Assembly (NCBI GenBank): GCA_902546615.1
Contig: CACCKE010000003.1
Location: 17,837 to 81,836 of the forward strand
DNA: 64,000 nt
Direction: 5' to 3'
DNA from: an uncultured Pelagibacteraceae bacterium
Lineage (GTDB): Bacteria; Pseudomonadota; Alphaproteobacteria; Pelagibacterales; AG-422-B15
The position numbers were made by a program, and so were the translations under genes. Below are positions 1 to 64,000 of this stretch, one piece after another. How positions within the stretch are numbered: the stretch's first letter is position 1; every line of letters starts with the position of its first letter. The notes beneath the pieces are model-generated. The model did not search any database, was not told where the DNA came from, and worked only from the letters and a program-made list of their open reading frames with translations.

Positions 1-696
1 AAAAAGACAGGAACACCTGTAGATAATACTGTAATCGTCAGCCTGGCTGCTATTGAAGCAATTCATGTTGATTGGTCAACTGGAGCTAAAATACCAGGAC
101 AACTAACACCTATTGATGAGATACGCGAAATGGATCTAACTCCTAAAAATATCACTGCTGCACTAGTAGGTGTTAAATCAAAATTAACTATCTTTCAACT
201 TCAGCGCTGGATCAATGAGTATCCTGAAGAAGCGATGACTGCAATTCTTCCTGGCGCTGCGCTGCAGGAGCTATGGCGAGTAGTTGGAGTGATTGAAAAC
301 TTATTATTAGGTATATCGGTGGTTGTAATATTCACAACACTCGTTGGGATGGCAGCGATTATGTTTTCAAGTTTAAGTGAGAGAAGAAGAGAAATGGCGA
401 TCTGGAGAGCTATGGGTGCATCTCCTTTCACAGTGATTGGTTTATTAATGCTTGAAGCAATATTTATTTCAATTCTAAGTATTACATTCAGTGTAGTTTT
501 ATTATTTTGTGTGTTAAATTTATTACAACCATGGATTGATTACAATTATGGCATCTTAGTAAACATTGAAATGTTAGCTATAAAAGATATGTATGTTTTT
601 GCTGTGTTTATCATTGCCTCAATAACAGTCAGTTTATTACCAGCAATAAGAGCTTACTGGTTTTCTATTAATGATGGTATGACGATTAAATTATGA
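1..696 (+). CDS. ABC transporter permease, FtsX/MacB-type (C-terminal part; 5' end lies upstream of window)
   Basis: Frame 1 is open from nt 1 with no stop before the track ATG at 130. It has the FtsX-like block SERRREMAIWRAMGASP followed by hydrophobic helices. ATGA overlap with the next gene. Confidence 0.75.
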   Translation, partial: KKTGTPVDNTVIVSLAAIEAIHVDWSTGAKIPGQLTPIDEIREMDLTPKNITAALVGVKSKLTIFQLQRWINEYPEEAMTAILPGAALQELWRVVGVIENLLLGISVVVIFTTLVGMAAIMFSSLSERRREMAIWRAMGASPFTVIGLLMLEAIFISILSITFSVVLLFCVLNLLQPWIDYNYGILVNIEMLAIKDMYVFAVFIIASITVSLLPAIRAYWFSINDGMTIKL

Positions 697-1157
697 TTAA
701 AAAATTAAAAATCTTATTAATTATTTTTATTTTTATTCCGCTTTCTGCTTACTCAGCGCCAAAAGAAATAGACTGGGATGACCTAATACCATGGACATCT
801 GTTTTTAGCCCCGGCGAGGTAAAGTTTAATAAAAATCTCGAAGATAAGGAAGTTAAGATCCCTGGATATGTTTTGCCATTGGATATGTACGGCCGAGGTA
901 TTAACACCTTTTTGTTAGTTCCATACATTGGAGCATGCATTCATGTCCCTCCACCAGCGCCTAATCAAATCGTTTATGTAGAAGCGGAGAATCCTTGGGA
1001 AGGTCTAGCCTGGTGGGAACCTGTTTACGTAACTGGAAAAATTAAAATTGAAAATCAAAATATTGAAGACCTTGCAATCGTAGGCTATGAATTAGCTGCA
1101 AACAATATCGAATATTATCGTGGTGAAACAGGGGTTCACGGATTCTTTGATTGGTAG
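693..1157 (+). CDS. DUF3299-like exported protein
   Basis: Signal-peptide-like N-terminus (ILLIIFIFIPLSAYSAP). The block FLLVPYIGACIHVPPPAPNQIVYV is typical of DUF3299. Translationally coupled to the FtsX permease. Confidence 0.65.
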   Translation: MIKKLKILLIIFIFIPLSAYSAPKEIDWDDLIPWTSVFSPGEVKFNKNLEDKEVKIPGYVLPLDMYGRGINTFLLVPYIGACIHVPPPAPNQIVYVEAENPWEGLAWWEPVYVTGKIKIENQNIEDLAIVGYELAANNIEYYRGETGVHGFFDW

Positions 1158-1173
1158 GATTTTACGAGTCTAT

Positions 1174-1581
1174 TTACTTATCCTTAAAGTACTCAATTAT
1201 ATCTGATTTATAATCAAGAGGTGGGAACCTTCCAATAATATTTGATTGATAGTTCCTTGGCCTATCTGTTCTTCTGAGAAACCCATCTTTAGCTTTTGTA
1301 TACGATGATACTAACTTTTTTAGAGATGAAATATATAATGGTTTTTTTGGGTCTATATCTCCAAAAACGTAAGTAAAACGCTTATCGGCAGACAGAGAGA
1401 TTGCACAAGACCGCTTGCAGCAACTCATACAATTTACACCTCTGATGATAACGTCATCTTGTCTTTTGAAACTGTTCACAATTTTTTTTGCAAAGCGCTC
1501 GCCTCCTCGAGAATTATATTTTTCTTCTCGTCCATCTCGACAAGTTAAACAGATCGATAAAACAGGTTTAGTGTTGCTCAT
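1174..1581 (-). CDS. DUF1636-like Cys-rich metal-binding protein
   Basis: 135 aa with CLTCRDG and CMSCCKRSC clusters, as in DUF1636 proteins that neighbour cobW-type genes. Divergent from the COG0523 gene. Confidence 0.55.
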   Translation of the reverse strand: MSNTKPVLSICLTCRDGREEKYNSRGGERFAKKIVNSFKRQDDVIIRGVNCMSCCKRSCAISLSADKRFTYVFGDIDPKKPLYISSLKKLVSSYTKAKDGFLRRTDRPRNYQSNIIGRFPPLDYKSDIIEYFKDK

Positions 1582-1593
1582 AAATTGCTAAAT

Positions 1594-1616
1594 TTAATGT
1601 TATAATATAACAACTT
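1594..1616. promoter_or_regulatory. Zur-box-like operator in divergent promoter
   Basis: TTAATGTTATAATATAACAACTT. The core 1598..1612, TGTTATA-A-TATAACA, is a perfect 7-1-7 palindrome matching the proteobacterial Zur box core ATGTTATAATATAACAT. It lies in the 93-bp spacer between the DUF1636 and COG0523 genes. Confidence 0.6.
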
Positions 1617-1674
1617 GTATAATGCTTTTTTTTTAATTACAAGGTATGTTTAAAAAAAACTAATTTTGTAAAAT

Positions 1675-2649
1675 ATGGAAAATAGTTCATCGCAAGTACC
1701 AGTCACTGTATTAACAGGTTTTTTAGGAGCAGGTAAAACTACTTTATTAAATCGTATTTTAACTTAGCAACACGGTCGTCGTTATGCTGTAATTGTTAAT
1801 GAGTTTGGTGAGCAAGGAATAGACAATGATCTCGTAGTTGATGCTGATGAAGAAGTTTTTGAAATGAACAATGGATGTATATGTTGCACAGTTAGGGGTG
1901 ATTTAATACGTATACTTGGAGGTCTGATGAAGCGTGCAGATCAGCTGGATGCAATAATTGTAGAGACAACTGGACTTGCTGACCCTGCGCCCGTTGCTCA
2001 AACATTTTTTGTCGATCAAGATGTTGCAGACCGAACTAAATTAGACGCTATTGTCACTGTCGCAGATGCTGTCCACCTTAGTTCTCAACTAGGAGAACAT
2101 CATGAGGCTGAAGAGCAAATTGCTTTTGCAGATGTAGTACTGCTCAATAAGATTGATTTAGTTGATCAAAGTCAGATTACCGGCGTTAAGGATCGCATTC
2201 GAAAAATTAATCCTTATACAAAAATAATTGAAACAAACAGATGTGCGGCTCCTCTTGATGAAGTTCTTGGTCTTAATGCTTTTAGTCTTGATCGCGTCTT
2301 AGAGGTTGAACCTGATTTTTTGGACTCCGATCATGATCATGAACATGATGACGATGTAACCAGTGTTTCTTTTGTTTCTGACACTCCGCTTGACTTAGAA
2401 AAATTTGAGAAGTGGTTTGGAAACCTATTACAAACGCATGGTCAAAATATTCTTAGATCAAAGGGCATTCTTGATTTTAAGAATGAAAAAGATCGCTACG
2501 TATTTCAAGGAGTTCATATGCTCATGGATGCATCTCCTATGGGTCCATGGCCTGAGAAAAGTATTCGAAATTCCCGGGTTGTATTTATTGGTCGCAAATT
2601 AGAGACAATGAATTTGAAAGAGGGCTTCGAAAGTTGTAAATCAGATTAG
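1675..2649 (+). pseudogene. COG0523/CobW-family G3E GTPase (putative zinc metallochaperone) interrupted by an in-frame TAG
   Basis: ATG at 1675, Walker [10 protein letters not shown], then TAG at 1765..1767 where homologues read LNRILT-E-QHG. The same frame continues into track ORF 1864..2649, which has the GCICCT (CxCC) motif, the His/Asp stretch DSDHDHEHDDD and a CobW C-terminal region. Confidence 0.75.
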
Positions 2650-2660
2650 TTCTGCTTTAG

Positions 2661-3680
2661 ATGAATAACGAATCTGTAATAAAATCCCGCTTTGAAGAAA
2701 ATGGAAAGGTCTTTGAAACAGGCGCTCCTGTTACAGGTGCAGTTTCAATAGAGAATGCGGTTGCAGTTGGATTTGGAGACGGATCAATAAGGTTTTTTTG
2801 GCCAGATCATGATCCCTTAGAAGTTCAAGCGCACTCTGGCGCAATACTAAGCATAGCTTCAAGTAATGATGGGGTCATAACAGGCGGGCAAGATGGTCGT
2901 TTTTTAAAAATATCGACAAATGCTGAGGTCGAGGAAATTTACAATTTTGGAACACGTTGGGTAGATAATGTAGCGGCGTATGAAAGTATGGTTTTATGTT
3001 CGTCTGGAAAAAATGTCTACATCTGGTCAGATGAAAATGATAAGCCAAAAATACTAGAGCATCAAAGTACGATAGGTGGTATCGCAATTGATCAAAATGG
3101 AAGGAGAATTGCTGTCTCATGTTATGGAGGAGTAACTTTGTGGAGATTAGAAAAAAACAAATGGAAATCATCGAAATTTGCTTGGAAAGGTTCACACGGT
3201 AAAGTTGGGTTTAGTCCAGATGGTAAGTATCTGGTGACAACAATGCAAGAAAATGAGCTTCATGCTTGGCGAATTCGAGACAAAGCAAGTTTTGCGATGT
3301 CAGGTTACCCGTCAAAAGTAAAAAGTTTTACATGGGCCGGAGACAACCCTTATCTAGTAACAGCGGGTGCAAAAGAAGCTATCTGCTGGCCATTCGATGG
3401 TAAGGAAGGTCCAAAAGGACGTAAGCCCCTTTGCATTGCAAGTGGAGGTCAACAAAATGCAACTTTTGTTGAGTCATTGCCTGGGGAGAAAGCAGTTTTT
3501 GCTGGATTTCGTAACGGCATGGTTCTTCTCTCAGAATTATCAGAACATCCAAATGACGTCCTTATCCAAAATCCTACAGGATCAGAAGTATCAAATATTA
3601 GTATTTCACCCGATCGATCCCATATATTGGTCGGAGATTCAAAAGGCCAAATTTTATGGTCACCACTTTGGGAGCAATAA
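2661..3680 (+). CDS. WD40/beta-propeller repeat protein
   Basis: 339 aa with repeated ~40-aa units (AHSGAILSIA, HQSTIGGIAID, GSHGKVGFSPDGKYLVT, and others). Starts 11 nt after the COG0523 stop. Confidence 0.75.
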   Translation: MNNESVIKSRFEENGKVFETGAPVTGAVSIENAVAVGFGDGSIRFFWPDHDPLEVQAHSGAILSIASSNDGVITGGQDGRFLKISTNAEVEEIYNFGTRWVDNVAAYESMVLCSSGKNVYIWSDENDKPKILEHQSTIGGIAIDQNGRRIAVSCYGGVTLWRLEKNKWKSSKFAWKGSHGKVGFSPDGKYLVTTMQENELHAWRIRDKASFAMSGYPSKVKSFTWAGDNPYLVTAGAKEAICWPFDGKEGPKGRKPLCIASGGQQNATFVESLPGEKAVFAGFRNGMVLLSELSEHPNDVLIQNPTGSEVSNISISPDRSHILVGDSKGQILWSPLWEQ

Positions 3681-3681
3681 A

Positions 3682-3945
3682 ATGGAAGGTATGTTTCAGA
3701 AAAAAATATCAAATAAAAGTGCTACTCAAAATTTAAAAAATCTAATCATAGAGAAATTTAAATTAAATGAAGATGCTACTGTAAGCATTGCTGAACTAAG
3801 CTGTCATGAACCAAATTGCCCACCAAAAGAAACAATTATTACCATCCGTAAAGCTGATGGAAGCACTTCCAACTTACGAATTCACAAAGCTTTGGATCAG
3901 ATACAGAGGGAAGACGTTAAGACACTAAGACATGAAAAAAATTAA
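3682..3945 (+). CDS. small conserved-looking hypothetical protein (87 aa)
   Basis: ATG lies 1 nt after the WD40 stop. Contains a CHEPNCPP motif. The upstream part of track ORF 3367..3945 overlaps the WD40 gene out of frame and is discounted. Confidence 0.4.
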   Translation: MEGMFQKKISNKSATQNLKNLIIEKFKLNEDATVSIAELSCHEPNCPPKETIITIRKADGSTSNLRIHKALDQIQREDVKTLRHEKN

Positions 3946-4014
3946 ATATTATTTAATATAAGTGAATTCTGCTTTTTATTCGTTTCTTCATCCTAATTTG
4001 ACTGCTAACAGCAA

Positions 4015-4461
4015 TTACTCATATCTACTGTTATATACATCTTGTATTTGTGCTGGCCATTCTTGTCTTATGTAAGTGATCAGCTGCCAAACCTCTTCTT
4101 CACTTAGGCTGTCATTGCCAAGCATCTTTCCTTCATAATTAGGATCAAAACTTGGAAAGCCATATTTAATAACTTGAAACAAGTAATCTGGAGAATGATG
4201 CCACGTGTGGCCTGTGCCATTTAATGGTGGGGCTAATCGATGTCCATCTTCATCTAGAGTATTTTGCCAACCCTCTTGACCCTGTAAATTAACTCCGTGA
4301 CAAGAAGCACAATTATTTTGATAAGCGGCTATTGTTTCAGGGTGAATTGGCTTTTGAGCTTGAGCAACTTCTTCTTCTATCGATTGATTGCTAAAAGCCT
4401 GATATAGAAAAAAAGCAATAATTAATGCAACTATTATTAGTGCAGCTGTGCGCATAAACAT
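4015..4461 (-). CDS. membrane-anchored c-type cytochrome
   Basis: N-terminal TM helix (AALIIVALIIAFFLY) and the CxxCH heme motif NNCASCHG. Confidence 0.8.
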   Translation of the reverse strand: MFMRTAALIIVALIIAFFLYQAFSNQSIEEEVAQAQKPIHPETIAAYQNNCASCHGVNLQGQEGWQNTLDEDGHRLAPPLNGTGHTWHHSPDYLFQVIKYGFPSFDPNYEGKMLGNDSLSEEEVWQLITYIRQEWPAQIQDVYNSRYE

Positions 4462-4590
4462 CTTGTTAAAAAAATAAAAGTTCTCTTTAAAATTTCAACA
4501 AGAATTTATTTCTTGTATATTTCATCTTCAGGGATTGATATGAAAAATTTATAATCTTTTCGGTACCAGTACAACCGTACCGAAAGGATT

Positions 4591-4770
4591 TTAGCCACTA
4601 ATGGAGAAAAACATCAAGCCAAGAAAACCTGTCGCGATCACAAAGCTTGATAAAAGTTTAGGGGTTCTAGAAAGTTTAAGCTTTGTGGTTGAAGGAATAA
4701 TCACGAGAGTTGACTCACCGTTGTAGGATTGTCTTCTTATGTACTGAGGTTTCATCTTTGACTTTTTCAT
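4591..4770 (-). CDS. possible 59-aa small membrane protein
   Basis: Unlisted ORF MKKSKMKPQYIRRQSYNGESTLVIIPSTTKLKLSRTPKLLSSFVIATGFLGLMFFSISG with a hydrophobic C-terminus. A 9-bp-stem hairpin (4558..4585, TTTCGGTAC/GTACCGAAA) lies just 3' of it. No homology recognised. Confidence 0.25.
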   Translation of the reverse strand: MKKSKMKPQYIRRQSYNGESTLVIIPSTTKLKLSRTPKLLSSFVIATGFLGLMFFSISG

Positions 4771-4875
4771 GTTTGATAAAAATATACCTAAAAAGCAAGG
4801 CTTAATTTTGATAAAAATATGTTCAAAACAAGATAGAAGTGTTTATTTTCAAAAATTTGCTGATATAAGAGACCG

Positions 4876-5799
4876 ATGCAAAATGTCGTCTCAGTAAAGA
4901 ATTTATCTAAAACTTACGGTAATCAATTTCAGGCACTCAATAATATAAATTTAGATATCAAACAGAATGAAATATTTGCACTTCTTGGACCAAATGGTGC
5001 AGGCAAAACAACTTTGATCAGTATAATTTGTGGAATAGTAACGCCAAGTATTGGGACAGTTGAGGTTGGTAACTACGATATTATTAAAGATTATAGAAAA
5101 ACTAGATCACAAATTGGACTTGTCCCTCAAGAGTTAACTTTAGAACAATTTGAAATTGTTTATAACAACGTATCTTATACGAGAGGCTTATACGGCAAAC
5201 CTCCTAATCCTCAGCATATTGAAAAAATACTTAAAGATCTCAGCCTGTGGGATAAAAAAGACTCCAAAATTAATGAGCTTTCTGGTGGAATGAAAAGAAG
5301 AGTCTTGATTGCTAAGGCTCTTTCTCATGAGCCTTCAGTCTTATTTCTTGATGAGCCATCAGCGGGGGTTGATGTCGAATTAAGAAAAGATATGTGGGAA
5401 GTCATTAAGAATTTAAGGAATAAAGGTGTCACAATAATTTTAACAACCCATTATATAGAAGAAGCAGAAGCAATAGCTGACCGAGTAGCCGTCATTAATA
5501 AAGGAGAAATGATAGTAGTTGATGAAACCTCAAATTTAATAAAAAGTTTAGGCCAGAAAACACTAACAATTGATTTGCATGAAACAGTTAAGACATTACC
5601 TGAGTCACTAAATAATTATAAACTTACGATAGTTAATGGAGGTTTATCAATTGATTACCAATACGATACACAAAGTAAACAGACTGGAATAACTTCTCTC
5701 TTACAAGATATGAAAGAGGCCGGATTAAAACTAAAAGATTTAAATACAGAGCAAAGTTCACTTGAAAAGATCTTTGTGGAATTGGTAAAGGAAAAATAA
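4876..5799 (+). CDS. ABC transporter ATP-binding protein (ABC-2/DrrA-like)
   Basis: Walker A GPNGAGKTT, signature LSGGMKRR, Walker B LFLDEP. TAATG junction with the permease. Confidence 0.9.
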   Translation: MQNVVSVKNLSKTYGNQFQALNNINLDIKQNEIFALLGPNGAGKTTLISIICGIVTPSIGTVEVGNYDIIKDYRKTRSQIGLVPQELTLEQFEIVYNNVSYTRGLYGKPPNPQHIEKILKDLSLWDKKDSKINELSGGMKRRVLIAKALSHEPSVLFLDEPSAGVDVELRKDMWEVIKNLRNKGVTIILTTHYIEEAEAIADRVAVINKGEMIVVDETSNLIKSLGQKTLTIDLHETVKTLPESLNNYKLTIVNGGLSIDYQYDTQSKQTGITSLLQDMKEAGLKLKDLNTEQSSLEKIFVELVKEK

Positions 5800-6560
5800 T
5801 GAATTTTTACGCAATCAGAGCAATTTATTTTCATGAAATGGATCGAATGAGAAGAACTCTTTTTCAAAGCGTGCTTTCACCTGTGCTTTCGACTTCTTTA
5901 TATTTCATTGTATTCGGTTCAGTTATTGGAGGCATGATTCCTCAAATTGAAGGTGTTAGTTATGGATCATTCATCGTACCTGGTTTATTAATGCTGACTT
6001 TATTAACTCAAAGTATATCAAACTCTTCGTTTGGAATATTTTTTCCAAAATTTACTGGATCGATTTATGAAGTTCTTGCGGCGCCTATTTCCTCTTTAGA
6101 AATTATCATAGGATTTGTTGGCGCCAGTGCAACTAAATCACTTATTGTTGGCGTCATTATACTCATTACTGCAACTTTTTTCGTTGAACTCCAAATTCAA
6201 TATCCCTTATTAATGCTTTTTCTTCTGGTATTAACATGTCTTACATTTAGTCTTTTTGGATTTCTAATTGGACTACTCAGTGAAAATTTTGAACAGTTGC
6301 AAGTTGTACCGCTTATCATTGTGACTCCTTTAGTTTTTTTAGGCGGTAGTCTTTATACTGTAGAAATGCTTCCAGAATTTTGGCAAAATGTAACTTACTT
6401 TAATCCTGTTTTATATCTTGTGAATGGTATGAGATGGTCTTTTTACGGGGCATCCGATATTAATATTTGGGTCAGTGTAATCTCACTTGTTGCTTTCTTA
6501 AGCATTTGTGTTGCTGGCGTGGCAATTGCTATCACAAAAGGCTATGGTACAAAGGAGTAA
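5799..6560 (+). CDS. ABC-2 type transporter permease
   Basis: 253 aa and polytopic (about 6 helices). Coupled to the ATPase. Confidence 0.85.
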   Translation: MNFYAIRAIYFHEMDRMRRTLFQSVLSPVLSTSLYFIVFGSVIGGMIPQIEGVSYGSFIVPGLLMLTLLTQSISNSSFGIFFPKFTGSIYEVLAAPISSLEIIIGFVGASATKSLIVGVIILITATFFVELQIQYPLLMLFLLVLTCLTFSLFGFLIGLLSENFEQLQVVPLIIVTPLVFLGGSLYTVEMLPEFWQNVTYFNPVLYLVNGMRWSFYGASDINIWVSVISLVAFLSICVAGVAIAITKGYGTKE

Positions 6561-6563
6561 TTT

Positions 6564-6588
6564 CTATTAAGCCCCTATCGCTTAATAG
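6564..6588. terminator. hairpin between convergent operons (possible bidirectional terminator)
   Basis: CTATTAAGC-ccctatc-GCTTAATAG, a perfect 9-bp stem. No clear T-run on either side. Confidence 0.35.
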
Positions 6589-6644
6589 TAAAGCAGGTCA
6601 TTGGTAATGATCAGCCGCTGGAGCGTAACCAGCTAGGGGCACCA

Positions 6645-8753
6645 CTAAAAACCACTTTCTCTGATTAATGTTGATGAAACCAAATTAAATAGATTTTGAA
6701 AAATATTATAGTTTTCAGTCTGAATTTTTACTTTACCTGCTGTTTGCCATTGAATAGTCTCAACTTCAGTACTTGTAGAAAAATTAAGCTGGTATAAAGC
6801 TTCTTCTGGTCGATAAATAACTTTTCCATCTCCCTTAACTTCACGTGATGCAATTGATCCACCAAAAGTGGGTACTAATGATAAGTAGGGAAGTTCTTCT
6901 GTCGATGTATTATTTTGTGAAACCAAGACAACTTCTGCTTCATCAAATTCATTATTTTTTGGAACAAAATAGCCACTAGTATTATCTTCAAGTTTATACA
7001 AATCATTTTCGCTTATGAATGCGACAACTTTTGTATCATTGAATTGAACAATAGAAAATAATTTTTCTTTTATATTCACCCACTGTCCATTATTTAAATA
7101 CTTAAGGTCTTTTATCACCCCACTCATTGGTGCATAAATTGATAGATTTTCATTTTCCTCTTTAAGACTTTTAAGAATTTCAAATTCTACTTTTAATTGA
7201 TTTTCTAATACCATGAGATTACTCATATCGGCCTCTGATCCAATTCGACGATCTAGTTTTTGCTGTATCATCTTTACGCGCTCAATTGCTTTATCAACTT
7301 TATTTGATAAAGACGGACTCATCATTGTAATTAATAAGTCACCCTTTTCGACTTGTTGATCTGAGATAACAAAAATCTCTTTTATCTCAGAGGCTTCTGT
7401 TGGATAGATATCGACCACTTCACCTCGATCAATCACCGCCGGAAGACTGAGTGAACTTCGCCATGGTACTAACATTGCTGCCAAAAATACTGAGAAAATA
7501 AAAATTGATCTCAAAGAAGTCCAGTTGAAACGCATGTACCTTCTAAGTCCCCACCACTGTTTAATTTCTCTCCAAATTGGTAGCAAAATGAACCAAACAA
7601 TCTCAATAATGAACAGAATGATGCCAAGAATTTTGAATGTTAAATAATAAACCAATAAGGCAATTCCAATAAATATGAAGAAGCGATATATCCATGTCAT
7701 CCAAGCGTAAATGATGAAAGTCCACCGTCTTTGACTCATGAGCTGTTCCGGTGGTTGGAATTTAAATCCAAAGATCCATTCTCTAATCTGCCATCGACCT
7801 AAAGCAAAAGAGCGCGGTTGAAGATTTTCCGCTCTAAGAAAATCTGAAAGCACATAATAACCGTCAAATCTCATAAATGGGCTGATATTAATAAGAAGTG
7901 ATGAAATCCAACTTGAAGTTGCAATAAAAAATGAAGCACTTTTGATAACACCTTCAGGGCTTACAGCCCAAACAAATGTAGCAAGAAGGGCCAGATGCAA
8001 TTCAGTCAGCATGCCAGCAAAATTAATCAGTAAGCGTTTTCTATGATCAGTTAATTTATACGCATCAGTAGTATCCGTGTATAAAAAAGGAAAGAAAACT
8101 AGCATTGCAAGACCAATTGAAGAAACTTTGCATTTATAATAAGTGGCAACATATGCGTGCCCAAGTTCGTGCAAGGCTTTCACAAAAACAATCGTTATAC
8201 CAAACAAAATCAATCCATTAACATTAAAGAAATAAGAAAATGTTGTTAAAAATGTTTCATAGTTTTGGATTGTTAAAAAAATACCAATGATCCCCAGAAT
8301 ATAAATTATAAGTCTGCTGGTTTGCGATCCAAGAAACAATGCAAAAGGCAAACTGTTTTCAAGACCATTTCCTGGTTTGAATAATGGAATTTTAAAGAAC
8401 AAATAATTATGAATAATTTTTAACAGCCAATGCTTGTTAAGTTTCTCTTTTTGAACAACTAAAGATTTAACTTCATCACCTGTTTTTTTTATAGTTAAAT
8501 TATTGAGATTTAGAAAACTGATAAATTCTTCAATCTCTTCTTGTGTAATAGACAGATTACTTTTTTTAATTTTTTCAATAAATTCTGTTGTCTCAATTCC
8601 ACTTGACCAATTTTTAAGAAGATCAAATGCTTTTTTATTTATTGAAAAGTATTTATTTCTTAATGAGTCATAAAGAAGCCACGACGCTGAACCGTCCTCT
8701 TTCTTTGGTCCCTCACTGAGTTTCAAATCTTGTCGGATAGACGGTACAATCAT
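6645..8753 (-). CDS. PqqD-like domain / peptidase M50 (site-2 protease) / HlyD-adaptor fusion protein
   Basis: 702 aa. The N-domain WLLYDSLRNKYFSINKKAFDLLKNW...EEIEEFISFL is PqqD-like. HELGH (8157..8171) and NISPFMRFDG (7860..7889) sit in a polytopic core. The C-terminus has lipoyl-hairpin, coiled-coil and barrel features (VEKGDLLITM ... IYAPMSGVIKDL). Confidence 0.75.
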   Translation of the reverse strand: MIVPSIRQDLKLSEGPKKEDGSASWLLYDSLRNKYFSINKKAFDLLKNWSSGIETTEFIEKIKKSNLSITQEEIEEFISFLNLNNLTIKKTGDEVKSLVVQKEKLNKHWLLKIIHNYLFFKIPLFKPGNGLENSLPFALFLGSQTSRLIIYILGIIGIFLTIQNYETFLTTFSYFFNVNGLILFGITIVFVKALHELGHAYVATYYKCKVSSIGLAMLVFFPFLYTDTTDAYKLTDHRKRLLINFAGMLTELHLALLATFVWAVSPEGVIKSASFFIATSSWISSLLINISPFMRFDGYYVLSDFLRAENLQPRSFALGRWQIREWIFGFKFQPPEQLMSQRRWTFIIYAWMTWIYRFFIFIGIALLVYYLTFKILGIILFIIEIVWFILLPIWREIKQWWGLRRYMRFNWTSLRSIFIFSVFLAAMLVPWRSSLSLPAVIDRGEVVDIYPTEASEIKEIFVISDQQVEKGDLLITMMSPSLSNKVDKAIERVKMIQQKLDRRIGSEADMSNLMVLENQLKVEFEILKSLKEENENLSIYAPMSGVIKDLKYLNNGQWVNIKEKLFSIVQFNDTKVVAFISENDLYKLEDNTSGYFVPKNNEFDEAEVVLVSQNNTSTEELPYLSLVPTFGGSIASREVKGDGKVIYRPEEALYQLNFSTSTEVETIQWQTAGKVKIQTENYNIFQNLFNLVSSTLIRESGF

Positions 8754-10091
8754 TTATATTCCTAAAAACTGTCTGCTGATATTGATTGGAACTCTGAAGA
8801 TATAATAAAAAAGAGATGTTCGATCTCCGTAAATCTTTGCTGATCCTCGTAGTCCAATACGCGGTGGCTCAATATTATCCTCAAGGCTAGCATGTATTTT
8901 ATAAGCTAAAATATTCTCAGCTGTTAATTCAGGTTTGTAAGAAGTTCTTAATATTTTTCCTTCAATTGAGCTTAGTGGACTGCTGTCTAAAAAAACCTTA
9001 ACTCTTGCTGATTTTTCAATAAAAAGTGAGTCTTTTGTTGGTAGGTAGATTAAGAACTCAATATCGTCTGAATTTGCAATCGTTAGTATCTTTTCACCTA
9101 TATTTACAGGACGACCTTGCCAATCAATAAAATCTTCAACAACAGCTACTCCCGAAACCTCCGCTTTGATAACAGAATATTTTAATTGTTCCTCGGCATA
9201 AGCAACTTGCTTTTTCTTCAACGCAACTTCAGTTGATAGTTCAACGAGCTTTGCTTTTGCCTCATCATTTGTAAATGAGGATTGTTTAGCCCTTAATAAT
9301 TCTGCTTCAGCGACTTCTAATTCTTGTAAGTTTATTTCGTATTGAGATTTAAAATTGAGATCGTCTAATTTTACAAGCTCCGTACCAATATCAACAGCAT
9401 CGTTTGTGTTAACTAATACTTTTTTCACTACACCATTCACTGGCGATGTAACAACTGACGGATTTTTGGCAATCACTTCAACTGGTGCAACAGCGGATAT
9501 ATTAATTGGCATAAACATTGCAAATGTGATTGCTGATAATATTAGCCACTTTAGCCAACCTGAGAAGATTCTACCAAAAAAGGATAAAATCGATCCTTGA
9601 GATAAAAATGAGTCCAATGCATGGCTGAATGTTTCAGCGATGTGCTGCAGCAGTTCTTTTTCTGTATTTGAAACTTTAGCAGATCGTACAATGACTAAAG
9701 AACCTAAATCACCCTTTGTTCTTGAAATTAATGGAACAACCATTAGTTCATTTGGAAAATTTTCAGGTAAGTCTAAATTTAAACCATCTTCTCTTAAATC
9801 ACTAATTGAAACTTCTGAAAAGACTCCCGTATCAACCTTCTTTTTATTTATTAATCTTTCAACAAACGTAACTGTCGGCGCTGTTCTATCAACAACTGAA
9901 ATATCAGAGATCGTTTGGACTTTCTGTCGACCTGTAGCAGTCTTTGTGAGAAAAAATAAAAAATTATAATCAACAACACTTCTTAACTCATTTGCACAAA
10001 CAAATCCGAGTTCGGATAAGTTTTCTGCTGTCCGAAATTTTTTCTCAAGAGTAATTAATCTTGCTATTTTTATTGAAGTATTATCATTCAA
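8754..10091 (-). CDS. HlyD-family membrane fusion protein with cytoplasmic N-terminal domain
   Basis: 445 aa. Soluble ~170-aa N-domain (possibly GAF-like, unverified), one TM helix (WLKWLILSAITFAMFMPI), and HlyD features (VTSPVNGVVKKVLVNTNDAVDIGTELVKLD, a long coiled coil, VIKAEVSGVAVVE). Abuts the next gene. Confidence 0.7.
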   Translation of the reverse strand: MNDNTSIKIARLITLEKKFRTAENLSELGFVCANELRSVVDYNFLFFLTKTATGRQKVQTISDISVVDRTAPTVTFVERLINKKKVDTGVFSEVSISDLREDGLNLDLPENFPNELMVVPLISRTKGDLGSLVIVRSAKVSNTEKELLQHIAETFSHALDSFLSQGSILSFFGRIFSGWLKWLILSAITFAMFMPINISAVAPVEVIAKNPSVVTSPVNGVVKKVLVNTNDAVDIGTELVKLDDLNFKSQYEINLQELEVAEAELLRAKQSSFTNDEAKAKLVELSTEVALKKKQVAYAEEQLKYSVIKAEVSGVAVVEDFIDWQGRPVNIGEKILTIANSDDIEFLIYLPTKDSLFIEKSARVKVFLDSSPLSSIEGKILRTSYKPELTAENILAYKIHASLEDNIEPPRIGLRGSAKIYGDRTSLFYYIFRVPINISRQFLGI

Positions 10092-10807
10092 AACGTTGCT
10101 GTCCCACTCATGCCTGGCAGTAATGTATCATAATTTTCATCAAATTTTGCAGTAATGTCGATGGTTTGGCTAACAGGATCAATATCAACGCCGATAGTAT
10201 GAATTTTAGCATTATATGTTTGCCCATTTTCATCAATGCTGATTTTCATTGGATAACCCTCATCGATCCAAGCCAGCCATTTACTTGAAACAATCAATTT
10301 GGCCTCAAGAATGCCAGAACCAATGATTTCGACCAATGGCTGCTGCCTTTCAATACTCTCAAACTCATTGACAAAAACTTTAGATACTTTGCCATCGTAA
10401 GGGGCTTTAATTATACATCGATCTGTATTGAGTTTGGCAATTTGTAATTCAGCTTCTGCACGCTTTACATCGATTTCTGATAACTGAACCTCATATTCAC
10501 CAATGGATCTCATCAAGGCAAGGTCTTGATTGCTCTTTAGAGTTACTCTTGCGCTCTCTAATTGTGCTTCAACAACTTTTCTTTGTTCTTCATAAAATGA
10601 ACAATCAAATTTAATTAAAATATCAAACTCTTTAAATTTAGATCCTTCATCAATTGGTATTGATTCAACTTTTGCAGCAAGTTCACTTGAGAGTGTTGCC
10701 TCTTCGGTTGCAGTTACTAAAACACGTGTGGAATATTCTTCTGCCAACAAATTATAAGGCAATAATATGCAGCACGCTGTTACCGCAAATGTTACAATTT
10801 TGTTCAT
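10088..10807 (-). CDS. periplasmic adaptor (HlyD/RND-MFP-like), signal-peptide form
   Basis: 239 aa with a signal peptide. Lipoyl-hairpin halves (AAKVESIPIDEGSKFKEFDILIKFD ... IIKAPYDGKVSKVFVNEFESIERQQPLVEI) flank a coiled coil. ATGA overlap with the downstream gene. Confidence 0.65.
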   Translation of the reverse strand: MNKIVTFAVTACCILLPYNLLAEEYSTRVLVTATEEATLSSELAAKVESIPIDEGSKFKEFDILIKFDCSFYEEQRKVVEAQLESARVTLKSNQDLALMRSIGEYEVQLSEIDVKRAEAELQIAKLNTDRCIIKAPYDGKVSKVFVNEFESIERQQPLVEIIGSGILEAKLIVSSKWLAWIDEGYPMKISIDENGQTYNAKIHTIGVDIDPVSQTIDITAKFDENYDTLLPGMSGTATF

Positions 10808-10818
10808 AAAGGTATTTA

Positions 10819-13800
10819 TTAACTTACTAGAGATACAATCTTTTCGCCATAGCTATCTGCTGCTTTAGCATGAAGCTTTAATTGTTCATCAAGTGGAATG
10901 AAAGAGATTTCATCGTTTGTTACAGAATTTTCACCATCTGACTCAGTTTCAGTTATTTCATTAAGATCAATCTCAACTTCAATAATTCTTTCTTTTCCAT
11001 CTTCGTCTTCAGCAATAATTTTCAGTTCAAGAACTTGAAGGCTTTCAGTTAAAAATGCTGGAGCTGCTGAGCCCGTTCTTCCTTTTGAAGGGTCCGCTGC
11101 AATTTTTCCAGTTTCTGGATCAATTGTAATCCAATCAGGTAATGCTCCACCACCTTTGAGCTCTGCTTTGTACATTTTTACATTTGATTGATTGTCATCA
11201 ATCACATCGACTGTAAATTGACCTGCATCCATTTGAAGGCTGCTTAATTTCATTGTGCCTTCAAAATCTGTTTGAGCGTTTAAATTATTATTTGCCGCAT
11301 TACTTGATGCATTGTTGTTCTCTCTAATCAAGTTTACATTCGAGTCATTATCAACAACTACTCTTGCCTGATCAACGGCTCCTCTTGTGAAGTCTTGGTC
11401 GCCTTTAATTTTAGCTTTATCTAAAACAATATTAATATCTCTGGTATTTCCGTCCTTATCAAGAGCAACTAATTGAACCTCAACCGCTTCAACACCTTCT
11501 GGCATATCAGCTGTTGTTTCTCCAGTTTCAGGATTGACTCTAATCCATTCAGGTAAAGCTTCACCGTTAGAGAGCTGTCCTGAATACAGCTCCACATTTT
11601 TCTGATTATCATCATTTAGTTTAACTCCAACTTTTAGATCAGATTCTGAATCGTCTGAAACTTCGTTCGCAACAGCATCCATTAACCTTAAACCGCCATT
11701 AAATTTTAACGGTTTTGAGAGAGAAGCGGTATCAGCAATTGAAACTGTATCAAGGGCAAAGCCATCATCACTGATTGCTGGCGCCTCAGTAATGGTCTCT
11801 TGAATAGCTGCTAAATAATCTTTCTTAGGTTTAATAACATTTGGTTTAGATGGAGGAGTTGGTTCTTCATCAGGTGTCTCTTTTTCAACGATTTCTCCTG
11901 GTTTGGGATTTACTGTAATTGTAAACGTATGATCAGCGTAAAGTCCCTCACCATCAATTGCTCTAATTGTAATTGTATAAGTTCCCGGTGTGTTAATGGT
12001 TCCATGCAGCTTATTTTGTTTTAATCTAAGACCCTCTGGAAGACTTGTCTCTGCACCACTTTCAGGATCAATAATTTTATATTCTGCAATATCATAAATA
12101 CCAGTATCCGGATCATCAAAAATCTGTTTGTGCTTAATAATGATCTGTTCCCCAACAACTAAATTTGGATCAACAACAGGGTATAATAGTTCAGGTGGAT
12201 CATTGATACCAGTCACAGTAATGGCTATCTGAGCTTCTACAGGCGTTTCTCCATCTGTTGCGGTATATGTGAAGTACTCCGTCTTACTTACACCAGGGTT
12301 TAAAGATTTTGCATTATTAGCCTTGTATTCATAGCTGCCATCAGAATTTATAGTTAAGTCACCATATGTTCCTGTTAGGGGTGATCCAATTGTCCCAGAT
12401 GTCCCCGTTCCAGCTTCTTCACCTGTTCGTATTGTATTTACAGTTAAACTGTCACCATCAGGGTCTGTATCATTCTTTAATACTCCTTTTGATGCATCTT
12501 TTACTCCAGTCGCACCTGCATCGATTTCTAAAATATCATCTTTTGGTACTGGCGGATCACTTTTACCAGTAACAGTTATTGCAATCACACCAATGTCTTC
12601 ATTTGTTCCATCTGTTACAGTATAGTTGAAATATTCTATTTTGCTCTCTCCTCTTTTAAGCGCATCTGCTGCAGCCTGATCAGCAACATAACTATAGCTT
12701 CCATCAGCATTAAGAGTAAGAGTACCGTAAGTTCCTAAAAGTCCTGAACCAAGTGTACCTGGGTCACCACCGCCTTCTGATTGCCCAAGTCTAATTCCAG
12801 AAATTGTTAATGACTCACCGTCTGCATCAGTATCGTCTGCGTTAAGCGCAAATGTTGTATTAGCCGCTCTCGTAATTGTCTCACCTTTAGGAACAGTATC
12901 AGTATCGTCAACGGCTACAGGATCATTATCGTTTATTCCTGTTACTGTGAATGTAAGATTTGCTGTTGACGTGGCAGTTCCATCACTCACCGTATACGTA
13001 AATGTATCTGTCCCAGTTTGACCTGTAATGAGTTGATCTGATTTTGTTTGATCAGCAACATAAGTGTACGATCCATTCGCATTCACTGTCAGAGTTCCAT
13101 ACTCACCTGTTAATGAAGCACCTACTGTACCGGTCTCACCTGTGCCATCCTTTGATCCCGTTCTGATACCAGTTATTGTAAAGTTTCCGCTCGTATCATC
13201 CCCATCAACATCCGTATCGTCATGATCTAATTCTTGAGTGTCACTTACTGTTCGACTAACGGTTGCATCCTCATTAACACTATCCGTGTCATCAACGGCA
13301 ACGATTGGGTCGTTTGCCCCATTTATGGTTACTGTAAGTGTTGCAGTGGATGAGTTTTTATCATCATCATCCTTTACAGTATATGTGAATACTTCAGTAA
13401 CAGAGTCACCTGCATCTAAGGCTTCAGCTGCAGCTGTATTTGCTATGTATGTATAACTTCCATCAGCTGCTAATGTTAATGTTCCGTAAGTACCTAAAAC
13501 CCCTGCATCTGCTGCACCGCTATTGCCTGTGCCGTTTGAGGAAACATTGGTAACCGCAAGACTTTCCGTATCTCCACCCGTATCGTTTGTTAATACTCCA
13601 CCTGCTGTATTAACTGTCAATGTCTGACTTTCAGTAGCAGTAGCTGTATCTGCTGAACCGACAGGACCTACACCTGTTACAGTGATAACCAAATTTGCTG
13701 TATCGGTTGTTCCAGCGCCATCACTTACGGTATAAGTGAATGTATCGGTTGCAGTTGCACCATGAGCTAACCCGTCAGCACCACTGGTATTGGCAGTATA

Positions 13801-16800
13801 TACATAGCTACCATCAGAAGCGAGCGTAAGGGTACCGTATGTTCCTGTTAACTCTTGACCGACTGTCCCTCCATTGACTCCTGAAACAGTTAAACTTGAA
13901 CTTGCATCAGCATCAGTATCATTAGATAAAACACCACTGCCAGCACTTATTGATACTTGCGCATCCTCATTAACAGCGCCTGTATCATTCACTCCAACAG
14001 GGTCGTCATCAATACCTTTTACGGTGAAGGTTATAGTTGCGGTGTCTGTTCCAGTTCCATCAGTTACTGTGTATGTGAACGTATCTGTTGCAATATCTCC
14101 TGCATCAAGAGCATTAGCATTGTTAACATTATAAACGTAGCTACCATTACTTTGTATTGTTAATTGACCATACGTTCCAGAGACTGCATTTCCGAGAGTG
14201 CCTCCTGCTATCGCAGAAACTGTTAGAGGGTCATTATCTGGATCAGTATCATTAAGGAGAACATCTCCTGAATGATCTCCACTTTCGTTATTATTATTAC
14301 TATCTGTTCCTGTTACTGCAGATGTGCCGTCAGTAACTTGAAGCTGAGAGTCCTCAAGGATATATCCTGTGTCATTATTTCCTGTGGGAGGAACCACAGT
14401 AGTTCCAGTTACTGTTATTGCTAGTTGTCCTGTATCAGTATCACCAGCTTGATCTGTTACAGTATATGTAAAGTAATCAACGACAGTTGCGTCATTAGCC
14501 AGACTAAGCGCATCAGGTCGATTGGCAGCGTAACTATACGATCCGTCTGCGTTGATCGTGACTGTTCCGTATGTTGTTGTAAATTCTTGGCCAAGAGTTT
14601 TTGTATCGCCACTACCTGTCTTTTGTCCAGTTCGTATCGCTGTAATAGTAAGACTACCTGGAACATCATCAGCGTCTGCATCTGTATCATCTTGATCAAG
14701 CTCTTGTGCATCGCTTGTACCTCTTGAGATTGATGCACCAGCATTTACCGCATCAGTATCATTAACGGCAGTAATATCATCGTTAATTCCAGTCACCGTA
14801 ATAGTTAACGTTGCAGTACTTGCATTTTTATCGGCATCATCTTTAAGAGTGTATGTAAATACATCAGTAACTTGATCACCTGGATCAAGGGCATCAGCAG
14901 CTGATTGGTTGGCAACATATTCATAGCTACCATCAGCCGCCATGGTTAATTCACCGTAAGTTCCAGTAACAGCTTGTGCAGCATTACCACTATTCCCAGT
15001 AACGCCGTGAGTGATGCCAGTTATAGCTAAACTTTCAACATCGTAGCTTGCATTGTCATCATCATTACTGATTACACCAGATGCTTCATTTACTGTTAAA
15101 GTAGCATCTTCATTGACTGAGCCAGTATCGGCAACAGCTTGAGGGCCTACACCTGTTACAGTGATGACTAAATCTGCTGTATCAGTTGTTCCAGCGCCAT
15201 CACTTACGGTATAAGTGAATGTATCGGTTGCCGTTGCATCAGCAGCGAGACCATCCTCACTTCTACCGTTTGCAACATAAGTATAGCTACCATCTGAATT
15301 CAATGTCAGAACACCATAGGTTCCGTTATGCGCTTGGCCAACTGTACCACCACCACCAATTGCAGATACAGTCAGACTTGAACTAGCATCAGCATCAGTA
15401 TCATTTGATAATACTCCGCTTCCCGCACTAACAGTTAGGGTTTTATCCTCGTTGATTGTACCTGCATCATTATTGCCAACTGGATTATCATCGACTCCGT
15501 TAACAGTGATTGTTAAGGTTGCTGTGCTTGAATTGACATCATCATCATCTTTAACTGTGTAAGTGAAGACATCAGTTTCAGAGTCACCGGCATCTAAGGC
15601 TTCAGCTGCAGCTGTGTTCGCCGTATAAGTATAAGTACCATCAGCTGCAACGGTCAGAGTACCATATGTACCTAAAACACCTTGAGTGGCGTTCCCACTA
15701 TTCCCTGTAGAGTCTGAGCTAATATTTGTAACAGCTAAACTCTCACTATCATAAGCAGCATTATCATCATCATTTGCCAGAACACCAGTTGAAGATGCAT
15801 TATTTGCATTTAGTGATGCATTTTCATTTACTGAAGCCGTATCGTTTACTCCTAAAGGGCCAACTCCTGTAACAGTTATTGCGAGTTCAGCGGTATCTGT
15901 ATCGTTTGGACTGCTTGTGTGATCTCTTACTGTATAGGTAAAGTAATCAATTGCTGTTGCGCCTGCCACTAATGCGTCTGCTCCACTTCTGGTTGCGGCA
16001 TAGCTATAGCTACCATCTGCAGCTACAGTTAATACACCATAAGTACCATTTAGAGCTTGACCTATTGTGCCCGTTGTTGTTCCACTAGTTGCAGACTCTC
16101 TTCCTGTTCTGATTGCAGTGATTGTAAAGCTTCCAGATACATCATCGGCATCAACATCTGTATCATCGTGATCTAATTCCTGAGAGTCTGAAGTACTTCT
16201 ATTGATTGTTGCATCTTCATTCACAGCGTCTGCATCATTTGAAGCTATAATAGGATCGTTCACTCCTGTGATTGTTATTTCCAGCGTTGCGGTATCTGTA
16301 TCGGTTTGGTCAGTTACTGTGTATGTAAATGTATCTGTTACTGTATCACCAGGATCTAGTGCGTCAGCTGCATCTTTATTTGCATTGTATGTATAGCTAC
16401 CATCTGCACTCATAGTTAACTGTCCATAGGTGCCATCTAGAGCTGATCCAAGAGATCCACCAGATATTGCACTTACTTCAAGCGAGTCTCCGTCAGCATC
16501 TGTATCGTTTGCTAAAACTCCGCTGCCAGCAGTTACTGAAACGCTAGCATCCTCATTAACGGCTCCGGTGTCGTTGTTACCAACTGGAGCTTCGTTTGCG
16601 ACTGGAGCCCTGGTAATGATACGAATAAAGTCACCTTTCTCACCATTTTTAGTACCAATTCTAATCGTCTTGTTGCCATTTGATATTGCAAACCAGTCTT
16701 TATTCCCTTCTTCACCCGGAGGATTTTCATTCTTGTATTCCAACTCCCTCTTACCAATTTTATCTGAACTCAATGTTGGATAAATTCCGCCATCCATTGA

Positions 16801-17859
16801 AACCCCAGTCATTTCAATCAAATTTTCAGGTTCCGCAAATACGCCAAGTATTTCATATTCAAAAGTTACTTCACCTACTCGACTACCAGTTCGTCTAGAG
16901 TTACTATTAGTGTCATCATTAGAGAAAAGTAAATATACATGAACAGGCTCACTCGTACTTGGTGTATGTGAGCTCTTTGCTCCAGAAACATCGAAGTTTA
17001 GGGCCCCTGTCCCGCTACTTACACCTGCTCTTTCTTGGACTATTATAAATCGATCTGAAGAAGAATCCTGTACTCCATTGTTATTAGAACTATCAGTAGT
17101 AACTTGTGCCCTAAAGTTGGTTGCAGAAGAAGAAAGGTTTACAACACTTGAGTTGATGGAAGTTATATCGTTAGCAAGCGAATAATCGTAATTTGCAACA
17201 TCAATATTTTTTGTCTCGATGATGCCTGTATGTTTCTCCAAAACCCAGTCACCACCCTTACCAGTGACATCGTCTGACGCTGCTACATCAGCGTCAGTAA
17301 TTTCAGCAATTTGCTTGATTAAAATCTCACCGCTTTCATCTGCTGCAATATTACAACCATAGAATAAGATATCACCATCAGCACTGAGGCTTGCGCCAAT
17401 GTCTTTTAAAGTGTGCGCGTACTCGTTTAATGTTTCACTGTTTAGAGTCGCAACACCAAATGCAATCTGACCAATGCTACCGTGACCAATAACATGAATG
17501 CCATCAATGTTTTTTTCATCAGCAAGAATATTTTGCATTTCTTTAAAACCATCCACATCACTTTGAATGATGTAAACTTCTGTGTTGTCATCAAAACTTT
17601 CAACTAAGACTTCGATATCATCAACTGCACTGTCAATGAAGACGAATTGTTTTGTTCGTATGTTTTGATTAGTACTTTCACGATTTACAAATGGAAGTTT
17701 TGTATCTTGGTCGGTTTTAAAATTATTTTCTTTTAGTTTTTTATCTAAATCAGTTTTATTCGTATTTGCTAAATCATCAATGGTATCAATTGCAGTTGCA
17801 ACTGCAGCTCCATCGAGCATCATGCGTGGTTCTAGTGCCTGAATTAGTTTTTTGGTCAT
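10819..17859 (-). CDS. giant repeat protein: N-terminal DUF4347-like domain, 12 VCBS/cadherin-like modules, C-terminal putative-Ig/dystroglycan-type modules
   Basis: 2346-aa uninterrupted ORF. N-terminus reads ALEPRMMLDGAAVATA, followed by the DUF4347 pattern (FVFIDSAV..IHVIGHGS..ILFYGCN..TDADVAASDDVTGKGGDWVLE). Twelve ~110-130-aa modules end in FTYTV.D....T..L.ITVTG(V/I)ND.P. Confidence 0.9.
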   Translation of the reverse strand: MTKKLIQALEPRMMLDGAAVATAIDTIDDLANTNKTDLDKKLKENNFKTDQDTKLPFVNRESTNQNIRTKQFVFIDSAVDDIEVLVESFDDNTEVYIIQSDVDGFKEMQNILADEKNIDGIHVIGHGSIGQIAFGVATLNSETLNEYAHTLKDIGASLSADGDILFYGCNIAADESGEILIKQIAEITDADVAASDDVTGKGGDWVLEKHTGIIETKNIDVANYDYSLANDITSINSSVVNLSSSATNFRAQVTTDSSNNNGVQDSSSDRFIIVQERAGVSSGTGALNFDVSGAKSSHTPSTSEPVHVYLLFSNDDTNSNSRRTGSRVGEVTFEYEILGVFAEPENLIEMTGVSMDGGIYPTLSSDKIGKRELEYKNENPPGEEGNKDWFAISNGNKTIRIGTKNGEKGDFIRIITRAPVANEAPVGNNDTGAVNEDASVSVTAGSGVLANDTDADGDSLEVSAISGGSLGSALDGTYGQLTMSADGSYTYNANKDAADALDPGDTVTDTFTYTVTDQTDTDTATLEITITGVNDPIIASNDADAVNEDATINRSTSDSQELDHDDTDVDADDVSGSFTITAIRTGRESATSGTTTGTIGQALNGTYGVLTVAADGSYSYAATRSGADALVAGATAIDYFTYTVRDHTSSPNDTDTAELAITVTGVGPLGVNDTASVNENASLNANNASSTGVLANDDDNAAYDSESLAVTNISSDSTGNSGNATQGVLGTYGTLTVAADGTYTYTANTAAAEALDAGDSETDVFTYTVKDDDDVNSSTATLTITVNGVDDNPVGNNDAGTINEDKTLTVSAGSGVLSNDTDADASSSLTVSAIGGGGTVGQAHNGTYGVLTLNSDGSYTYVANGRSEDGLAADATATDTFTYTVSDGAGTTDTADLVITVTGVGPQAVADTGSVNEDATLTVNEASGVISNDDDNASYDVESLAITGITHGVTGNSGNAAQAVTGTYGELTMAADGSYEYVANQSAADALDPGDQVTDVFTYTLKDDADKNASTATLTITVTGINDDITAVNDTDAVNAGASISRGTSDAQELDQDDTDADADDVPGSLTITAIRTGQKTGSGDTKTLGQEFTTTYGTVTINADGSYSYAANRPDALSLANDATVVDYFTYTVTDQAGDTDTGQLAITVTGTTVVPPTGNNDTGYILEDSQLQVTDGTSAVTGTDSNNNNESGDHSGDVLLNDTDPDNDPLTVSAIAGGTLGNAVSGTYGQLTIQSNGSYVYNVNNANALDAGDIATDTFTYTVTDGTGTDTATITFTVKGIDDDPVGVNDTGAVNEDAQVSISAGSGVLSNDTDADASSSLTVSGVNGGTVGQELTGTYGTLTLASDGSYVYTANTSGADGLAHGATATDTFTYTVSDGAGTTDTANLVITVTGVGPVGSADTATATESQTLTVNTAGGVLTNDTGGDTESLAVTNVSSNGTGNSGAADAGVLGTYGTLTLAADGSYTYIANTAAAEALDAGDSVTEVFTYTVKDDDDKNSSTATLTVTINGANDPIVAVDDTDSVNEDATVSRTVSDTQELDHDDTDVDGDDTSGNFTITGIRTGSKDGTGETGTVGASLTGEYGTLTVNANGSYTYVADQTKSDQLITGQTGTDTFTYTVSDGTATSTANLTFTVTGINDNDPVAVDDTDTVPKGETITRAANTTFALNADDTDADGESLTISGIRLGQSEGGGDPGTLGSGLLGTYGTLTLNADGSYSYVADQAAADALKRGESKIEYFNYTVTDGTNEDIGVIAITVTGKSDPPVPKDDILEIDAGATGVKDASKGVLKNDTDPDGDSLTVNTIRTGEEAGTGTSGTIGSPLTGTYGDLTINSDGSYEYKANNAKSLNPGVSKTEYFTYTATDGETPVEAQIAITVTGINDPPELLYPVVDPNLVVGEQIIIKHKQIFDDPDTGIYDIAEYKIIDPESGAETSLPEGLRLKQNKLHGTINTPGTYTITIRAIDGEGLYADHTFTITVNPKPGEIVEKETPDEEPTPPSKPNVIKPKKDYLAAIQETITEAPAISDDGFALDTVSIADTASLSKPLKFNGGLRLMDAVANEVSDDSESDLKVGVKLNDDNQKNVELYSGQLSNGEALPEWIRVNPETGETTADMPEGVEAVEVQLVALDKDGNTRDINIVLDKAKIKGDQDFTRGAVDQARVVVDNDSNVNLIRENNNASSNAANNNLNAQTDFEGTMKLSSLQMDAGQFTVDVIDDNQSNVKMYKAELKGGGALPDWITIDPETGKIAADPSKGRTGSAAPAFLTESLQVLELKIIAEDEDGKERIIEVEIDLNEITETESDGENSVTNDEISFIPLDEQLKLHAKAADSYGEKIVSLVS
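12250..16600 (-). repeat. in-frame tandem coding repeats (12 modules in three sequence types, partly as ~493-codon super-repeats)
   Basis: A 47-bp identical run at 13706..13752 and 15185..15231 has offset 1479 bp = 493 codons. A 25-bp identical run starts at 13413 and 15591. The module order read from the protein is A-C-B-A-B-C-A-A-B-C-C-x. Confidence 0.85.
17230..17652 (-). other. DUF4347-like domain of the giant protein
   Basis: Covers aa ~70-210. Conserved His126 (codon 17482..17484) in IGHGS and Cys169 (codon 17353..17355) in FYGCN. Confidence 0.6.
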
Positions 17860-18019
17860 GTTAATTTATATAAATAAAATTTAGTAATTTATTGATAAAT
17901 ATACCTTTTCTATATACAGCAGAAATGTTACCAGATGTAGCAGGATCGAAAAAAAAACCCAAAATGGGCGGTTATGTGTATACTGAAATTATTAAAGTTT
18001 GGTATTACTTGCGCCTGAT

Positions 18020-18038
18020 ACTGTAAGTCGATTACAGT
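18020..18038. promoter_or_regulatory. inverted repeat in divergent control region
   Basis: ACTGTAA-gtcga-TTACAGT, 30 bp upstream of the TolC-like ATG. Confidence 0.2.
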
Positions 18039-18067
18039 GTATCTGATATTTTTAAAAAACATTTTTA

Positions 18068-20869
18068 ATGGTCTACCTTATAAAAAAATTATTAATAGTT
18101 TTCATATGTTTGGCGCTCGTTGCTTGTGCGCGATCTCCAAGAATAATTGATGCAGAGTCATTAAGCGTTTCTATTGCTGAAGAGATTGCCGAACTTGAAG
18201 TTAAAGCATCATTTCAAAATATTGACTTACATACTGCAATCGCAATTGCTGTCAGAAACAATCGTGATTTAAGGTTAAGCGTTATGGAATCTGCTCTATC
18301 ACAGAGTCAAAGAGACTTGCAAAAATTTGATATGCTTCCTGACATAGCACTCAGCGCTGGTTATTCTGAGTTTACGGAACTTCAGCCTTCTACAAGTAAA
18401 ACAGTTGCATCAGATGACAGTGTTGCACCGTCAATTGATGGAACAGAAGGCTACACTATTTCTAGGGATAAAGGTCAGGCGACAAGGGGTATTGAATTTA
18501 CTTGGAATGCACTAGACTTTGGACTTTCATACATTAGGGCAGGACAACAGGCGGATAGATATTTAATTGCGAAGGAACTTGAGAGAAAGGCTATTCAAAA
18601 TATTACTAGAGATATTATCAGGTCATACTGGAAAGCCCAAGCATCAGAAAATCTCCTTAAAAAACTTAATCCGCTCCTTAAGAGAGTTGAAGACGCATTA
18701 GCAGACTCTCAATACATTGAAGAACTTTTAATTTCGGCCCCGATGGATTCTTTACTTTATCAAAAAGAATTACTTGATGTACAGCGAACACTTCAAACAC
18801 AACAACGCGCTCTCATAAATTCAAAAAACGAGTTAGCATCATTAATGGGTCTGCTTCCTAGTGAAAAGTTTACGCTCGCTGAGAATGATACATATTTAAC
18901 AAACCTTAATATGGATATTCAAGCTATGGAGGAAATAGCACTTCTTTCAAGACCTGAACTTATGGAGAGTCGATATCAAAAAAGAATTACAAGTAAAGAT
19001 ACAAGGGCGGCCATGTTAGCACTTATACCAAGCTTAAAATTTAATGCAGCATATGGGTACACAAATAATGATTACTTATTAAATCAAGATACAACAGAGT
19101 ATGGAGCATCAATCGGTGGTAATCTATTTGATATATTCTCAATAGGAGTGACAAGAAAAGCTACGAAAGCAAATCAAGAGCTTATTGCCGAAAGACATCT
19201 TGCTATAGCCATGACAGTGCTCTCTCAGGTTCACTTGTCGAATATAAACTATGACCTAGCTATTGAGGAATATGATACAGCGCAAAGATATTTAGATGTC
19301 GCTAAAAGAATAAGTAAACAAGTCCAAAATGCACAGAAAGTCTCAAGATTTGGTGAGCTAGAAGTTATCAGAGAAGAAGCAAGTCTTTTAGTTGCAGAGC
19401 TTAGAAAAGATTTAGCCTTCTCAGAAATGCAGCACAGCATTGGTCAAATATATGCATCAATTGGTAAAGACATTTTACCTGCAGATCATCAAAATCTATC
19501 AATTCAGGACTTAAGTAATAGCATAAAAGCCAATTTAGTTGAGTGGGGCGTAACTTATCAAGCAGCGGTTAATATTCCTTTGAATGATCAAAACCCACAA
19601 CTGCTAGTGATCACAGACCCAATTAATACAAAACAATCAAGCAACAAATTTAAGATATCTAAAGATACATTTAATATCTCTGGTCCAGGTAAATTAAGAT
19701 ACTCGGTAACACAAGAAGACGGCAGTGACTTGCCTCGATGGCTTGCATTCCTAACTTCGGACTTATCGATAGTTGGTAACCCGCCCGAAAATGTATCAGG
19801 CATAAAACTAAAGATCTCAGTTGCTAATGCTTTGGTTTCAGCGGAAGATCAATTTATTCTGAACTTTGTTGATGAGGAAACATTCTTAGCAAATGAAAGT
19901 CAAAAGGCAAGAGAAGAACTTGCGCGTATGACGAGGTTAAGTAATGAGGATGAAATTTTAACGGATGAAGAAGTAGAGGTAGCTTCAGTTGAAACTGTTG
20001 TAGACGAAGATCAAATTGAAGCAGAAGTAACTACATCTGAGCCAATTGAGGCAGAATATGAATTCAGCAATGTATCAGCTGAGGAACTAAATGAACTTCT
20101 AGACTCGGTTGATGAGTTGCTTGAGGGGTCGCTAAAAGAACTAAATAACGAAGCAGACTCATTGCAATTTAATAATCAGATTTTTGATGAAAGTGTCAAT
20201 GCCAATAGCGATGAGGAAGTCGTAACTGAAGATGTAACAACTGCTGATACAGGTGAAGAAAATAACATTCTGCCAACCAAAAAAATTATTCAAGAAAACG
20301 AAAAGCTTCAAGCTAACAATGAGCAACTTCTCTCTGAGGCGGATGAAGCAAAAGAAGAATTAGCTCAATTGATTGAAGAAAATAAACAAAAAGAGTTAGA
20401 AGAAAAAGCTGCTCAAGAAGCACTTGAAGAAAAGTTAGCTAAAGAGGCTGAAGAAGCTTTAGAAAATTTAAATGAACTTGTCGATACAAGTATTGATACT
20501 GAAACTAATTCTTTCAGTGCTCAAGCAAGTGAAGTGCCAGCTGAAACTGACAATGATCTTTCAGAAAGTTCATCAAATGCAGAGTATGCTTATATTAAGA
20601 TCGGGTCATATACACGAGGAAACTCGGCGAATAGCTTGATGAATTACATATACGATTTAATGGGCTTTGATACTCGTTTCCTCAAATATGATATTAATGT
20701 TGAAAAATTTGATAAAAATGACTTCTCAGTAGTGATCGGCCCAGTTCCTATGGTTGAGGCTAAATCGATGTTAGAAGAACTTGATACTCAATTAAGTTCA
20801 GAGAATAGCTCAATTGTTGACGCTGAGCTTACTTGTAATGAAGAAGTCATTCTAATGTGTTCAATTTAA
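18068..20869 (+). CDS. TolC-family outer-membrane lipoprotein with ~450-aa C-terminal extension (cadherin-like module, acidic coiled-coil region, SPOR-like domain)
   Basis: Lipobox LALVAC. OEP-type start LHTAIAIAVRNNRDLRL..FDMLPDIALSAGYS and two coiled-coil repeats run to about aa 480. These are followed by LPRWLAFLTSDLSIVGNPPENVSG, an E/D-rich region and a C-terminal SPOR-like fold. Confidence 0.8.
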   Translation: MVYLIKKLLIVFICLALVACARSPRIIDAESLSVSIAEEIAELEVKASFQNIDLHTAIAIAVRNNRDLRLSVMESALSQSQRDLQKFDMLPDIALSAGYSEFTELQPSTSKTVASDDSVAPSIDGTEGYTISRDKGQATRGIEFTWNALDFGLSYIRAGQQADRYLIAKELERKAIQNITRDIIRSYWKAQASENLLKKLNPLLKRVEDALADSQYIEELLISAPMDSLLYQKELLDVQRTLQTQQRALINSKNELASLMGLLPSEKFTLAENDTYLTNLNMDIQAMEEIALLSRPELMESRYQKRITSKDTRAAMLALIPSLKFNAAYGYTNNDYLLNQDTTEYGASIGGNLFDIFSIGVTRKATKANQELIAERHLAIAMTVLSQVHLSNINYDLAIEEYDTAQRYLDVAKRISKQVQNAQKVSRFGELEVIREEASLLVAELRKDLAFSEMQHSIGQIYASIGKDILPADHQNLSIQDLSNSIKANLVEWGVTYQAAVNIPLNDQNPQLLVITDPINTKQSSNKFKISKDTFNISGPGKLRYSVTQEDGSDLPRWLAFLTSDLSIVGNPPENVSGIKLKISVANALVSAEDQFILNFVDEETFLANESQKAREELARMTRLSNEDEILTDEEVEVASVETVVDEDQIEAEVTTSEPIEAEYEFSNVSAEELNELLDSVDELLEGSLKELNNEADSLQFNNQIFDESVNANSDEEVVTEDVTTADTGEENNILPTKKIIQENEKLQANNEQLLSEADEAKEELAQLIEENKQKELEEKAAQEALEEKLAKEAEEALENLNELVDTSIDTETNSFSAQASEVPAETDNDLSESSSNAEYAYIKIGSYTRGNSANSLMNYIYDLMGFDTRFLKYDINVEKFDKNDFSVVIGPVPMVEAKSMLEELDTQLSSENSSIVDAELTCNEEVILMCSI
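20578..20830 (+). other. SPOR-like peptidoglycan-binding domain at the TolC C-terminus
   Basis: YAYIKIGSYTRGNSANSLMNYIYDLMG...DFSVVIGPVPMVEAKSMLEEL follows the SPOR pattern (y.vQ.Gaf....A..l...l......yrV.vGPf....A). Confidence 0.5.
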
Positions 20870-21927
20870 CTCGTTAAATCCTCATAAATATTAAAATAAA
20901 AGTTCATCATTTCAGTAAAAGTTAATTCTTTAAATTTTAAAAAAATATCAACTTCTCCATTGAGTTTTGGATAATTAACCCGATAAATATTTCTGCCTTT
21001 TTTTTCAAGATGTTTTAATTCAATTAATTTCTTACTAGATCGCCTTACAGTTTCACGCGGCATTTTTGCTGCCTCAGAAATCGAAGATAGATTTGTTGGA
21101 AGAAGATGTCCACTCTCATAAAGATCTTCAATAGAATTATATTTTAATATACCGTGTCTATTTTTAAAATATACTGCAGCTGAAAGTATGATGCGGTCAT
21201 TAGGTAAAAGTGATTGATCGCTTCCTTCCAAAGTAAGAATTCTTACCCAGAAGTGATATAAATGTAATCGTACTCTGTTCCATTTAGGCTGAGAAAATTT
21301 TTTTGTATTGATTGAAGTTAGAGGCTTTAAATTGAAATTGATTTTAAAATAATCTTCAAGATTTATTATAAAATCATTCAAAGAGCGCATTACTGATTTA
21401 TAAATATTACTTAATGAATTAGTAAATATATACGCTTGATAAGCGTCAAAATTTACAAGATATCCATATTTTGAATCCTTAGTTATTAAATCACTTTCTA
21501 AAACTGAATTTAAGTATCTTCTCATACTTTCTTTTGGAATATTGAAATGAGTTGAAAGTGAACTGATAGTAATTTTTTTGCCAATGAATTGGGTAAATGA
21601 TGACTGATAAATTGAATTATTAAGAAAATCTTCTGGATGCATTGCTAAAATTTCTTTTCTATGTTCTTTGAATAAATCTTCATCGTGGTATGCATTTGTA
21701 AATGAAAAAAGTATTATAAAAGACAAAATAGCGATTACCTCATCTTGCAGTCTTTGATCTTTTGTAATCCAATCTGTTGGGCTGTCTTCCCAATCAGACG
21801 GTTCGTGAATAAATAGATTTTGATGACGAGAAAGTTGAATTAACAATAAGAGTGCAAGTTGGTCATTGTCCAACTTTAAGGTGTGCTCAATGACAGAGTC
21901 TCGAATTTTTTTTAAATTAGGATCCAT
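20866..21927 (-). CDS. putative transcriptional regulator with two winged-helix-like segments
   Basis: 353 aa. Two HTH-like stretches: LSTHFNIPKESMRRYLNSVLESDLITKDSKYGYLVN and ISEAAKMPRETVRRSSKKLIELKHLEKKGRNIYRVN. Its stop region overlaps the TolC-like stop by 4 nt (convergent). Confidence 0.45.
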   Translation of the reverse strand: MDPNLKKIRDSVIEHTLKLDNDQLALLLLIQLSRHQNLFIHEPSDWEDSPTDWITKDQRLQDEVIAILSFIILFSFTNAYHDEDLFKEHRKEILAMHPEDFLNNSIYQSSFTQFIGKKITISSLSTHFNIPKESMRRYLNSVLESDLITKDSKYGYLVNFDAYQAYIFTNSLSNIYKSVMRSLNDFIINLEDYFKINFNLKPLTSINTKKFSQPKWNRVRLHLYHFWVRILTLEGSDQSLLPNDRIILSAAVYFKNRHGILKYNSIEDLYESGHLLPTNLSSISEAAKMPRETVRRSSKKLIELKHLEKKGRNIYRVNYPKLNGEVDIFLKFKELTFTEMMNFYFNIYEDLTS

Positions 21928-21996
21928 TTTTAATCATACCCAATATGGGTTTTTTGCTCAAATATCAACAAATATTTACCTATTGAATAATCATCA

Positions 21997-23337
21997 ATGC
22001 TGCGCATAATTCTCTCCATGGTAAAAAGCTTAGAAAAAATCGCAAAGCAAAAGAAAATCAAATATTTCCTAGTCACATTTGTTGATCTTTTTGGAGTGCA
22101 AAGGGCAAAACTCGTACCAACTCGAGCTATTGGAGAAATGCAAAAAACAGGTGCGGGCTTTGGAGGATTTGCAACACATTTGGATCTTTCATTTTCTGAA
22201 CCCGATATGTTTGCTTTGCCTGATCCAGATAGCCTTATTCAATTACCTTGGCAACCTGATGTTGGCTGGTTAGCAAGTGACCTAGTCATGAATGATAAAT
22301 TTATGGACCAATGTCCTCGTGTGATTTTAAAAAATCAGATTAACAATCTAGATAAATTGAACCTTCAAATGATGACTGGCGTTGAATGCGAATTTTTCAT
22401 TTTAAATGAAGATGGTACCGAAGTTGCTGACAATCGTGATGATGCCCTAAAACCTTGCTATGATGTTGCTGCTTTGATGAGACGCTTTGATGTCTTGAGT
22501 GAAATTTGTGACTCTATGATTAAATTAGGTTGGAAGCCTTATCAAAATGACCATGAAGATGCAAATGGTCAGTTTGAAATGAATTGGGATTTTACAGATT
22601 GTCTCACAACTGCAGATCGTCACGTGTTCTTTAAGTTTATGGTAAAATCAATTGCTGAAAAGCATGGATTGAGAGCAACGTTCATGCCTAAACCATTTAC
22701 TCAACTGACAGGTAATGGTTGTCATGCTCATGTGTCAGTATGGGATAAAAAAAAGAAAAAAAACTTATTTCAGGATTCTTCTGATCAACTAGGTCTATCA
22801 AAAATGGGTTATCAATTCATTGGCGGTATTATGAAATCAGTAGACTCTTTTGCTGCATGGCTAAATCCGTGTTTAAACAGTTATGAACGATTAAATGCAA
22901 AAACAACAAACTCCGGTTCAACTTATTCTCCAACTGCTGTGACGTACTCAGGAAATAACCGTACACATATGATACGAATTCCAGATGAAGGACGATTTGA
23001 ATTTAGAGCTGCAGATGGTGCTGTAAACCCTTACCTGCTTCAATCAGGAATTATAGCAATGGGTCTCGATGGAATAATAAACAATCGCAGCCCCGGAAAA
23101 CGTCTTGATATAAACATGTATACTCAGGGTCACAAACTAAAAAGGGTGAAAAAACTACCTAACAGTTTAGAGCAAGCTATAAAAAAGTTTAGCAATGACA
23201 CAACTGTTAAAAAGTCAATCGGCGCAAAAGTTGTCTCGAAGTACGTAAAATTGAAGAAACGTGAATTAAAAGAATTTAGTCAAGTAAGTGAAGCAAACAA
23301 AGCGAGCTGGATGCGTAAAAATATAATTGATTGTTAA
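21997..23337 (+). CDS. glutamine synthetase family protein (GlnA-like; possibly a gamma-glutamyl-amine synthetase)
   Basis: GS beta-grasp start (FVDLFGVQRAKLVP) and catalytic-domain motifs (NGCHAHVSVW, NSYERL, NRTHMIRIP). An alternative start at 22018 (MVKSLEK) is plausible. Confidence 0.85.
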   Translation: MLRIILSMVKSLEKIAKQKKIKYFLVTFVDLFGVQRAKLVPTRAIGEMQKTGAGFGGFATHLDLSFSEPDMFALPDPDSLIQLPWQPDVGWLASDLVMNDKFMDQCPRVILKNQINNLDKLNLQMMTGVECEFFILNEDGTEVADNRDDALKPCYDVAALMRRFDVLSEICDSMIKLGWKPYQNDHEDANGQFEMNWDFTDCLTTADRHVFFKFMVKSIAEKHGLRATFMPKPFTQLTGNGCHAHVSVWDKKKKKNLFQDSSDQLGLSKMGYQFIGGIMKSVDSFAAWLNPCLNSYERLNAKTTNSGSTYSPTAVTYSGNNRTHMIRIPDEGRFEFRAADGAVNPYLLQSGIIAMGLDGIINNRSPGKRLDINMYTQGHKLKRVKKLPNSLEQAIKKFSNDTTVKKSIGAKVVSKYVKLKKRELKEFSQVSEANKASWMRKNIIDC

Positions 23338-23339
23338 AG

Positions 23340-23939
23340 TTATTTTGTGCCTAGAACAGTGGCTACCAAGTGAATTCTATCTTCTTCTCCACCATTAATA
23401 GCTGTATGATATTTAGTGTTATCAGTTAAATAAATGTTTCCATCAGCAGGAATGTGATGACCAGTATGTTCTATGAACATTCGAGCTCCGTAATTGGTTT
23501 TGATTGCAATATGAAGTCTCCTTTCAGGATCTCTATGCCAGCTTAAAGTGGTTCTTGGTGGCATTTTAATCACACGACATCTGCCTATTTCAAAAAACTC
23601 ATTTATTTTTTCATATACATACTTAAAGTAAGTATTGTTTAATTTTGGGTTAAAGAGCGTGTACCTTGTTTCATCAATGTATGGCTCCCGCTCCATTTCT
23701 TCAAATGAAGAGTCTGGTTTTGTCCAATATTTACCCCTAATATTACCTCCAAACCATTCATCCAGCTCTTTCTCATCGTAATTAAGGCAAATAGCATTTG
23801 ACTTAAGCATGCCTGGCTTTTGTTCGGAATTTTCAAAAGGTCTGATCTTGACTAAATCGCTAACAGCTTCATTTAATTTTTCAACGTCAAATGAGATATT
23901 CTCAAGCCTTTCAATATATTGATTAATTGGTGTGTACAT
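23340..23939 (-). CDS. aspartyl/asparaginyl beta-hydroxylase-like 2OG-Fe(II) oxygenase (cupin)
   Basis: WHRDPERRLHIAIKTNYGARMFIE...YHTAINGGEEDRIHLV fits the HxD...H facial triad and family pattern. Confidence 0.5.
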   Translation of the reverse strand: MYTPINQYIERLENISFDVEKLNEAVSDLVKIRPFENSEQKPGMLKSNAICLNYDEKELDEWFGGNIRGKYWTKPDSSFEEMEREPYIDETRYTLFNPKLNNTYFKYVYEKINEFFEIGRCRVIKMPPRTTLSWHRDPERRLHIAIKTNYGARMFIEHTGHHIPADGNIYLTDNTKYHTAINGGEEDRIHLVATVLGTK

Positions 23940-24057
23940 ATTTTTTTATATTAGTATCCAATCACAATATAATATTTTCTTTGATAATTTAAAGATCAAC
24001 AACGAATGAACCATGTTTAAATTGTCGCAGTTTTCTGATTAAAAAAGAAAAAATTGG

Positions 24058-24390
24058 TTAAATATTGGAATTTATTTGTTTGCAGATACTTCTATTTTGC
24101 CAAACTTTCTTATCTATATAATTTTCAAAACCTCTAATATTTTTAGAAATCAACAGCACGAGATTTAAAACATATTCAGCTAATGAAATAGAAGTATAGT
24201 CTCTGAGATTGCAAGGAGAGATGTTATGTTTTCTGCAGTAATCTAAGTCTATTATATTTGTTGCAGTTGCAGTAATAGCAATTAACTCTCATTCTTTTGC
24301 AGATAATAAGTTATGCTTATGTTACTTAATTTTAATAATAATAATTATGTTTGTTTTTTTATTCTTTCTTAAATTTGATACTTTTTTCAG
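24058..24390 (-). pseudogene. decayed, 3'-truncated relic of a D-isomer-specific 2-hydroxyacid dehydrogenase
   Basis: The minus-strand frame reads LKKVSNLRKNKKTNIIIIIKIK*HKHNLLSAKE*ELIAITATATNIIDLDYCRKHNISPCNLRDYTSISLAEYVLNLVLLISKNIRGFENYIDKKVWQNRSICKQINSNI*. This aligns with the substrate-binding domain pattern ..ADIVITNKV..LKLI..AATGTNNVDL..GI.VCNVRGYST.SVAEH..AL.LAL.R.L......V..G.WQ. In-frame stops lie at 24322..24324 and 24289..24291. The NAD-binding GxGxxG part is missing. Confidence 0.65.
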
Positions 24391-24515
24391 GTGTATTCAA
24401 AATTGAGATTTGGTAAAAAGATGTTTGGCGGGAAGATTGAGCTATTAAGAAAAACTATATTTATACCATTATTCTGTAAATTACGGTATTATGTATCCTA
24501 TCTTCTTATAATATA

Positions 24516-24535
24516 CTTAGATATATCCATCTAAG
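24516..24535. promoter_or_regulatory. inverted repeat upstream of the exported-protease operon
   Basis: CTTAGAT-atatcc-ATCTAAG, 38 bp upstream of ATG 24573. Confidence 0.2.
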
Positions 24536-24572
24536 TTATTTACATCAAATACATTTTGGTTAATATTTTAGT

Positions 24573-25283
24573 ATGTTCCGAAAGAAAATTTCTAAATTTA
24601 TTGTTTGTACATTTTTATTAATTCTTCTTTCTACTATTACAAGCAAGGCGGCATTGTTTGGTGGGTGTGATCAAAAATTTATGGATAATCAGAATGATGT
24701 ATTTTATCTAAAAATTCAGCTACAGAGAGATCTTGCTAGTAATATGCCATGGGTTGCAACAGCTTTAAAAGGTGGCTTTGAAGAATGTAGGAAGTTTTTT
24801 CGTGCAGACGAAAGGCTAGTAATTAAAGAAATGGAAGGTGGAGGTGCAGGATGGTCAAGTTATTCAGACCTAGCTAAGACAAATATTTCTAAATCTGAGT
24901 TTTGCAGTTGGGACGGGCCCTTTTCAAAATATGGGTTAGGAGAAGCAGCTCTAAGATATTGTGATGTTGGTAAAAGTTTTCTAGCAAATAAAAGTAAATA
25001 CGAAATATGTAAAAGTGCATTAAATGAAAATAATAATGACTGGGTTACAACAAATGATTATGCAGGTGATGATGCAAGTATGTATGTCCAGGAAGCTCTC
25101 ATTAGAGGGCTAAATGTTAATGAATGTATGCAAGTAATCGTAAAAAAAGAAGGAGCCATAAAAAAGTCTTCTTCGGTTTCCATTGAAAGAAAACTAGACC
25201 AATTAAAGAATCTTCTAGATGAGGGTTTAATTTCTCAACGTCAATATAATGAAAAAACAGACGAAATATTAAGCAACTTTTAA
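24573..25283 (+). CDS. exported protein with C-terminal SHOCT-like tail
   Basis: Signal peptide (FIVCTFLLILLSTITSKAA). The C-terminus KLDQLKNLLDEGLISQRQYNEKTDEILSNF matches the SHOCT pattern. Contains a Cys-bracketed motif shared with the next protein. Confidence 0.6.
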   Translation: MFRKKISKFIVCTFLLILLSTITSKAALFGGCDQKFMDNQNDVFYLKIQLQRDLASNMPWVATALKGGFEECRKFFRADERLVIKEMEGGGAGWSSYSDLAKTNISKSEFCSWDGPFSKYGLGEAALRYCDVGKSFLANKSKYEICKSALNENNNDWVTTNDYAGDDASMYVQEALIRGLNVNECMQVIVKKEGAIKKSSSVSIERKLDQLKNLLDEGLISQRQYNEKTDEILSNF

Positions 25284-25338
25284 AGACAATAGATTGTATA
25301 TTAAATTAAAAATACAAAATATTTACCGATTATATTTG

Positions 25339-27624
25339 ATGAAAAATTTTTTTCTTAATATTTTAATTTTCTCATTTTTAATATTTTCAACTAATGTCTA
25401 TGCTACGGCTTTAATAAAAGGAAAAGATGTATCTGGCACAATTTATAATTTGTATCAACAAGGTATAAATTTAACTTTACCTGATGGTAAATGGGAAGTT
25501 ACAAGAAGTCAAAAGGACGATAATTATCAAGATATCGAACTTTATTCGGATGATTATGATACATGGGCATATATTTATGCACCACTTTCGCCAGTAAGTG
25601 GTGACTTCTGGAGAGGCGGAGGGCTATCTAAGTGTAAGGGTAAAGATGTTTTTTTATCCTTAGTTGAAAGATCTCATCCAGAAGCAACATTATGTTTTGA
25701 AGATCAATATATTGATGGATCTAAATGGGGTGTTGCAACATTTAATGTTAGAAGCGCTAGAGTGCCGCTAAAATGGATGACCATGTCATTCTATATCCCT
25801 GCTGACAAGTTAAAAACATCTATTTCAGAATCCCAATTTAATAAAATTGGTAAAAGAGTCTTGAGCGCAATACGCAATGGTTTTAATGGGGGGGACTCAT
25901 CTGGTATGCGTGCTATATCCGATTTAGTTGTTACAAGCTTTTCAGAAAGCTATGCAGATGCAGATGGTGAAAGTGATAATAATACTTACATTTCTAGTTC
26001 ATCTTTCGAAAATAAAAATAATGATGATACAATTATTGGTATAAGCGATTTTACTAAATTCTGCACAATTCTTGATTTTGAATGTGATAATTCTTTTGAA
26101 GAAGATTATAAAGAATACATTAACGCTAAAGATTATAAAGCTTGGGCAGTAACTCAAAAGGGAAATACATTTAATAATCCAGCATGGGGATATTATGTCA
26201 GAGCTGATAATCTCGCAGAAGCAAAATCAGAAGCCATAGATGCATGTAACGAGTACAAATATGCTAGTGAAACTTGCTCAATTGTTTTAGAAGGCAATAG
26301 AATTGTAAATGACACATTATTAGCAAAGTTTGACGAGAGAAATTTAAACATTTACGCGAACTCTGACAATTTAACAGTATGTTTAAGAGCAACAACATCT
26401 GACGGAATGAACTGGGAGGATATTAATGGTAAATATGGAAGCGCTGTTCAAGAAGCTTGGAATCGTAATCTTGACTTAAAAAGCTGCCGAGCAATAACAA
26501 AACGTTTTCCAAAAAGCCAAGAGAAAAAACCTCAAGAGCAAGAAAAAGTTATAGTAGAACTCAACAAAGACAATAAAGAACCAAAAATAATTATCGATAA
26601 TGAAATAAATGTAGAAAGTGCAAGATATTCTATTACTGGAAGTGTAGAAGATGAGAGCAAAGTTTACGTCTGTGTATTTGAAAATTGCCAATTAGCAGAA
26701 GATGGTAATTTTAAAATTAATCGCTTCAATCCAGGTGGTGAAGTGCTTAAAATTACAGCTCAAGATGAATTTGGAAATTTCTCATCTAAATCAATTACCG
26801 TTAAAGTATCAAAAAATAATGATCAGAAAAAATCTTATGCACAATTAAACCCAGAAAAAATAAAAAATTCAAAAAACAGCGACAGAGTGGCTTTATTAAT
26901 TGGAATAGAAAATTATAAATTTTCCTCCGATGCAAGTTATGCTAATCGTGATGCTTTATTCTTTTCTGAGTACCTTCAAGAAATGGGTATAAGACAAGAT
27001 AAAATAAAAATATTAAAAGATACTGATGCAGGATTGATTAGCATATATGCTGCACTGGAAAAATGGTTACCTGCACAAATTAGGTCTGGCTCAACCGAAG
27101 TGTTTTTGTTTTTTGCTGGTCATGGTCTAGCCTCAAATAACGGCCAGGATTTGTTTTTATTAGCACACGATACCGATACTGACATGTTAAATAGATCAAG
27201 TATTTCCCGAACTGAAATATTTGAGCTAATCAATAAACATAGTCCAAGCCATACTTTTGTGTTTCTAGACACATGTTATAGTGGCGCTAGCAGACAAGGT
27301 GATATGCTTCTTGCTTCTGCAAGAGGTCTTGTAACAGTTACTGATAAACAAAGCTCAATACCTCCAAATTTTACAATTTTTTCTGCTGCGCAAGGAAACC
27401 AAATAGCTTCTGGCCTTGACGAAGTGCAACATGGTCTTTTTAGCTATTTTACTATGAGGGGGTTAGAAGGGGATGCAGATTCTGACGGTAACAAAAAAAT
27501 TTCGACGCTTGAATTGGCTAGGTATGTAGAGGAAAAGGTCAGAGAGAATGCAGTTAAAATGGGAAGAGAACAAATACCTATGATGCATGGAGATAAGGAT
27601 ATAATAATAAGCAATATAAAATAA
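25339..27624 (+). CDS. exported multidomain protein with C-terminal caspase-like (peptidase C14) domain
   Basis: The ATG at 25339 gives a signal peptide (MKNFFLNILIFSFLIFSTNVYA); the track start 25294 is a TTG extension. The middle has a DUF4189-like segment (YKAWAVTQKG..AWGYYVRADNLAEAKSEAIDACN). The C-terminal 246 aa are caspase-like. Confidence 0.8.
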   Translation: MKNFFLNILIFSFLIFSTNVYATALIKGKDVSGTIYNLYQQGINLTLPDGKWEVTRSQKDDNYQDIELYSDDYDTWAYIYAPLSPVSGDFWRGGGLSKCKGKDVFLSLVERSHPEATLCFEDQYIDGSKWGVATFNVRSARVPLKWMTMSFYIPADKLKTSISESQFNKIGKRVLSAIRNGFNGGDSSGMRAISDLVVTSFSESYADADGESDNNTYISSSSFENKNNDDTIIGISDFTKFCTILDFECDNSFEEDYKEYINAKDYKAWAVTQKGNTFNNPAWGYYVRADNLAEAKSEAIDACNEYKYASETCSIVLEGNRIVNDTLLAKFDERNLNIYANSDNLTVCLRATTSDGMNWEDINGKYGSAVQEAWNRNLDLKSCRAITKRFPKSQEKKPQEQEKVIVELNKDNKEPKIIIDNEINVESARYSITGSVEDESKVYVCVFENCQLAEDGNFKINRFNPGGEVLKITAQDEFGNFSSKSITVKVSKNNDQKKSYAQLNPEKIKNSKNSDRVALLIGIENYKFSSDASYANRDALFFSEYLQEMGIRQDKIKILKDTDAGLISIYAALEKWLPAQIRSGSTEVFLFFAGHGLASNNGQDLFLLAHDTDTDMLNRSSISRTEIFELINKHSPSHTFVFLDTCYSGASRQGDMLLASARGLVTVTDKQSSIPPNFTIFSAAQGNQIASGLDEVQHGLFSYFTMRGLEGDADSDGNKKISTLELARYVEEKVRENAVKMGREQIPMMHGDKDIIISNIK
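26884..27621 (+). other. caspase-like (C14) catalytic domain
   Basis: RVALLIGIENY..., His in FFAGHG (CAT 27121..27123) and Cys in LDTCYSG (TGT 27274..27276). Tail reads GLFSYFTMRGLEGDADSDGNKKISTLELARYV. Confidence 0.75.
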
Positions 27625-29132
27625 TGAGTAAATACGTAGCGATTATATTAATAAATTTTTTCTTTATCTCTTTAAGTCATGCAGATGAATTTAAAAATGT
27701 AGAGCAGTATATAAGTGTTAATAAATACTCATTGGCACTTCAAACACTAAAAAAAATATCTCCTCAAAATAAAGAGGAAGTTGCAAGACAATCTTATCTA
27801 ATTGGCGAAATTTATTTTGCTCTGGGAAATGTGACTAAAGCGGAGGATTTCTTTTCGGATGCAAATATGAAAAGTCCAATGAATGGAACATATGGATCGG
27901 CTTACGCAAAAGCAATGATGGCGCTTGGAAAATTTAATGAAGCAAAGGAATTAGCAACTCGCATATTGGAAGAAGATTTCAATGTAATTGAATCACACAT
28001 CGTACTAGCCACAATTGATGAGCGTTTAGGTAATTTAAATAAAGCTAAAAATAGATTTGAAGAACTTATTAGACTTCAACCTCAAAGTGAGATTATGCAT
28101 GTAGCATACGCCGAATTTCTAGATGTTAGAGTTAATTCTTACGACGCTATAAACCTGTTAAAGAAGTACATAAAAAGATATCCCGAAAGTCCTAAAGCTC
28201 TTGATTATCTCGGAAACACTTATGCTTACCTAGATGATATTGAAAATGCAATTATTTATAGATCTAAAGCGGCAGAATTATATGAACTTCGTGGTCAACA
28301 AATTTATTCAAATTCAATTAATGAGTGGCTGAGTGAATATGAAAAGAAAACTAAAGCTATTGAAGAAGATAATAAGAATGAAATTGTTGAGGAGGAAATT
28401 GTTGAGGAGGAAATTGTAACTCAAACTCAAAAACCTGCTCTGAAATATCAAGATCCAAATCTAATAGACCCTTGGCCAATAAAAAGTGGAGAATACGCTT
28501 ATACTGGGAGTGGTTTTATTACAAGCAAAGGTGGTGAGATAATCACTAATCGACATGTTATTGAAGGGGCTAAAAGACTTTATGTTCGAAATGGACTTGG
28601 TGAGTTAAGAGCGGCAGAAATATTAAAGCTTTCAGAAACAGATGATATTGCATTGCTAAAATTAGATGAACCTTTTAACTCAGAATTTTCAATTGAAATT
28701 CCAATAAATTATCCCGCTAAGCCAGGTCAAGAAGCATTTGTAATCGGTTACCCGTTGGCTGACATTTTAGGAGAAAATAAGCCTTCAATCACCCAGGGAA
28801 TAATTAGTAAAAGCACGGGGATGTATGATGATCCTAATACATTTCAAATTACTGCAAAGCTCAATCAGGGAAATAGTGGGGGTCCAATTTTTACAAGAGA
28901 AGGAAATATTCTTGGTATTGCAGTTGCAAAAATTGATAAAACGCTAATGCTTCAAGAAGAAGGAATGATACCTGAAGATGTTAACTTTGGAATACCGTCA
29001 AATAGAATAGAAGCACTTACAGGAAAGGCATCAGAAAAAATTTATTCTCAAGATTTAGATCTTGAAGTTCTTTACGAGTCTGTGCTTCCAAGCGTTGTCA
29101 TGATATTAAATGTTGTAAATGTACAAGAATAA
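27624..29132 (+). CDS. exported TPR-repeat protein fused to trypsin-like serine protease (S1/Trypsin_2-type)
   Basis: Signal peptide. Several TPR-like repeats lie in aa 30-240. The protease triad context is TNRHVIEGA, DDIALLKLD and GNSGGPIF. TAATG junction with the upstream gene. Confidence 0.8.
   Translation: MSKYVAIILINFFFISLSHADEFKNVEQYISVNKYSLALQTLKKISPQNKEEVARQSYLIGEIYFALGNVTKAEDFFSDANMKSPMNGTYGSAYAKAMMALGKFNEAKELATRILEEDFNVIESHIVLATIDERLGNLNKAKNRFEELIRLQPQSEIMHVAYAEFLDVRVNSYDAINLLKKYIKRYPESPKALDYLGNTYAYLDDIENAIIYRSKAAELYELRGQQIYSNSINEWLSEYEKKTKAIEEDNKNEIVEEEIVEEEIVTQTQKPALKYQDPNLIDPWPIKSGEYAYTGSGFITSKGGEIITNRHVIEGAKRLYVRNGLGELRAAEILKLSETDDIALLKLDEPFNSEFSIEIPINYPAKPGQEAFVIGYPLADILGENKPSITQGIISKSTGMYDDPNTFQITAKLNQGNSGGPIFTREGNILGIAVAKIDKTLMLQEEGMIPEDVNFGIPSNRIEALTGKASEKIYSQDLDLEVLYESVLPSVVMILNVVNVQE
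28380..28418 (+). repeat. 15-bp in-frame tandem repeat (EIVEE x2.6) in TPR-protease linker
   Basis: gaaattgttgaggag occurs twice, followed by gaaattgta. Confidence 0.9.
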
Positions 29133-29964
29133 ATTATTTACATTAATTTTTATATTTTTATTAAATTTTCAATATGTTTCTGCAGAAATAATTTCTGAGA
29201 GAGGTGAGTATGTACTATCTAGAGATATATCTGAAAAGACTTGTTTTGAAAACGCAAAGCAAAGAGCATTAAATAATGCAGCAACTGTTCTTACCGGGGA
29301 AAAACTAAAATCAGAAACAATAAAAATATGCGAAGCTAGTTTTGAAAATAAGGCTCAATGTGAACTGTACCAAAGTTCATGGAGCGTAATTGACTCAGTA
29401 ACTAGAAAGGGATCAATTAAAATCATTGATGAAAAAAAAGTTGATAAAAATCTTTATATTAATTGTGAGGTTACCATTGAGGTTGATTTATATAGAACTC
29501 CAAAGCCAGAACCAAATTTTGATTTTGAATTGGATTTAAATCAGTCAAAATTTTTAGCCGGTTATGAATGGTCTGCTGAAGATATTCCTTTATTAGTTAA
29601 TATAAATCCTTATTCCAATAAAGAAATGTTTATAAATATTTTTCATTGGTCTCCATATATTGAGGGAAAAAATGTAGCTCGCATATTTCCTAACCCTCAA
29701 AAAGAAAAATATGATGGTGAAATAAACTTGATTAAAAAGAGTACTTTATTACCAAGGCAAAATAGCGGTTATTCATGGAAACATTTTTTTCCTAAAGGTC
29801 ATTACACAGATAGTATTTCTCAGGGAATACTGGTCTTTGCTTCAAAAGACAATATTCAATTTTCTGAATTGTATACATATGAAAAATTCCAAGAAAAACT
29901 TCTAGAAGTTTCAGGTAATGATTCTAGAACAAAAAAAGCAATTTATGTTGTTATCGAAAAATAA
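29119..29964 (+). CDS. exported protein, DUF4384-like (tentative)
   Basis: Signal peptide (LFTLIFIFLLNFQYVSA). The C-terminal half (FINIFHWSPYIEGKNVARIFPNP...) resembles DUF4384, a frequent partner of bacterial caspase-domain proteins. 14-nt overlap with the upstream gene. Confidence 0.5.
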   Translation: MYKNKLFTLIFIFLLNFQYVSAEIISERGEYVLSRDISEKTCFENAKQRALNNAATVLTGEKLKSETIKICEASFENKAQCELYQSSWSVIDSVTRKGSIKIIDEKKVDKNLYINCEVTIEVDLYRTPKPEPNFDFELDLNQSKFLAGYEWSAEDIPLLVNINPYSNKEMFINIFHWSPYIEGKNVARIFPNPQKEKYDGEINLIKKSTLLPRQNSGYSWKHFFPKGHYTDSISQGILVFASKDNIQFSELYTYEKFQEKLLEVSGNDSRTKKAIYVVIEK

Positions 29965-31327
29965 ATTTATTCTATTTTTATTAGTTATTCTTTTTGGATG
30001 CACTACTAATAATCAAAACAGTTCTATTGGAAAAATTGAAAAAGCTAAATTACCATTTATTAATTCACCACCAAATTATTTAGTTTATAAGGATTTCAAT
30101 AAAGATACTCCTAACTGCATTATTGTGTTGCCATTTGAAATAGAAAATAAAGATAGAATAAATATAAAAAACATAAATTTAGAAGATATGCTTAGATTGA
30201 CAACTTACGCGCATCTTTCTCCACTGCAATATCGAGATATAGAAATTAGTAAGGTAGATTATTTTTTTGATTTAGATAGCGACATAGAGAGCCTATCATC
30301 AAATTTAAATTGTGAGTATTTTATGAAAGGTAAAATTATAAGATTTACTGAGACGGATTTAAAAATCTACTCCAATATTTCTGTAGAGGTAAAATTAGAA
30401 TTATTTAAAAAAAAGAACATACTATGGCATGGTAATCACCGGATTGATACTCACGGTGGCAATATACCTCTTTCACCAATAGGTCTAGCATTTGGCTTGG
30501 CTGATGCTGCAAGAAACTTAGATTCTTCACAGTATGTCAGAGTATCTGATGAACTAATTAGAGAATTGATTGCTACTCTTCCAGATAATGAAAAATTACA
30601 ATTTGCTTATTCTATAGAAGAGGAAACTTCCCAAGCTTTAATAGAATCAAATTTTAAATTAAAAGAGAGGAACTTGGTTAAAAATAATGAAAATTATAGC
30701 GATAAAACATTGGATGAGTTAATAACCCTATCTAATGATGAGATCTTATTTGAAGAGAAGATAAAGGTATTTGATGAAATCTTAATTCGCAAACCAAATG
30801 ATGTATCACTAAATAATGCTTATACTCAATTTCTCTTTGATAATAAAAAATATAGATTAGCTCAAGAAAAAATAGATATTCAAATTATTAATGATTTGTA
30901 TAACAAGCAAACTTATTTTCTAAAAGGAAGGTTACATCTAACCCTCAATGAGTTAGAACTTGCAGAGCAATCTTTTATAAAAGCTATAGCGATAGATAAG
31001 AAAGATGCCTTATCTCTGAATGCATTAGGATATGTTTATTCTATAAACAATAAAATATATAAAGCTGAGGCAGCCTACAAAATGGCCATTTCAATAGATA
31101 GTGAAAACATTTTTTCTCATTTAAATCTAGGAATCTTGAAATCTAATCAAGGCGAATATCAAGATGCCCTTATTTTACTTGAAAATGCGGCTATGTTTTC
31201 AATCAGCCAAAATGATTATAAAAGATATTTGATGACAATAAGTAAGATTGAGTCATTGAAAATCTATAAAATTGAGGTAGCATCAGTATTGGAAAAATTA
31301 GAAGAACTAAATACCTGGGGGTCGTAA
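29918..31327 (+). CDS. lipoprotein with C-terminal TPR repeats (N-domain possibly DUF799/LpoB-like)
   Basis: Lipobox LVILFGC; an alternative start at 29945 (MLLSKNKF) is plausible. TPR signatures lie in aa 290-440 (ALSLNALGYVYSINNKIYKAEAAYKMAISID, and others). Confidence 0.65.
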   Translation: MILEQKKQFMLLSKNKFILFLLVILFGCTTNNQNSSIGKIEKAKLPFINSPPNYLVYKDFNKDTPNCIIVLPFEIENKDRINIKNINLEDMLRLTTYAHLSPLQYRDIEISKVDYFFDLDSDIESLSSNLNCEYFMKGKIIRFTETDLKIYSNISVEVKLELFKKKNILWHGNHRIDTHGGNIPLSPIGLAFGLADAARNLDSSQYVRVSDELIRELIATLPDNEKLQFAYSIEEETSQALIESNFKLKERNLVKNNENYSDKTLDELITLSNDEILFEEKIKVFDEILIRKPNDVSLNNAYTQFLFDNKKYRLAQEKIDIQIINDLYNKQTYFLKGRLHLTLNELELAEQSFIKAIAIDKKDALSLNALGYVYSINNKIYKAEAAYKMAISIDSENIFSHLNLGILKSNQGEYQDALILLENAAMFSISQNDYKRYLMTISKIESLKIYKIEVASVLEKLEELNTWGS

Positions 31328-31332
31328 ACAAT

Positions 31333-31941
31333 ATGAATAAAAAAATTTCAGTAATCTTGGGCTTTCTTTTCTTTTTGGCTGCATGTGCAAGTCCATCAGG
31401 GCCCGAACTAATTGCACAGAATATACAGGAAAAAGAAGAGCAGAAAACAGAGCAGATTAAAACTAATGTAGATAATGTTCCAAAATGGTATTTAGCTCCA
31501 CCTGATGGAAAGGGAGTGGTCGGTTATTTTGTTGGACAGGGTGAATCAGCCTCTATTCAAGTTGCAAAAGATATTGCTGTTCAAGAAGCGAAAGAAGATA
31601 TGGCAAGCGCGATAGACTCACGTTTAAGTCAGACAATAAAGAAGTTTGTTGATCAAGGTGGAATTACAGCAGATGCTTCTCTCATGGGAAAGTTTTCTAC
31701 AGTTTCAAAAGAGGTAACAGCTGAAACTCAAGTTGCTGGTTGGTCATTGAAAGAAGGAGATGTTCAGTCTACTAATGACGGCTATATTTTTTATGCATTA
31801 ATTGAATATGTATACGGTGAAGCAAATATATTACTTCAACAAAAAATTAAACAAGATCAAGAAATGTTAACTGCAGTTAAAGCAACGGAGGCTTTTGCTG
31901 AACTTGAAGAAGAAATTAAAAAAGCTCAGGAAGCAAATTAA
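31333..31941 (+). CDS. LPP20-like lipoprotein
   Basis: Lipobox FLAACAS. VPKWYLAPP...GYFVGQGESASIQVAKDIAVQEAKEDMASAI follows the LPP20 family pattern. Confidence 0.55.
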   Translation: MNKKISVILGFLFFLAACASPSGPELIAQNIQEKEEQKTEQIKTNVDNVPKWYLAPPDGKGVVGYFVGQGESASIQVAKDIAVQEAKEDMASAIDSRLSQTIKKFVDQGGITADASLMGKFSTVSKEVTAETQVAGWSLKEGDVQSTNDGYIFYALIEYVYGEANILLQQKIKQDQEMLTAVKATEAFAELEEEIKKAQEAN

Positions 31942-32386
31942 ATTATTTTTATTTTTTTGTCTAAGTGGTGTATTTTTAAGTAATACTGTTACTGCAGATG
32001 AATTCTGGCTTTTAACAGAAACTGAATATGCCCTACTAGACATTGAAAATTCATTTGATGAAAAACTGAATTATTCACTTAGCGCCGGTCCAAAAATAAG
32101 TTTAATTTCCCCTAATGTTATTGAGAAGGTAAATGCGCCTGTCAATATTTTTATAAAATTTGAAAATAGCCCAGAAGGAAATGAGCCAGATATGGATACA
32201 CTAATTGTAAAAATGAAAGGGCTAATTACGTTAGATATTACAAAGAGACTGGAAAAATATATTGAGGGATATGAATTAAATATTCAGAATGCCCAGATCC
32301 CGAAGGGAAAGCATAAAATATTAATTATGATCATGGATATTAATAATAATTATTCAGAAAAATTAATCACATTTACCGTTAGCTAA
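31895..32386 (+). CDS. exported hypothetical protein (probable Ig-like beta-sandwich)
   Basis: TTG start inside the upstream gene's end. Signal peptide LFLFFCLSGVFLSNTVTA. No family recognised. Confidence 0.5.
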   Translation: MLNLKKKLKKLRKQIKLFLFFCLSGVFLSNTVTADEFWLLTETEYALLDIENSFDEKLNYSLSAGPKISLISPNVIEKVNAPVNIFIKFENSPEGNEPDMDTLIVKMKGLITLDITKRLEKYIEGYELNIQNAQIPKGKHKILIMIMDINNNYSEKLITFTVS

Positions 32387-32388
32387 AA

Positions 32389-32646
32389 ATGAGAATTTTT
32401 ACTACACAACTTTATAATAGTAGAATTCCAAGCGCCAACATAGGATCAGAACCTCTTAAGTATCACCCTGATAGTATTCAACAATCAAAAGGATATATAC
32501 CATTGCAAAGATCACGTGAATTAATTACTAATTACTTTGCTTACTCCGTTAGCAATGGAGGAACTTGTGGATGGTTTGATAAGGAAGCAGGTCTAAACAC
32601 AGTAATGAATTTTTCACTCGGTGAATGCATTAAACCTCCTTGGTAA
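32389..32646 (+). CDS. small hypothetical protein (85 aa), last gene of the operon
   Basis: Starts 2 nt after the upstream stop. No signal peptide, two Cys residues, no family recognised. Confidence 0.4.
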   Translation: MRIFTTQLYNSRIPSANIGSEPLKYHPDSIQQSKGYIPLQRSRELITNYFAYSVSNGGTCGWFDKEAGLNTVMNFSLGECIKPPW

Positions 32647-32681
32647 GAGATAAGTAAGAGTTATAAATCAAACAGCACATT

Positions 32682-33653
32682 ATGAATTATAGAATTGATA
32701 ATCTTCAATATTGCAATTGGAATGAAGAGATATTTAAGATTAATAGAAAGGCAAAATTAGACGCCGTTCACGTTACGATTGCATATCATGAAGACTACGA
32801 TGAGGTTCAAAACAATATTAATGAATGGAACACTTATTTTAAAAAATTCAATGAATTAATATTTCACGGCAGGTCATATAAAGATATTGAGAAAGCTAAT
32901 GAAGAGAATAAGACTGCTGTTTTCTTTGGTTTTCAAAACTGCTCGCCTATAGAGGATAATATAAATTTGGTTGAAGCTGTTCACAAAATGGGAACGGTAT
33001 TTATGCAATTAACTTACAATAATCAATCTTTACTGGCTACAGGATGCTACGAAGAAAATGATAGTGGCGTAACAAGAATGGGGAAAGAAGTTATAAAAGA
33101 AATGAATCGTGTAGGAATTATAGTAGACATGTCTCACTCAGCAGAAAAATCTACAATAGATGCGATCGATATTTCAGAAAAACCAATTGCTATCACACAC
33201 GCTAATCCTTCTTTTTGGCACCAAGCAAAAAGAAATAAATCTGAAACAATACTCAAAGAACTAGGCCAATCAAATGGGATGATTGGTCTGTCACTTTATC
33301 CACATCACTTGTTAAATGGTACCAATTGTTCTCTTGAAAGCTTTTGTGAAATGGTTGCCCGCACTGCAGACATTATGGGAGCAGAGCATATTGGTATTGG
33401 ATCTGATTTATGCTTAAACCAACCTGACTCAGTGGTAGATTGGATGCGAAACGGAACTTGGACTAAGACAAAAGATTATGGTGAAGGCTCAAAAGATAAT
33501 GCAGCTTTTCCAAAACAACCAGAATGGTTCAAAAACGCCACTGGCTTTGACAATATTGAGAGTGGATTAAAAAGAGTGGGGTTTAACGAAAATGAGACAA
33601 ATGGAATCTTAGGCAATAATTGGTTTAATTTTTATAAGAATTATATTGGTTAA
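32682..33653 (+). CDS. membrane (renal-type) dipeptidase, peptidase M19 family
   Basis: Family blocks HVTIAYHE, FMQLTYNNQS, GIIVDMSHSAEKS, IAITHANP and IGIGSDL. Confidence 0.85.
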   Translation: MNYRIDNLQYCNWNEEIFKINRKAKLDAVHVTIAYHEDYDEVQNNINEWNTYFKKFNELIFHGRSYKDIEKANEENKTAVFFGFQNCSPIEDNINLVEAVHKMGTVFMQLTYNNQSLLATGCYEENDSGVTRMGKEVIKEMNRVGIIVDMSHSAEKSTIDAIDISEKPIAITHANPSFWHQAKRNKSETILKELGQSNGMIGLSLYPHHLLNGTNCSLESFCEMVARTADIMGAEHIGIGSDLCLNQPDSVVDWMRNGTWTKTKDYGEGSKDNAAFPKQPEWFKNATGFDNIESGLKRVGFNENETNGILGNNWFNFYKNYIG

Positions 33654-33656
33654 TAT

Positions 33657-35312
33657 ATGACAATAAAAGTTCAGCACAGAGATCCAAACAAAATCATGAA
33701 ACTTAGTCGATTAGGTTGTTTCCATCAATCCAAGCTTTCATTTTTAAGAAGTTTTATAAGAGAGTTCAAGGGTTGGAAGTTTAAAAATGAGATCTTTGAC
33801 CTTGATAAAGAAGGGTACGGAACTGCCGTGTATTCTGTTTCAAATAAAGAACGCACATACTCTCTTGTATGCTTTGCAAACAAAATAGATGACACTGAAA
33901 GATCTGATCGAGTGATAGCTACTAAATGGGATGCAGCATTCGTTATTCATGATGGACTTCCTAGTAAAGATGATATTGAAAGGCTTCGTGAAAATGTCCC
34001 AAAACAAGAAGTAGGAAGATGTTCATTTAAGGAACTTGCTTTATCAAGAGCAAATCGATCCGTAAGGGTTTTTAACCATGTAATTGATAGCCTATCAAAT
34101 GGAATTCAACCTGATAAAAAACTACTTTCTGAAGTAGGTTACTTATATAGAACCACTGCGGTTTATGGATCAGGTAAATTTGGATTAGCAGATCGATATA
34201 GAATTAAAGATCGCCCTGAAATAAACGGTCCATTTAGAATTGAAATGATGCTTGTTTATTTGGTTCGTCAGTTTACGTTTGATCAAGTCAATCACATTGC
34301 TCATAAAAAGAATCCAAATCAATCTGTTAAACTAGATCTTGAACTATCCAGACAACTCGGTATTGGCAATTCAACTGGCCTTGGTATGGCTCCCTTTATT
34401 ATCAACCACCCAGCTCTACTACACCAATGGATATACGTTAGAGAGGAAGCTTTGAGGCAGATTAGAGAAATTAAAAATGTATCAAATGATGATTTTGAAA
34501 TGTTTAAAAAATTCTTAGAACTTTCAAAGAAAAATATAAATAATTGGAATACTAATAGTGAATTTCAAAATATTAAAATTGCTCAATTGAAAGAAGATAT
34601 TCAAAAATTTGAGGAAAATTGTCTCTGTAATATTAAGGTTAAGAAAGAATATTTTTGGGATGAGTTGTATAAATGGGTAGAAGAAAATTTAACTCATGAG
34701 GGCGTAGAATATATTGTTTCTCTCATGATGGAACCGTACGATAACATTATTGGTCTACTAGTGCCTCAAATGAGCTCTGATGAAGATAAATATTTTGATA
34801 TACCAGCAAATCGAACTACCGATGAATTAAAATCATCAATAGAAAAATCTTATCCAAATATAATTAAAATGGACTTCTCAATTGATCAAAGTAATGAAAA
34901 TTTTTGGTATATTTCAAAAAATAAGGAAGAACCAAGATTGGCAAGTCGCTTTGATGAGCCAGGAGCAGAATTAGAGCAACCTCTTGCAATTGCAAGAGAT
35001 ATTAAAGAACTTTATGCAAGATTATCATCTTATAAAAATGAAAAATTATCTAAATTTTTACATGAAAATAACGACCTAAGACATGTTGTTAGAAGGTGCC
35101 ACATTGTCGAAAAGTTGCCTTATGCAGAAATCCAGGACAATTCTATCGGTTCAGAGTTGATGCCTATTGATATGCTAAGACTAAAACTATCTTTTTTTGG
35201 AGCCCAAAAATTTGATCCTCGATCAAACAAGTGGTTGAGAATTTGCATGTACCAAGGAGCACCATTGATGCATGAAATAAAAAAATCAAATGACACGTGG
35301 ATTTACAATTAA
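33657..35312 (+). CDS. conserved-looking hypothetical protein (551 aa), function unknown
   Basis: Long ORF starting 3 nt after the dipeptidase stop. No TM helix, signal peptide or catalytic motif that I can assign. Confidence 0.6.
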   Translation: MTIKVQHRDPNKIMKLSRLGCFHQSKLSFLRSFIREFKGWKFKNEIFDLDKEGYGTAVYSVSNKERTYSLVCFANKIDDTERSDRVIATKWDAAFVIHDGLPSKDDIERLRENVPKQEVGRCSFKELALSRANRSVRVFNHVIDSLSNGIQPDKKLLSEVGYLYRTTAVYGSGKFGLADRYRIKDRPEINGPFRIEMMLVYLVRQFTFDQVNHIAHKKNPNQSVKLDLELSRQLGIGNSTGLGMAPFIINHPALLHQWIYVREEALRQIREIKNVSNDDFEMFKKFLELSKKNINNWNTNSEFQNIKIAQLKEDIQKFEENCLCNIKVKKEYFWDELYKWVEENLTHEGVEYIVSLMMEPYDNIIGLLVPQMSSDEDKYFDIPANRTTDELKSSIEKSYPNIIKMDFSIDQSNENFWYISKNKEEPRLASRFDEPGAELEQPLAIARDIKELYARLSSYKNEKLSKFLHENNDLRHVVRRCHIVEKLPYAEIQDNSIGSELMPIDMLRLKLSFFGAQKFDPRSNKWLRICMYQGAPLMHEIKKSNDTWIYN

Positions 35313-35926
35313 TGCAATCATCAAGTGAAATTAATACTGTATCAAAGAGAGCTGCAAGAGCAGCTGGTTATTCGTGGGGAGTCGCAGAAGAAGTTGGAAA
35401 ATGTATTAGTTCAATTGAGATGTTCGGAATTCCTGGAGTGGAAAATCTGAATAATTATTTTAAAAACATTAAAGATATTGAACCAGAGGGTCCAAAACAA
35501 ATAGAAAAAAATAATAAACTGAATGATAAAAGTCTCTGCCCTATTTATACAGGACTAAAATTGATTGATGATTATAAATCTGTAGATAAAATAAAAAAAT
35601 TAAAATTCATAAAACTAGATTACCCTTTGTTGCTCTTACCTTTCATTAATAAACTTTCATATTTAATTGGTAAGAGAATTCAAGTTTCTATTGATAATTT
35701 TAATACTGAATGCAATTTAAACACATGTATCCTTGCTGATCATAAAATTAAATCCTTAATAATTAAAAAAGCTAATACAGTGACAATAACTATTTTAGAA
35801 AATGAAGATAATTTCTCTAGCAAAACTTGGAATGAGTTATACGAAATATCAACTAAGACATTTGTTGAAGAAACAGAGCAATCAAAACAAACTGGAGCTG
35901 GTGCAGGGCTTCAGGATAACGATTAA
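35297..35926 (+). CDS. DUF3726-like protein
   Basis: SKRAARAAGYSWGVAEEVGKCISSIEMFGIPG resembles the DUF3726 N-terminal block. An alternative ATG at 35312 forms a TAATG junction with the upstream stop. Confidence 0.55.
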   Translation: MDLQLMQSSSEINTVSKRAARAAGYSWGVAEEVGKCISSIEMFGIPGVENLNNYFKNIKDIEPEGPKQIEKNNKLNDKSLCPIYTGLKLIDDYKSVDKIKKLKFIKLDYPLLLLPFINKLSYLIGKRIQVSIDNFNTECNLNTCILADHKIKSLIIKKANTVTITILENEDNFSSKTWNELYEISTKTFVEETEQSKQTGAGAGLQDND

Positions 35927-35929
35927 TAT

Positions 35930-37363
35930 TTAAAGTTGTATTCCAACGTTCTTTAGTTGAAGGTAGCTTTTGATAGCTTGTTGACCTTTCTCACGGCTAT
36001 AACCTGATTGCTTATAACCTCCAAATGGAGTTGCTATACTTCCTGTGAACCAACTATTTACGTAAACTTGACCACCATTCAAACGTGAAGCTGTTTTAGT
36101 GGCCATATCAACATCTTTAGTAAATACTCCAGCTGCTAAGCCATAATCTGTATCATTTGCAATATGTATCGCCTCCTCGTGATCTTCATAATCTAAAACA
36201 GATAAAAATGGTCCAAAGATTTCTTCCTGTGCAATTGTCATATCAGGCTTAACATCTGAATAAATTGTAGGTTCAAAGAAGAAACCTTTTCTATCTACTC
36301 TGTTTCCACCTGAAACTGCTTTTGCACCCGCTTGTAAACCAGAACGTGCATAATTTTCAACTTTTTGTAACTGTTCTTCAGATATGACAGGCGTTAGATC
36401 GACACCTTCCTCATCGCCAGGGCCAACTTTTATTGAAGCTGCTAATTTTGATAATTTTTCAAGCACTTCATCTTTTATAGATTTATGGATTATCATTCTA
36501 GACATCGCGGAACAAATTTGTCCAGCCTGGCTGAAAATTCCAACTTTGGTTGCGTTAACAACTTTATCTATATCTGCATCTGGCAAAACAACGGCAGCGG
36601 ATTTTCCACCTAACTCAACAACAGCAGGTACAGCTCTTTCAGCAGCTGCGTGTAGAATTGCTTTTCCAGTTTTTACAGACCCAGTAAAAGTTATTTGTGC
36701 AACATCTGGGTGGGCAGTAAGTGCGGCTCCAGCTTCACTTCCATAACCGGTTACTATATTGATCAATCCTTTTGGGACTTCAGCATTATGAATTGCTTGG
36801 GCGAAAAAAGATGTTGTTGCTAAGGGTGTTAATTCTGCAGGTTTTATGACTGTAGAATTTCCTGCTGCAAACGAACATGCCAAAGAACGAGCAATCATTG
36901 CAATGGGAAAGTTCCAGGGAACAATATGTCCTGACACACCGTAAGGTTCATAAACTGTATAATCCATGACCTGACTGTTTACAGGAATAGTTTGACCTTC
37001 GATTTTATCTGTTAAGCCACTGTAGTAATCAAAGTAGTTTGCTGCATCAACAAATTCATATTCAGAAGCGGCAAGTAGTTTCCCATTTTCGGCACAAAGT
37101 AATGCCCCACCTTCTTTACTGACCTTGCGAAGCTCTTCAGCAATGCGTCGCATAAGTTTTGCGCGTTCCATCGGATTCATATCTACAAGAATTCGAGACT
37201 CGTATGCTTTTTTAGCAGACTCTACCGCTTGATTAATATCTTCATCTTTTGCGCAAGTTACTTCACCAACGACCTCTTCGTTCGCAGGATTAATAACCGG
37301 AATAAGGTCTTTGCTTGAGGCATCGGTCCATTCACCGTTAATATAGTGCTGGTATTTTTTCAT
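35930..37363 (-). CDS. NAD(P)-dependent aldehyde dehydrogenase
   Basis: 477 aa with ELGGKS, catalytic Cys in GQICSA, and FTGS. Confidence 0.9.
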   Translation of the reverse strand: MKKYQHYINGEWTDASSKDLIPVINPANEEVVGEVTCAKDEDINQAVESAKKAYESRILVDMNPMERAKLMRRIAEELRKVSKEGGALLCAENGKLLAASEYEFVDAANYFDYYSGLTDKIEGQTIPVNSQVMDYTVYEPYGVSGHIVPWNFPIAMIARSLACSFAAGNSTVIKPAELTPLATTSFFAQAIHNAEVPKGLINIVTGYGSEAGAALTAHPDVAQITFTGSVKTGKAILHAAAERAVPAVVELGGKSAAVVLPDADIDKVVNATKVGIFSQAGQICSAMSRMIIHKSIKDEVLEKLSKLAASIKVGPGDEEGVDLTPVISEEQLQKVENYARSGLQAGAKAVSGGNRVDRKGFFFEPTIYSDVKPDMTIAQEEIFGPFLSVLDYEDHEEAIHIANDTDYGLAAGVFTKDVDMATKTASRLNGGQVYVNSWFTGSIATPFGGYKQSGYSREKGQQAIKSYLQLKNVGIQL

Positions 37364-37473
37364 AAGTTAGAGTCTTTCTTGTTAAATACTGATCTATTTT
37401 TGTAATAAGGTCAGCTTTAATTTAGTTCAAAAATTCCTAGATTCCCAACTATTTTTACCTTAGTCTTACCGAC

Positions 37474-38562
37474 ATGAATTCAAAAAAGTCTGATTTTGTT
37501 AAATTTGAACAAGTTGATAAAAGTTATGATGGAAAAGAGCTTGTAGTTAAAGGACTCGACTTAGATATTGCAGAAGGGGAATTTCTTACCTTACTTGGGC
37601 CATCTGGATCTGGCAAAACAACAACTCTCATGATGCTTGCTGGTTTTGAAACTCCAACGAATGGAGAGATATATTTTGATGGACGTCCGATAAACAATAT
37701 CCCACCTCACAAACGTGGTATCGGCATGGTATTTCAAAATTATGCTTTGTTTCCTCATTTATCAGTTTATGAAAATTTAGCTTTTCCTCTTAAAGTAAGA
37801 AAAGTGGATAAATCAGAAATTGAAGAGAGAATTAATAAAACTTTGAAAATGGTTTCATTAACAGGTTTTGAAAACAGGATGCCCGCTCAACTATCTGGTG
37901 GTCAGCAACAGAGAGTTGCTGTTGCTCGCGCGCTTGTGTTTGATCCTAAACTTGTATTAATGGATGAACCTCTTGGAGCTCTTGATAAAAATTTACGAGA
38001 GAGTATGCAATATGAATTAAAGCACATTCACGAGTCATTAGGAGTGACTGTTGTTTATGTTACACATGATCAGGGTGAAGCTCTGACCATGTCAAACCGA
38101 ATTGCTGTGTTTAACGACGGGAAGGTTCAACAGCTTTCTGGACCAAATGAATTATATGAAACGCCAGTGAATTCGTTTGTTGCAAGCTTTATAGGAGAAA
38201 ATAATACTTTTACTGGAACTGTTAAAGAAATCGCCTCTGGTTCAGCAAAGATTGAAACTGATTCAGGTGAAACTATTGTTGCTAATCCTATTGCCGTGAG
38301 TTCTTCAGGAGAAAAATCAAGAATTTCTCTGAGACCCGAGCGAGTGAGTATTGACCCAAATGAACAACTTGAAAATAAATTCACAAGTGAGATCCGCGAA
38401 ATTATCTATCATGGTGACCATACAAGAGTACGTGTAAATCTTCTTGGTAATGATGACTTTATTTTAAAAGTTCCTAACGCGAGCAGCGATTTAAAGCTTA
38501 ACGTCGGCGATAAATTGGAACTTGGCTGGTCATCTCATGATTGCAGGGCTCTAGATTACTAA
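37474..38562 (+). CDS. ABC importer ATP-binding protein, PotA/spermidine-putrescine type
   Basis: GPSGSGKTT, LSGGQQQRVAVARAL and LMDEP, plus a C-terminal TOBE-like regulatory domain. Confidence 0.9.
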   Translation: MNSKKSDFVKFEQVDKSYDGKELVVKGLDLDIAEGEFLTLLGPSGSGKTTTLMMLAGFETPTNGEIYFDGRPINNIPPHKRGIGMVFQNYALFPHLSVYENLAFPLKVRKVDKSEIEERINKTLKMVSLTGFENRMPAQLSGGQQQRVAVARALVFDPKLVLMDEPLGALDKNLRESMQYELKHIHESLGVTVVYVTHDQGEALTMSNRIAVFNDGKVQQLSGPNELYETPVNSFVASFIGENNTFTGTVKEIASGSAKIETDSGETIVANPIAVSSSGEKSRISLRPERVSIDPNEQLENKFTSEIREIIYHGDHTRVRVNLLGNDDFILKVPNASSDLKLNVGDKLELGWSSHDCRALDY

Positions 38563-38583
38563 TCCTTTGATACTACATGTAGA

Positions 38584-38620
38584 TTCAACATTAATTTGTT
38601 GAAAAATAATCTTTTTTTTT
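38584..38620 (+). terminator. hairpin + T-run between ATPase and binding-protein genes (attenuator/terminator)
   Basis: TTCAACA-ttaatt-TGTTGAA, followed by aaataatc and a T10 run. Confidence 0.45.
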
Positions 38621-38683
38621 GTTGCGTTTTTGCTCAAGGCCTTGTGTAATATTTCTTTATATAAAAAAAGGAGACGATTAATC

Positions 38684-39805
38684 ATGTCTAGATTAACTAA
38701 ACTAATCTCTTTGGCTGCTTTATTGGTGGCTCCATCTATGGCTACAGCCGCGGAAGTAAACGTGGTGTCATGGGGAGGCGCTTATACAGAAAGTCAAAAG
38801 CTAGGTTACGGGGACCCATATCAGGAAATGAGTGGCGTTCAAGTAAACTGGATCGACTACAGTGGAGGTTTGAGTGAAATTAAAGCTCAGGTCGAGTCTG
38901 GAGCGATTACTTGGGACATTATCGATGTGTATGCACGTGATACAATTATCGGTTGTGACGAAGGATTGTTTGTAGAATTCGATTTTGATAACGACTTCCC
39001 TGCTGGTGTTAACGGTATGAAAGCAAGTGAGGATTTCTTTGCTCCAATGCCTAGTGATTGTGCTGTGGGTAACATTCTTTATTCATGGAACTACGCTTAC
39101 AACACTGACAATGTAAATTTTGATGGAAGTTATCCAGATTCAATGGAGGACTTCTTTAACCCAGATAAATATCCAGGAGTAAGATCTATCTACTCTTCAG
39201 CTATGTCAAACTTAGAGTTTGCTCTAGTTGCTGATGGTGTTCCTGCATCTGATGTGTATGACTACATGGAAGATAATGGAATTGATAGAGCCCTTGATAA
39301 GCTTACAGATCTTTGCACAAACCCTAAGGGTGGATGCATTTTCTGGTCAGCTGGTGCACAACCACCTGAGCAGTTAGTATCTGGTGAAGCTATCATGGCT
39401 ACTGGATGGAATGGACGTCACTTCAATGCCATCGTGAACGAAGGTTCACCAATGAAAATGGTATGGGATGGTCAGATTCTTGACTATGAGTACTTCGTAC
39501 TTGTTAAAGGTGGACCAAACCAAGAAGAAGCTATGAAAGCTCTTCAGTACTTCACTAGTTCTGAAGGTTTAGCTGGAAGTGCTAAGCATATTGCTTACGC
39601 TCCTTTCCGTATCTCATCTCTTGATGTGATCATGGCTGATGAGCCGTGGTTCTATTCTGAGCAAGCAGGTGCTGTTGAGATTATGCCTCACATGCCTACT
39701 GCTCCAGCAAATACTGAGAACTACGTTCTTATGAACCCTGAGTGGTACGCTGATAACAACACTGAAATCAACGACGCTTGGGAAGCTTGGAAAGCTAACC
39801 TATAA
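38684..39805 (+). CDS. periplasmic substrate-binding protein (PotD/PotF-like, polyamine-type)
   Basis: The ATG at 38684 is preceded by AAAGGAG; the track start 38630 is a TTG extension. Signal peptide LISLAALLVAPSMATAA. Codon usage is visibly optimised. Confidence 0.85.
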   Translation: MSRLTKLISLAALLVAPSMATAAEVNVVSWGGAYTESQKLGYGDPYQEMSGVQVNWIDYSGGLSEIKAQVESGAITWDIIDVYARDTIIGCDEGLFVEFDFDNDFPAGVNGMKASEDFFAPMPSDCAVGNILYSWNYAYNTDNVNFDGSYPDSMEDFFNPDKYPGVRSIYSSAMSNLEFALVADGVPASDVYDYMEDNGIDRALDKLTDLCTNPKGGCIFWSAGAQPPEQLVSGEAIMATGWNGRHFNAIVNEGSPMKMVWDGQILDYEYFVLVKGGPNQEEAMKALQYFTSSEGLAGSAKHIAYAPFRISSLDVIMADEPWFYSEQAGAVEIMPHMPTAPANTENYVLMNPEWYADNNTEINDAWEAWKANL

Positions 39806-39813
39806 GGTTTAAA

Positions 39814-39839
39814 CTTGGGCAACCTATGGGTTGCCCAAG
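39814..39839 (+). terminator. GC-rich hairpin after binding-protein gene (mRNA stabiliser / partial terminator)
   Basis: CTTGGGCAACC-tatg-GGTTGCCCAAG, a perfect 11-bp stem. Confidence 0.6.
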
Positions 39840-39866
39840 TACCTCAAATTAAGTATCCTTTTAAAT

Positions 39867-41114
39867 ATGACTGCCGAAATAAGAACCTCGGATGGAGAAC
39901 TTCTATCCGTCAAACTCAAAAAAGTTGAGAGAAGACGCAGAACTACTGCTTTTTTACTGGCTGCGCCGCTTCTGTTCTTCATTGTTTTTGCATACGTAAT
40001 TCCTATTTTTCAGATGTTGGGGCGAAGTATTGATAATGCTGAAATGAACTCGTTTCTTACAGAAACACACGAGGTTATGCAGACATGGGATGGCAGTGAA
40101 ATGCCTGGCGAGGATGTAACCTCAACATTTTATTATGAATTGAAGACTGCTGTAGAAAATAAATACCACGGAAAGATTGCAACTCGTTTAAACTATGAAA
40201 AAGGCGGCTTTACAAGTCTGATTAAAAAGACTTCACGTAAACTTAAAAACTTTGATGAAAATGCTAACTTCCTAGATCAATTCATTGATGTACATAAAAA
40301 ATGGGGTGACATTGAATATTGGCAAGCACTAAAGAGAGGAACTGACGCTTATCATTTTCGAAAATATTTAACGACATTTGATTATGAACAAAAGTTTGAT
40401 GGCTCAATTGAAAGGATTCCTGAAAAGCTTAGAATTAATGTAACCTTGTGGCTGCGAACAATATTTGTTGCCGTTGGAGTAACTTTCTGCTGCTTTATTT
40501 TAGCTTATCCGATTTCACACTTACTTTCAGTCTTACCGACTCGTTATTCAAATCTATTGATGATATGCGTACTTTTGCCCTTCTGGACATCACTGCTTGT
40601 TAGAACATCCAGTTGGATGGTTCTATTACAAAAACAAGGAGTATTAAATGATACCTTAGTGTCGCTTGGATTTGTTGCAGATGAGTCGAGACTTGAGCTC
40701 ATGTATAATATGACAGGCACATTCATTGCAATGACACAAATCCTATTGCCATTCATGGTTTTGCCTCTTTATAGTGTAATGAAAACAATTTCACCAAGTT
40801 TAATGCGCGCTGCAACGTCAATGGGTGCAACACCTTTTCACGCTTTTAGAAAAATATATTTTCCTCTGACATACGCAGGAATTAGTGCAGGATCAATTTT
40901 AGTATTTGTTTTAGCGATTGGTTATTACATAACACCTGCATTGGTTGGTGGAGCAAAAGGAATTCTAATTAGTAATAGAATAGCATATCACATGCAGCAA
41001 TCACTAGACTGGTCTCTTGCAACGGCGATGGCGACAGTTCTTTTAATAGCAGTGCTAGTGGTATACTGGCTGTACAATAAGATTGTTGGCATAGATAACA
41101 TGAGGCTTGGATAA
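39867..41114 (+). CDS. ABC importer permease (PotB-like) with enlarged periplasmic loop
   Basis: The track start 39831 is a TTG inside the hairpin, so ATG 39867 is preferred. The binding-protein-dependent permease core includes the EAA-like region (SLMRAATSMGATPFHAFRKIYFPL). Confidence 0.8.
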   Translation: MTAEIRTSDGELLSVKLKKVERRRRTTAFLLAAPLLFFIVFAYVIPIFQMLGRSIDNAEMNSFLTETHEVMQTWDGSEMPGEDVTSTFYYELKTAVENKYHGKIATRLNYEKGGFTSLIKKTSRKLKNFDENANFLDQFIDVHKKWGDIEYWQALKRGTDAYHFRKYLTTFDYEQKFDGSIERIPEKLRINVTLWLRTIFVAVGVTFCCFILAYPISHLLSVLPTRYSNLLMICVLLPFWTSLLVRTSSWMVLLQKQGVLNDTLVSLGFVADESRLELMYNMTGTFIAMTQILLPFMVLPLYSVMKTISPSLMRAATSMGATPFHAFRKIYFPLTYAGISAGSILVFVLAIGYYITPALVGGAKGILISNRIAYHMQQSLDWSLATAMATVLLIAVLVVYWLYNKIVGIDNMRLG

Positions 41115-41115
41115 T

Positions 41116-41979
41116 ATGGCATTACCAAAATATACAGAAATGAGATACAGAGTTTGGCACTATTCTTATTTAGTAATTTGTACTGCAGTTTTCGTATTTT
41201 TGATTGCGCCTCTTTTTGTGATCATACCGCTATCATTCAATGCTGAGCAGTATATACACTTCTCTGACGGCATGCTTGCATTACAGCCTGAGGCATTTTC
41301 ACTTAGGTGGTATGAAGACATGATTTATGGAACTAAAAATCCATGGGGAATCGCAGCTCGAAACAGTGTTTACTATGCATTTTTCTCAACAATAGGTGCA
41401 ACTGTACTTGGAACTGTTGCAGCATTGGGTCTAAGTAGTCGTTACATGCCTTACAAACAATTAATCATGAGTGTATTAATTTCGCCGATGATTATTCCAC
41501 TAATTATTTCTGGCTCAGCTATCTTTTTTTCACTTGCAAAATTAGGATTAGCTGCAACTTTTCCTGGCATTGTCATTGCGCATATTATCTTAGGTACACC
41601 GTTTGTTGTTATAACAGTTACCGCAACCTTAAGCGGATTTGATGATAGTATTACGCGTGCAGCTTCAAGTCTTGGAAGTACACCAACTAATACTTTTTTT
41701 AAAATTACATTACCTCTAATAACACCTGGTATAATCTCTGGTGCTTTATTTGCTTTTGTAACTTCTTTTGATGAAATCGTTGTAATTCTTTTCGTGGCTG
41801 GAGGAGATAGAAATCTTACAACTATCCCACTTCAAATGTGGACTGGTTTGAGAGAGCAGCTCAGCCCGACGATCATGGCTGTTGCTACATGCTTAATTGT
41901 GCTTTCAACATTAATCCTGATTGTGACTGAGTTGTTAAGGAGAAGATCTGAGAGGATAAGAGGGATTTCAGCTCAATAA
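41116..41979 (+). CDS. ABC importer permease (PotC-like)
   Basis: ATG lies 1 nt after the upstream stop (the track start 41107 is TTG). EAA-like loop SITRAASSLGSTPTNTFFKITLPL. Confidence 0.85.
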   Translation: MALPKYTEMRYRVWHYSYLVICTAVFVFLIAPLFVIIPLSFNAEQYIHFSDGMLALQPEAFSLRWYEDMIYGTKNPWGIAARNSVYYAFFSTIGATVLGTVAALGLSSRYMPYKQLIMSVLISPMIIPLIISGSAIFFSLAKLGLAATFPGIVIAHIILGTPFVVITVTATLSGFDDSITRAASSLGSTPTNTFFKITLPLITPGIISGALFAFVTSFDEIVVILFVAGGDRNLTTIPLQMWTGLREQLSPTIMAVATCLIVLSTLILIVTELLRRRSERIRGISAQ

Positions 41980-42004
41980 AAGTTAAGACAATTCGTTAAA
42001 TATA

Positions 42005-42643
42005 CTATAACTCAAGTCCATCTTTTTTTAATGCTCTTAAAAGATCATTAAATCGGTCTTGCCCAAAGTAAAACTTGTCTTTATAGACTGTTAATGGAAC
42101 TCCATGATGACCTGCTTCTAATTGTTCCTTTTGGTTTAATTTTATTTCACCAATCAAGCTTTGCTCAGCCTCAGTTCGTTTTTTTTCAATATCATTATGA
42201 TTTAAGCCTAATTTTGATGATGACTCAGAAATTGAGTCGTCAGAATTCCAATTTTTCATACCACTCCAAATTTTGCTTGAAACTTCAACGGCAAAATCAA
42301 GTTGTCTATCTTTTTCTATTGCCTGGCAGTAATGACATAACTTAAATATACGTGGCTGGTCATCAGAAATTTTACCGGTTAGCATATTTTGTTTTATTGG
42401 ATCTGGATTTGGTTTTTTAAATACCATACCAAGTTTTTTTGCCTGTAAAAAATAATCAAATCGTTTTAGAAGAAAATATGTAAATAAGTTCTTACCTTTA
42501 AAGAATTCTGGCTCTCTTATTGCTAACGGGTAGACTTGTTTAAAATTTATATCTACACCGTACTTATCTCTTAACAAAACGATACGCGGTAATATTAAAT
42601 AAGAGTATGGACTTCTAAAGGAGAAATATAAATCTACTTTCAT
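42005..42643 (-). CDS. DsbA-family 2-hydroxychromene-2-carboxylate isomerase-like protein
   Basis: The N-terminus VDLYFSFRSPYSYL is typical of the HCCA isomerase/DsbA-like family. ATGA-type overlap with the upstream GST-like gene. Confidence 0.65.
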   Translation of the reverse strand: MKVDLYFSFRSPYSYLILPRIVLLRDKYGVDINFKQVYPLAIREPEFFKGKNLFTYFLLKRFDYFLQAKKLGMVFKKPNPDPIKQNMLTGKISDDQPRIFKLCHYCQAIEKDRQLDFAVEVSSKIWSGMKNWNSDDSISESSSKLGLNHNDIEKKRTEAEQSLIGEIKLNQKEQLEAGHHGVPLTVYKDKFYFGQDRFNDLLRALKKDGLEL

Positions 42644-43683
42644 GTCTCAAATATTAACCTTTCACATCCAGTGTCTTCAAGAAGATCATTTACTTTTTTC
42701 TGATCATTATCTTCAAGCATTTTATATTCTTCGTTAAGCCACTTTAAACACTTTGCCTGGTAAGGAAATGATTTTTGTTTCCAAAGACATCCATCAATCT
42801 CTGTTTGCCATTCTTTATCGCCATTTTCTAATGCTTTAGTGTTTGCTAGCTGTGCAGGCACATAACCCTTACCGATTTCTGCAAGTAATTCCTTTACCGT
42901 TGACGGTAAAGTATCAATTGATCCCCATTGTTCATCATCTACCTCAATACCAGATTGATCTTCAATTAAACCAACCCATGCGACTGTCCTAAGAGATACT
43001 TCATGACAAATTTCTCTTGGCGTGGGATCAAAGTTTACAAGTTGAGACAGTTGACCATACATTGCAAAATCGCTTGATGAGGGTCTATTGCTTATCAAAT
43101 AAGGTGTTGATGTGAAATGTTTCTCGAGTATACCCAATAAACGTCTGAAACTTGCATCTATGATAGGAGCTGTATCATTGTTGGAACCCACTACCCATAA
43201 CCTATCTATCTGCCTTTTGCTTATCATTCCCTTTAAATTATCTAGCATTTCATTTGGCATCATTCCTACGGTTTGAAGAGGTAAAATTGTTCCTGCATTT
43301 TTAGCATCTTTTTGATCATGCCATCTATAATGAAACATATATTTCGTCCCCCACTCATCAGCGAAATCTTCAATTAAATAATTTATAAACGCAAGTGCAG
43401 GATCAGATGGAATAGTACTACGCTCACTAACCTCTTTATCAATCCTTCTTATTAACGGAGTCGAATCTGTTACAGCTTTTAAATTTCCATTTTCATCAGG
43501 TAGGATAAATGTTGGCAGTAATCCAGGCTTGGGCTTTTCAATACCCTCTTGATCAAGATATTTTGAAGGGTCTCCCCAAATCATTTTATGAGGAATACGT
43601 TTATACCTAAGATATGAAAGCATCTTACGTGTATAGGGTGAGCCCACACCGCCAAGAACAACTAATGGATTTGGTAAACTCAT
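42640..43683 (-). CDS. glutathione S-transferase-like protein (long form)
   Basis: 347 aa with a thioredoxin-fold N-terminus (LGGVGSPYTRKMLSYLRYKRIPHKMIW) and a helical C-domain. Confidence 0.55.
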   Translation of the reverse strand: MSLPNPLVVLGGVGSPYTRKMLSYLRYKRIPHKMIWGDPSKYLDQEGIEKPKPGLLPTFILPDENGNLKAVTDSTPLIRRIDKEVSERSTIPSDPALAFINYLIEDFADEWGTKYMFHYRWHDQKDAKNAGTILPLQTVGMMPNEMLDNLKGMISKRQIDRLWVVGSNNDTAPIIDASFRRLLGILEKHFTSTPYLISNRPSSSDFAMYGQLSQLVNFDPTPREICHEVSLRTVAWVGLIEDQSGIEVDDEQWGSIDTLPSTVKELLAEIGKGYVPAQLANTKALENGDKEWQTEIDGCLWKQKSFPYQAKCLKWLNEEYKMLEDNDQKKVNDLLEDTGCERLIFET

Positions 43684-43693
43684 CTTTATTCTC

Positions 43694-44380
43694 CTACTTC
43701 TGAATTATTTTTGAACCGGTATCGGTTAGATCTTTTGACTGTTTCATATTTCTCATCAACTCCATAATATCAATTGGTACTGCAACACCTTTTTTGCAGG
43801 CTGGTCTATCTTCCATCATCTGCATCCATCTTTTTACACCTTCAAGACCGTCGATATTCACACCTGACCATTTATATGTTCTTACCCAACACCAATTTGC
43901 AATATCAGCTATACTAAAATCATCAGCAAGATACTCATTGTTTTTTAAACGTGTCTCCATAACTTCAAACAAGCGTCTTCCTTCGTTTTGATAACGATCA
44001 ATTGCTGGTTGTATTTTTTCTCCTGGCCAATAACGAAAGAAAACATTGGCCTGCCCCATCATCGGACCAATTCCTCCCATCTGAAACATTAACCACTGAA
44101 TGACTTTTGAACGAGCAATTGACTCTGTAGGCAATAGTTTGCCTGCTTTCTCAGCTAAATAAATTAGTTGCGCGCCACTTTCCATTATTGAAAGGTTATC
44201 ATTTTCAGTATCAACTATTACAGGGATACGTCCGTTTGGATTCATTGCTAAAAATTCTGGCTTCTTTTGATCACCGGCTTGTAAATTCACAACATGAACA
44301 TTATAAGGTATTGCAAGCTCCTCAAGAGCTACTGAAATCTTATATCCATTTGGTGTAGGTGAAGTATATAATTCAATCAT
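43694..44380 (-). CDS. glutathione S-transferase
   Basis: [22 protein letters not shown]...[11 protein letters not shown]. The start at 44380 avoids overlap with the upstream stop (the track start 44398 is also possible). Confidence 0.8.
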
Positions 44381-44795
44381 TAATTTCTTTTGTTTCAATG
44401 TTTAATTGGCCTGCTAATCCTGCTTCGCGGTGCTGATAAGCTTCAAGATATTCTGGGTCACTGGGCATCATATTTTCACCCATTATTTTTCTTGAAGGCC
44501 ATTTTGCAATAGCAACTACGTCCCATAACTCCTCAACTTTACCTACCGCTAAACGTTTTACATCTGTATGCAAAACTAATTCTCCTCCAATTTCCTCTAA
44601 ATGTTTACCCATAAACTCAGCATAAATTGTGTAAGCCTCTCTTCCAGTCAAGTTGGTTTCTCTCCCATCTCTATATTCTGCTTTCTCTTTAAATTTCAGT
44701 AGATTGAGCATGTATATTGGCTCATTATCATCGGTATTCTCAAAAAAACCCTTCATTTGTTCTCTGTTTGGAAAAACACGATTTTCTACTTTCAT
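44373..44795 (-). CDS. DUF1330-like protein
   Basis: 140 aa. [15 protein letters not shown]...[11 protein letters not shown] fits the DUF1330 pattern. Confidence 0.55.
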
Positions 44796-45265
44796 TTCTG
44801 TTTCCTTTCAATGATCGAGATAAAAAACATAAAAAGTGTAACAAATAACATGAGACTTGTCCCAACTAAACCTCCTGGAGCAGTTGAATTGAGAAAATTT
44901 TGGTATAATTTGTGCATCATCATCGTTATTATTCTTAATACATTATCGAGCACAAAAACTAACCAGGCAAATGACAAAAGGCTTTTGTATTTTATTAGAA
45001 ATATAATTGATATAAATAACACAACGATCTGCGAACTGCCCCATAAAGAGCCTATAAAATAAATTACACTATTAGGATTTAAATTATTAACTTCCGGAAA
45101 AATTATAATTGAGGCTATTGAATTTAGGCCCGCATCTTGAGCAAACATATGTGTAAACGACCTGAAAGCTACTAAGAGGAGATATAAATAAAAAAACCAA
45201 AGTGCAGGCTTTAAACCCTGGTAATTGTTGTTGGCTTCGGTGGGTAAAGGGCTTAAAAATTTCAT
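44792..45265 (-). CDS. hypothetical integral membrane protein
   Basis: 157 aa with about 4 hydrophobic helices. ATGA overlap with the DUF1330 gene supports this strand over the shadow ORF 44757..45062(+). Confidence 0.55.
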   Translation of the reverse strand: MKFLSPLPTEANNNYQGLKPALWFFYLYLLLVAFRSFTHMFAQDAGLNSIASIIIFPEVNNLNPNSVIYFIGSLWGSSQIVVLFISIIFLIKYKSLLSFAWLVFVLDNVLRIITMMMHKLYQNFLNSTAPGGLVGTSLMLFVTLFMFFISIIERKQK

Positions 45266-45270
45266 CTAAT

Positions 45271-45304
45271 TAGAATAAGTATTTTTACATTGTTCATCTT
45301 ATTC
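45271..45304. promoter_or_regulatory. 8-bp inverted repeat in divergent intergenic region
   Basis: AGAATAAG-N18-CTTATTCT, between two divergent membrane-protein genes. Confidence 0.15.
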
Positions 45305-45355
45305 TTGATTATAATATGAATAAACATTATTTAATAACATTAAAGGGGAAAGATT

Positions 45356-45733
45356 ATGAATAGGTTACTAGTTGTTTTGAATACTATTAACGGAGTCATA
45401 TTTATTATACTTGGCCTTCTCTGGGTAATTTCTCCTTACGACGCTGGAGCTAACTTTGGTATATTAGATATTCCTGAAGGATTAGGTCGAAGTAGTCTAA
45501 TTGGTGATGTAGGAAGCTATTTTTTTTGTATTGGGGTGATGATGATACTTGCAGTTTATACCTTAAGAAGTATTTGGTTTTACGCGCCCGCGATGCTTTT
45601 GGGTTTTACTGCTTTATTTAGAGTGATCTCATGGTTAGCTCATGATGCAACCTTTGCAACTCAATTTATTATAATTGAAATATTGCTTATTGTTTTGTTG
45701 CTGGTTACATCGAAGAGAATATCTAGTAAATAA
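45356..45733 (+). CDS. small integral membrane protein
   Basis: 125 aa with 4 predicted helices. GGGGAAAG lies upstream of the ATG. Confidence 0.6.
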   Translation: MNRLLVVLNTINGVIFIILGLLWVISPYDAGANFGILDIPEGLGRSSLIGDVGSYFFCIGVMMILAVYTLRSIWFYAPAMLLGFTALFRVISWLAHDATFATQFIIIEILLIVLLLVTSKRISSK

Positions 45734-45735
45734 AT

Positions 45736-46803
45736 ATGAAAAAAATTTATTTTTTTTTGATAGCTGCAATTTTAATATTAATTATCGCAGTTGTTGGAAT
45801 AAGAACTACTACTGTTCAAAATGTTTTGATAGATTTTGATTTTAATAGACAATGGAATAATCAGGATAAATTAGTAACTTTTGATGGTGATTATATTGTT
45901 GGTCTTGTTTGTGGATCACGAGGGCCTTTACCGGGCAAAGGAAGGGCAGAGCCCTGTATTATGATAAAAACTCCCGATCATATGTTTGTGGTTGATACCG
46001 GGGATGGTAGCAGGCAAAACCTTACAAATTGGAGTATCAATCTTGGTAACTTAGATGCAGTTTTATTAACTCACTTACATTCAGATCATATTTCTGATTT
46101 AGCTGACTTTCACCTCTATTCATGGGTAACTCAAAATAGAGGTAAAAAACTACCAGTGTATGGGCCAATGGGTACTAATCTCGTTACTGAGGGAATAACA
46201 AAAGCTTATGAGCTAGATACTGAGTGGAGAACTCTTCATCATGGAGAAGAAGTAGCGCCTTCTGATTTTGCTGGTTTTGATACAACAATAATTAATTTAA
46301 ATGATCCAGTTATTTATGATGATGGTAAACTTAAGATAACAGCCTTTGAAGTTGAACATTTTCCAGTTGATCCTTCACTAGGCTATCGTTTTGATTACAA
46401 GGGCAGGTCAATAGTAATAAGCGGTGATACCGACTATAGTGAAAACTTAGTTGAACAGTCTAAAAATGCAGACCTTCTGTTTCATGACGCTCTGTCTCAT
46501 AATATGATAGGAAGATTAGAAGAGATATCAGAAGATACAAACCCCTTATTATCTACTGTCTTTTATGATATTCAGGATTATCATGCCTCTCCAATTGAGG
46601 CCGCTCAAGCTGCCAATGAAGCAAATGTCAAGGAGCTAATATTCTATCATTTGACACCAGCTCCTCAAAATTTCATTGCAAAAATAATTTTTGTGAGAGG
46701 TGTTAATGAGGTACGTCCAGACAATTGGACATTAGCGGATGATGGTACGATGGCAATTTTGCCGATAGAATCTGAGGATATCACCATTACGAATATTCAA
46801 TAA
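45736..46803 (+). CDS. MBL-fold metallo-hydrolase (RNase Z/ElaC-like fold) with N-terminal membrane anchor
   Basis: HLHSDH motif plus downstream His/Asp ligands (SGDTDY, FHDA, YH). N-terminal TM helix. Confidence 0.75.
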   Translation: MKKIYFFLIAAILILIIAVVGIRTTTVQNVLIDFDFNRQWNNQDKLVTFDGDYIVGLVCGSRGPLPGKGRAEPCIMIKTPDHMFVVDTGDGSRQNLTNWSINLGNLDAVLLTHLHSDHISDLADFHLYSWVTQNRGKKLPVYGPMGTNLVTEGITKAYELDTEWRTLHHGEEVAPSDFAGFDTTIINLNDPVIYDDGKLKITAFEVEHFPVDPSLGYRFDYKGRSIVISGDTDYSENLVEQSKNADLLFHDALSHNMIGRLEEISEDTNPLLSTVFYDIQDYHASPIEAAQAANEANVKELIFYHLTPAPQNFIAKIIFVRGVNEVRPDNWTLADDGTMAILPIESEDITITNIQ

Positions 46804-46812
46804 CGACAAAAG

Positions 46813-46830
46813 AAATCTATCGATTTTTTT
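46813..46830 (+). terminator. weak rho-independent terminator
   Basis: AAATC-tatc-GATTT followed by a T-run. Confidence 0.3.
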
Positions 46831-46877
46831 GAAAATTTAATTAGACGATTGATCTTTTTGCTGTAAAATTTTTTCCC

Positions 46878-47234
46878 ATGAGCGCAACAAATTCACTCCT
46901 CAGATTTTGGGAAGAACAAATAGGAACCTCACATCGCTCAAGTAAGCATTTTTTTAGAAAAACTCCCTCTCATTATCATATGATGCTCCTCGTAATGTCA
47001 GCCCATCAAAATAAAGAAAAGCTATGTGTTGAAGAATTAAAGACAAAACTCTTTCATACATCTCGGCCTAAGTCATCTATGATGATTAATGAGGCTTGCG
47101 ACAGAGGTTTCATACATTTAGAGAAAACAGAGAACGATAAAAGACGAAAAACAGTAAAACCTAGCTCAGAATTGATAAAAGAATTTAAAAATTATCTTAA
47201 TTCAATGAAAAATATCAATTGGAAGTCTGAATAA
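46878..47234 (+). CDS. small winged-helix (MarR-like) regulator, tentative
   Basis: 118 aa. LCVEELKTKLFHTSRPKSSMMINEACDRGFIHLEKTENDKRRKTVKPS resembles a MarR-type wHTH. Confidence 0.45.
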   Translation: MSATNSLLRFWEEQIGTSHRSSKHFFRKTPSHYHMMLLVMSAHQNKEKLCVEELKTKLFHTSRPKSSMMINEACDRGFIHLEKTENDKRRKTVKPSSELIKEFKNYLNSMKNINWKSE

Positions 47235-47239
47235 TAAAT

Positions 47240-47980
47240 TTAAGAAAAAATTTTTTCAAAAAAATTACACATCTCTCGCCATGAATGCTGATCGGCATGC
47301 GCATCGTAGAATAATCCTGAGTTTCGATCATTGGCTTCAGGATTTGTAAAAGCATGTCCAACATTGCCGTAAGCATGAATTTGCCAATTTGCTTTTTTTG
47401 AATTTAATTCATCAGCTAAATCAATCATATTTTGAGGAGTGGCCATAGGATCATCGTATCCATGTAGAATTAAAATCGATGAACCAATTTTTATTGTTCC
47501 TTTTAATTGCTTTCCTGAACTTGCCGTTGGTGCGTCATATAATCCATGAAAACTAACAACCCCTTTTACATCTTCGCCTGCCCTAGCCAAATCAAGTGCA
47601 CATTTTCCTCCAAAACAAAATCCAATTGCTCCAGTTTTGTTTTCATCAACTTTATCAAAATTCTTGAGGGTCTCGTAAGCATGGATCATTCTTTGTTGAA
47701 GCAATACTCGGTCAGTATTAAATTCATTCATCAACTCCATTGACTCTTGGGGATTTGAACCTCTTCTACCCTGTCCATATAAATCCATAGCAAATGCAAA
47801 GTACCCAAGCTGAGCAAGTTGTTCTGATTTCTTAATATCAAAATCAGAATGGCCTCCATAAGCATGACATACGAGAACTCCTGGTCTTGGTGTATCAAAA
47901 CTATCTTCATAACTTATTGAACCTTCAAATTGCACACTAGAATTTGCAGAACCATAAACTAGTTTTTCTGTTTTGATCAT
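47240..47980 (-). CDS. dienelactone hydrolase family protein
   Basis: Alpha/beta hydrolase with GAIGFCFGG (nucleophile Cys) and HGYDD...VGHAF. Confidence 0.8.
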   Translation of the reverse strand: MIKTEKLVYGSANSSVQFEGSISYEDSFDTPRPGVLVCHAYGGHSDFDIKKSEQLAQLGYFAFAMDLYGQGRRGSNPQESMELMNEFNTDRVLLQQRMIHAYETLKNFDKVDENKTGAIGFCFGGKCALDLARAGEDVKGVVSFHGLYDAPTASSGKQLKGTIKIGSSILILHGYDDPMATPQNMIDLADELNSKKANWQIHAYGNVGHAFTNPEANDRNSGLFYDAHADQHSWREMCNFFEKIFS

Positions 47981-47982
47981 AT

Positions 47983-49146
47983 TTATAGAATACCCTCATA
48001 TGAGTTAATGTAAAGTTGCTTCATTTCATCAAGGCTTATATCGCGTGGGTTTGGTCCAGTGGATGGATCTTTCAAGGCCATTTCACTAAGTAGCTCAAAA
48101 TCAAATTCTTGATTAAGCTCCTTCAGAGTATGAGGAATAGCAAGTTCATCTCTTAGCTTCAATATCCAAGACAGAAATCCATCAAATGTAGAATTTTCTA
48201 ATTCTAAGTATTTTGTTAATAGTTGTATCCTCTGATTTATAATCGGTTCATTAAACTTAAGTACATATGGCATAAATATTGCATTTGAAAGACCGTGATG
48301 AATATCATTAACTGCATTTATAGGATGTGAAAGAGAATGTATTGCTCCTAGTCCTTTTTGAAATGCAGTTGATCCCATTGATGATGTTACTAACATTTTT
48401 GATCTTGCAAAGATATCATCAGGATTTTTATAGGCACTTAGAAGACTATCTTTCACGTTCTTTATCCCTTCTAGTGCAATACCATCCGCCATAGGATGAA
48501 AACCTCTAGCACAGTATGCCTCTAAACAATGAGCTAAAGCATCCATGCCTGTTGCGGCTGTGAGATGAGGTGGAAGAGATAAAGTTAAATTTGGATCAAG
48601 TATTACAAGGTCTGGTAAGAACGAGGGATGAAATATTATTTTTTTTGTCTTATCACTTTCGTCCAAAATAAGTGATGCGCGGCCTGTTTCAGAACCTGTG
48701 CCAGCCGTAGTTGGTATCGCAATTACTTTTGGAAGTTGATCTGTAATTGCCCTTGTCCAATTATCCCCAATATCCTCGAAAAACCACAGGTTTTCGCTTT
48801 GTTTCGTCATAAATGCAATTGCTTTGCCGGCATCAAGAGAACTGCCTCCGCCAATCGCTATTACACCATCGTTATTGTTAGATAAAAAGTGCTCAACACC
48901 GTCCATTACGTTCTTGCCAGTTGGATTTCCTTTTATATTTGAAAAAATTGAGTATTTGATTTTATTATTTTTTAATAATTCAATAATTTTTCTAAAGTTT
49001 TTATTAGAGGTAAATTCTGGATCGGTAACAACTAAAGGATTTTGCATACCTTGAGCTTCTAAGGCATTTGGGATCTCTAGGGAACGGCCTAAACCAAACC
49101 ATATTGGGGTAGGATAATTCCAGCTAACATTATCAATATCACTCAT
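47983..49146 (-). CDS. iron-containing alcohol dehydrogenase
   Basis: GGGSSLDAGKA, the metal-binding His cluster (DALAHCLEAY, HSLSHP) and a 387-aa length. Confidence 0.85.
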   Translation of the reverse strand: MSDIDNVSWNYPTPIWFGLGRSLEIPNALEAQGMQNPLVVTDPEFTSNKNFRKIIELLKNNKIKYSIFSNIKGNPTGKNVMDGVEHFLSNNNDGVIAIGGGSSLDAGKAIAFMTKQSENLWFFEDIGDNWTRAITDQLPKVIAIPTTAGTGSETGRASLILDESDKTKKIIFHPSFLPDLVILDPNLTLSLPPHLTAATGMDALAHCLEAYCARGFHPMADGIALEGIKNVKDSLLSAYKNPDDIFARSKMLVTSSMGSTAFQKGLGAIHSLSHPINAVNDIHHGLSNAIFMPYVLKFNEPIINQRIQLLTKYLELENSTFDGFLSWILKLRDELAIPHTLKELNQEFDFELLSEMALKDPSTGPNPRDISLDEMKQLYINSYEGIL

Positions 49147-49152
49147 ACTTTT

Positions 49153-50061
49153 CTATAGCGTTGGCGGTGTAGTTTTTTTTGTAGTACCAAAAGCATAAAA
49201 ACTTATAGCAATGATAATTACCAAGCCACCCATTAAAGTTATATTTGAGGGAACTTCGTTTACTCCAAATAAAGGTATCCAACACCAAATTACTCCTCCC
49301 ACAACTTCTGTTAAAGAAAGTAACATAAATTCTGCTGCAGGCAGATAGCGCGCACCTAAACTTAAAAGTATAAGTCCAATCCCAACTAAAGTTCCATGCA
49401 GCATACTTAATAAAATATTTTGTAACGGCATTGAGTAACTGTCAGCAAATAAAACAATCATAATCATTGAAAAAAACGAGCAGGCAATACCAGCAATAAT
49501 GATTGTCGTAAATTTAGGTGTGTCTGGTTGCCATCTGAGCGTTGTTGCAAATATTGCAAATCCAATAGAACAGAATAAACCAAATACCCAACCTAAAAAG
49601 GTTCCTGCATACCAGTCATTATAAGCCATTAGAAAGATCCCAAACAAAGATACAAAACACGCTATCGCAGTTGTGATGCCAATTTTTTCTTTTAGAAAGA
49701 TATATGCAAAGAGCCCTGCAAATAATGGTTGTGTACCGATCATAAATAATGTGGTAGCCGCGGAGGTATAAGTCATTCCAAAAATAAAAAATATAAAAGC
49801 TGCAGCAAGACCAATACCGCCCAATAAACCAGATGATCCAACTCTATTAAAATTATGATAGAAAGATATTCCTTCGTTATAAATCAAATATATCAACAAA
49901 ATTGTTGCTACAACTATACCTCTATAAAAAAGGTAATGCCATTGATAGACCTGAGCATCTACCATGTATCTAACAGTAGGAGCTCCAAAACTCCATATCA
50001 AACCAGCGGATAGTGCCAGTATAAAACCTATTAAATATGTTTTGTTATTCTGCTCTGTCAT
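49153..50061 (-). CDS. EamA/DMT-family transporter
   Basis: About 10 TM helices. The start at MTEQNNKTY (50061) is preferred because the track start 50166 would overlap the divergent gene. Confidence 0.75.
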   Translation of the reverse strand: MTEQNNKTYLIGFILALSAGLIWSFGAPTVRYMVDAQVYQWHYLFYRGIVVATILLIYLIYNEGISFYHNFNRVGSSGLLGGIGLAAAFIFFIFGMTYTSAATTLFMIGTQPLFAGLFAYIFLKEKIGITTAIACFVSLFGIFLMAYNDWYAGTFLGWVFGLFCSIGFAIFATTLRWQPDTPKFTTIIIAGIACSFFSMIMIVLFADSYSMPLQNILLSMLHGTLVGIGLILLSLGARYLPAAEFMLLSLTEVVGGVIWCWIPLFGVNEVPSNITLMGGLVIIIAISFYAFGTTKKTTPPTL

Positions 50062-50107
50062 ATAATCTACTGCAGAATATATAAATAATAGCCTTATGAC
50101 ACTATAA

Positions 50108-51250
50108 ATGACCACAGAAAATGAGATAACAGTATTGGGTGAGTTTAATAAAAAGTTCGAAAACACTTACAAATTATTCAAGAAAAACTTAGAAAATGAT
50201 GAGGAGGTGGGTGCATCATTTGCCGTTTATCAAAATGGAGAAGTTTTGGTGAACCTTTATGGCGGCTATCGGGATCGTGATAAAAAAAACAAGTGGGACC
50301 AAAATACAATAGTAAATATCCACTCAACCAGTAAGGGTATTGTTGCGATGATTGTTGCTAAATTGATTGATGAAAACAAACTAGATTTAGAGAAAAATGT
50401 TGCTGATTACTGGCCTGAATTTGCGAACGGTGGAAAAGAAAGTATAAAAGTAAAAACATTACTCTCCCATCAAGCAGGGATGTATGGATGGAGACAGCCT
50501 ATAGATGAAACCGATTTTTACAAATGGGACTATGTAGTTGATCTGTTGGCAAATCAAGAACCATATCATAAAGCTGATGAAAAAATATGTTATCATCCAA
50601 AAACGATCGGTTTTTTAGTTGGTGAATTAATTAAACGAGTGACCAATAAATCAGTCGGTAAGAACTTGGATGAGTTACTGAATAATCCTCTTGAAACCAA
50701 ATGTTTTATAGGTACACCTTCAGCATATCATGACAATATTGCTGAACTAATTAGTTCTGAAAGCCTAAGGAAAGCTTTCAGTGATCCGACAAATGTAGAT
50801 GAGTATCTAATTACTGCGTTTCTTAATCCTGCAAACAGAACAAAAACAGCAAATACAGCTGAATGGCGACTTGCGGAAATTCCAGCTATGAACTGTCACT
50901 CTAATTCAGGATCACTTGCAAAAATTTATGATTTTTTCTTATCGCATTTATCAAATAAATTTATTTCATCAAATACCTTTGAAACTCTTACTACAGTTGC
51001 TGTAAGTGGAGACGATCATGTAATGAAGTCACCTATGCAGTGGTCACATGCAGGTTATAGTGTCGGTGGTGGAAAATTATTTGGTAAAAGCAGTAAAGCA
51101 TTTGGTCATACTGGATGGGGCGGTTCTATGGCATTTGGGGATCCTGAAAATGGAATTAGCTGCGCATACACAATGAATTTATTAACTGGATCCATGCTCG
51201 GTGATCAAAGAGCACTTAAATTAGTTGAAACAATATATGATGCCCTATGA
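50108..51250 (+). CDS. serine hydrolase (class C beta-lactamase/esterase family)
   Basis: The SxxK motif HSTSKG lies at the expected distance from the N-terminus. 380 aa. Confidence 0.75.
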   Translation: MTTENEITVLGEFNKKFENTYKLFKKNLENDEEVGASFAVYQNGEVLVNLYGGYRDRDKKNKWDQNTIVNIHSTSKGIVAMIVAKLIDENKLDLEKNVADYWPEFANGGKESIKVKTLLSHQAGMYGWRQPIDETDFYKWDYVVDLLANQEPYHKADEKICYHPKTIGFLVGELIKRVTNKSVGKNLDELLNNPLETKCFIGTPSAYHDNIAELISSESLRKAFSDPTNVDEYLITAFLNPANRTKTANTAEWRLAEIPAMNCHSNSGSLAKIYDFFLSHLSNKFISSNTFETLTTVAVSGDDHVMKSPMQWSHAGYSVGGGKLFGKSSKAFGHTGWGGSMAFGDPENGISCAYTMNLLTGSMLGDQRALKLVETIYDAL

Positions 51251-52578
51251 AACTAAGTTTTAGATCAAAATTGTTTTACGGTGGTGGTGATTTTGCCATT
51301 AATATAATGTGGCAACTGACTGTCTTCTACTTACTATTTTTTTATACAGATATTTTTGGATTATCGCCTGCAAACGCTGGCTTAGTTTTCTTTTTAGCGA
51401 AAATCTGGGACGCATTTACTGACCCGATTATGGGGTATATTGCAGATAATACTTCGACCAAATGGGGGAAATTCAGACCTTATATTTTGTTTGGATCAGT
51501 ACCTGCGCTAATAATGATTATTTTATGCTTTACCTCACCTGATTTGTCACAAACGGGTAAATTTTATTGGGCACTTTTTACATACATTACATTCACCACT
51601 TTATATACAATCATTGCTATTCCAGTTGGATCGCTCATTCCGGCGATGACTCAAGACAGAGATGAAAGAACATCGCTCGCATCATTTAGATATTTAGGAG
51701 CCAGCTCTGGATCAATTGCTGTTGCAGTTCTAACATTGCCTCTAGTTGGCCTTTTTAGCTCACCACAGTTCGGATTTCCAATTGTAGTAGGTTGTTTGGC
51801 AGTCCTTGGAGCTATTTTTGCATTCCTATGTTTTTTTAATACTAAAGAAGTTTATTCAAAGCCATATGAAGAAACCATTGGTATTAAAAAAGTTACTAAA
51901 ATGGTATTTAACAATTATCCATTACATTTCGTAATATTGGCACTTTTAACAACTTGGGTTGCAAATAATATCAAGCAACTAACAGTTGTCTATTTTGTAA
52001 AATATAATCTTCAATTAGAGGCTTACTTTAGTCCAATTTTGCTTGGAGTAATTTTACAAATTATGTTTGGTGCATATTTAGTTAACTTAATAAAACATAG
52101 GTTTGAGAAAAAGACTTTATTCATGATTGGAACATTTCTTTACGTAATCACAGATTTAATAATCTATTATATTACTGGGTATGAAAACTTTTGGTTATTA
52201 GCTTTTATTGCAACCTTTGGCTTCATTGGTTTCGGTATGGCAGGTGTTATGGCCTGGTCAATGATAGCTGACACAATCGAATATGGTGAATGGAAATCTG
52301 GATTTCGTGCTGAAGGAGTCTTAAACGCAGCTCACGTATTTGTTTTTAAATTAAGTGTTGGTTTTAGTGCATGGCTTGCTGGAGTAATTCTTGAAAGCAC
52401 AGACTATGTAGCAAATGCAATAGATCAAAGTCCAGAAACATTGAATGGTCTATTTATTATGGGATATATTTTTCCAGCCGTTGCCGGAACTATAGCAATA
52501 ATAGTTACGTACTTTAATAAGTACGATAGTAACTTTTATGAAAGAATATTTTCTGAATTAAAACAAAGACAAAGTTAA
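51247..52578 (+). CDS. glycoside-pentoside-hexuronide (GPH):cation symporter family transporter
   Basis: WDAFTDPIMGYIADNTSTKWGKFRPY is the GPH/MelB-type signature region. 12 TM helices. ATGA overlap with the upstream gene. Confidence 0.8.
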   Translation: MKLSFRSKLFYGGGDFAINIMWQLTVFYLLFFYTDIFGLSPANAGLVFFLAKIWDAFTDPIMGYIADNTSTKWGKFRPYILFGSVPALIMIILCFTSPDLSQTGKFYWALFTYITFTTLYTIIAIPVGSLIPAMTQDRDERTSLASFRYLGASSGSIAVAVLTLPLVGLFSSPQFGFPIVVGCLAVLGAIFAFLCFFNTKEVYSKPYEETIGIKKVTKMVFNNYPLHFVILALLTTWVANNIKQLTVVYFVKYNLQLEAYFSPILLGVILQIMFGAYLVNLIKHRFEKKTLFMIGTFLYVITDLIIYYITGYENFWLLAFIATFGFIGFGMAGVMAWSMIADTIEYGEWKSGFRAEGVLNAAHVFVFKLSVGFSAWLAGVILESTDYVANAIDQSPETLNGLFIMGYIFPAVAGTIAIIVTYFNKYDSNFYERIFSELKQRQS

Positions 52579-52581
52579 GTT

Positions 52582-53613
52582 ATGAACACAGTCTCGATTG
52601 GTGAGGGCTTTGGCAGAGTTAACCTCATTGGGGAGCATTTAGACTATAATGGTGGACATGTTTTACCGTTACAAATTAAGAACTCAATTATCTGTGAGAT
52701 CGTTGAAAATAAAAATAGTGAGTCTATTTCGATAGTATCAGATAAATATAAGGACTCTTTAATTGTTAAGAAACTCGAAAAAAGAAATAATTGGGCAGAT
52801 TTCGTTATTGGATCATGTCTTTATTTTGAGAAGAAATTTTCAGTTAAGATTAACAATATCTCAATTTATATCAAAAGCAGCCTTCCATTGGGGGTCGGTC
52901 TCTCTTCCTCTGCTGCAATCACCGTTAGTACTTTAAAATCACTAAGTTGCTATTTTAAAAAAAATTTAGCAGATGAAGATTTAATTAATTTAGCATTTGA
53001 GGTTGAAAATGATTTTGTTGGTGTGGGCGGTGGAGTTATGGATCAATTTGTATCGGTCCTAGGAAATCATGATGAAGCTCTTTTTCTTGATACCTTTAAT
53101 AAAAATTATGAATTGATACCAATTTTTCAAGATTATCAATTTCTAATAATTGATAGCAACACACAAAGGATTTTATCAGATAGTGAGTTTAACAAAAAAA
53201 AAGAATTGTGTCTCAATGCTGCAAAAAAAATGAAAATTCAAAATCTCTGTACAAAAACAAAAATTGATGAAAATGATATTCAATTACTTTCAGATGAAGA
53301 GCTTAATGTTAGTAAACATGTAATTGAGGAAAATTTGAGAGTTGTAAAAGCAGCTCAATATTTAAAAGATAATAAAGCTGAAGAATTTGGAAAATTAATG
53401 ACAGAAAGTCATATTTCTTTATCACGACACTATAGAGTTTCAACTGATAATTTAAATAAGTTGGTTGATCTATCTAATTCCTCTGGCGCTTTAGGATCTA
53501 AACTTACTGGAGCTGGTTTTGGTGGGGCAATCGTAACTTTAGTAAAAAAAGAGCTGGTTGAAGAACTTAAAAAGTATATTCTTGATGGGTATCCAAATGC
53601 TAAATTTATATAA
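52582..53613 (+). CDS. galK: galactokinase-like GHMP kinase
   Basis: GRVNLIGEHLDYNGG (galactokinase signature) and the GHMP motif PLGVGLSSSAA. Confidence 0.8.
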   Translation: MNTVSIGEGFGRVNLIGEHLDYNGGHVLPLQIKNSIICEIVENKNSESISIVSDKYKDSLIVKKLEKRNNWADFVIGSCLYFEKKFSVKINNISIYIKSSLPLGVGLSSSAAITVSTLKSLSCYFKKNLADEDLINLAFEVENDFVGVGGGVMDQFVSVLGNHDEALFLDTFNKNYELIPIFQDYQFLIIDSNTQRILSDSEFNKKKELCLNAAKKMKIQNLCTKTKIDENDIQLLSDEELNVSKHVIEENLRVVKAAQYLKDNKAEEFGKLMTESHISLSRHYRVSTDNLNKLVDLSNSSGALGSKLTGAGFGGAIVTLVKKELVEELKKYILDGYPNAKFI

Positions 53614-53615
53614 TT

Positions 53616-54860
53616 ATGAAACTTAATTTACCAAAAGACTTTATATGGGGTACAGCGACTGCTGCCCATCAAGTAGAGGGAAATAATACAAACTCAGATT
53701 TTTGGCTGCTTGAAAATACAAAAAATACCACATTTGCTGAACCGTCAGGAATTGCTTGTGATCAATTGAATAGATATGAGGAAGATATTAAGCTTATGTC
53801 ATCTCACGCAATACAATCCTATAGACTATCTATTGAATGGGCTCGTATCGAAGAGTCCGAGGGAGAATTTTCAAATGAAGCAATTGATCATTACAAAAAA
53901 GTTTTGGATTGTTGTCATGAAAATAATCTTCAAACGTGCGTCACACTCCAACACTTCACTTCCCCACTTTGGTTTACAGCTAAAGGAGGTTGGGAAAAAA
54001 AAGAAAACGCAGATTTATATGTTAAATATGCTGAATTTGTAACAAAAGAGCTAGGTGACTGTATAGATACGGTTTGTACAATAAATGAGGCAAATCTAAC
54101 TGCATGTTTTGCACACACATTTCCTAGCTACCCTGAACAAGGAATGAAAACTATCATGCCATTTGTTGAAGATGCTGCTAAATCATGCGGGTCAACTCTA
54201 GATAATTTTGGTCCTTTTCTATTTGGCCATCCCTATAAAATACGTGACTGTATGATGGCGGCGCATGTAAAAGCGTTTCCAGTTATCAAAGGTCTACTTA
54301 CAAAAAATCAGCCTGTTGGTATTACACTTTCAATTATGGATTACCAAGCGGCAGAAGGAGGTGAACAATCACGCGACATTGCTCATGCTGAAACAGTGGA
54401 TGTGTGTTTGGATCAAACTAAAGATGACGATTTCATTGGTATTCAAACGTATACACGTCACACCTATGGTCCTGAGGGAATTATGAAACCTAACGTCAAT
54501 GATGAAAATATGCTTGTTATGGGATATGAATATTATCCAGAGTCATTAGAAAATGTATTGAGGTATGTTGCTCCAAAAATAAATTGCCCAATGATTGTGA
54601 CTGAAAATGGGATTGGTACAGATAATGATAATCAAAGAATAAAATATATCACTACAGCATTAAAAGGACTTCAAAGCTGTTTAGATGACGGTTTAGATAT
54701 TCGAGGTTATTACTATTGGTCATTTCTGGACAACTTTGAATGGATATATGGCTACAAACCGCGTTTTGGTTTAATCGAGGTAAATAGAGATACGTTAGAG
54801 AGAAAAAGCAAAGAAAGTCTAAAATTTTACGAGCAAGTTATCAGAAACTCTCAATCCTAA
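53616..54860 (+). CDS. glycoside hydrolase family 1 (beta-glucosidase/galactosidase)
   Basis: FIWGTATAAHQVEG, acid/base region TINEAN, nucleophile region IVTENGIG, and WSFLDNFEW. Confidence 0.85.
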   Translation: MKLNLPKDFIWGTATAAHQVEGNNTNSDFWLLENTKNTTFAEPSGIACDQLNRYEEDIKLMSSHAIQSYRLSIEWARIEESEGEFSNEAIDHYKKVLDCCHENNLQTCVTLQHFTSPLWFTAKGGWEKKENADLYVKYAEFVTKELGDCIDTVCTINEANLTACFAHTFPSYPEQGMKTIMPFVEDAAKSCGSTLDNFGPFLFGHPYKIRDCMMAAHVKAFPVIKGLLTKNQPVGITLSIMDYQAAEGGEQSRDIAHAETVDVCLDQTKDDDFIGIQTYTRHTYGPEGIMKPNVNDENMLVMGYEYYPESLENVLRYVAPKINCPMIVTENGIGTDNDNQRIKYITTALKGLQSCLDDGLDIRGYYYWSFLDNFEWIYGYKPRFGLIEVNRDTLERKSKESLKFYEQVIRNSQS

Positions 54861-55291
54861 ATTTCGTTACTCTCTGCTTGAGTAAGATAACAACCATTAA
54901 TCAGCCATTCACCGTCTTCTTGTTGCTGCATTGAGTAAATTGCAGTTACGAATTCACCTTCAGGATCAACTAAATATACTTCTAGGGAAGGTACTCCATT
55001 TCTAAGTGATATCTTGCCAAAGTTCACACTTTTGGGACGATAAACGGCCTGGTACTGACCTACAACCATTTCACCAAACACTTTTGGACTTGGGAATATT
55101 TTCTTAATAATTGGCGATGCGAAAGAATAAGCTTTTTCGAAATCATCATTTTGAAATGCTTGCAGCTGCTGACTTACAACAGAAATAATCTCTTGTTCGT
55201 CCTCATCAGTAAGTGAAAATGCAGATGTGCTTATTAAAAGGACAACTAAAAATGGAAGTACTAATCCTTTGACAATCTTAGTCGTCAACAT
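54857..55291 (-). CDS. DUF4864-like exported protein
   Basis: Signal peptide. QLQAFQNDDFEKAYSFASP...WLINGC matches the DUF4864 pattern. Confidence 0.55.
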   Translation of the reverse strand: MLTTKIVKGLVLPFLVVLLISTSAFSLTDEDEQEIISVVSQQLQAFQNDDFEKAYSFASPIIKKIFPSPKVFGEMVVGQYQAVYRPKSVNFGKISLRNGVPSLEVYLVDPEGEFVTAIYSMQQQEDGEWLINGCYLTQAESNEI

Positions 55292-55649
55292 CGGCGAATA
55301 TTTTAAGCTTTCTTGCTTTTAATATAAGAACAGCTATGGCAATCAATAAAATGGCACCACCCTCGTAAAGCAACATGCTTGGATCCATAGTTTTGCCCTG
55401 TAAAATTATTAAACGTGCAACAGCAGTAATAGCAATAAACAGCGGTATACTTATTCTAATTCTATTTAGCGTCCAATATTCTCTAATCATTTGTATAACT
55501 TCGAGATAAATAAATAACAAAAGTAAGTCTGCAAGTTCAACGAGATTTTTTTCATACATTGCATATATTTCATAGCCAATAGCTATAACTGTAGCAAAAA
55601 TAATTATTACCAGAGCTATTTTTTCAATGTATTTAATTGTATCTATCAT
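55278..55649 (-). CDS. PsiE-like small membrane protein
   Basis: 123 aa with 4 helices. LLLFIYLEVIQMIREYW resembles the phosphate-starvation-inducible PsiE family. Confidence 0.5.
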   Translation of the reverse strand: MIDTIKYIEKIALVIIIFATVIAIGYEIYAMYEKNLVELADLLLLFIYLEVIQMIREYWTLNRIRISIPLFIAITAVARLIILQGKTMDPSMLLYEGGAILLIAIAVLILKARKLKIFADVDD

Positions 55650-56827
55650 AAAATCTCAAAAAGACCTGCTGCTCCCATTCCGCCACCAACGCACATTGTT
55701 ACAACACCGTATTTAGCGTTTCGTCTCTTACCTTCGATTAAAATATGTCCTGTCATTCTAGAGCCGGTCATACCATATGGGTGTCCAATAGAAATTGATC
55801 CTCCGTTCACATTTAATTTCTCATTATCAATTCCTAGCTTATCTCTACAGTATAATACTTGAACTGCAAATGCTTCGTTCAGTTCCCATATATCGATATC
55901 ATCTACCTTTAAGCCGTGTTGCTCTAAGAGTTTTGGTACAGCAAATACTGGTCCTATACCCATCTCATCGGGCTCACAAGCTGCAACAGAAAGTCCTCTA
56001 AAAATTCCCATAGGTTCAATATTTCTTTTTTCTGCTTCTTTAAGATCCATTAACAAACATGAAGATGCTCCATCTGACAGCTGACTAGCATTGCCCGCAG
56101 TAATATATTTATCAGGTCCCATGACTGGCATTAAACCAGCAAGGCTCTCAAGTGTAGTTTGTGGTCGATTACACTCATCTTTATCAACTGTTACTTCTTG
56201 TTCTGTAACTTCCTTTGTTTCTTTGTTCATTACATCCATTTTTGTCATTAAAGGAACAATCTCGTCTTTAAATTTTCCCGCAGTTTGAGCTGCAGCTGTT
56301 CGTTGTTGACTTTGTAGTGAATACTCGTCTTGGTATTCTCTGCTTACTTTGTATCGATCTGCTACAACATCAGCAGTATTAATCATAGGCATCCATAATG
56401 CTGGACAAATTTTTTGAAGTTCAGGCTCAATAAGGTGTTTCATGTTCATGTTTTGCTGTGTCATTGATATTGACTCTACTCCCCCACCAATAGCTACTTT
56501 AATTCCATCAACAATAATTCTTTGAGCAGCTACCGCTATTGATTGTAAACCTGATGAACAAAAACGATTTATTGTAGTACCTGGCACAGTTACGGGGCAT
56601 CCTCCTGCAATTGCAACATTTCTTCCAATGTTATGACCTGTTGCTCCCTCTGGTTGTCCGCATCCAAAAATTACATCTTCTACTTCACCAGCTTCAACTC
56701 CTGCTCTTTCAATAGCATGATTAACAGTATGGCCACCCATTGTTATGCCGTGAGTTTTGTTAAATCCACCTCTCATAGCTTTTGCTAATCCAGTTCTTGC
56801 AGTTGAAATTATTGCAGCTTCTCTCAT
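55646..56827 (-). CDS. acetyl-CoA C-acyltransferase (thiolase)
   Basis: Nucleophile region NRFCSSGLQ, GHPYGMTG and CVGGGMG. Confidence 0.9.
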   Translation of the reverse strand: MREAAIISTARTGLAKAMRGGFNKTHGITMGGHTVNHAIERAGVEAGEVEDVIFGCGQPEGATGHNIGRNVAIAGGCPVTVPGTTINRFCSSGLQSIAVAAQRIIVDGIKVAIGGGVESISMTQQNMNMKHLIEPELQKICPALWMPMINTADVVADRYKVSREYQDEYSLQSQQRTAAAQTAGKFKDEIVPLMTKMDVMNKETKEVTEQEVTVDKDECNRPQTTLESLAGLMPVMGPDKYITAGNASQLSDGASSCLLMDLKEAEKRNIEPMGIFRGLSVAACEPDEMGIGPVFAVPKLLEQHGLKVDDIDIWELNEAFAVQVLYCRDKLGIDNEKLNVNGGSISIGHPYGMTGSRMTGHILIEGKRRNAKYGVVTMCVGGGMGAAGLFEIL

Positions 56828-57016
56828 ACTATATTGCCCTTATAAATATATAGAAAACCGTAAGATAGACTTTTTATATAAAAAAAAAAGTTTAAATTTA
56901 TTTAAAAAATACATCAAAAATACCCTCAATTTTGGCAAATATTTTTCTTTATTCTGCTTGACCATATCCGAATTGAAGTCTAGAAAGTCGCATTCTTTGA
57001 ATTAGGGAGATTCTCT

Positions 57017-57454
57017 ATGGTCATGTTAAAGACAGAAGTATCAGCACCAAGCTGGGTACCAGAAGGATACAAAAAACTTGGATGGCATGCTGGCTTTGAT
57101 GTCTTAATTGGACCAATGTATTTTAAAAAAGAAGAGAATAACCAATATAAATTCATTACTAAAATTTTGGATAAGCATCTCAATGCTCATGGTATCGCGC
57201 ATGGTGGCTACTCTATGTCATTAGCAGATATTTTCTTAGGATCTATGGTATTTGCTGCGTGTGGAAAAAAACCTTGCAGTACTATTTCACTGAATTGTAA
57301 CTTTGTAAGTCCAGGTCTTCAGGATGATATTGTTGAATGTGATGCTAAGGTTACAAGAACTACGAAATCCCTCGTCTTTATTGAGGGTAATTTGATCTCA
57401 CAAGATAAAATTATTTTGTCTGCTTCAGGTATTTGGAAAATATTAAATCAATAA
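57017..57454 (+). CDS. PaaI-family hotdog thioesterase
   Basis: HGIAHGGYSMSLADI motif. AGGGAG lies 7 nt upstream of the ATG. Confidence 0.7.
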   Translation: MVMLKTEVSAPSWVPEGYKKLGWHAGFDVLIGPMYFKKEENNQYKFITKILDKHLNAHGIAHGGYSMSLADIFLGSMVFAACGKKPCSTISLNCNFVSPGLQDDIVECDAKVTRTTKSLVFIEGNLISQDKIILSASGIWKILNQ

Positions 57455-57981
57455 TAATTTATAAATCGATCAAGGCTGATATAAGTTTTCATATCTTTAA
57501 TCTTATTAGTTTTAAGTAGTCTTCTTACTTCTTGGACTGAATATATTTTTGTCTCTAGAACCTCATCTTCGTCAAAATTTGTTTCACTCTTCTTAGAGCA
57601 ATGAGTTAGATAGCAGTGCACTAAGCAAGTGTTATATGCTGGGGTTGAAAAGTATTTGCCTATCATTTTCCAATTTTTTCCATGATAACCGGTTTCTTCA
57701 ATTAATTCTCTTTTGGCGCAACTTAATGGTCTTTCTCCTGGGTCAATAGTCCCTGCTGGAACTTCAAGCATAATTTGATCTGATCCGTATCGATATTGTT
57801 TGAGCAAAACTATAAATTTCTTATCAATTATTGGAACAATACAAGTTATACCATTGTGTACAATAAGATCCCTAATAGTTTTGTTTCCATTTACCCATTT
57901 AACTTCATCAAAATGTAAATCAAAAACATTCGCTTTAATTTTTTTCTTGGTTTTAATAAATTTTGCTTTTCTTAGAGTCAT
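57448..57981 (-). CDS. NUDIX hydrolase (ADP-ribose pyrophosphatase-like)
   Basis: Nudix box GTIDPGERPLSCAKRELIEETGY. Confidence 0.8.
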   Translation of the reverse strand: MTLRKAKFIKTKKKIKANVFDLHFDEVKWVNGNKTIRDLIVHNGITCIVPIIDKKFIVLLKQYRYGSDQIMLEVPAGTIDPGERPLSCAKRELIEETGYHGKNWKMIGKYFSTPAYNTCLVHCYLTHCSKKSETNFDEDEVLETKIYSVQEVRRLLKTNKIKDMKTYISLDRFINYY

Positions 57982-58478
57982 TTTTGAAAATCTCTCATAT
58001 TAATAAATTCGACTTTTGAATGATGCTGTTCAATCAGATTTATCAGGTCATTCGGAGCTATCGACACTGTTGACGTGTTGATTAAAGGATGAAAATTCAC
58101 AATTTCATACTCCATAAACTCTTGATCAAAGAAAAATTTAACTTTTTTTTCTTTATCGTTCAATAATCCAAATGGAGATACTGATCCGGGTTTGATACCT
58201 AGAATATTCACTAAATAATCTTCATTTGCAAAAGACAATTTTTTGGAGTTTAAAGGTACTGATGCTTTTTTTAAATCAGCAATAATATCCTCAATAAAAC
58301 TTACTAAAAAAAAATTATTTTTTTTATCTTTCAAAAAAAGATTCTTTGAATGCGCTCCTTCAATTGAACCTCGAAGATTTTTAGAGTCTTCGACTGTAAA
58401 CAGCGGTTTATGTTCAGTAATTTTGTAACTAATAGACTTTGAGTCTAATAAATTAATTAATGAAATTTTATCAAACAT
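57978..58478 (-). CDS. YbaK/ProX-like aminoacyl-tRNA editing domain protein
   Basis: 166 aa. HSKNLFLKDKK...PGSVSPFGL is typical of the YbaK/prolyl-tRNA synthetase-associated domain. Confidence 0.65.
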   Translation of the reverse strand: MFDKISLINLLDSKSISYKITEHKPLFTVEDSKNLRGSIEGAHSKNLFLKDKKNNFFLVSFIEDIIADLKKASVPLNSKKLSFANEDYLVNILGIKPGSVSPFGLLNDKEKKVKFFFDQEFMEYEIVNFHPLINTSTVSIAPNDLINLIEQHHSKVEFINMRDFQK

Positions 58479-59347
58479 TAAACAAGAGAACTTAATTTCT
58501 CTTTATATTTTGAGTTGGGCATTTGATCAATAAGAGTTCTAAGTTGTTTCTTTGTAATCCATCCATTTAAATATGAATCCATTTCAATAGACCCAAATAG
58601 CTTTTTTTCCTTTTTTTGATATTTGTGAATATAGTTTGAGGCTTCAAACATTTCTTCTGCATCACCAGTATCAAACCACTGAACATCATTTTTTAATGCA
58701 AAAACTTTTAAGAGATTCTTTCTAAGATAAGATTGATGCACATCAACTATTTCCAATTCTTTTCTTTTAGAGGGCTTTAAATTCTTAACAATTGATATGG
58801 AGTCTTTATCATAAAAATAAAGACCAGGTATTGTAAGATTACTCTTTGGCTTTTTTGGTTTCTCAATAATTGATTTTATATTTTTTTCTCTATCATATTC
58901 AATAACAGCTGATTTGTGTGGATATTTCGTTTTTACGGCTAAAACAGCAGCTCCATCCTTGAGCGACTGAACTTTTTTTAAAGTTGATATGAAGCTCTTA
59001 CCAACAAATAAATTATCAGCTAAGGCTAAAACAAATGGTTTTTTATTAATAAATTTTTTGGCAATATTAACTGCATCAGGAATTCCAACTTGTTTTTTTT
59101 GAAATGTGTAACTGAATTTCATGCCAAGCTGTTTTCCCGAGCCAAATAGTTTTCTAAATTCTGGTATATCTTTCTTTTGAGATATAAATAGTACCTCGCG
59201 AACACCAGCCTTAATTAAGTTTGATAGCGCGTAATAAAGTAAAGGTTTATCGTATAAAGGCAGAAGAGGCTTCACTATTACTTTTGTTGCAGGCGAAAGT
59301 CGAGTTCCCTTGCCGGCAGCGAGAATAATGCCTTTTTTAAATCTCAT
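58478..59347 (-). CDS. sugar-phosphate nucleotidyltransferase (RmlA/glucose-1-phosphate thymidylyltransferase-like)
   Basis: GIILAAGKGTRLSPAT...KPLLPLYDKPLLYYALSNLIKAGVREVLFIS. Confidence 0.75.
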   Translation of the reverse strand: MRFKKGIILAAGKGTRLSPATKVIVKPLLPLYDKPLLYYALSNLIKAGVREVLFISQKKDIPEFRKLFGSGKQLGMKFSYTFQKKQVGIPDAVNIAKKFINKKPFVLALADNLFVGKSFISTLKKVQSLKDGAAVLAVKTKYPHKSAVIEYDREKNIKSIIEKPKKPKSNLTIPGLYFYDKDSISIVKNLKPSKRKELEIVDVHQSYLRKNLLKVFALKNDVQWFDTGDAEEMFEASNYIHKYQKKEKKLFGSIEMDSYLNGWITKKQLRTLIDQMPNSKYKEKLSSLV

Positions 59348-59370
59348 TAAAATTTAATTTATTAAAAATA

Positions 59371-60222
59371 CTATTTACTTGATTTGTGTTTCAAGAAATT
59401 TTTATCTCTTAAATTTCTATACTCTGGCTTTTTCTTTTGCATTTTTGACATCATTGTAGTCATTACATCTTCTTTATGGAGCGTAGCTGCATTCCAAAGC
59501 GCTACATTATCTAGTCCTTCTTTAACAGAGTGATCTCTTGAATAATTGAGAACTTCTTTTGTAACCCACATCGCAAGTGGTGTTTTTGATGCTAATTTTT
59601 CAGCCATTTCAAAAGCACTATCAATCATTTCTTCATGACTCTCATGCAAAGAGCTCACAAGGCCTACTTCTTTTGCTCTTTCAGCAGATATCTTTTCTCC
59701 CATCATAGTCCACTCACGCGCTATACCAGCAGGTATAATTTTAGGTAATCTTTGTATAGTTCCAATATCTGCTGCCAAACCTACATTTATTTCTTCAATT
59801 AAAAAAAATGCATCTTTTGTACAAAGTCTTATATCAGCGGCAGTGATTAAATCGATACCTCCACCAATACAACCTCCTTGGACAGCGGCAACAACAGGAA
59901 ATCTCGCATCCTCCAAACATGAAGCAGCACGTTGCAGAAACTTTAACTGTTGAACAAAATACCCCCTACTTCTGCCAAGCTCTTGGTTTGTTTCGTGTTC
60001 AACAACATCATCTTTAAACATGCTAAGGTCTATCCCAGCAGAAAAGTGTGGTCCCGTGGAAGATACAATTAAAGCTCTAATCTCACCACTGTCATCTAGC
60101 TCTTCAACTTCCTTTGGAAATAATCTCCAGAAATCCTCGTTCATTGAATTTCTTTTTTCAGGCCTATTGAACCTGATATGAGCAATTGAATTATTTATTT
60201 CAACATCAAAGGGTTTTGGCAT
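59371..60222 (-). CDS. enoyl-CoA hydratase/isomerase family protein
   Basis: Crotonase fold: RPEKRNSM, FSAGIDL, VAAVQGGCIGGGIDL. Confidence 0.85.
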   Translation of the reverse strand: MPKPFDVEINNSIAHIRFNRPEKRNSMNEDFWRLFPKEVEELDDSGEIRALIVSSTGPHFSAGIDLSMFKDDVVEHETNQELGRSRGYFVQQLKFLQRAASCLEDARFPVVAAVQGGCIGGGIDLITAADIRLCTKDAFFLIEEINVGLAADIGTIQRLPKIIPAGIAREWTMMGEKISAERAKEVGLVSSLHESHEEMIDSAFEMAEKLASKTPLAMWVTKEVLNYSRDHSVKEGLDNVALWNAATLHKEDVMTTMMSKMQKKKPEYRNLRDKNFLKHKSSK

Positions 60223-60297
60223 GTTTTTTTCCTCGCTTTAGATAAGTGATTTATATAAAGTATATATACATTTAAAAATTAGAGAAATACATAAAAA

Positions 60298-61146
60298 ATG
60301 GCTATTAATTACGAAGAAATAATGTCCATGACTTCAGAAAACATTGAAGTTTCCTATAATGATAAAGATTCAATTCTCTATAGTTTAGGTGTCGGTCTTG
60401 GAAATGATCCAATGAATTTAGATGAATTGAAGTATGTCTACGAAAATTCACAAATTGCATTACCGTCAATGGCCACTAATTTTCAATATCACTCGCCCTT
60501 ACTGCTGAAAACCAATATAAATTTTATTATGGTTGTTCATGGTGAACAGAGATTATCAGTAACTAATCCTTTACCTGTCTCAGGTGATTTTATTACCAAC
60601 GCAAAAGTAATAGGTTGTTATGATAAAGGTCCTGGCAAGGGTGCAGTTATTGAGGTTGAAACAACTGTAAATCTTAAAAAAGATAATACAGAAATCTGCA
60701 AACTTGTTAGTACAACATTCGCAAGGGGGGATGGCGGCTTTGGTGGACCTGAATCTCCAAAAAAAGAATTAGTAAGGCCTGAAGGTAAACCAGATTATGT
60801 GCACGAAATTAATACTAAACCTGATCAAGCATTAATTTTTAGGCTTGCAGGCGATTATAACCCATTGCATTCTGATCCAAATTTTGCAAAGTCTGCTGGT
60901 TTCGAAAGACCAATTCTACACGGTATGTGCACTTACGGAATTGCATGCAGATCAATTATTGAAAGTGTATGCGATAAAGATGTAAAAAAACTCAAAAGAT
61001 TTGATTGTCGTTTTTCATCACCTGTATATCCCGGAGAAACAATAGTTACAGAAATGTGGAAAGATGGTAATAATGTCTATTATCAATCCAAAGTAAAAGA
61101 ACGTGATAAAATAGTAATTAAAAATGGAGTGAGTGAAATAATATGA
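60298..61146 (+). CDS. MaoC-like (R)-specific enoyl-CoA hydratase, double hotdog
   Basis: YRLAGDYNPLHSDPNFAKSAGFERPILHGM hydratase-2 motif in the C-terminal half. Confidence 0.8.
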   Translation: MAINYEEIMSMTSENIEVSYNDKDSILYSLGVGLGNDPMNLDELKYVYENSQIALPSMATNFQYHSPLLLKTNINFIMVVHGEQRLSVTNPLPVSGDFITNAKVIGCYDKGPGKGAVIEVETTVNLKKDNTEICKLVSTTFARGDGGFGGPESPKKELVRPEGKPDYVHEINTKPDQALIFRLAGDYNPLHSDPNFAKSAGFERPILHGMCTYGIACRSIIESVCDKDVKKLKRFDCRFSSPVYPGETIVTEMWKDGNNVYYQSKVKERDKIVIKNGVSEII

Positions 61147-62330
61147 TACCGAAAGTTGGAATTTCTGAGGGTAAAGAACCTCTTTTTTACAATGAGTCTC
61201 ATCATGCATGGAGAGAAGAAGTTAGAAAATTTGTTTCAAAGGAAATAGCTCCTTTTGTCGAAGAATGGGAAGAAGCTGGTGAGTTTCCAAGAGAACTCTA
61301 TAAAAAAGCCGCTGATGTAGGTCTAATGGGAATGGGCTATGATGAAAAGTATGGCGGTACAACTGAGGGTATTGATATATTTCACGGTATCGTAACAGCT
61401 GAGGAATTCGCCCATGGATGTGGAGGTGTTTCAGCAAGTCTTTTATCACACAATATTGCAATACCATTGATACAATCTTTGGGTACAGAAGAGCAAAAAG
61501 AGAAATTTATTCCTCCAGTTGTAAGGGGTGAGAAGATAGCAGCTCTTGCAATGACAGAGCCTTCAGGAGGATCGGATGTTGCTAGTTTAAAAACTAAAGC
61601 AGTTAGAAAAGGCGACCATTTCATTGTTAATGGCTCAAAAATGTTCATTACAAGTGGAATGCGTGCTGATACATATGTAGTTGGTGTAAGAACTGGCGGA
61701 GAAGGTGCTACAGGAATATCAGTTCTGGTTATTGAAAAGGATACACCCGGTTTCACGCAAACACCTCTCAAAAAAATGGGATGGCTTAGCTCCGATACAG
61801 CTGTACTTTATTTTGATGATTGTAAAGTGCCTGTAGAAAATTTGATTGGTGGAGAAAACAGTGGCTGGATTGGCGTAATGAGCAACTTCAGTCAAGAAAG
61901 ACTCGGTATGGCAGCTGGTATGAATGCATATTCTCAAATTTGTATTGATGAAGCAGTAGCTTGGGCAAAAGAGCGTAAAACATTTGGCAAGCCATTGATT
62001 GATAATCAAGTGATAAAACATAAACTCGTTGATATGAACAGAGCAGTTAAAACATCAAGGGCTTGGACCGAATTGCTGTCTTGGAGAGTAATGAATGGCG
62101 AAAGTCCTATTGCAGACTTGGCAATGCTAAAAGTACATGCAAGTAAAGCAATGGAACTATGTGCAAGAGAAGCAATGCAAATACTTGGTGGAGCAGGATA
62201 TCTTCGAGCTAATAGCGGACCTGGAAAAGTTGAGAGAATTTATAGAGAAGTAAGGGTTAATGCAATTGGCGGTGGATCAGAAGAAATAATGTACGATTTA
62301 GCTGCAAGACAACTGGGATATAAATCTTAA
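61143..62330 (+). CDS. acyl-CoA dehydrogenase
   Basis: 395 aa. AMTEPSGGSDVAS and GGAGY..E...ERIYREVRV..IGGGSEEI. ATGA overlap with the MaoC-like gene. Confidence 0.9.
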   Translation: MIPKVGISEGKEPLFYNESHHAWREEVRKFVSKEIAPFVEEWEEAGEFPRELYKKAADVGLMGMGYDEKYGGTTEGIDIFHGIVTAEEFAHGCGGVSASLLSHNIAIPLIQSLGTEEQKEKFIPPVVRGEKIAALAMTEPSGGSDVASLKTKAVRKGDHFIVNGSKMFITSGMRADTYVVGVRTGGEGATGISVLVIEKDTPGFTQTPLKKMGWLSSDTAVLYFDDCKVPVENLIGGENSGWIGVMSNFSQERLGMAAGMNAYSQICIDEAVAWAKERKTFGKPLIDNQVIKHKLVDMNRAVKTSRAWTELLSWRVMNGESPIADLAMLKVHASKAMELCAREAMQILGGAGYLRANSGPGKVERIYREVRVNAIGGGSEEIMYDLAARQLGYKS

Positions 62331-64000
62331 TTAAAATTCCGCAACTTCCATATCCATCATTGATGACTTGCCAGCTTGTACTTTTTTTGAGTACATAGTT
62401 AACTCTGGCATAATCTTTTCAACAAAATAGGTTCCAGTTTTTATTTTATTTTTATGTATAGGTTCATTTTTTCCAACTGAGAACTTTGCCATGCGCGCCC
62501 ACATATATGTCATTGAAGATAGAGCTACTAAATTTAGGTAATCAGTAGCAGAAGCAAGAGCATTTTCGGGATCCTGCATGCCGTTTTGCATCAACCACAT
62601 TGTTGAAGCAGTTACTTCATTGAGAGCATTCTCGAGAGGCTTAATAAATGATGAAATTTCGTCATTATCTTTATTTTCAGATAGAAATTTTTGAACCTCT
62701 TTTTGGAAATTTTGCAGCAACCGTCCCTGGTGCATTGTTAATTTTCTTCCAACTAGGTCTAACGCCTGAATGCCATTTGTACCTTCATATATCATCGTAA
62801 TTCTTACATCTCGCATGTACTGCTCGAGAGGATATTCTTTTGTAAAACCACTACCACCTAAGACCTGTAAAGATTCCGAACAATTTAAAAAACCTCTATC
62901 AGTGCAGTAAGCTTTAATTATTGGTGTCATTAACGCAGCAAAATCATCAGCTTCCTGTCTTACTTTTTCATCAGGATGATCTTCTGCAAGATCAATTTTC
63001 ATTGCTGTATAAATGCATAATGCACGCATTGCTTCAGTTGTTGCTTTTACATTCATTAACATTCTTCTTACGTCAGGATGAACGATTATATTGTCAGCTT
63101 TACTATCTTTGTCTTGCTTATCCTTGACAACAGACCTCATTTGTTTTCTTTCTTTTGCAAATTCTAAGGCGTTTTGGTATGAGATCTCAGACATTGCTAT
63201 ACCTTGCAGTCCAACTTTTAAACGTGCATCATTCATCATCAGAAACATTGCTTCCATTCCTTTATTTTTTTCTCCAACAAGCCAACCTTTTGCGTTTTCA
63301 AGATTCATGACGCAGGTTGGTGATGAATTAATTCCAAGTTTATGTTCTAAACCGCCACAATAAATTGTGTTTCGAGAATTATCATCCAGTCGCTTTGGTA
63401 CAAGAAATAAACTTATTCCTTTAATACCCTCGGGTGCATCTGGTGTTCTTGCAAGCACAAGATGAATAATATTTTCTGTTAAGTCATGTTCACCAAATGA
63501 AATCCAAATTTTTTGGCCTGTTAATTCATAATGATCATCTTTAGGAACTGCAGTTGATTTTATTAAGCCAAGGTCAGTTCCGCATTGTGGTTCTGTCAGA
63601 CACATAGTGCCCATCCACTCACCTGAAGTCATGTTAGGTAGATATTTATCTTTAAGTTCCTCCGTAGCTTTTTTTAAGATAGTCTTCATCGCCCCGTGAC
63701 TTAATCCAGGGCCCATATAAAATGCCATATTAGCAGCTATACCAATCTCACCTGCAAGTATGGCAGTCGTAAACGGTGCTCCACCGCCACCATATTGAGT
63801 GGGCATAGTAGCACCAACATAGCCTGACGATTTTACTGCATCATACAATTTTTTAAATCTTTCAGGGGTATGAACTTCAGGACCTTCTGCTCCATCAGTT
63901 ACATATTTTAAGCCCTCTCTGTCACCAATTTTATTACTATCTAGTACTTCTTGCTCATTAAGGCGCCCTATTTCAGAAACAACGCTCATGAGTGTTTCGG
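62331..64000 (-). CDS. long-form acyl-CoA dehydrogenase with extra C-terminal domain (5' end probably beyond window)
   Basis: CLTEPQCGTDLG and YEGTNGIQALDLVGRK. The frame stays open upstream of the track ATG (63989) to the window edge. Its stop abuts the convergent ACAD stop. Confidence 0.85.
   Translation of the reverse strand, partial: ETLMSVVSEIGRLNEQEVLDSNKIGDREGLKYVTDGAEGPEVHTPERFKKLYDAVKSSGYVGATMPTQYGGGGAPFTTAILAGEIGIAANMAFYMGPGLSHGAMKTILKKATEELKDKYLPNMTSGEWMGTMCLTEPQCGTDLGLIKSTAVPKDDHYELTGQKIWISFGEHDLTENIIHLVLARTPDAPEGIKGISLFLVPKRLDDNSRNTIYCGGLEHKLGINSSPTCVMNLENAKGWLVGEKNKGMEAMFLMMNDARLKVGLQGIAMSEISYQNALEFAKERKQMRSVVKDKQDKDSKADNIIVHPDVRRMLMNVKATTEAMRALCIYTAMKIDLAEDHPDEKVRQEADDFAALMTPIIKAYCTDRGFLNCSESLQVLGGSGFTKEYPLEQYMRDVRITMIYEGTNGIQALDLVGRKLTMHQGRLLQNFQKEVQKFLSENKDNDEISSFIKPLENALNEVTASTMWLMQNGMQDPENALASATDYLNLVALSSMTYMWARMAKFSVGKNEPIHKNKIKTGTYFVEKIMPELTMYSKKVQAGKSSMMDMEVAEF

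Follow-up and report, generated by a model that had tools for sequence, protein, structure and literature searches.

We asked what a TolC-family channel protein of Pelagibacteraceae (SAR11) carries beyond its channel core, and what this addition might do. TolC-family exit ducts are usually regarded as bare, passively positioned channels. In the stretch of DNA analysed here (the window, 64,000 nucleotides), a single complete gene encodes a 933-residue protein in which two OEP repeats are followed by a He_PIG Ig-like domain, a 238-residue acidic spacer and a conserved 95-residue alpha/beta domain (Table 1). A preliminary description had read the locus as one ORF for a TolC-family protein with an extension of ~450 residues, a reading borne out by the ORF, by Pfam and by homologues. 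More than 100 full-length homologues, 904–997 residues long and 57–100% identical, were recovered from single-cell genomes and metagenomes of independent origin. The architecture is unbroken in 32 complete ORFs of the window type and three of a SPOR-bearing type, all from independent single-cell genomes, and more than 100 database clusters show it too. Across the clade, the OEP core averages 87% identity, the Ig domain 78%, the C-terminal domain 77% and the spacer 43%, and the three folded parts show no indels. The 450-residue tail is a conserved part of this SAR11 channel. The tailed protein is real and uncharacterised: the literature yielded no description of it or of its gene cluster, and no paper on TolC–SPOR fusions, of which the preliminary description had likewise been unaware. 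A promoter and terminator scan of positions 17,700–21,100 returned nothing exceeding chance.

Table 1. Features of the tailed TolC gene and the neighbouring cluster, in window coordinates (aa, residues of the encoded protein).
Feature	Positions	Strand	Basis
Peptidase-M50-like polytopic membrane domain fused to HlyD adaptor, 702 aa	6645..8753	-	Pfam Peptidase_M50 and HlyD; syntenic
HlyD-type adaptor, 445 aa, one TM segment, ~175-aa N-terminal cytoplasmic region	8754..10091	-	Syntenic
Small HlyD-type periplasmic adaptor, 239 aa	10088..10807	-	Pfam HlyD_3, HlyD_D23; syntenic
Giant protein, 2346 aa, N-terminal LEPR-XLL motif, DUF4347, cadherin-like/Big_9 repeats	10819..17859	-	Pfam, NCBIfam
Extended TolC-family lipoprotein gene, complete	18068..20869	+	ORF listing; 933 aa and stop codon
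Lipoprotein signal peptide, lipobox L-V-A-C	18068..18127	+	Sequence reading; Cys20 invariant
Outer-membrane-factor core, two OEP repeats (~aa 54-470)	18227..19477	+	Pfam OEP PF02321
He_PIG/dystroglycan-type cadherin-like Ig domain, aa 512-596	19601..19855	+	Pfam PF05345
Acidic spacer of variable length, aa 601-838	19868..20581	+	Composition and homologue alignment
Conserved C-terminal alpha/beta domain, aa 839-933, read as diverged SPOR plus hairpin	20582..20866	+	AF2, hhalign
Lys844, at the SPOR beta1 glutamine position (FtsN Q251, RlpA Q270)	20597..20599	+	Profile alignments
Ser887, at the SPOR beta3 arginine position (FtsN R285, RlpA R309)	20726..20728	+	Profile alignments
Cys923 and Cys931 pair, clade-specific C-terminal tail	20834..20860	+	Invariant alignment columns

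The N-terminal half has the features of an outer membrane factor (OMF). Its lipobox cysteine C20 and the following A21 and R22 are invariant among the aligned homologues, and the protein has one N-terminal hydrophobic segment, with no further membrane-spanning segment past the OEP core. In an orthologue from a sister clade (L036), the lipoprotein model LPAM_1 reaches 18.1 bits (E 0.0037), short of its cut-off of 20. Pfam OEP matches in two stretches with 111.3 bits (cut-off 22; E 6.2e-32), and its span agrees with the preliminary placement of the core's end near residue 480. Scores for the NCBIfam subfamilies fall far lower: 41.7 against 210.05 bits for TIGR01845 (NodT-type efflux OMF) and 26.5 against 225.15 bits for TIGR01844 (type I secretion TolC). 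By these scores, the window protein is a divergent OMF lineage.

Past the core, the He_PIG domain scores 26.3–27.1 bits in the window protein (gathering score 24) and 27.9 bits in the L036 orthologue. The cadherin/dystroglycan-type Ig-like module proposed earlier is thereby placed above the cut-off, and the segment quoted for it, LPRWLAFLTSDLSIVGNPPENVSGIKLKISV, falls within the domain. The spacer that follows ranges from 215 to 284 residues among homologues. Its composition is 30% Asp+Glu and 5.9% Lys+Arg, with a net charge of −58, so that of the E/D/K-rich region first described the acidic character stands and the lysine richness does not. A full-length AF2 monomer model from a 21-sequence alignment (pLDDT 42) is too poor to be read beyond secondary structure; it predicts, at this low confidence, spacer helices at residues 603–627, 671–694 and 747–804, which together make up under half of that region. 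In the best heptad register of helix 747–804, 47% of a/d positions are hydrophobic, a weak pattern. The coiled coil thought probable in the preliminary description keeps its helices in this model but is not established by such heptads, and the spacer is probably partly helical and flexible. At ~238 residues, it also far exceeds the length needed to reach from the equatorial domain of a channel to the cell wall, an observation that counts against the tethering role proposed below.

The C-terminal domain is, by direct search, an orphan. Modelled by itself with AF2, it is predicted at moderate confidence (mean pLDDT 70) to fold as beta-alpha-beta-beta-alpha-beta with an extra C-terminal hairpin. 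Pfam SPOR (PF05036) gave no match up to E 10 in the whole protein, the tail or the isolated domain, and none of 12 window-type C-terminal domains matched it (gathering score 21 bits). A sequence profile search of the PDB with the domain did not find SPOR. Foldseek with the C-terminal model against the PDB returned generic ferredoxin-like folds only, with SPOR absent from the top 50 and nothing at E <= 1e-3. Against 1.84 billion cluster representatives (one per 50%-identity cluster, from ~15 billion proteins), the domain profile retrieved its own family alone, with no bridge elsewhere. Matches to Csa3 near E 0.5 in the direct searches for SPOR, and one to a repeat protein (P0123) in the cluster-representative search, were set aside as spurious.

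The sister clades supply what direct searches of the window domain do not. Orthologues of the types L033, L034 and L036 combine OEP, He_PIG and spacer with a bona fide Pfam SPOR domain (23.0–25.3 bits, cut-off 21), which in two sister clades sits at the position equivalent to the window's C-terminal domain. All ten sister-clade C-termini examined match Pfam SPOR (23.0–29.7 bits), and their profile retrieves the SPOR structures of RlpA, CwlC and DedD; searched for further TolC–SPOR fusions, the SPOR-type profile found fragments of the same family only. Aligned with hhalign, the window-type profile pairs in register with the orthologous SPOR (P 0.0018, 63 columns) and with the SPOR domain of E. 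coli FtsN (1UTA; P 0.0015, 56 columns, 30% identity). Both comparisons, each with a probability of 15–16%, give one common register. None of 400 column shuffles (mean 11, maximum 20.1) attained the alignment score of 22.3. Beta1 of both the window type and FtsN contains the motif G-S-[YF], and in both the stretch after beta3 reads V-[VI]-I-G-P-V; the predicted order of secondary-structure elements is that of SPOR. In a neighbour-joining tree of the OEP and Ig region, the window type is monophyletic and nested among canonical-SPOR lineages, and on this sequence evidence it derives from a SPOR-bearing ancestor. Taken together, the window domain is very probably SPOR-derived. The SPOR-like C-terminus suggested at first thus holds as a statement of descent, through sister clades, profile alignments and shuffles, and not as one of direct recognition by Pfam, PDB or Foldseek.

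Descent does not by itself settle binding. In RlpA and FtsN, a conserved Gln and the beta3 Arg bind denuded glycan; the beta1 Gln contacts the MurNAc lactyl group and the beta3 basic residue forms a carboxylate-binding patch (PMC6895207). The L033, L034 and L036 types retain the beta1 Gln, and the sister clades retain the beta3 Arg. In the window clade, the corresponding Lys844 is nearly invariant and Ser887 is invariant, and the Cys923/Cys931 pair has no counterpart in the canonical-SPOR orthologues. Because both ligand residues have changed and a two-cysteine tail has been added, peptidoglycan binding by the window domain is plausible from its sequence, but not assured.

The strongest context for the protein, missed in the preliminary description, is genomic: its gene is strictly paired with one for a giant DUF4347/cadherin-like protein and with a cluster of HlyD, HlyD and M50-HlyD genes. 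The giant gene adjoins the TolC gene divergently in all loci that contain that flank, and the syntenic loci share the order HlyD, HlyD, M50-HlyD after it, with M50-HlyD as the last gene of the conserved cluster. The NCBIfam model LEPR-8K scores 17.2 bits in the giant protein (cut-off 17). This protein has no TM segment, no RTX GGxGxD motif and no HemolysinCabind Pfam match; near its C-terminus lie He_PIG-type 'LPxWI' modules with a weak likeness to the TolC Ig domain (E 0.12). It is presumed to be the cargo of the channel. The 239-residue adaptor matches TIGR01730 (105.8 bits, cut-off 94.9). The M50-HlyD fusion keeps intact HExxH and NxxPxxxxDG motifs and at least five TM-like segments, and resembles a daptide-type intramembrane metalloprotease; an exact database look-up of the window's protein returned no record. 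No conserved ABC, RND or MFS pump occurs in the cluster. An ABC/ABC-2 pair at 4876–6560 does not qualify as the pump of this system: it adjoins the cluster only in near-identical relatives, and other lineages have urease or Ldh_2 genes in its place.

Flexible linkers ending in a SPOR domain are the standard layout of SPOR proteins, and SPOR domains bind peptide-free glycan strands, which are enriched at the septum. Our main reading, to which we give a probability of roughly 0.55, is that the TolC protein is the dedicated channel of this cluster and that its SPOR-derived tail likely ties an export machine to the cell wall. The channel would be the outer-membrane part of a conserved five-gene cluster (giant protein, two HlyD, M50-HlyD and TolC) and would form a lipoprotein trimer of the TolC family. 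In outer membrane factors, the C-terminus lies in the periplasmic equatorial domain (PMC8277102). From there, each chain would continue through the Ig-like He_PIG domain and the long acidic spacer to the small SPOR-descended domain, so that the linker-plus-SPOR layout, grafted onto an exit duct, would give three tails per channel. As the TolC gene always stands beside the gene for a giant adhesin-like protein, it is probably the export machine of this protein that the tail fastens to the wall, and such fastening is the most likely role that we infer. Since SPOR domains bind septum-enriched denuded glycan, the tail may also favour assembly of the machine where cells divide, which would bring it to new poles; the AMIN domains of the PilQ secretin act in this way for type IV pili. 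In relatives of 617–660 residues the spacer and SPOR domain are missing, yet the Ig domain persists and the giant protein is still encoded next door, so the core function can do without the SPOR tail. A bolder version is rather improbable in our view: a machine, as yet undescribed and independent of ABC transporters, that exports or anchors giant LEPR-XLL/DUF4347 proteins, with an active M50-HlyD protein as its inner-membrane part and a SPOR-type tail that installs the machine at the septum and so places the giant protein at new poles.

Several other readings bear on these data. A possible, if doubtful, one accepts SPOR descent and holds that the domain has given up peptidoglycan for a protein partner; the tail would then be a strap for assembly or retention. 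Candidate partners would be any of the three HlyD-type adaptors and a periplasmic part of the giant protein. The replacement of the critical Gln and Arg by K844 and S887 is fixed clade-wide (PMC6895207 for the roles of the replaced residues), the invariant two-cysteine tail is new in the clade, and identity of 77% marks a domain so constrained that it does something specific; the weak likeness between the giant protein's LPxWI modules and the TolC Ig domain would fit as well. A Lys can, however, still contact the lactyl carboxylate, and the invariant R850, R870 and K873 could rebuild a basic patch; G-S-Y and V-I-G-P, the motifs shaping the SPOR sheet, are kept. We consider it unlikely that the domain has no relation to SPOR. 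In that case another small ferredoxin-like domain, of unknown function, would have replaced an ancestral SPOR, and the similarity would reflect only fold and composition. The failed Pfam and PDB searches, the orphan status among 1.84 billion representatives, the generic Foldseek hits and the low hhalign probability all suit a swap, and the spacer, which does not align from one clade to the other, gives no trace of continuous descent. Against it stand the shared register of two independent profile comparisons (P ~0.002), a score reached by 0 of 400 shuffles, the equivalent terminal position in orthologues with the same neighbours, and the motifs identical to those of FtsN.

It is very improbable that the tail lies on the cell surface with its Ig-like and terminal domains binding external ligands. 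He_PIG/cadherin-like Ig domains are characteristic of proteins at the cell surface, and the neighbouring giant protein has them; yet the TolC-family C-terminus belongs to the periplasmic equatorial domain (PMC8277102), no membrane-spanning segment follows the OEP core, and the sister clades end in SPOR, a periplasmic wall-binding domain. The preliminary description had itself allowed that a frameshift or assembly error might have merged two separate genes. Such an artefact, with a TolC gene joined to another gene downstream, has in its favour only that TolC proteins do not usually carry an extension of this kind, and the comparative data refute it: more than 100 full-length homologues from independent genomes rule out a frameshift, the 32 window-type and three SPOR-type complete ORFs, like the database clusters, keep the architecture unbroken, and the folded parts carry no indels. 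Peptidoglycan tethering by the window protein itself is an inference, since both ligand residues are replaced throughout its clade.

Parts of this design are known from other systems. As in OprM/NodT-type lipoprotein OMFs, two OEP repeats and a lipobox cysteine occur with HlyD-type adaptor genes nearby; unlike them, the window protein has its ~450-residue extension and stays far under the NCBIfam subfamily cut-offs. A large OMF review describes no such C-terminal add-on (PMC8277102). The long low-complexity linker and the C-terminal domain with its predicted beta-alpha-beta-beta-alpha-beta order recall FtsN, DamX, DedD and RlpA, but here a TolC channel serves as the anchor in place of a TM helix or lytic transglycosylase. 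RlpA, too, is a lipoprotein of the outer membrane that ends in a SPOR domain. Compared with canonical SPOR domains, those of the window clade have Lys and Ser for Gln and Arg, an insertion of ~10 residues between beta2 and beta3 and an extra Cys-containing hairpin, and go unmatched by Pfam SPOR.

A parallel in design logic is PilQ, an outer-membrane channel whose septal-peptidoglycan-binding AMIN domains pre-install the type IVa pilus machine at future poles (PMC5285504). Both would be outer-membrane channels carrying a wall-binding module; they differ in channel (TolC versus secretin), module (SPOR versus AMIN) and its placement (C-terminal versus N-terminal). The cluster as a whole resembles LapA/LapBCE type I secretion, in which a giant Ig/cadherin-repeat protein has a dedicated TolC-like channel and HlyD-type adaptors. 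In contrast to that system, the window cluster has no conserved ABC transporter, its giant protein lacks RTX GGxGxD repeats and is headed by LEPR-XLL/DUF4347, and the inner-membrane component is an M50-type metalloprotease–HlyD fusion. With no ABC gene inside the conserved cluster and no RTX/GG repeats, it departs from classical type I secretion (ABC-MFP-OMF).

A duct fused to a wall-binding module would show that some bacteria anchor, and possibly spatially target, a TolC-based machine, through a fusion conserved across abundant marine Pelagibacteraceae. The family offers three natural states for comparison: a canonical SPOR, a diverged SPOR with Lys and Ser for Gln and Arg, and no tail at all. 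A cluster without a recognisable pump may, in turn, be a separate strategy by which the most abundant bacteria of the ocean handle giant surface proteins.

The TolC-family protein of the window is encoded by a single uninterrupted ORF, and a preliminary description had located its parts and quoted its peptide correctly, as the ORF and Pfam positions confirm. Three residues at the start of the predicted mature lipoprotein (Cys20, Ala21, Arg22) are invariant across the aligned homologues. With NCBIfam scores of 41.7 bits against the NodT-type subfamily (cut-off 210) and 26.5 bits against type-I-secretion TolC (cut-off 225), the protein is, by sequence, a divergent outer membrane factor. The spacer between its Ig-like and C-terminal domains had been called E/D/K-rich; it is strongly acidic but not lysine-rich.

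The fusion in the window and its gene neighbourhood. Nucleotide positions are those of the window, amino-acid (aa) positions those of the TolC-family protein; identities are mean pairwise values from a 21-sequence alignment.
Feature	Position	Strand	Length	Identity	Remarks
Peptidase-M50 + HlyD adaptor fusion	6645-8753	-	702 aa		polytopic; site-2-protease-like
HlyD adaptor	8754-10091	-	445 aa		one TM segment
HlyD adaptor			239 aa		downstream of giant gene
Giant protein	10819-17859	-	2346 aa		divergent from TolC gene
TolC-family ORF	18068-20869	+	933 aa		uninterrupted
Lipoprotein signal peptide	N-terminus				lipobox L-V-A-C
OEP core	about aa 54-470			87%	two repeats; Pfam OEP, E 6.2e-32; no indels
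He_PIG Ig-like domain	aa 512-596			78%	Pfam 26.3 bits (gathering score 24); no indels
Spacer	aa 601-838		238 aa	43%	215-284 aa among homologues; Asp+Glu 30%, Lys+Arg 5.9%, net charge -58
C-terminal domain	aa 839-933		95 aa	77%	end of protein; no indels
353-aa ORF	20866-21927	-	353 aa		convergent with TolC gene; 4-nt overlap at its end
Glutamine-synthetase-family gene	21997-23337	+			cluster flank
Asp/Asn beta-hydroxylase-like gene	23340-23939	-			cluster flank; small

We searched 5.8 billion protein clusters and obtained more than 100 full-length homologues (910-978 aa, 57-100% identity); those that have a name are labelled simply "outer membrane protein TolC" or "TolC family protein". Scanning one genome per species yielded 38 loci, all in single-cell genomes and MAGs of Pelagibacteraceae or related Alphaproteobacteria, and 32 of these carry complete ORFs of the window type (904-997 aa). 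The distribution of identity and indels along the protein reads as three folded modules connected by a tolerant linker. The full-length homologues and the conservation pattern exclude a frameshift or misassembly joining two separate genes, the same fusion recurring in all 32 complete window-type ORFs.

We searched directly for a SPOR domain at the C-terminus. Pfam SPOR matched neither the whole protein, its tail nor the isolated domain, even at E values up to 10, and matched none of 12 window-clade members. A profile of the domain retrieved no SPOR chain from PDB sequences, and only its own family from 1.84 billion sequences (about 15 billion proteins clustered at 50% identity, with one sequence taken from each cluster). 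An AlphaFold2 model of moderate confidence (12-sequence alignment, pLDDT 70) predicts beta-alpha-beta-beta-alpha-beta followed by an additional beta-hairpin, an order that is the SPOR/RNP topology yet is common to many ferredoxin-like domains too. Foldseek against the PDB returned generic ferredoxin-like folds only, none at E <= 1e-3, with SPOR absent from the top 50.

Relatives supply the link to SPOR. Three sister-clade orthologues, L033, L034 and L036, share the OEP, He_PIG and spacer layout, with core identities to the window protein of about 61-62% (L033, L034) and 44% (L036, whose clade is large and abundant in its own right). Their C-termini contain sequences such as "SAYIQIGAF...VMYRILVGP..." and pass the Pfam SPOR threshold of 21 bits, at 25.1, 23.0 and 25.3, respectively. 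All 10 SPOR-type C-termini match Pfam SPOR (best E 8e-7), and their profile picks out SPOR domains of known structure (RlpA, CwlC and DedD). Aligned by hhalign, the window-type profile matches this SPOR-type profile over 63 columns (P 0.0018) and the E. coli FtsN SPOR domain, its sequence verified against 1UTA, over 56 columns (P 0.0015, 30% identity). Both alignments share one register, placing "YIKIGSY" opposite "FIQIGAF" (SPOR-type) and "MVQCGSF" (FtsN), and "SVVIGPVP" opposite "RILVGPE" and "RVVIGPVK". The alignment scores 22.3, above every one of 400 controls with shuffled columns (mean 11, sd 2.2-2.5, maximum 20.1); because the hhalign probability is only 15-16%, we take the profile alignments as support, not proof. 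In a neighbour-joining tree of the OEP and Ig region, the window type forms one clade whose sister group is L033/L034, and the L036 clade branches more deeply. The simplest history suggested by these sequences is a canonical-SPOR ancestor from which the window-type domain was derived. The SPOR-like fold proposed earlier is favoured by the predicted topology and by the relatives, and not by direct Pfam, PDB-sequence or Foldseek detection.

The spacer is the most variable part of the protein. In a full-length model of poor confidence (pLDDT 42, used for secondary structure only), helices are predicted at residues 603-627, 671-694 and 747-804, and the third alone attains a pLDDT of about 70-77. 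For the coiled coil suggested earlier, the heptad pattern is weak, with only 47% of a/d positions hydrophobic in the best register of helix 747-804; a trimeric coiled coil is possible. Variable length, indels and extreme acidity would fit a flexible tether. SPOR proteins such as FtsN, DamX and DedD usually have a linker of this kind between anchor and SPOR domain. In the L033/L034 clade (L033 9818-12442; L034 3112-5511), the spacer consists of a perfect E/R/L/A repeat, "EELRIAEEELRLAEEE...", quite unlike that of the window, and resembles a single-alpha-helix or coiled-coil motif. Hence, spacer chemistry differs by clade while module order is constant. Short relatives of 617-660 aa (P0243, at L042 10001-11983; P0236; P0239) end directly after the Ig domain and lack both spacer and SPOR domain. 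P0243 and P0236 fall inside the canonical-SPOR clade of the tree, which suggests secondary tail loss, and the P0243 gene retains a divergently oriented neighbour encoding a DUF4347 giant protein.

The giant gene adjoins the TolC gene in every locus covering that flank, including the L036 type (44% identical) and the short form that has no tail, and the three adaptor genes follow it wherever sequence reaches that far. The giant protein, the predicted cargo, has a LEPR-XLL motif at its N-terminus ("LEPRMMLDGA", 17.2 bits; NCBIfam cut-off 17), DUF4347 and about 12 Cadherin_4/Big_9 repeats of bacterial cadherin type, and carries He_PIG-type modules ("G..LP.WI") near its C-terminus. Scanning it revealed no Sec-like signal, TM segment or RTX motif or repeats, and its relatives range from 1835 to more than 3400 aa. 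The M50-HlyD fusion has intact HExxH (residue 195) and NxxPxxxxDG (residue 289) motifs and at least five TM-like segments; its best NCBIfam similarity, below cut-off, is to daptide intramembrane metalloprotease. A possible substrate for it is the LEPR-XLL head of the giant protein. We found no description of this fusion in the literature. The 445-aa HlyD paralogue has a presumably cytoplasmic N-terminal head of ~175 aa before its TM segment; this head falls into no assigned family and is unusual for a periplasmic adaptor.

Genes past the M50-HlyD fusion vary by lineage: an ABC/ABC-2 pair occurs in near-identical relatives only, and urease or Ldh_2/DMSP-lyase genes occur elsewhere. The conserved unit (6645-20869; L001-L059, the homologous loci) is therefore five genes, TolC-Ig-SPOR, giant, two HlyD adaptors and M50-HlyD, with no ABC, RND or MFS energiser conserved across the loci compared. 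On its other side, the 353-aa ORF matches no Pfam family and resembles HTH regulators only faintly; its synteny holds within the window-type clade (54-97% identity), and it is absent beside the L033 and L036 types. The GlnA-like gene, syntenic in most window-type loci, appears ordinary.

Lacking both an ABC transporter and RTX cargo, the cluster falls outside classical type I secretion. That it forms an ABC-independent giant-protein machine using a protease-adaptor fusion is a weakly supported proposal. OEP, He_PIG and SPOR are known kinds of domain, and their combination is an uncharacterised variant: the preliminary description knew of no characterised TolC-SPOR fusion, and our literature search likewise found no paper on one, on this SAR11 protein or on the five-gene cluster. 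In the portions available of a comprehensive review of tripartite systems, no outer membrane factor is described as carrying a wall-binding addition (PMC8277102).

Residues that bind glycan in other SPOR domains differ in the window clade. In RlpA, the glycan is contacted by the conserved Gln of beta1 (Q270), by the main chain of the G-A-F segment and by a patch of arginines to which R309 of beta3 belongs; equivalent Gln and Ala/Ser positions are important in FtsN and DamX (PMC6895207). The sister clades retain both Gln and Arg, so denuded-peptidoglycan binding is well founded for their domains on sequence grounds. The window clade has a nearly invariant Lys844 in place of the Gln and an invariant Ser887 in place of the Arg, making such binding uncertain. 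These losses make re-tasking of the domain to a protein partner a serious alternative. The clade retains the G-S-Y and V-I-G-P motifs; it has gained an insertion of ~10 residues between beta2 and beta3 and a new C-terminal hairpin bearing invariant Cys923 and Cys931.

TolC-family proteins have their C-terminus in the periplasmic equatorial domain, which is variable and has been linked to contacts with adaptors (PMC8277102). Past the OEP core the chain has no additional membrane-spanning segment, so the tail is predicted to lie in the periplasm, three tails to each trimer. The Ig domain, a constant add-on present even in the short forms, would sit at or near the equatorial belt, and the acidic spacer would give the terminal SPOR-type domain the reach to hold peptidoglycan. 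SPOR domains recognise peptide-free glycan, which is enriched at the septum, so the tail could also bring the channel to sites of division, and through them to new poles, as the AMIN domains of PilQ do for the type IVa pilus machine (PMC5285504). By wall binding, the tail would tie the giant-protein machine to the cell wall.

Follow-up and report, generated by a model that had tools for sequence, protein, structure and literature searches.

The window, i.e., the whole 64,000-nucleotide stretch of DNA analysed here, carries a cluster whose conserved part is, as judged by homology, a unit of six genes, g2 to g7. These tightly packed genes, coding for two exported proteases and four envelope scaffold proteins, turn up together in numerous genomes, marine ones and those of Rhodospirillales, and no published description of the set was found in the literature; it is therefore probable that it encodes a protease machine of the bacterial envelope that has yet to be characterised. 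Our preferred reading, to which we assign a probability of roughly 45%, is that g2 to g7 specify a periplasmic protease assembly tethered to the outer membrane.

Organization of the gene cluster

The original prediction had placed eight co-directional ORFs between positions 24573 and 32646. All eight were recovered on the + strand, with the same coordinates and overlaps:

g1, 24573..25283, + strand, ORF for a 236-aa exported protein with a signal peptide
g2, 25339..27624, + strand, 761-aa exported orthocaspase
g3, 27624..29132, + strand, 502-aa exported TPR-trypsin
g4, 29119..29964, + strand, 281-aa exported protein, DUF4384-family by its homologues
g5, 29945..31327, + strand, GNA1162/PelC-like and TPR lipoprotein (alternative start 29918, giving 469 aa)
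g6, 31333..31941, + strand, 202-aa LPP20-like lipoprotein
g7, 31895..32386, + strand, 163-aa exported protein with a TTG start
g8, 32389..32646, + strand, probable 85-aa remnant

The g1/g2 gap is 55 nt, and the ATG at 25339, already the preferred start of g2, is backed by the orthologue in L003. Further downstream, g2 and g3 have one base in common (TAATG at 27624), g3 and g4 overlap by 14 nt, g4 and g5 by 20 nt (ATG 29945) or 47 nt (ATG 29918), and g6 and g7 by 47 nt through TTG 31895, a start backed by the conserved N-terminus among g7 homologues; the g5/g6 and g7/g8 gaps are 5 and 2 nt, respectively. Promoter and terminator scans of the locus gave no signal above shuffled background, and the operon is thus deduced from spacing only. 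As predicted, seven of the eight products open with a signal peptide or a lipobox: an N-terminal hydrophobic segment is present in g1 to g7 (mean Kyte-Doolittle 2.5–3.7 over 10 residues), with lipoboxes in g5 (LFGC) and g6 (LAAC).

The cluster sits in a slightly AT-richer stretch adjoining a giant adhesin island. Upstream in the window, HlyD/TolC-type export genes accompany the giant adhesin, which is cadherin-like; downstream, an M19 dipeptidase gene and genes for ABC transporters follow. None of these adhesin, dipeptidase and transporter genes is kept at the other loci, and even the close relative L013 lacks them.

The two outermost genes differ from the rest. g1 was found only in the near-identical relatives L001 and L013, and its position is occupied by an unrelated gene in L003; by these comparisons, g1 is a lineage-specific accessory gene outside the conserved cluster. 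A SHOCT tail (PF09851) had been proposed for g1 and proved unsupported (19.1 bits for a cut-off of 27). g8 is probably a truncated remnant, or pseudogene fragment: it aligns solely to residues 25–99 of L018:6233-6931 (63% identity) and has neither the signal peptide nor the C-terminal half of its counterpart, which elsewhere is an intact exported protein of 206–232 aa. No further g8 remnants were seen downstream of g8. The full-length g8 homologue of L003 has a faint precomputed match to DUF4189 (PF13827), a family that had also been put forward as a candidate; it is unsupported here, none of the window proteins matching it at E values up to 0.1. Comparison of the g2 mid region with the full-length g8 homologues was non-significant.

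Conservation of the g2 to g7 unit

Conservation was assessed in 47 further loci, 20 from marine metagenomes and 27 from genomes. The latter were retrieved with g4 as query in a pattern-limited scan; they belong mainly to Rhodospirillales and include the cultured Terasakiella brassicae and Paramagnetospirillum caucaseum, of which strain SO-1 has three separate loci. The order g3-g4-g5-g6-g7 is kept in all sufficiently long marine loci, and g3-g4-g5-g6(-g7) in most of the genome loci. Across the 47 loci the families recur in order and with overlaps down to about 25% identity, the g3/g4, g4/g5 and g5/g6 junctions being mostly 4-nt overlaps, and this recurrence places the arrangement far beyond chance. 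In L003, g2 to g7 are all present at 43–83% identity. Among the 27 genome loci, g3 and g6 are each found in 25, g5 in 24 (it is absent from L040, L045 and L050) and a caspase gene in 21; the six loci devoid of caspase are short or contig-end fragments, two of which (L054 and L055) have one long flank each without it. For g7, conservation extends to the marine loci and to 10 of the 27 genome loci, which makes it a facultative member of the cluster. No other conserved gene family, and no NTPase, was detected around the core in the genome loci. Taken together, these comparisons show that the gene set and the order g3-g4-g5-g6(-g7), together with one or more caspase genes, are conserved, that the genes are translationally coupled, and that the cluster spans marine alphaproteobacteria-like lineages and Rhodospirillales. 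The expectation that the genes would be conserved as a unit in other genomes was therefore borne out, but for g2 to g7 and not for all eight genes. In addition, the g4-g6 pair occurs without the other cluster genes on three phage contigs, where it lies between replication and terminase genes.

The two proteases

g2 comprises a signal peptide, an N-terminal module (aa 17–345), an Ig-like domain (~aa 424–490) and a C14 domain (aa 516–750), which matches Peptidase_C14 (PF00656) with 48.2 bits for a cut-off of 21.4; Pfam matches to Big_6/Glucodextran_B are weak. The His/Cys pair, correctly described as intact, corresponds to His595 (nt 27121-27123) and Cys646 (nt 27274-27276) and is invariant in 51 cluster-linked homologues. 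The protein also has a D-T-C-Y-S-G motif and a conserved D-x-D-x-D-G-like loop at aa 711–716. Its score against the NCBIfam EACC1-associated caspase model NF047832 (66 bits) is below the curated cut-off of 140. Orthologues of g2 share 58–67% identity with it.

In the other loci, the caspase proves not to be a fixed single partner: caspase genes number 1 to 8 per locus (up to 8 copies in L042 and 5 in L053), lie upstream or downstream of the core, and differ from copy to copy in their added domains (Sel1, TPR, ankyrin, FGE-sulfatase or Ig-like). Every cluster-linked copy bears a signal peptide or a lipobox. In P0006, the N-terminal module of g2 is joined to a trypsin domain instead of a caspase, and Trypsin_2, PDZ and caspase domains are fused in L046:9998-13156 and L049:9100-12318; one S41-caspase fusion was also found. 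The caspase-trypsin fusions indicate that the two protease classes work together, but activation of one by the other does not follow from them. HtrA-type proteases usually cut after small hydrophobic residues, whereas orthocaspases self-process after Arg or Lys; because these preferences differ, a cross-activating cascade is not implied by known chemistry, and the proteolytic cascade suggested originally is conjectural.

In g3, TPR repeats (~aa 25–225, matched by several Pfam TPR models) precede an S1C/HtrA-type protease domain (aa 295–432; Trypsin_2, E 1.1e-24). The H/D/S triad is intact, as anticipated (H311, D341 and S418), and its surrounding motifs are conserved in 12 homologues. The domain search returned no PDZ match in g3, and DegP/HtrA models cover only the protease domain, far below cut-off (TIGR02037, 84.8 versus 416 bits). 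These data support the prediction that both proteases of the cluster are catalytically intact and exported.

Scaffold proteins

The N-terminal domain of g4 is of alpha/beta type, contains conserved cysteines and is weakly Lpp20-like; the C-terminal one is a beta-sandwich. An exhaustive HMMER search collected 113 representatives of its relatives. DUF4384 (PF14326), a domain often fused to proteases, is matched by 49 of 61 g4 homologues (best E 5.9e-12) and not by the window protein itself. The AF2 model of g4 (pLDDT 88, pTM 0.79), which shows the beta-sandwich, was the only usable structure model; Foldseek related it to Lpp20 (5ok8, probability 0.93, E 0.011) and also to Ig-like folds.

g5 combines, behind the lipobox Cys19, a GNA1162/DUF799/PelC-like domain (~aa 35–215) and a TPR domain (~aa 280–430). 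TPR repeats had been foreseen in g5 as well as in g3, and the window g5 indeed matches TPR models in Pfam. The GNA1162-like family (PF05643, i.e., DUF799) is matched by 14 of 19 g5 homologues (best E 7.3e-8) and, at E up to 10, not by the window g5. Against the PDB, the g5 profile retrieved only GNA1162 (4hrv, E 0.02) and the chains 5t10/5t11 (E about 1), which the search output labels 'Uncharacterized protein' and which we take to be PelC.

Of all the cluster's genes, g6 is conserved best (83% identity to its L003 orthologue, versus 43–69% for the others). It has its lipobox cysteine at position 18 and a conserved C-terminal helix; its AF2 model was unusable (pLDDT 47). LPP20 (PF02169) is matched by 13 of 16 homologues (best E 4.4e-6), while the window g6 reaches 12.3 bits for a cut-off of 25.9 (E 0.24); g6 is also homologous to a 365-aa L005 protein with a faint LPP20 match. 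For g7, faint Big-like matches only were obtained, and none in the PDB; it is left without family assignment and is possibly Ig-like. In L005 and L006, an OmpA-like beta-barrel gene occupies the g7 position.

Since the window g4, g5 and g6 themselves fall below the Pfam thresholds, their assignments are transitive: the DUF4384, DUF799 and LPP20 families proposed originally hold for the homologues and reach the window proteins through them. With this qualification, the data support the view that the non-enzymatic genes encode lipoprotein, TPR or Ig-like scaffolds.

A putative protease assembly at the outer membrane

In the assembly that we favour, g5, with its PelC/GNA1162-like domain and TPR arms, and the LPP20-like g6 would fix a platform to the periplasmic face of the outer membrane, the sorting of lipoproteins between outer and inner membranes being assumed to follow E. 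coli rules. g4 (Lpp20-like domain and DUF4384 beta-sandwich) and g7 would be soluble adaptors. The TPR domain of g3 would dock a PDZ-less HtrA-type protease onto the platform, and one or several orthocaspases may be recruited via the Ig-like domain, their variable modules (the N-module of g2; Sel1, TPR, ankyrin or FGE-sulfatase elsewhere) determining which ligand or substrate is chosen. Envelope or surface proteins would be the targets of a single pathway in which both protease classes take part, possibly in sequence. As g5 is absent from three loci and g7 from most genome loci, the platform cannot strictly depend on either.

We also considered, as a possible but rather unlikely alternative, that the cluster serves in envelope conflict or defence: periplasmic caspases would sense invaders (phage, predator or toxin) by their repeat domains and then, with the serine protease, destroy the invader or, abortively, the cell's own envelope. 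The amplification of caspase genes in L042 and L053, with diversified binding domains on a constant protease, and the multiple loci of P. caucaseum SO-1 agree with it, as do the setting of the window locus, slightly AT-richer and beside the adhesin island, and the occurrence of DUF4384 at the C-terminus of some Csx30 proteins, on which the caspase-like Craspase acts as its substrate. The phage contigs restricted to the g4-g6 pair, as would be expected if the pair acted on a host system as its decoy or inhibitor, keep this reading in play; however, lipoprotein morons of phages serve more often in superinfection exclusion, for which no link to the host proteases would be needed. Furthermore, PADLOC gave no system-level match, the cluster has no pore-former, nuclease, NTPase, toxin or mobility gene, and the genome loci recovered in our pattern-limited scan come mostly from one order, which fits a housekeeping envelope function. 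A periplasmic caspase-based surveillance is still less probable; here, an outer-membrane lipoprotein platform would hold arrays of orthocaspase 'receptors' and their serine protease partner, their diversified repeat domains would detect foreign proteins that enter the envelope, and phages would counter with g4-g6 decoys. If true, it would constitute an extracytoplasmic, NTPase-free counterpart of cytoplasmic caspase-type immune systems.

More doubtful again is a role in export or display, in which the PelC-like and LPP20-like lipoproteins would form an outer-membrane-associated conduit or anchor that delivers the proteases to the cell surface or to vesicles, there to digest external proteins or mature surface adhesins, by analogy with PorU, the clan-CD protease of the attachment complex in type IX secretion. 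Such a role is suggested by the probable kinship of the g5 N-domain with PelC and GNA1162, by the OmpA-like gene of L005 and L006, and by the dipeptidase, ABC-transporter, adhesin and HlyD/TolC-type neighbours in the window. However, these adhesin, dipeptidase and transporter neighbours are unconserved, the cluster has no conserved companion gene for an outer-membrane beta-barrel or a secretin, and polysaccharide and T9SS genes are absent. Finally, that the genes are accidental neighbours, or ORFs that are not real genes, as the background-level promoter and terminator scans might suggest, is highly improbable and is refuted by the synteny in 47 further loci and the invariant catalytic residues.

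Comparison with known systems

The cluster maps to no described system, in agreement with the original prediction: matches in PADLOC-DB 2.0 are confined to generic models, for caspase (PDLC02987) and for the trypsin domain, with none for g1 and g4 to g8, and the literature yielded no equivalent. The prediction also stood in that the cluster is free of NTPase genes, toxin-immunity pairs and mobility genes, profile searches of the window genes detecting no NTPase domain.

By its homologues, the g5 N-domain probably belongs to the same lipoprotein fold family as PelC of Pel export and the GNA1162 (DUF799) of Neisseria clusters, and its TPR arms recall PelB. However, g5 fuses PelC-like and TPR domains in one lipoprotein, its partners are proteases, and there is no porin; the Pel genes (PelB porin, PelA, synthase) are absent from the window neighbourhood and not conserved at related loci. 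In Pel export, PelC assembles at the outer membrane as a dodecameric ring; FlgP, of the LPP20 family, builds rings or a lattice beneath this membrane. g6 and, weakly, the g4 N-domain resemble this family (Helicobacter Lpp20, flagellar FlgP), with the window proteins below the Pfam threshold, but no flagellar genes accompany the cluster. g3 resembles HtrA, DegP, DegQ and DegS in its S1C trypsin fold, intact triad and predicted periplasmic location, and it shares with BepA, located at the outer membrane, the union of a protease with TPR; in contrast to these, it has no PDZ, its TPR is N-terminal and it is encoded with caspases and lipoprotein scaffolds.

The type III-E Craspase (TPR-CHAT Csx29 and its substrate Csx30) likewise combines a caspase-fold protease, TPR and a partner able to carry DUF4384, but it is cytoplasmic and RNA-guided, its protease is CHAT and not C14, and the present cluster has no CRISPR genes. 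NTP-dependent conflict systems and gasdermin-protease operons share caspases or trypsins with repeat domains and paralogue expansion; however, they are cytoplasmic and built on STAND, MoxR-vWA or GTPase switches or on gasdermin, none of which is found in the cluster, and Kaur et al. 2020 (PMC7159879) report no exported version of the NTP-dependent systems. With bacterial orthocaspases such as Microcystis MaOC1, g2 has in common the C14 fold, the His-Cys dyad and the D-x-C-x-SG motif. A 2012 orthocaspase survey (PMC3501461) had already described Sel1, TPR and FGE-sulfatase additions as well as alphaproteobacterial operons with several caspases; in contrast to the surveyed proteins, all copies here are exported and belong to a fixed cluster with TPR-trypsin, DUF4384, GNA1162-like and LPP20-like proteins.

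A co-directional gene set carrying export signals

Eight ORFs (g1 to g8) lie in one direction at 24573-32646, with coordinates, overlaps and gaps exactly as listed in the original prediction. A hydrophobic export signal is present at the N-terminus of g1 to g7 and absent from g8, and lipoboxes were found in g5 (LFGC) and g6 (LAAC). The cluster is slightly AT-richer than its flanks (GC 0.28-0.35 versus 0.33-0.42). A 633-nt AT-rich non-coding stretch (23940-24572) lies 5' of g1; promoter-like matches within it were no commoner than in shuffled sequence, and a terminator scan was likewise uninformative. Both a marine assembly (GCA_902586415.1) and marine metagenomes contain identical proteins.

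Six of the genes form a conserved unit

Of the eight genes proposed as one operon, g2 to g7 recur together as a conserved unit; g1 and g8 do not. In a metagenome contig whose caspase is 67% identical (L003), the g2-g7 order is kept at 43-83% identity, the g1 position holds an unrelated gene and the g8 position holds a full-length 206-aa gene. Alignment of g8 is confined to residues 25-99 of an intact 232-aa homologue (L018) and its signal peptide is missing; g8 is therefore a remnant. A profile search with g6 identified twenty further marine loci. All those of sufficient length retain the order g3-g4-g5-g6-g7, with the caspase gene placed upstream or downstream of this core in up to three copies. 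L013, a close relative of the window locus from a long-read assembly, shows many apparent frameshifts in every cluster gene, which most likely represent sequencing errors and not decay. The most divergent marine version is L005 (6357-7022 and 8310-8996), in which an OmpA-like beta-barrel gene takes the place of g7.

Among the three caspase genes of L005 there are also a DUF6134 gene and another LPP20-like gene, of 365 aa.

A distant caspase homologue (26% identity) occurs in a different context at L004:425-7931, where two tandem Ig-caspase genes precede a CHASE2-guanylate cyclase gene.

A first genome scan using g6 patterns found no relative. With a g4 sub-alignment as query, 27 loci were recovered in species-representative genomes, nearly all from Alphaproteobacteria of the Rhodospirillales (Thalassospiraceae, Magnetovibrio, Phaeospirillum and Magnetospirillum MAGs); no plasmid with a g4 relative was found. 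Among cultured strains the cluster is carried by Terasakiella brassicae CGMCC 1.15254, Rhodospirillaceae bacterium LM-1 and Paramagnetospirillum caucaseum SO-1, the last having three separate copies (L047, L052, L057), all of which include a caspase gene or genes of their own. Profiles built from our own alignments matched g3 in 25/27 of these loci, g5 in 24/27, g6 in 25/27 and g7 in 10/27, and at least one caspase gene is present in 21/27. The six caspase-free loci are fragments, either short or at a contig end, and in two of them (L054, L055) one long flank is free of caspase genes; at the other extreme, the core in L042 is surrounded by eight caspase genes. Adjacent genes most often overlap by 4 nt. 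In two genomes (L045, L050) g4 is directly followed by g6, so that the two appear to be a minimal module separable from the rest. When all ORFs flanking the core in the 27 loci were clustered, no additional conserved family emerged, and in particular no NTPase. Taken together, these data demonstrate that the set is exported, co-inherited and translationally coupled, and that it comprises two lipoproteins, two soluble non-enzymes, a serine protease and orthocaspases in varying number.

Two classes of protease

Both protease assignments were borne out. The C-terminus of g2 is a C14 caspase domain (Pfam, 48.2 bits), and the catalytic pair His595 and Cys646 is invariant across 51 cluster-linked caspases. 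The motif D-T-C-Y-S-G is similar to the one in metacaspases and orthocaspases; membership in the EACC1-type caspases was rejected. A conserved D-x-D-x-D-G-like loop near the caspase C-terminus is a possible calcium site. The g3 product combines Trypsin_2 with TPRs (Pfam), and its triad H311, D341 and S418 is present in conserved motifs. It has no PDZ domain and, when compared with HtrA-type NCBIfam models, matches through its protease domain alone, far under the cut-off; g3 was thus rejected as an HtrA proper.

Cluster-linked caspases bear various added domains: Ig-like Glucodextran_B (17), Sel1 (10), TPR (~6), FGE-sulfatase (3), Trypsin_2 with PDZ (2), ankyrin (1) and Peptidase_S41 (1). The two proteins of more than 1000 aa that unite Trypsin_2, PDZ and C14 (L046:9998-13156 and L049:9100-12318, in Phaeospirillum and Magnetospirillum MAGs) are encoded directly after the g3-g6 core. 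Moreover, a protein with a trypsin in place of the caspase as its catalytic part (P0006) has a stretch 45% identical to the N-terminal 330 residues of g2. That the serine and cysteine proteases take part in a single process is supported most strongly by these fusions and swaps, which also indicate that the N-terminal modules are interchangeable parts for targeting or sensing.

The non-enzymatic partners

Direct Pfam, NCBIfam and PADLOC scans gave no significant match for g4, g6, g7, g8 or the g5 N-terminal domain. The DUF4384, DUF799 and LPP20 identities first guessed nevertheless appear right in kind, through homologues only: 49/61 homologues of g4 match DUF4384, 14/19 of the g5 N-terminal domain match the GNA1162-like family (formerly DUF799), a transitive assignment, and 13/16 of g6 match LPP20. 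The TPRs of g5 were matched directly by Pfam. The SHOCT call in g1 scored below the Pfam threshold, and DUF4189 found no support in the window proteins.

The g4 family comprises 113 representative clusters in an exhaustive HMMER search. An AlphaFold model from the g4 homologue alignment was confident (pLDDT 88), with an alpha/beta domain at the N-terminus and a beta-sandwich at the C-terminus. Foldseek comparison with the PDB weakly related the first to Helicobacter Lpp20 (probability 0.93, E 0.011) and the second to Ig-like domains. For g6, an AF2 model from 13 sequences was of low confidence (pLDDT 47). A comparison of the g6 and g4 profiles gave no significant match and therefore no support for a common LPP20 origin of both. 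A word-indexed search for homologues of the g5 N-terminal domain returned one fragment only. The profile of this domain, run against 177,635 PDB sequences, matched GNA1162 and chains 5t10/5t11 only, with weak E-values; the latter are listed as 'Uncharacterized protein' and we take them to be PelC. Membership in Pel export was rejected. Searches of PDB sequences with shallow profiles yielded TPR matches or noise and nothing else. The g7 product is without family assignment and gave faint matches only, which suggest an Ig-like fold.

A tentative model for the assembly

PelC forms a ring at the outer membrane, and the LPP20-family protein FlgP forms rings beneath it. We tentatively propose, at a probability of about 0.45 and at the level of domain architecture, that outer-membrane lipoproteins form a platform holding the proteases. 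This platform would consist of the lipoproteins g5 and g6, on the periplasmic side of the outer membrane; the proteases would be held by TPR domains (g5, g3) and beta-sandwich domains (g4, g7), and the variable caspase modules would choose the targets. The original prediction had envisaged a proteolytic cascade; the known specificities do not require activation of either protease by the other. Within the platform model, the default function is to process envelope or surface proteins in a regulated way or to control their quality. Chief among the weaknesses of the model are that its domain calls are transitive and that some lineages have lost g5 or g7.

That the cluster serves in conflict or defence is unlikely, although caspase paralogues are amplified and diversified, several loci occur in one genome and phage contigs carry a g4-like and g6-like pair, a possible decoy. 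However, PADLOC recognised generic caspase and trypsin domains alone, with no system-level match; toxin or pore effectors and mobility genes are absent; and the genome loci were recovered mostly from one order. The phage copies came from an IMG/VR scan, which identified three related viral contigs of 50-59 kb (L066-L068) with only these two genes of the cluster; no g4 relative was found in GenBank phages.

L067:7965-9384 (example of the phage pair): DUF4384-family gene and LPP20-type lipoprotein gene

The pair aligns over its full length with the cluster proteins at 28-30% identity (E 5e-25 for the g4-like and 1e-22 for the g6-like protein) and is flanked by helicase/primase-like ORFs and terminase genes, with no protease gene within 8 kb. 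The large terminase of these contigs shares 47.5% identity with its counterpart in Roseobacter phage CRP-901. By duplicating two platform subunits the pair could act as a decoy; equally, and more conservatively, it may consist of lipoproteins for superinfection exclusion. A surveillance system in the periplasm that is based on caspases and countered by phage-borne decoys is graded as quite improbable.

That the cluster exports or displays the proteases is very doubtful: no outer-membrane channel is conserved with it, and the adhesin, dipeptidase and transporter neighbours in the window are not conserved elsewhere. Genes next to the cluster include:

10819-17859, minus strand: 2346-aa cadherin-like/Big_9 adhesin with a DUF4347 N-terminus
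32682-35926, co-directional, after g8: M19 membrane dipeptidase, 551-aa protein without Pfam match, DUF3726 protein

The adhesin lies in an upstream island of adhesin and HlyD/TolC-type genes (6645-20869). The island, which likely serves export of this giant adhesin, is not conserved together with the proteases. Three HlyD-type genes flank the adhesin gene, one of which includes a fused Peptidase_M50 domain; next comes a TolC-like lipoprotein of 933 aa with a He_PIG domain and, at its C-terminus, a long acidic extension. A tRNA at 6571-6641 was detected by Rfam (50.9 bits) and is absent from the ARAGORN output; no rRNA gene was found in the window. The downstream trio is missing in L013, where g7 is directly followed by an aldehyde dehydrogenase gene.

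Significance and relation to known systems

To our knowledge, the function of bacterial caspase homologues is largely unknown, and work has dealt mainly with cytoplasmic, cell-death-type roles. The cluster places exported orthocaspases in a defined and conserved genetic setting, where their fixed partners are a serine protease, two lipoproteins and two adaptors. Its cultured, genetically approachable carriers (Terasakiella, Paramagnetospirillum) make the substrates and control of periplasmic caspases directly testable. Three poorly understood envelope families, DUF4384, GNA1162/DUF799 and LPP20, gain a context, and the phage-borne g4-g6 pair is a possible host-virus interface.

This cluster of six genes for exported proteases, assembled from domain families already known, is real, conserved and apparently undescribed: searches of open-access full text by domain-name combinations returned nothing relevant. 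The consulted sections of a 2012 survey of prokaryotic caspase homologues (PMC3501461) record Sel1, TPR and FGE-sulfatase fusions, N-terminal helices that are possibly signal peptides, multi-caspase operons in Alphaproteobacteria and protease domains in 23 metacaspase operons; the cluster is not described in those sections. According to a preprint on type III-E CRISPR, fusions of DUF4384 to proteases are frequent, and in some Csx30 proteins, the Craspase substrate, it is the C-terminal domain. Membership in the NTP-dependent conflict systems (eLife, PMC7159879) was rejected; the systems described in that paper are cytoplasmic only, whereas the products of g2 to g7 are exported.
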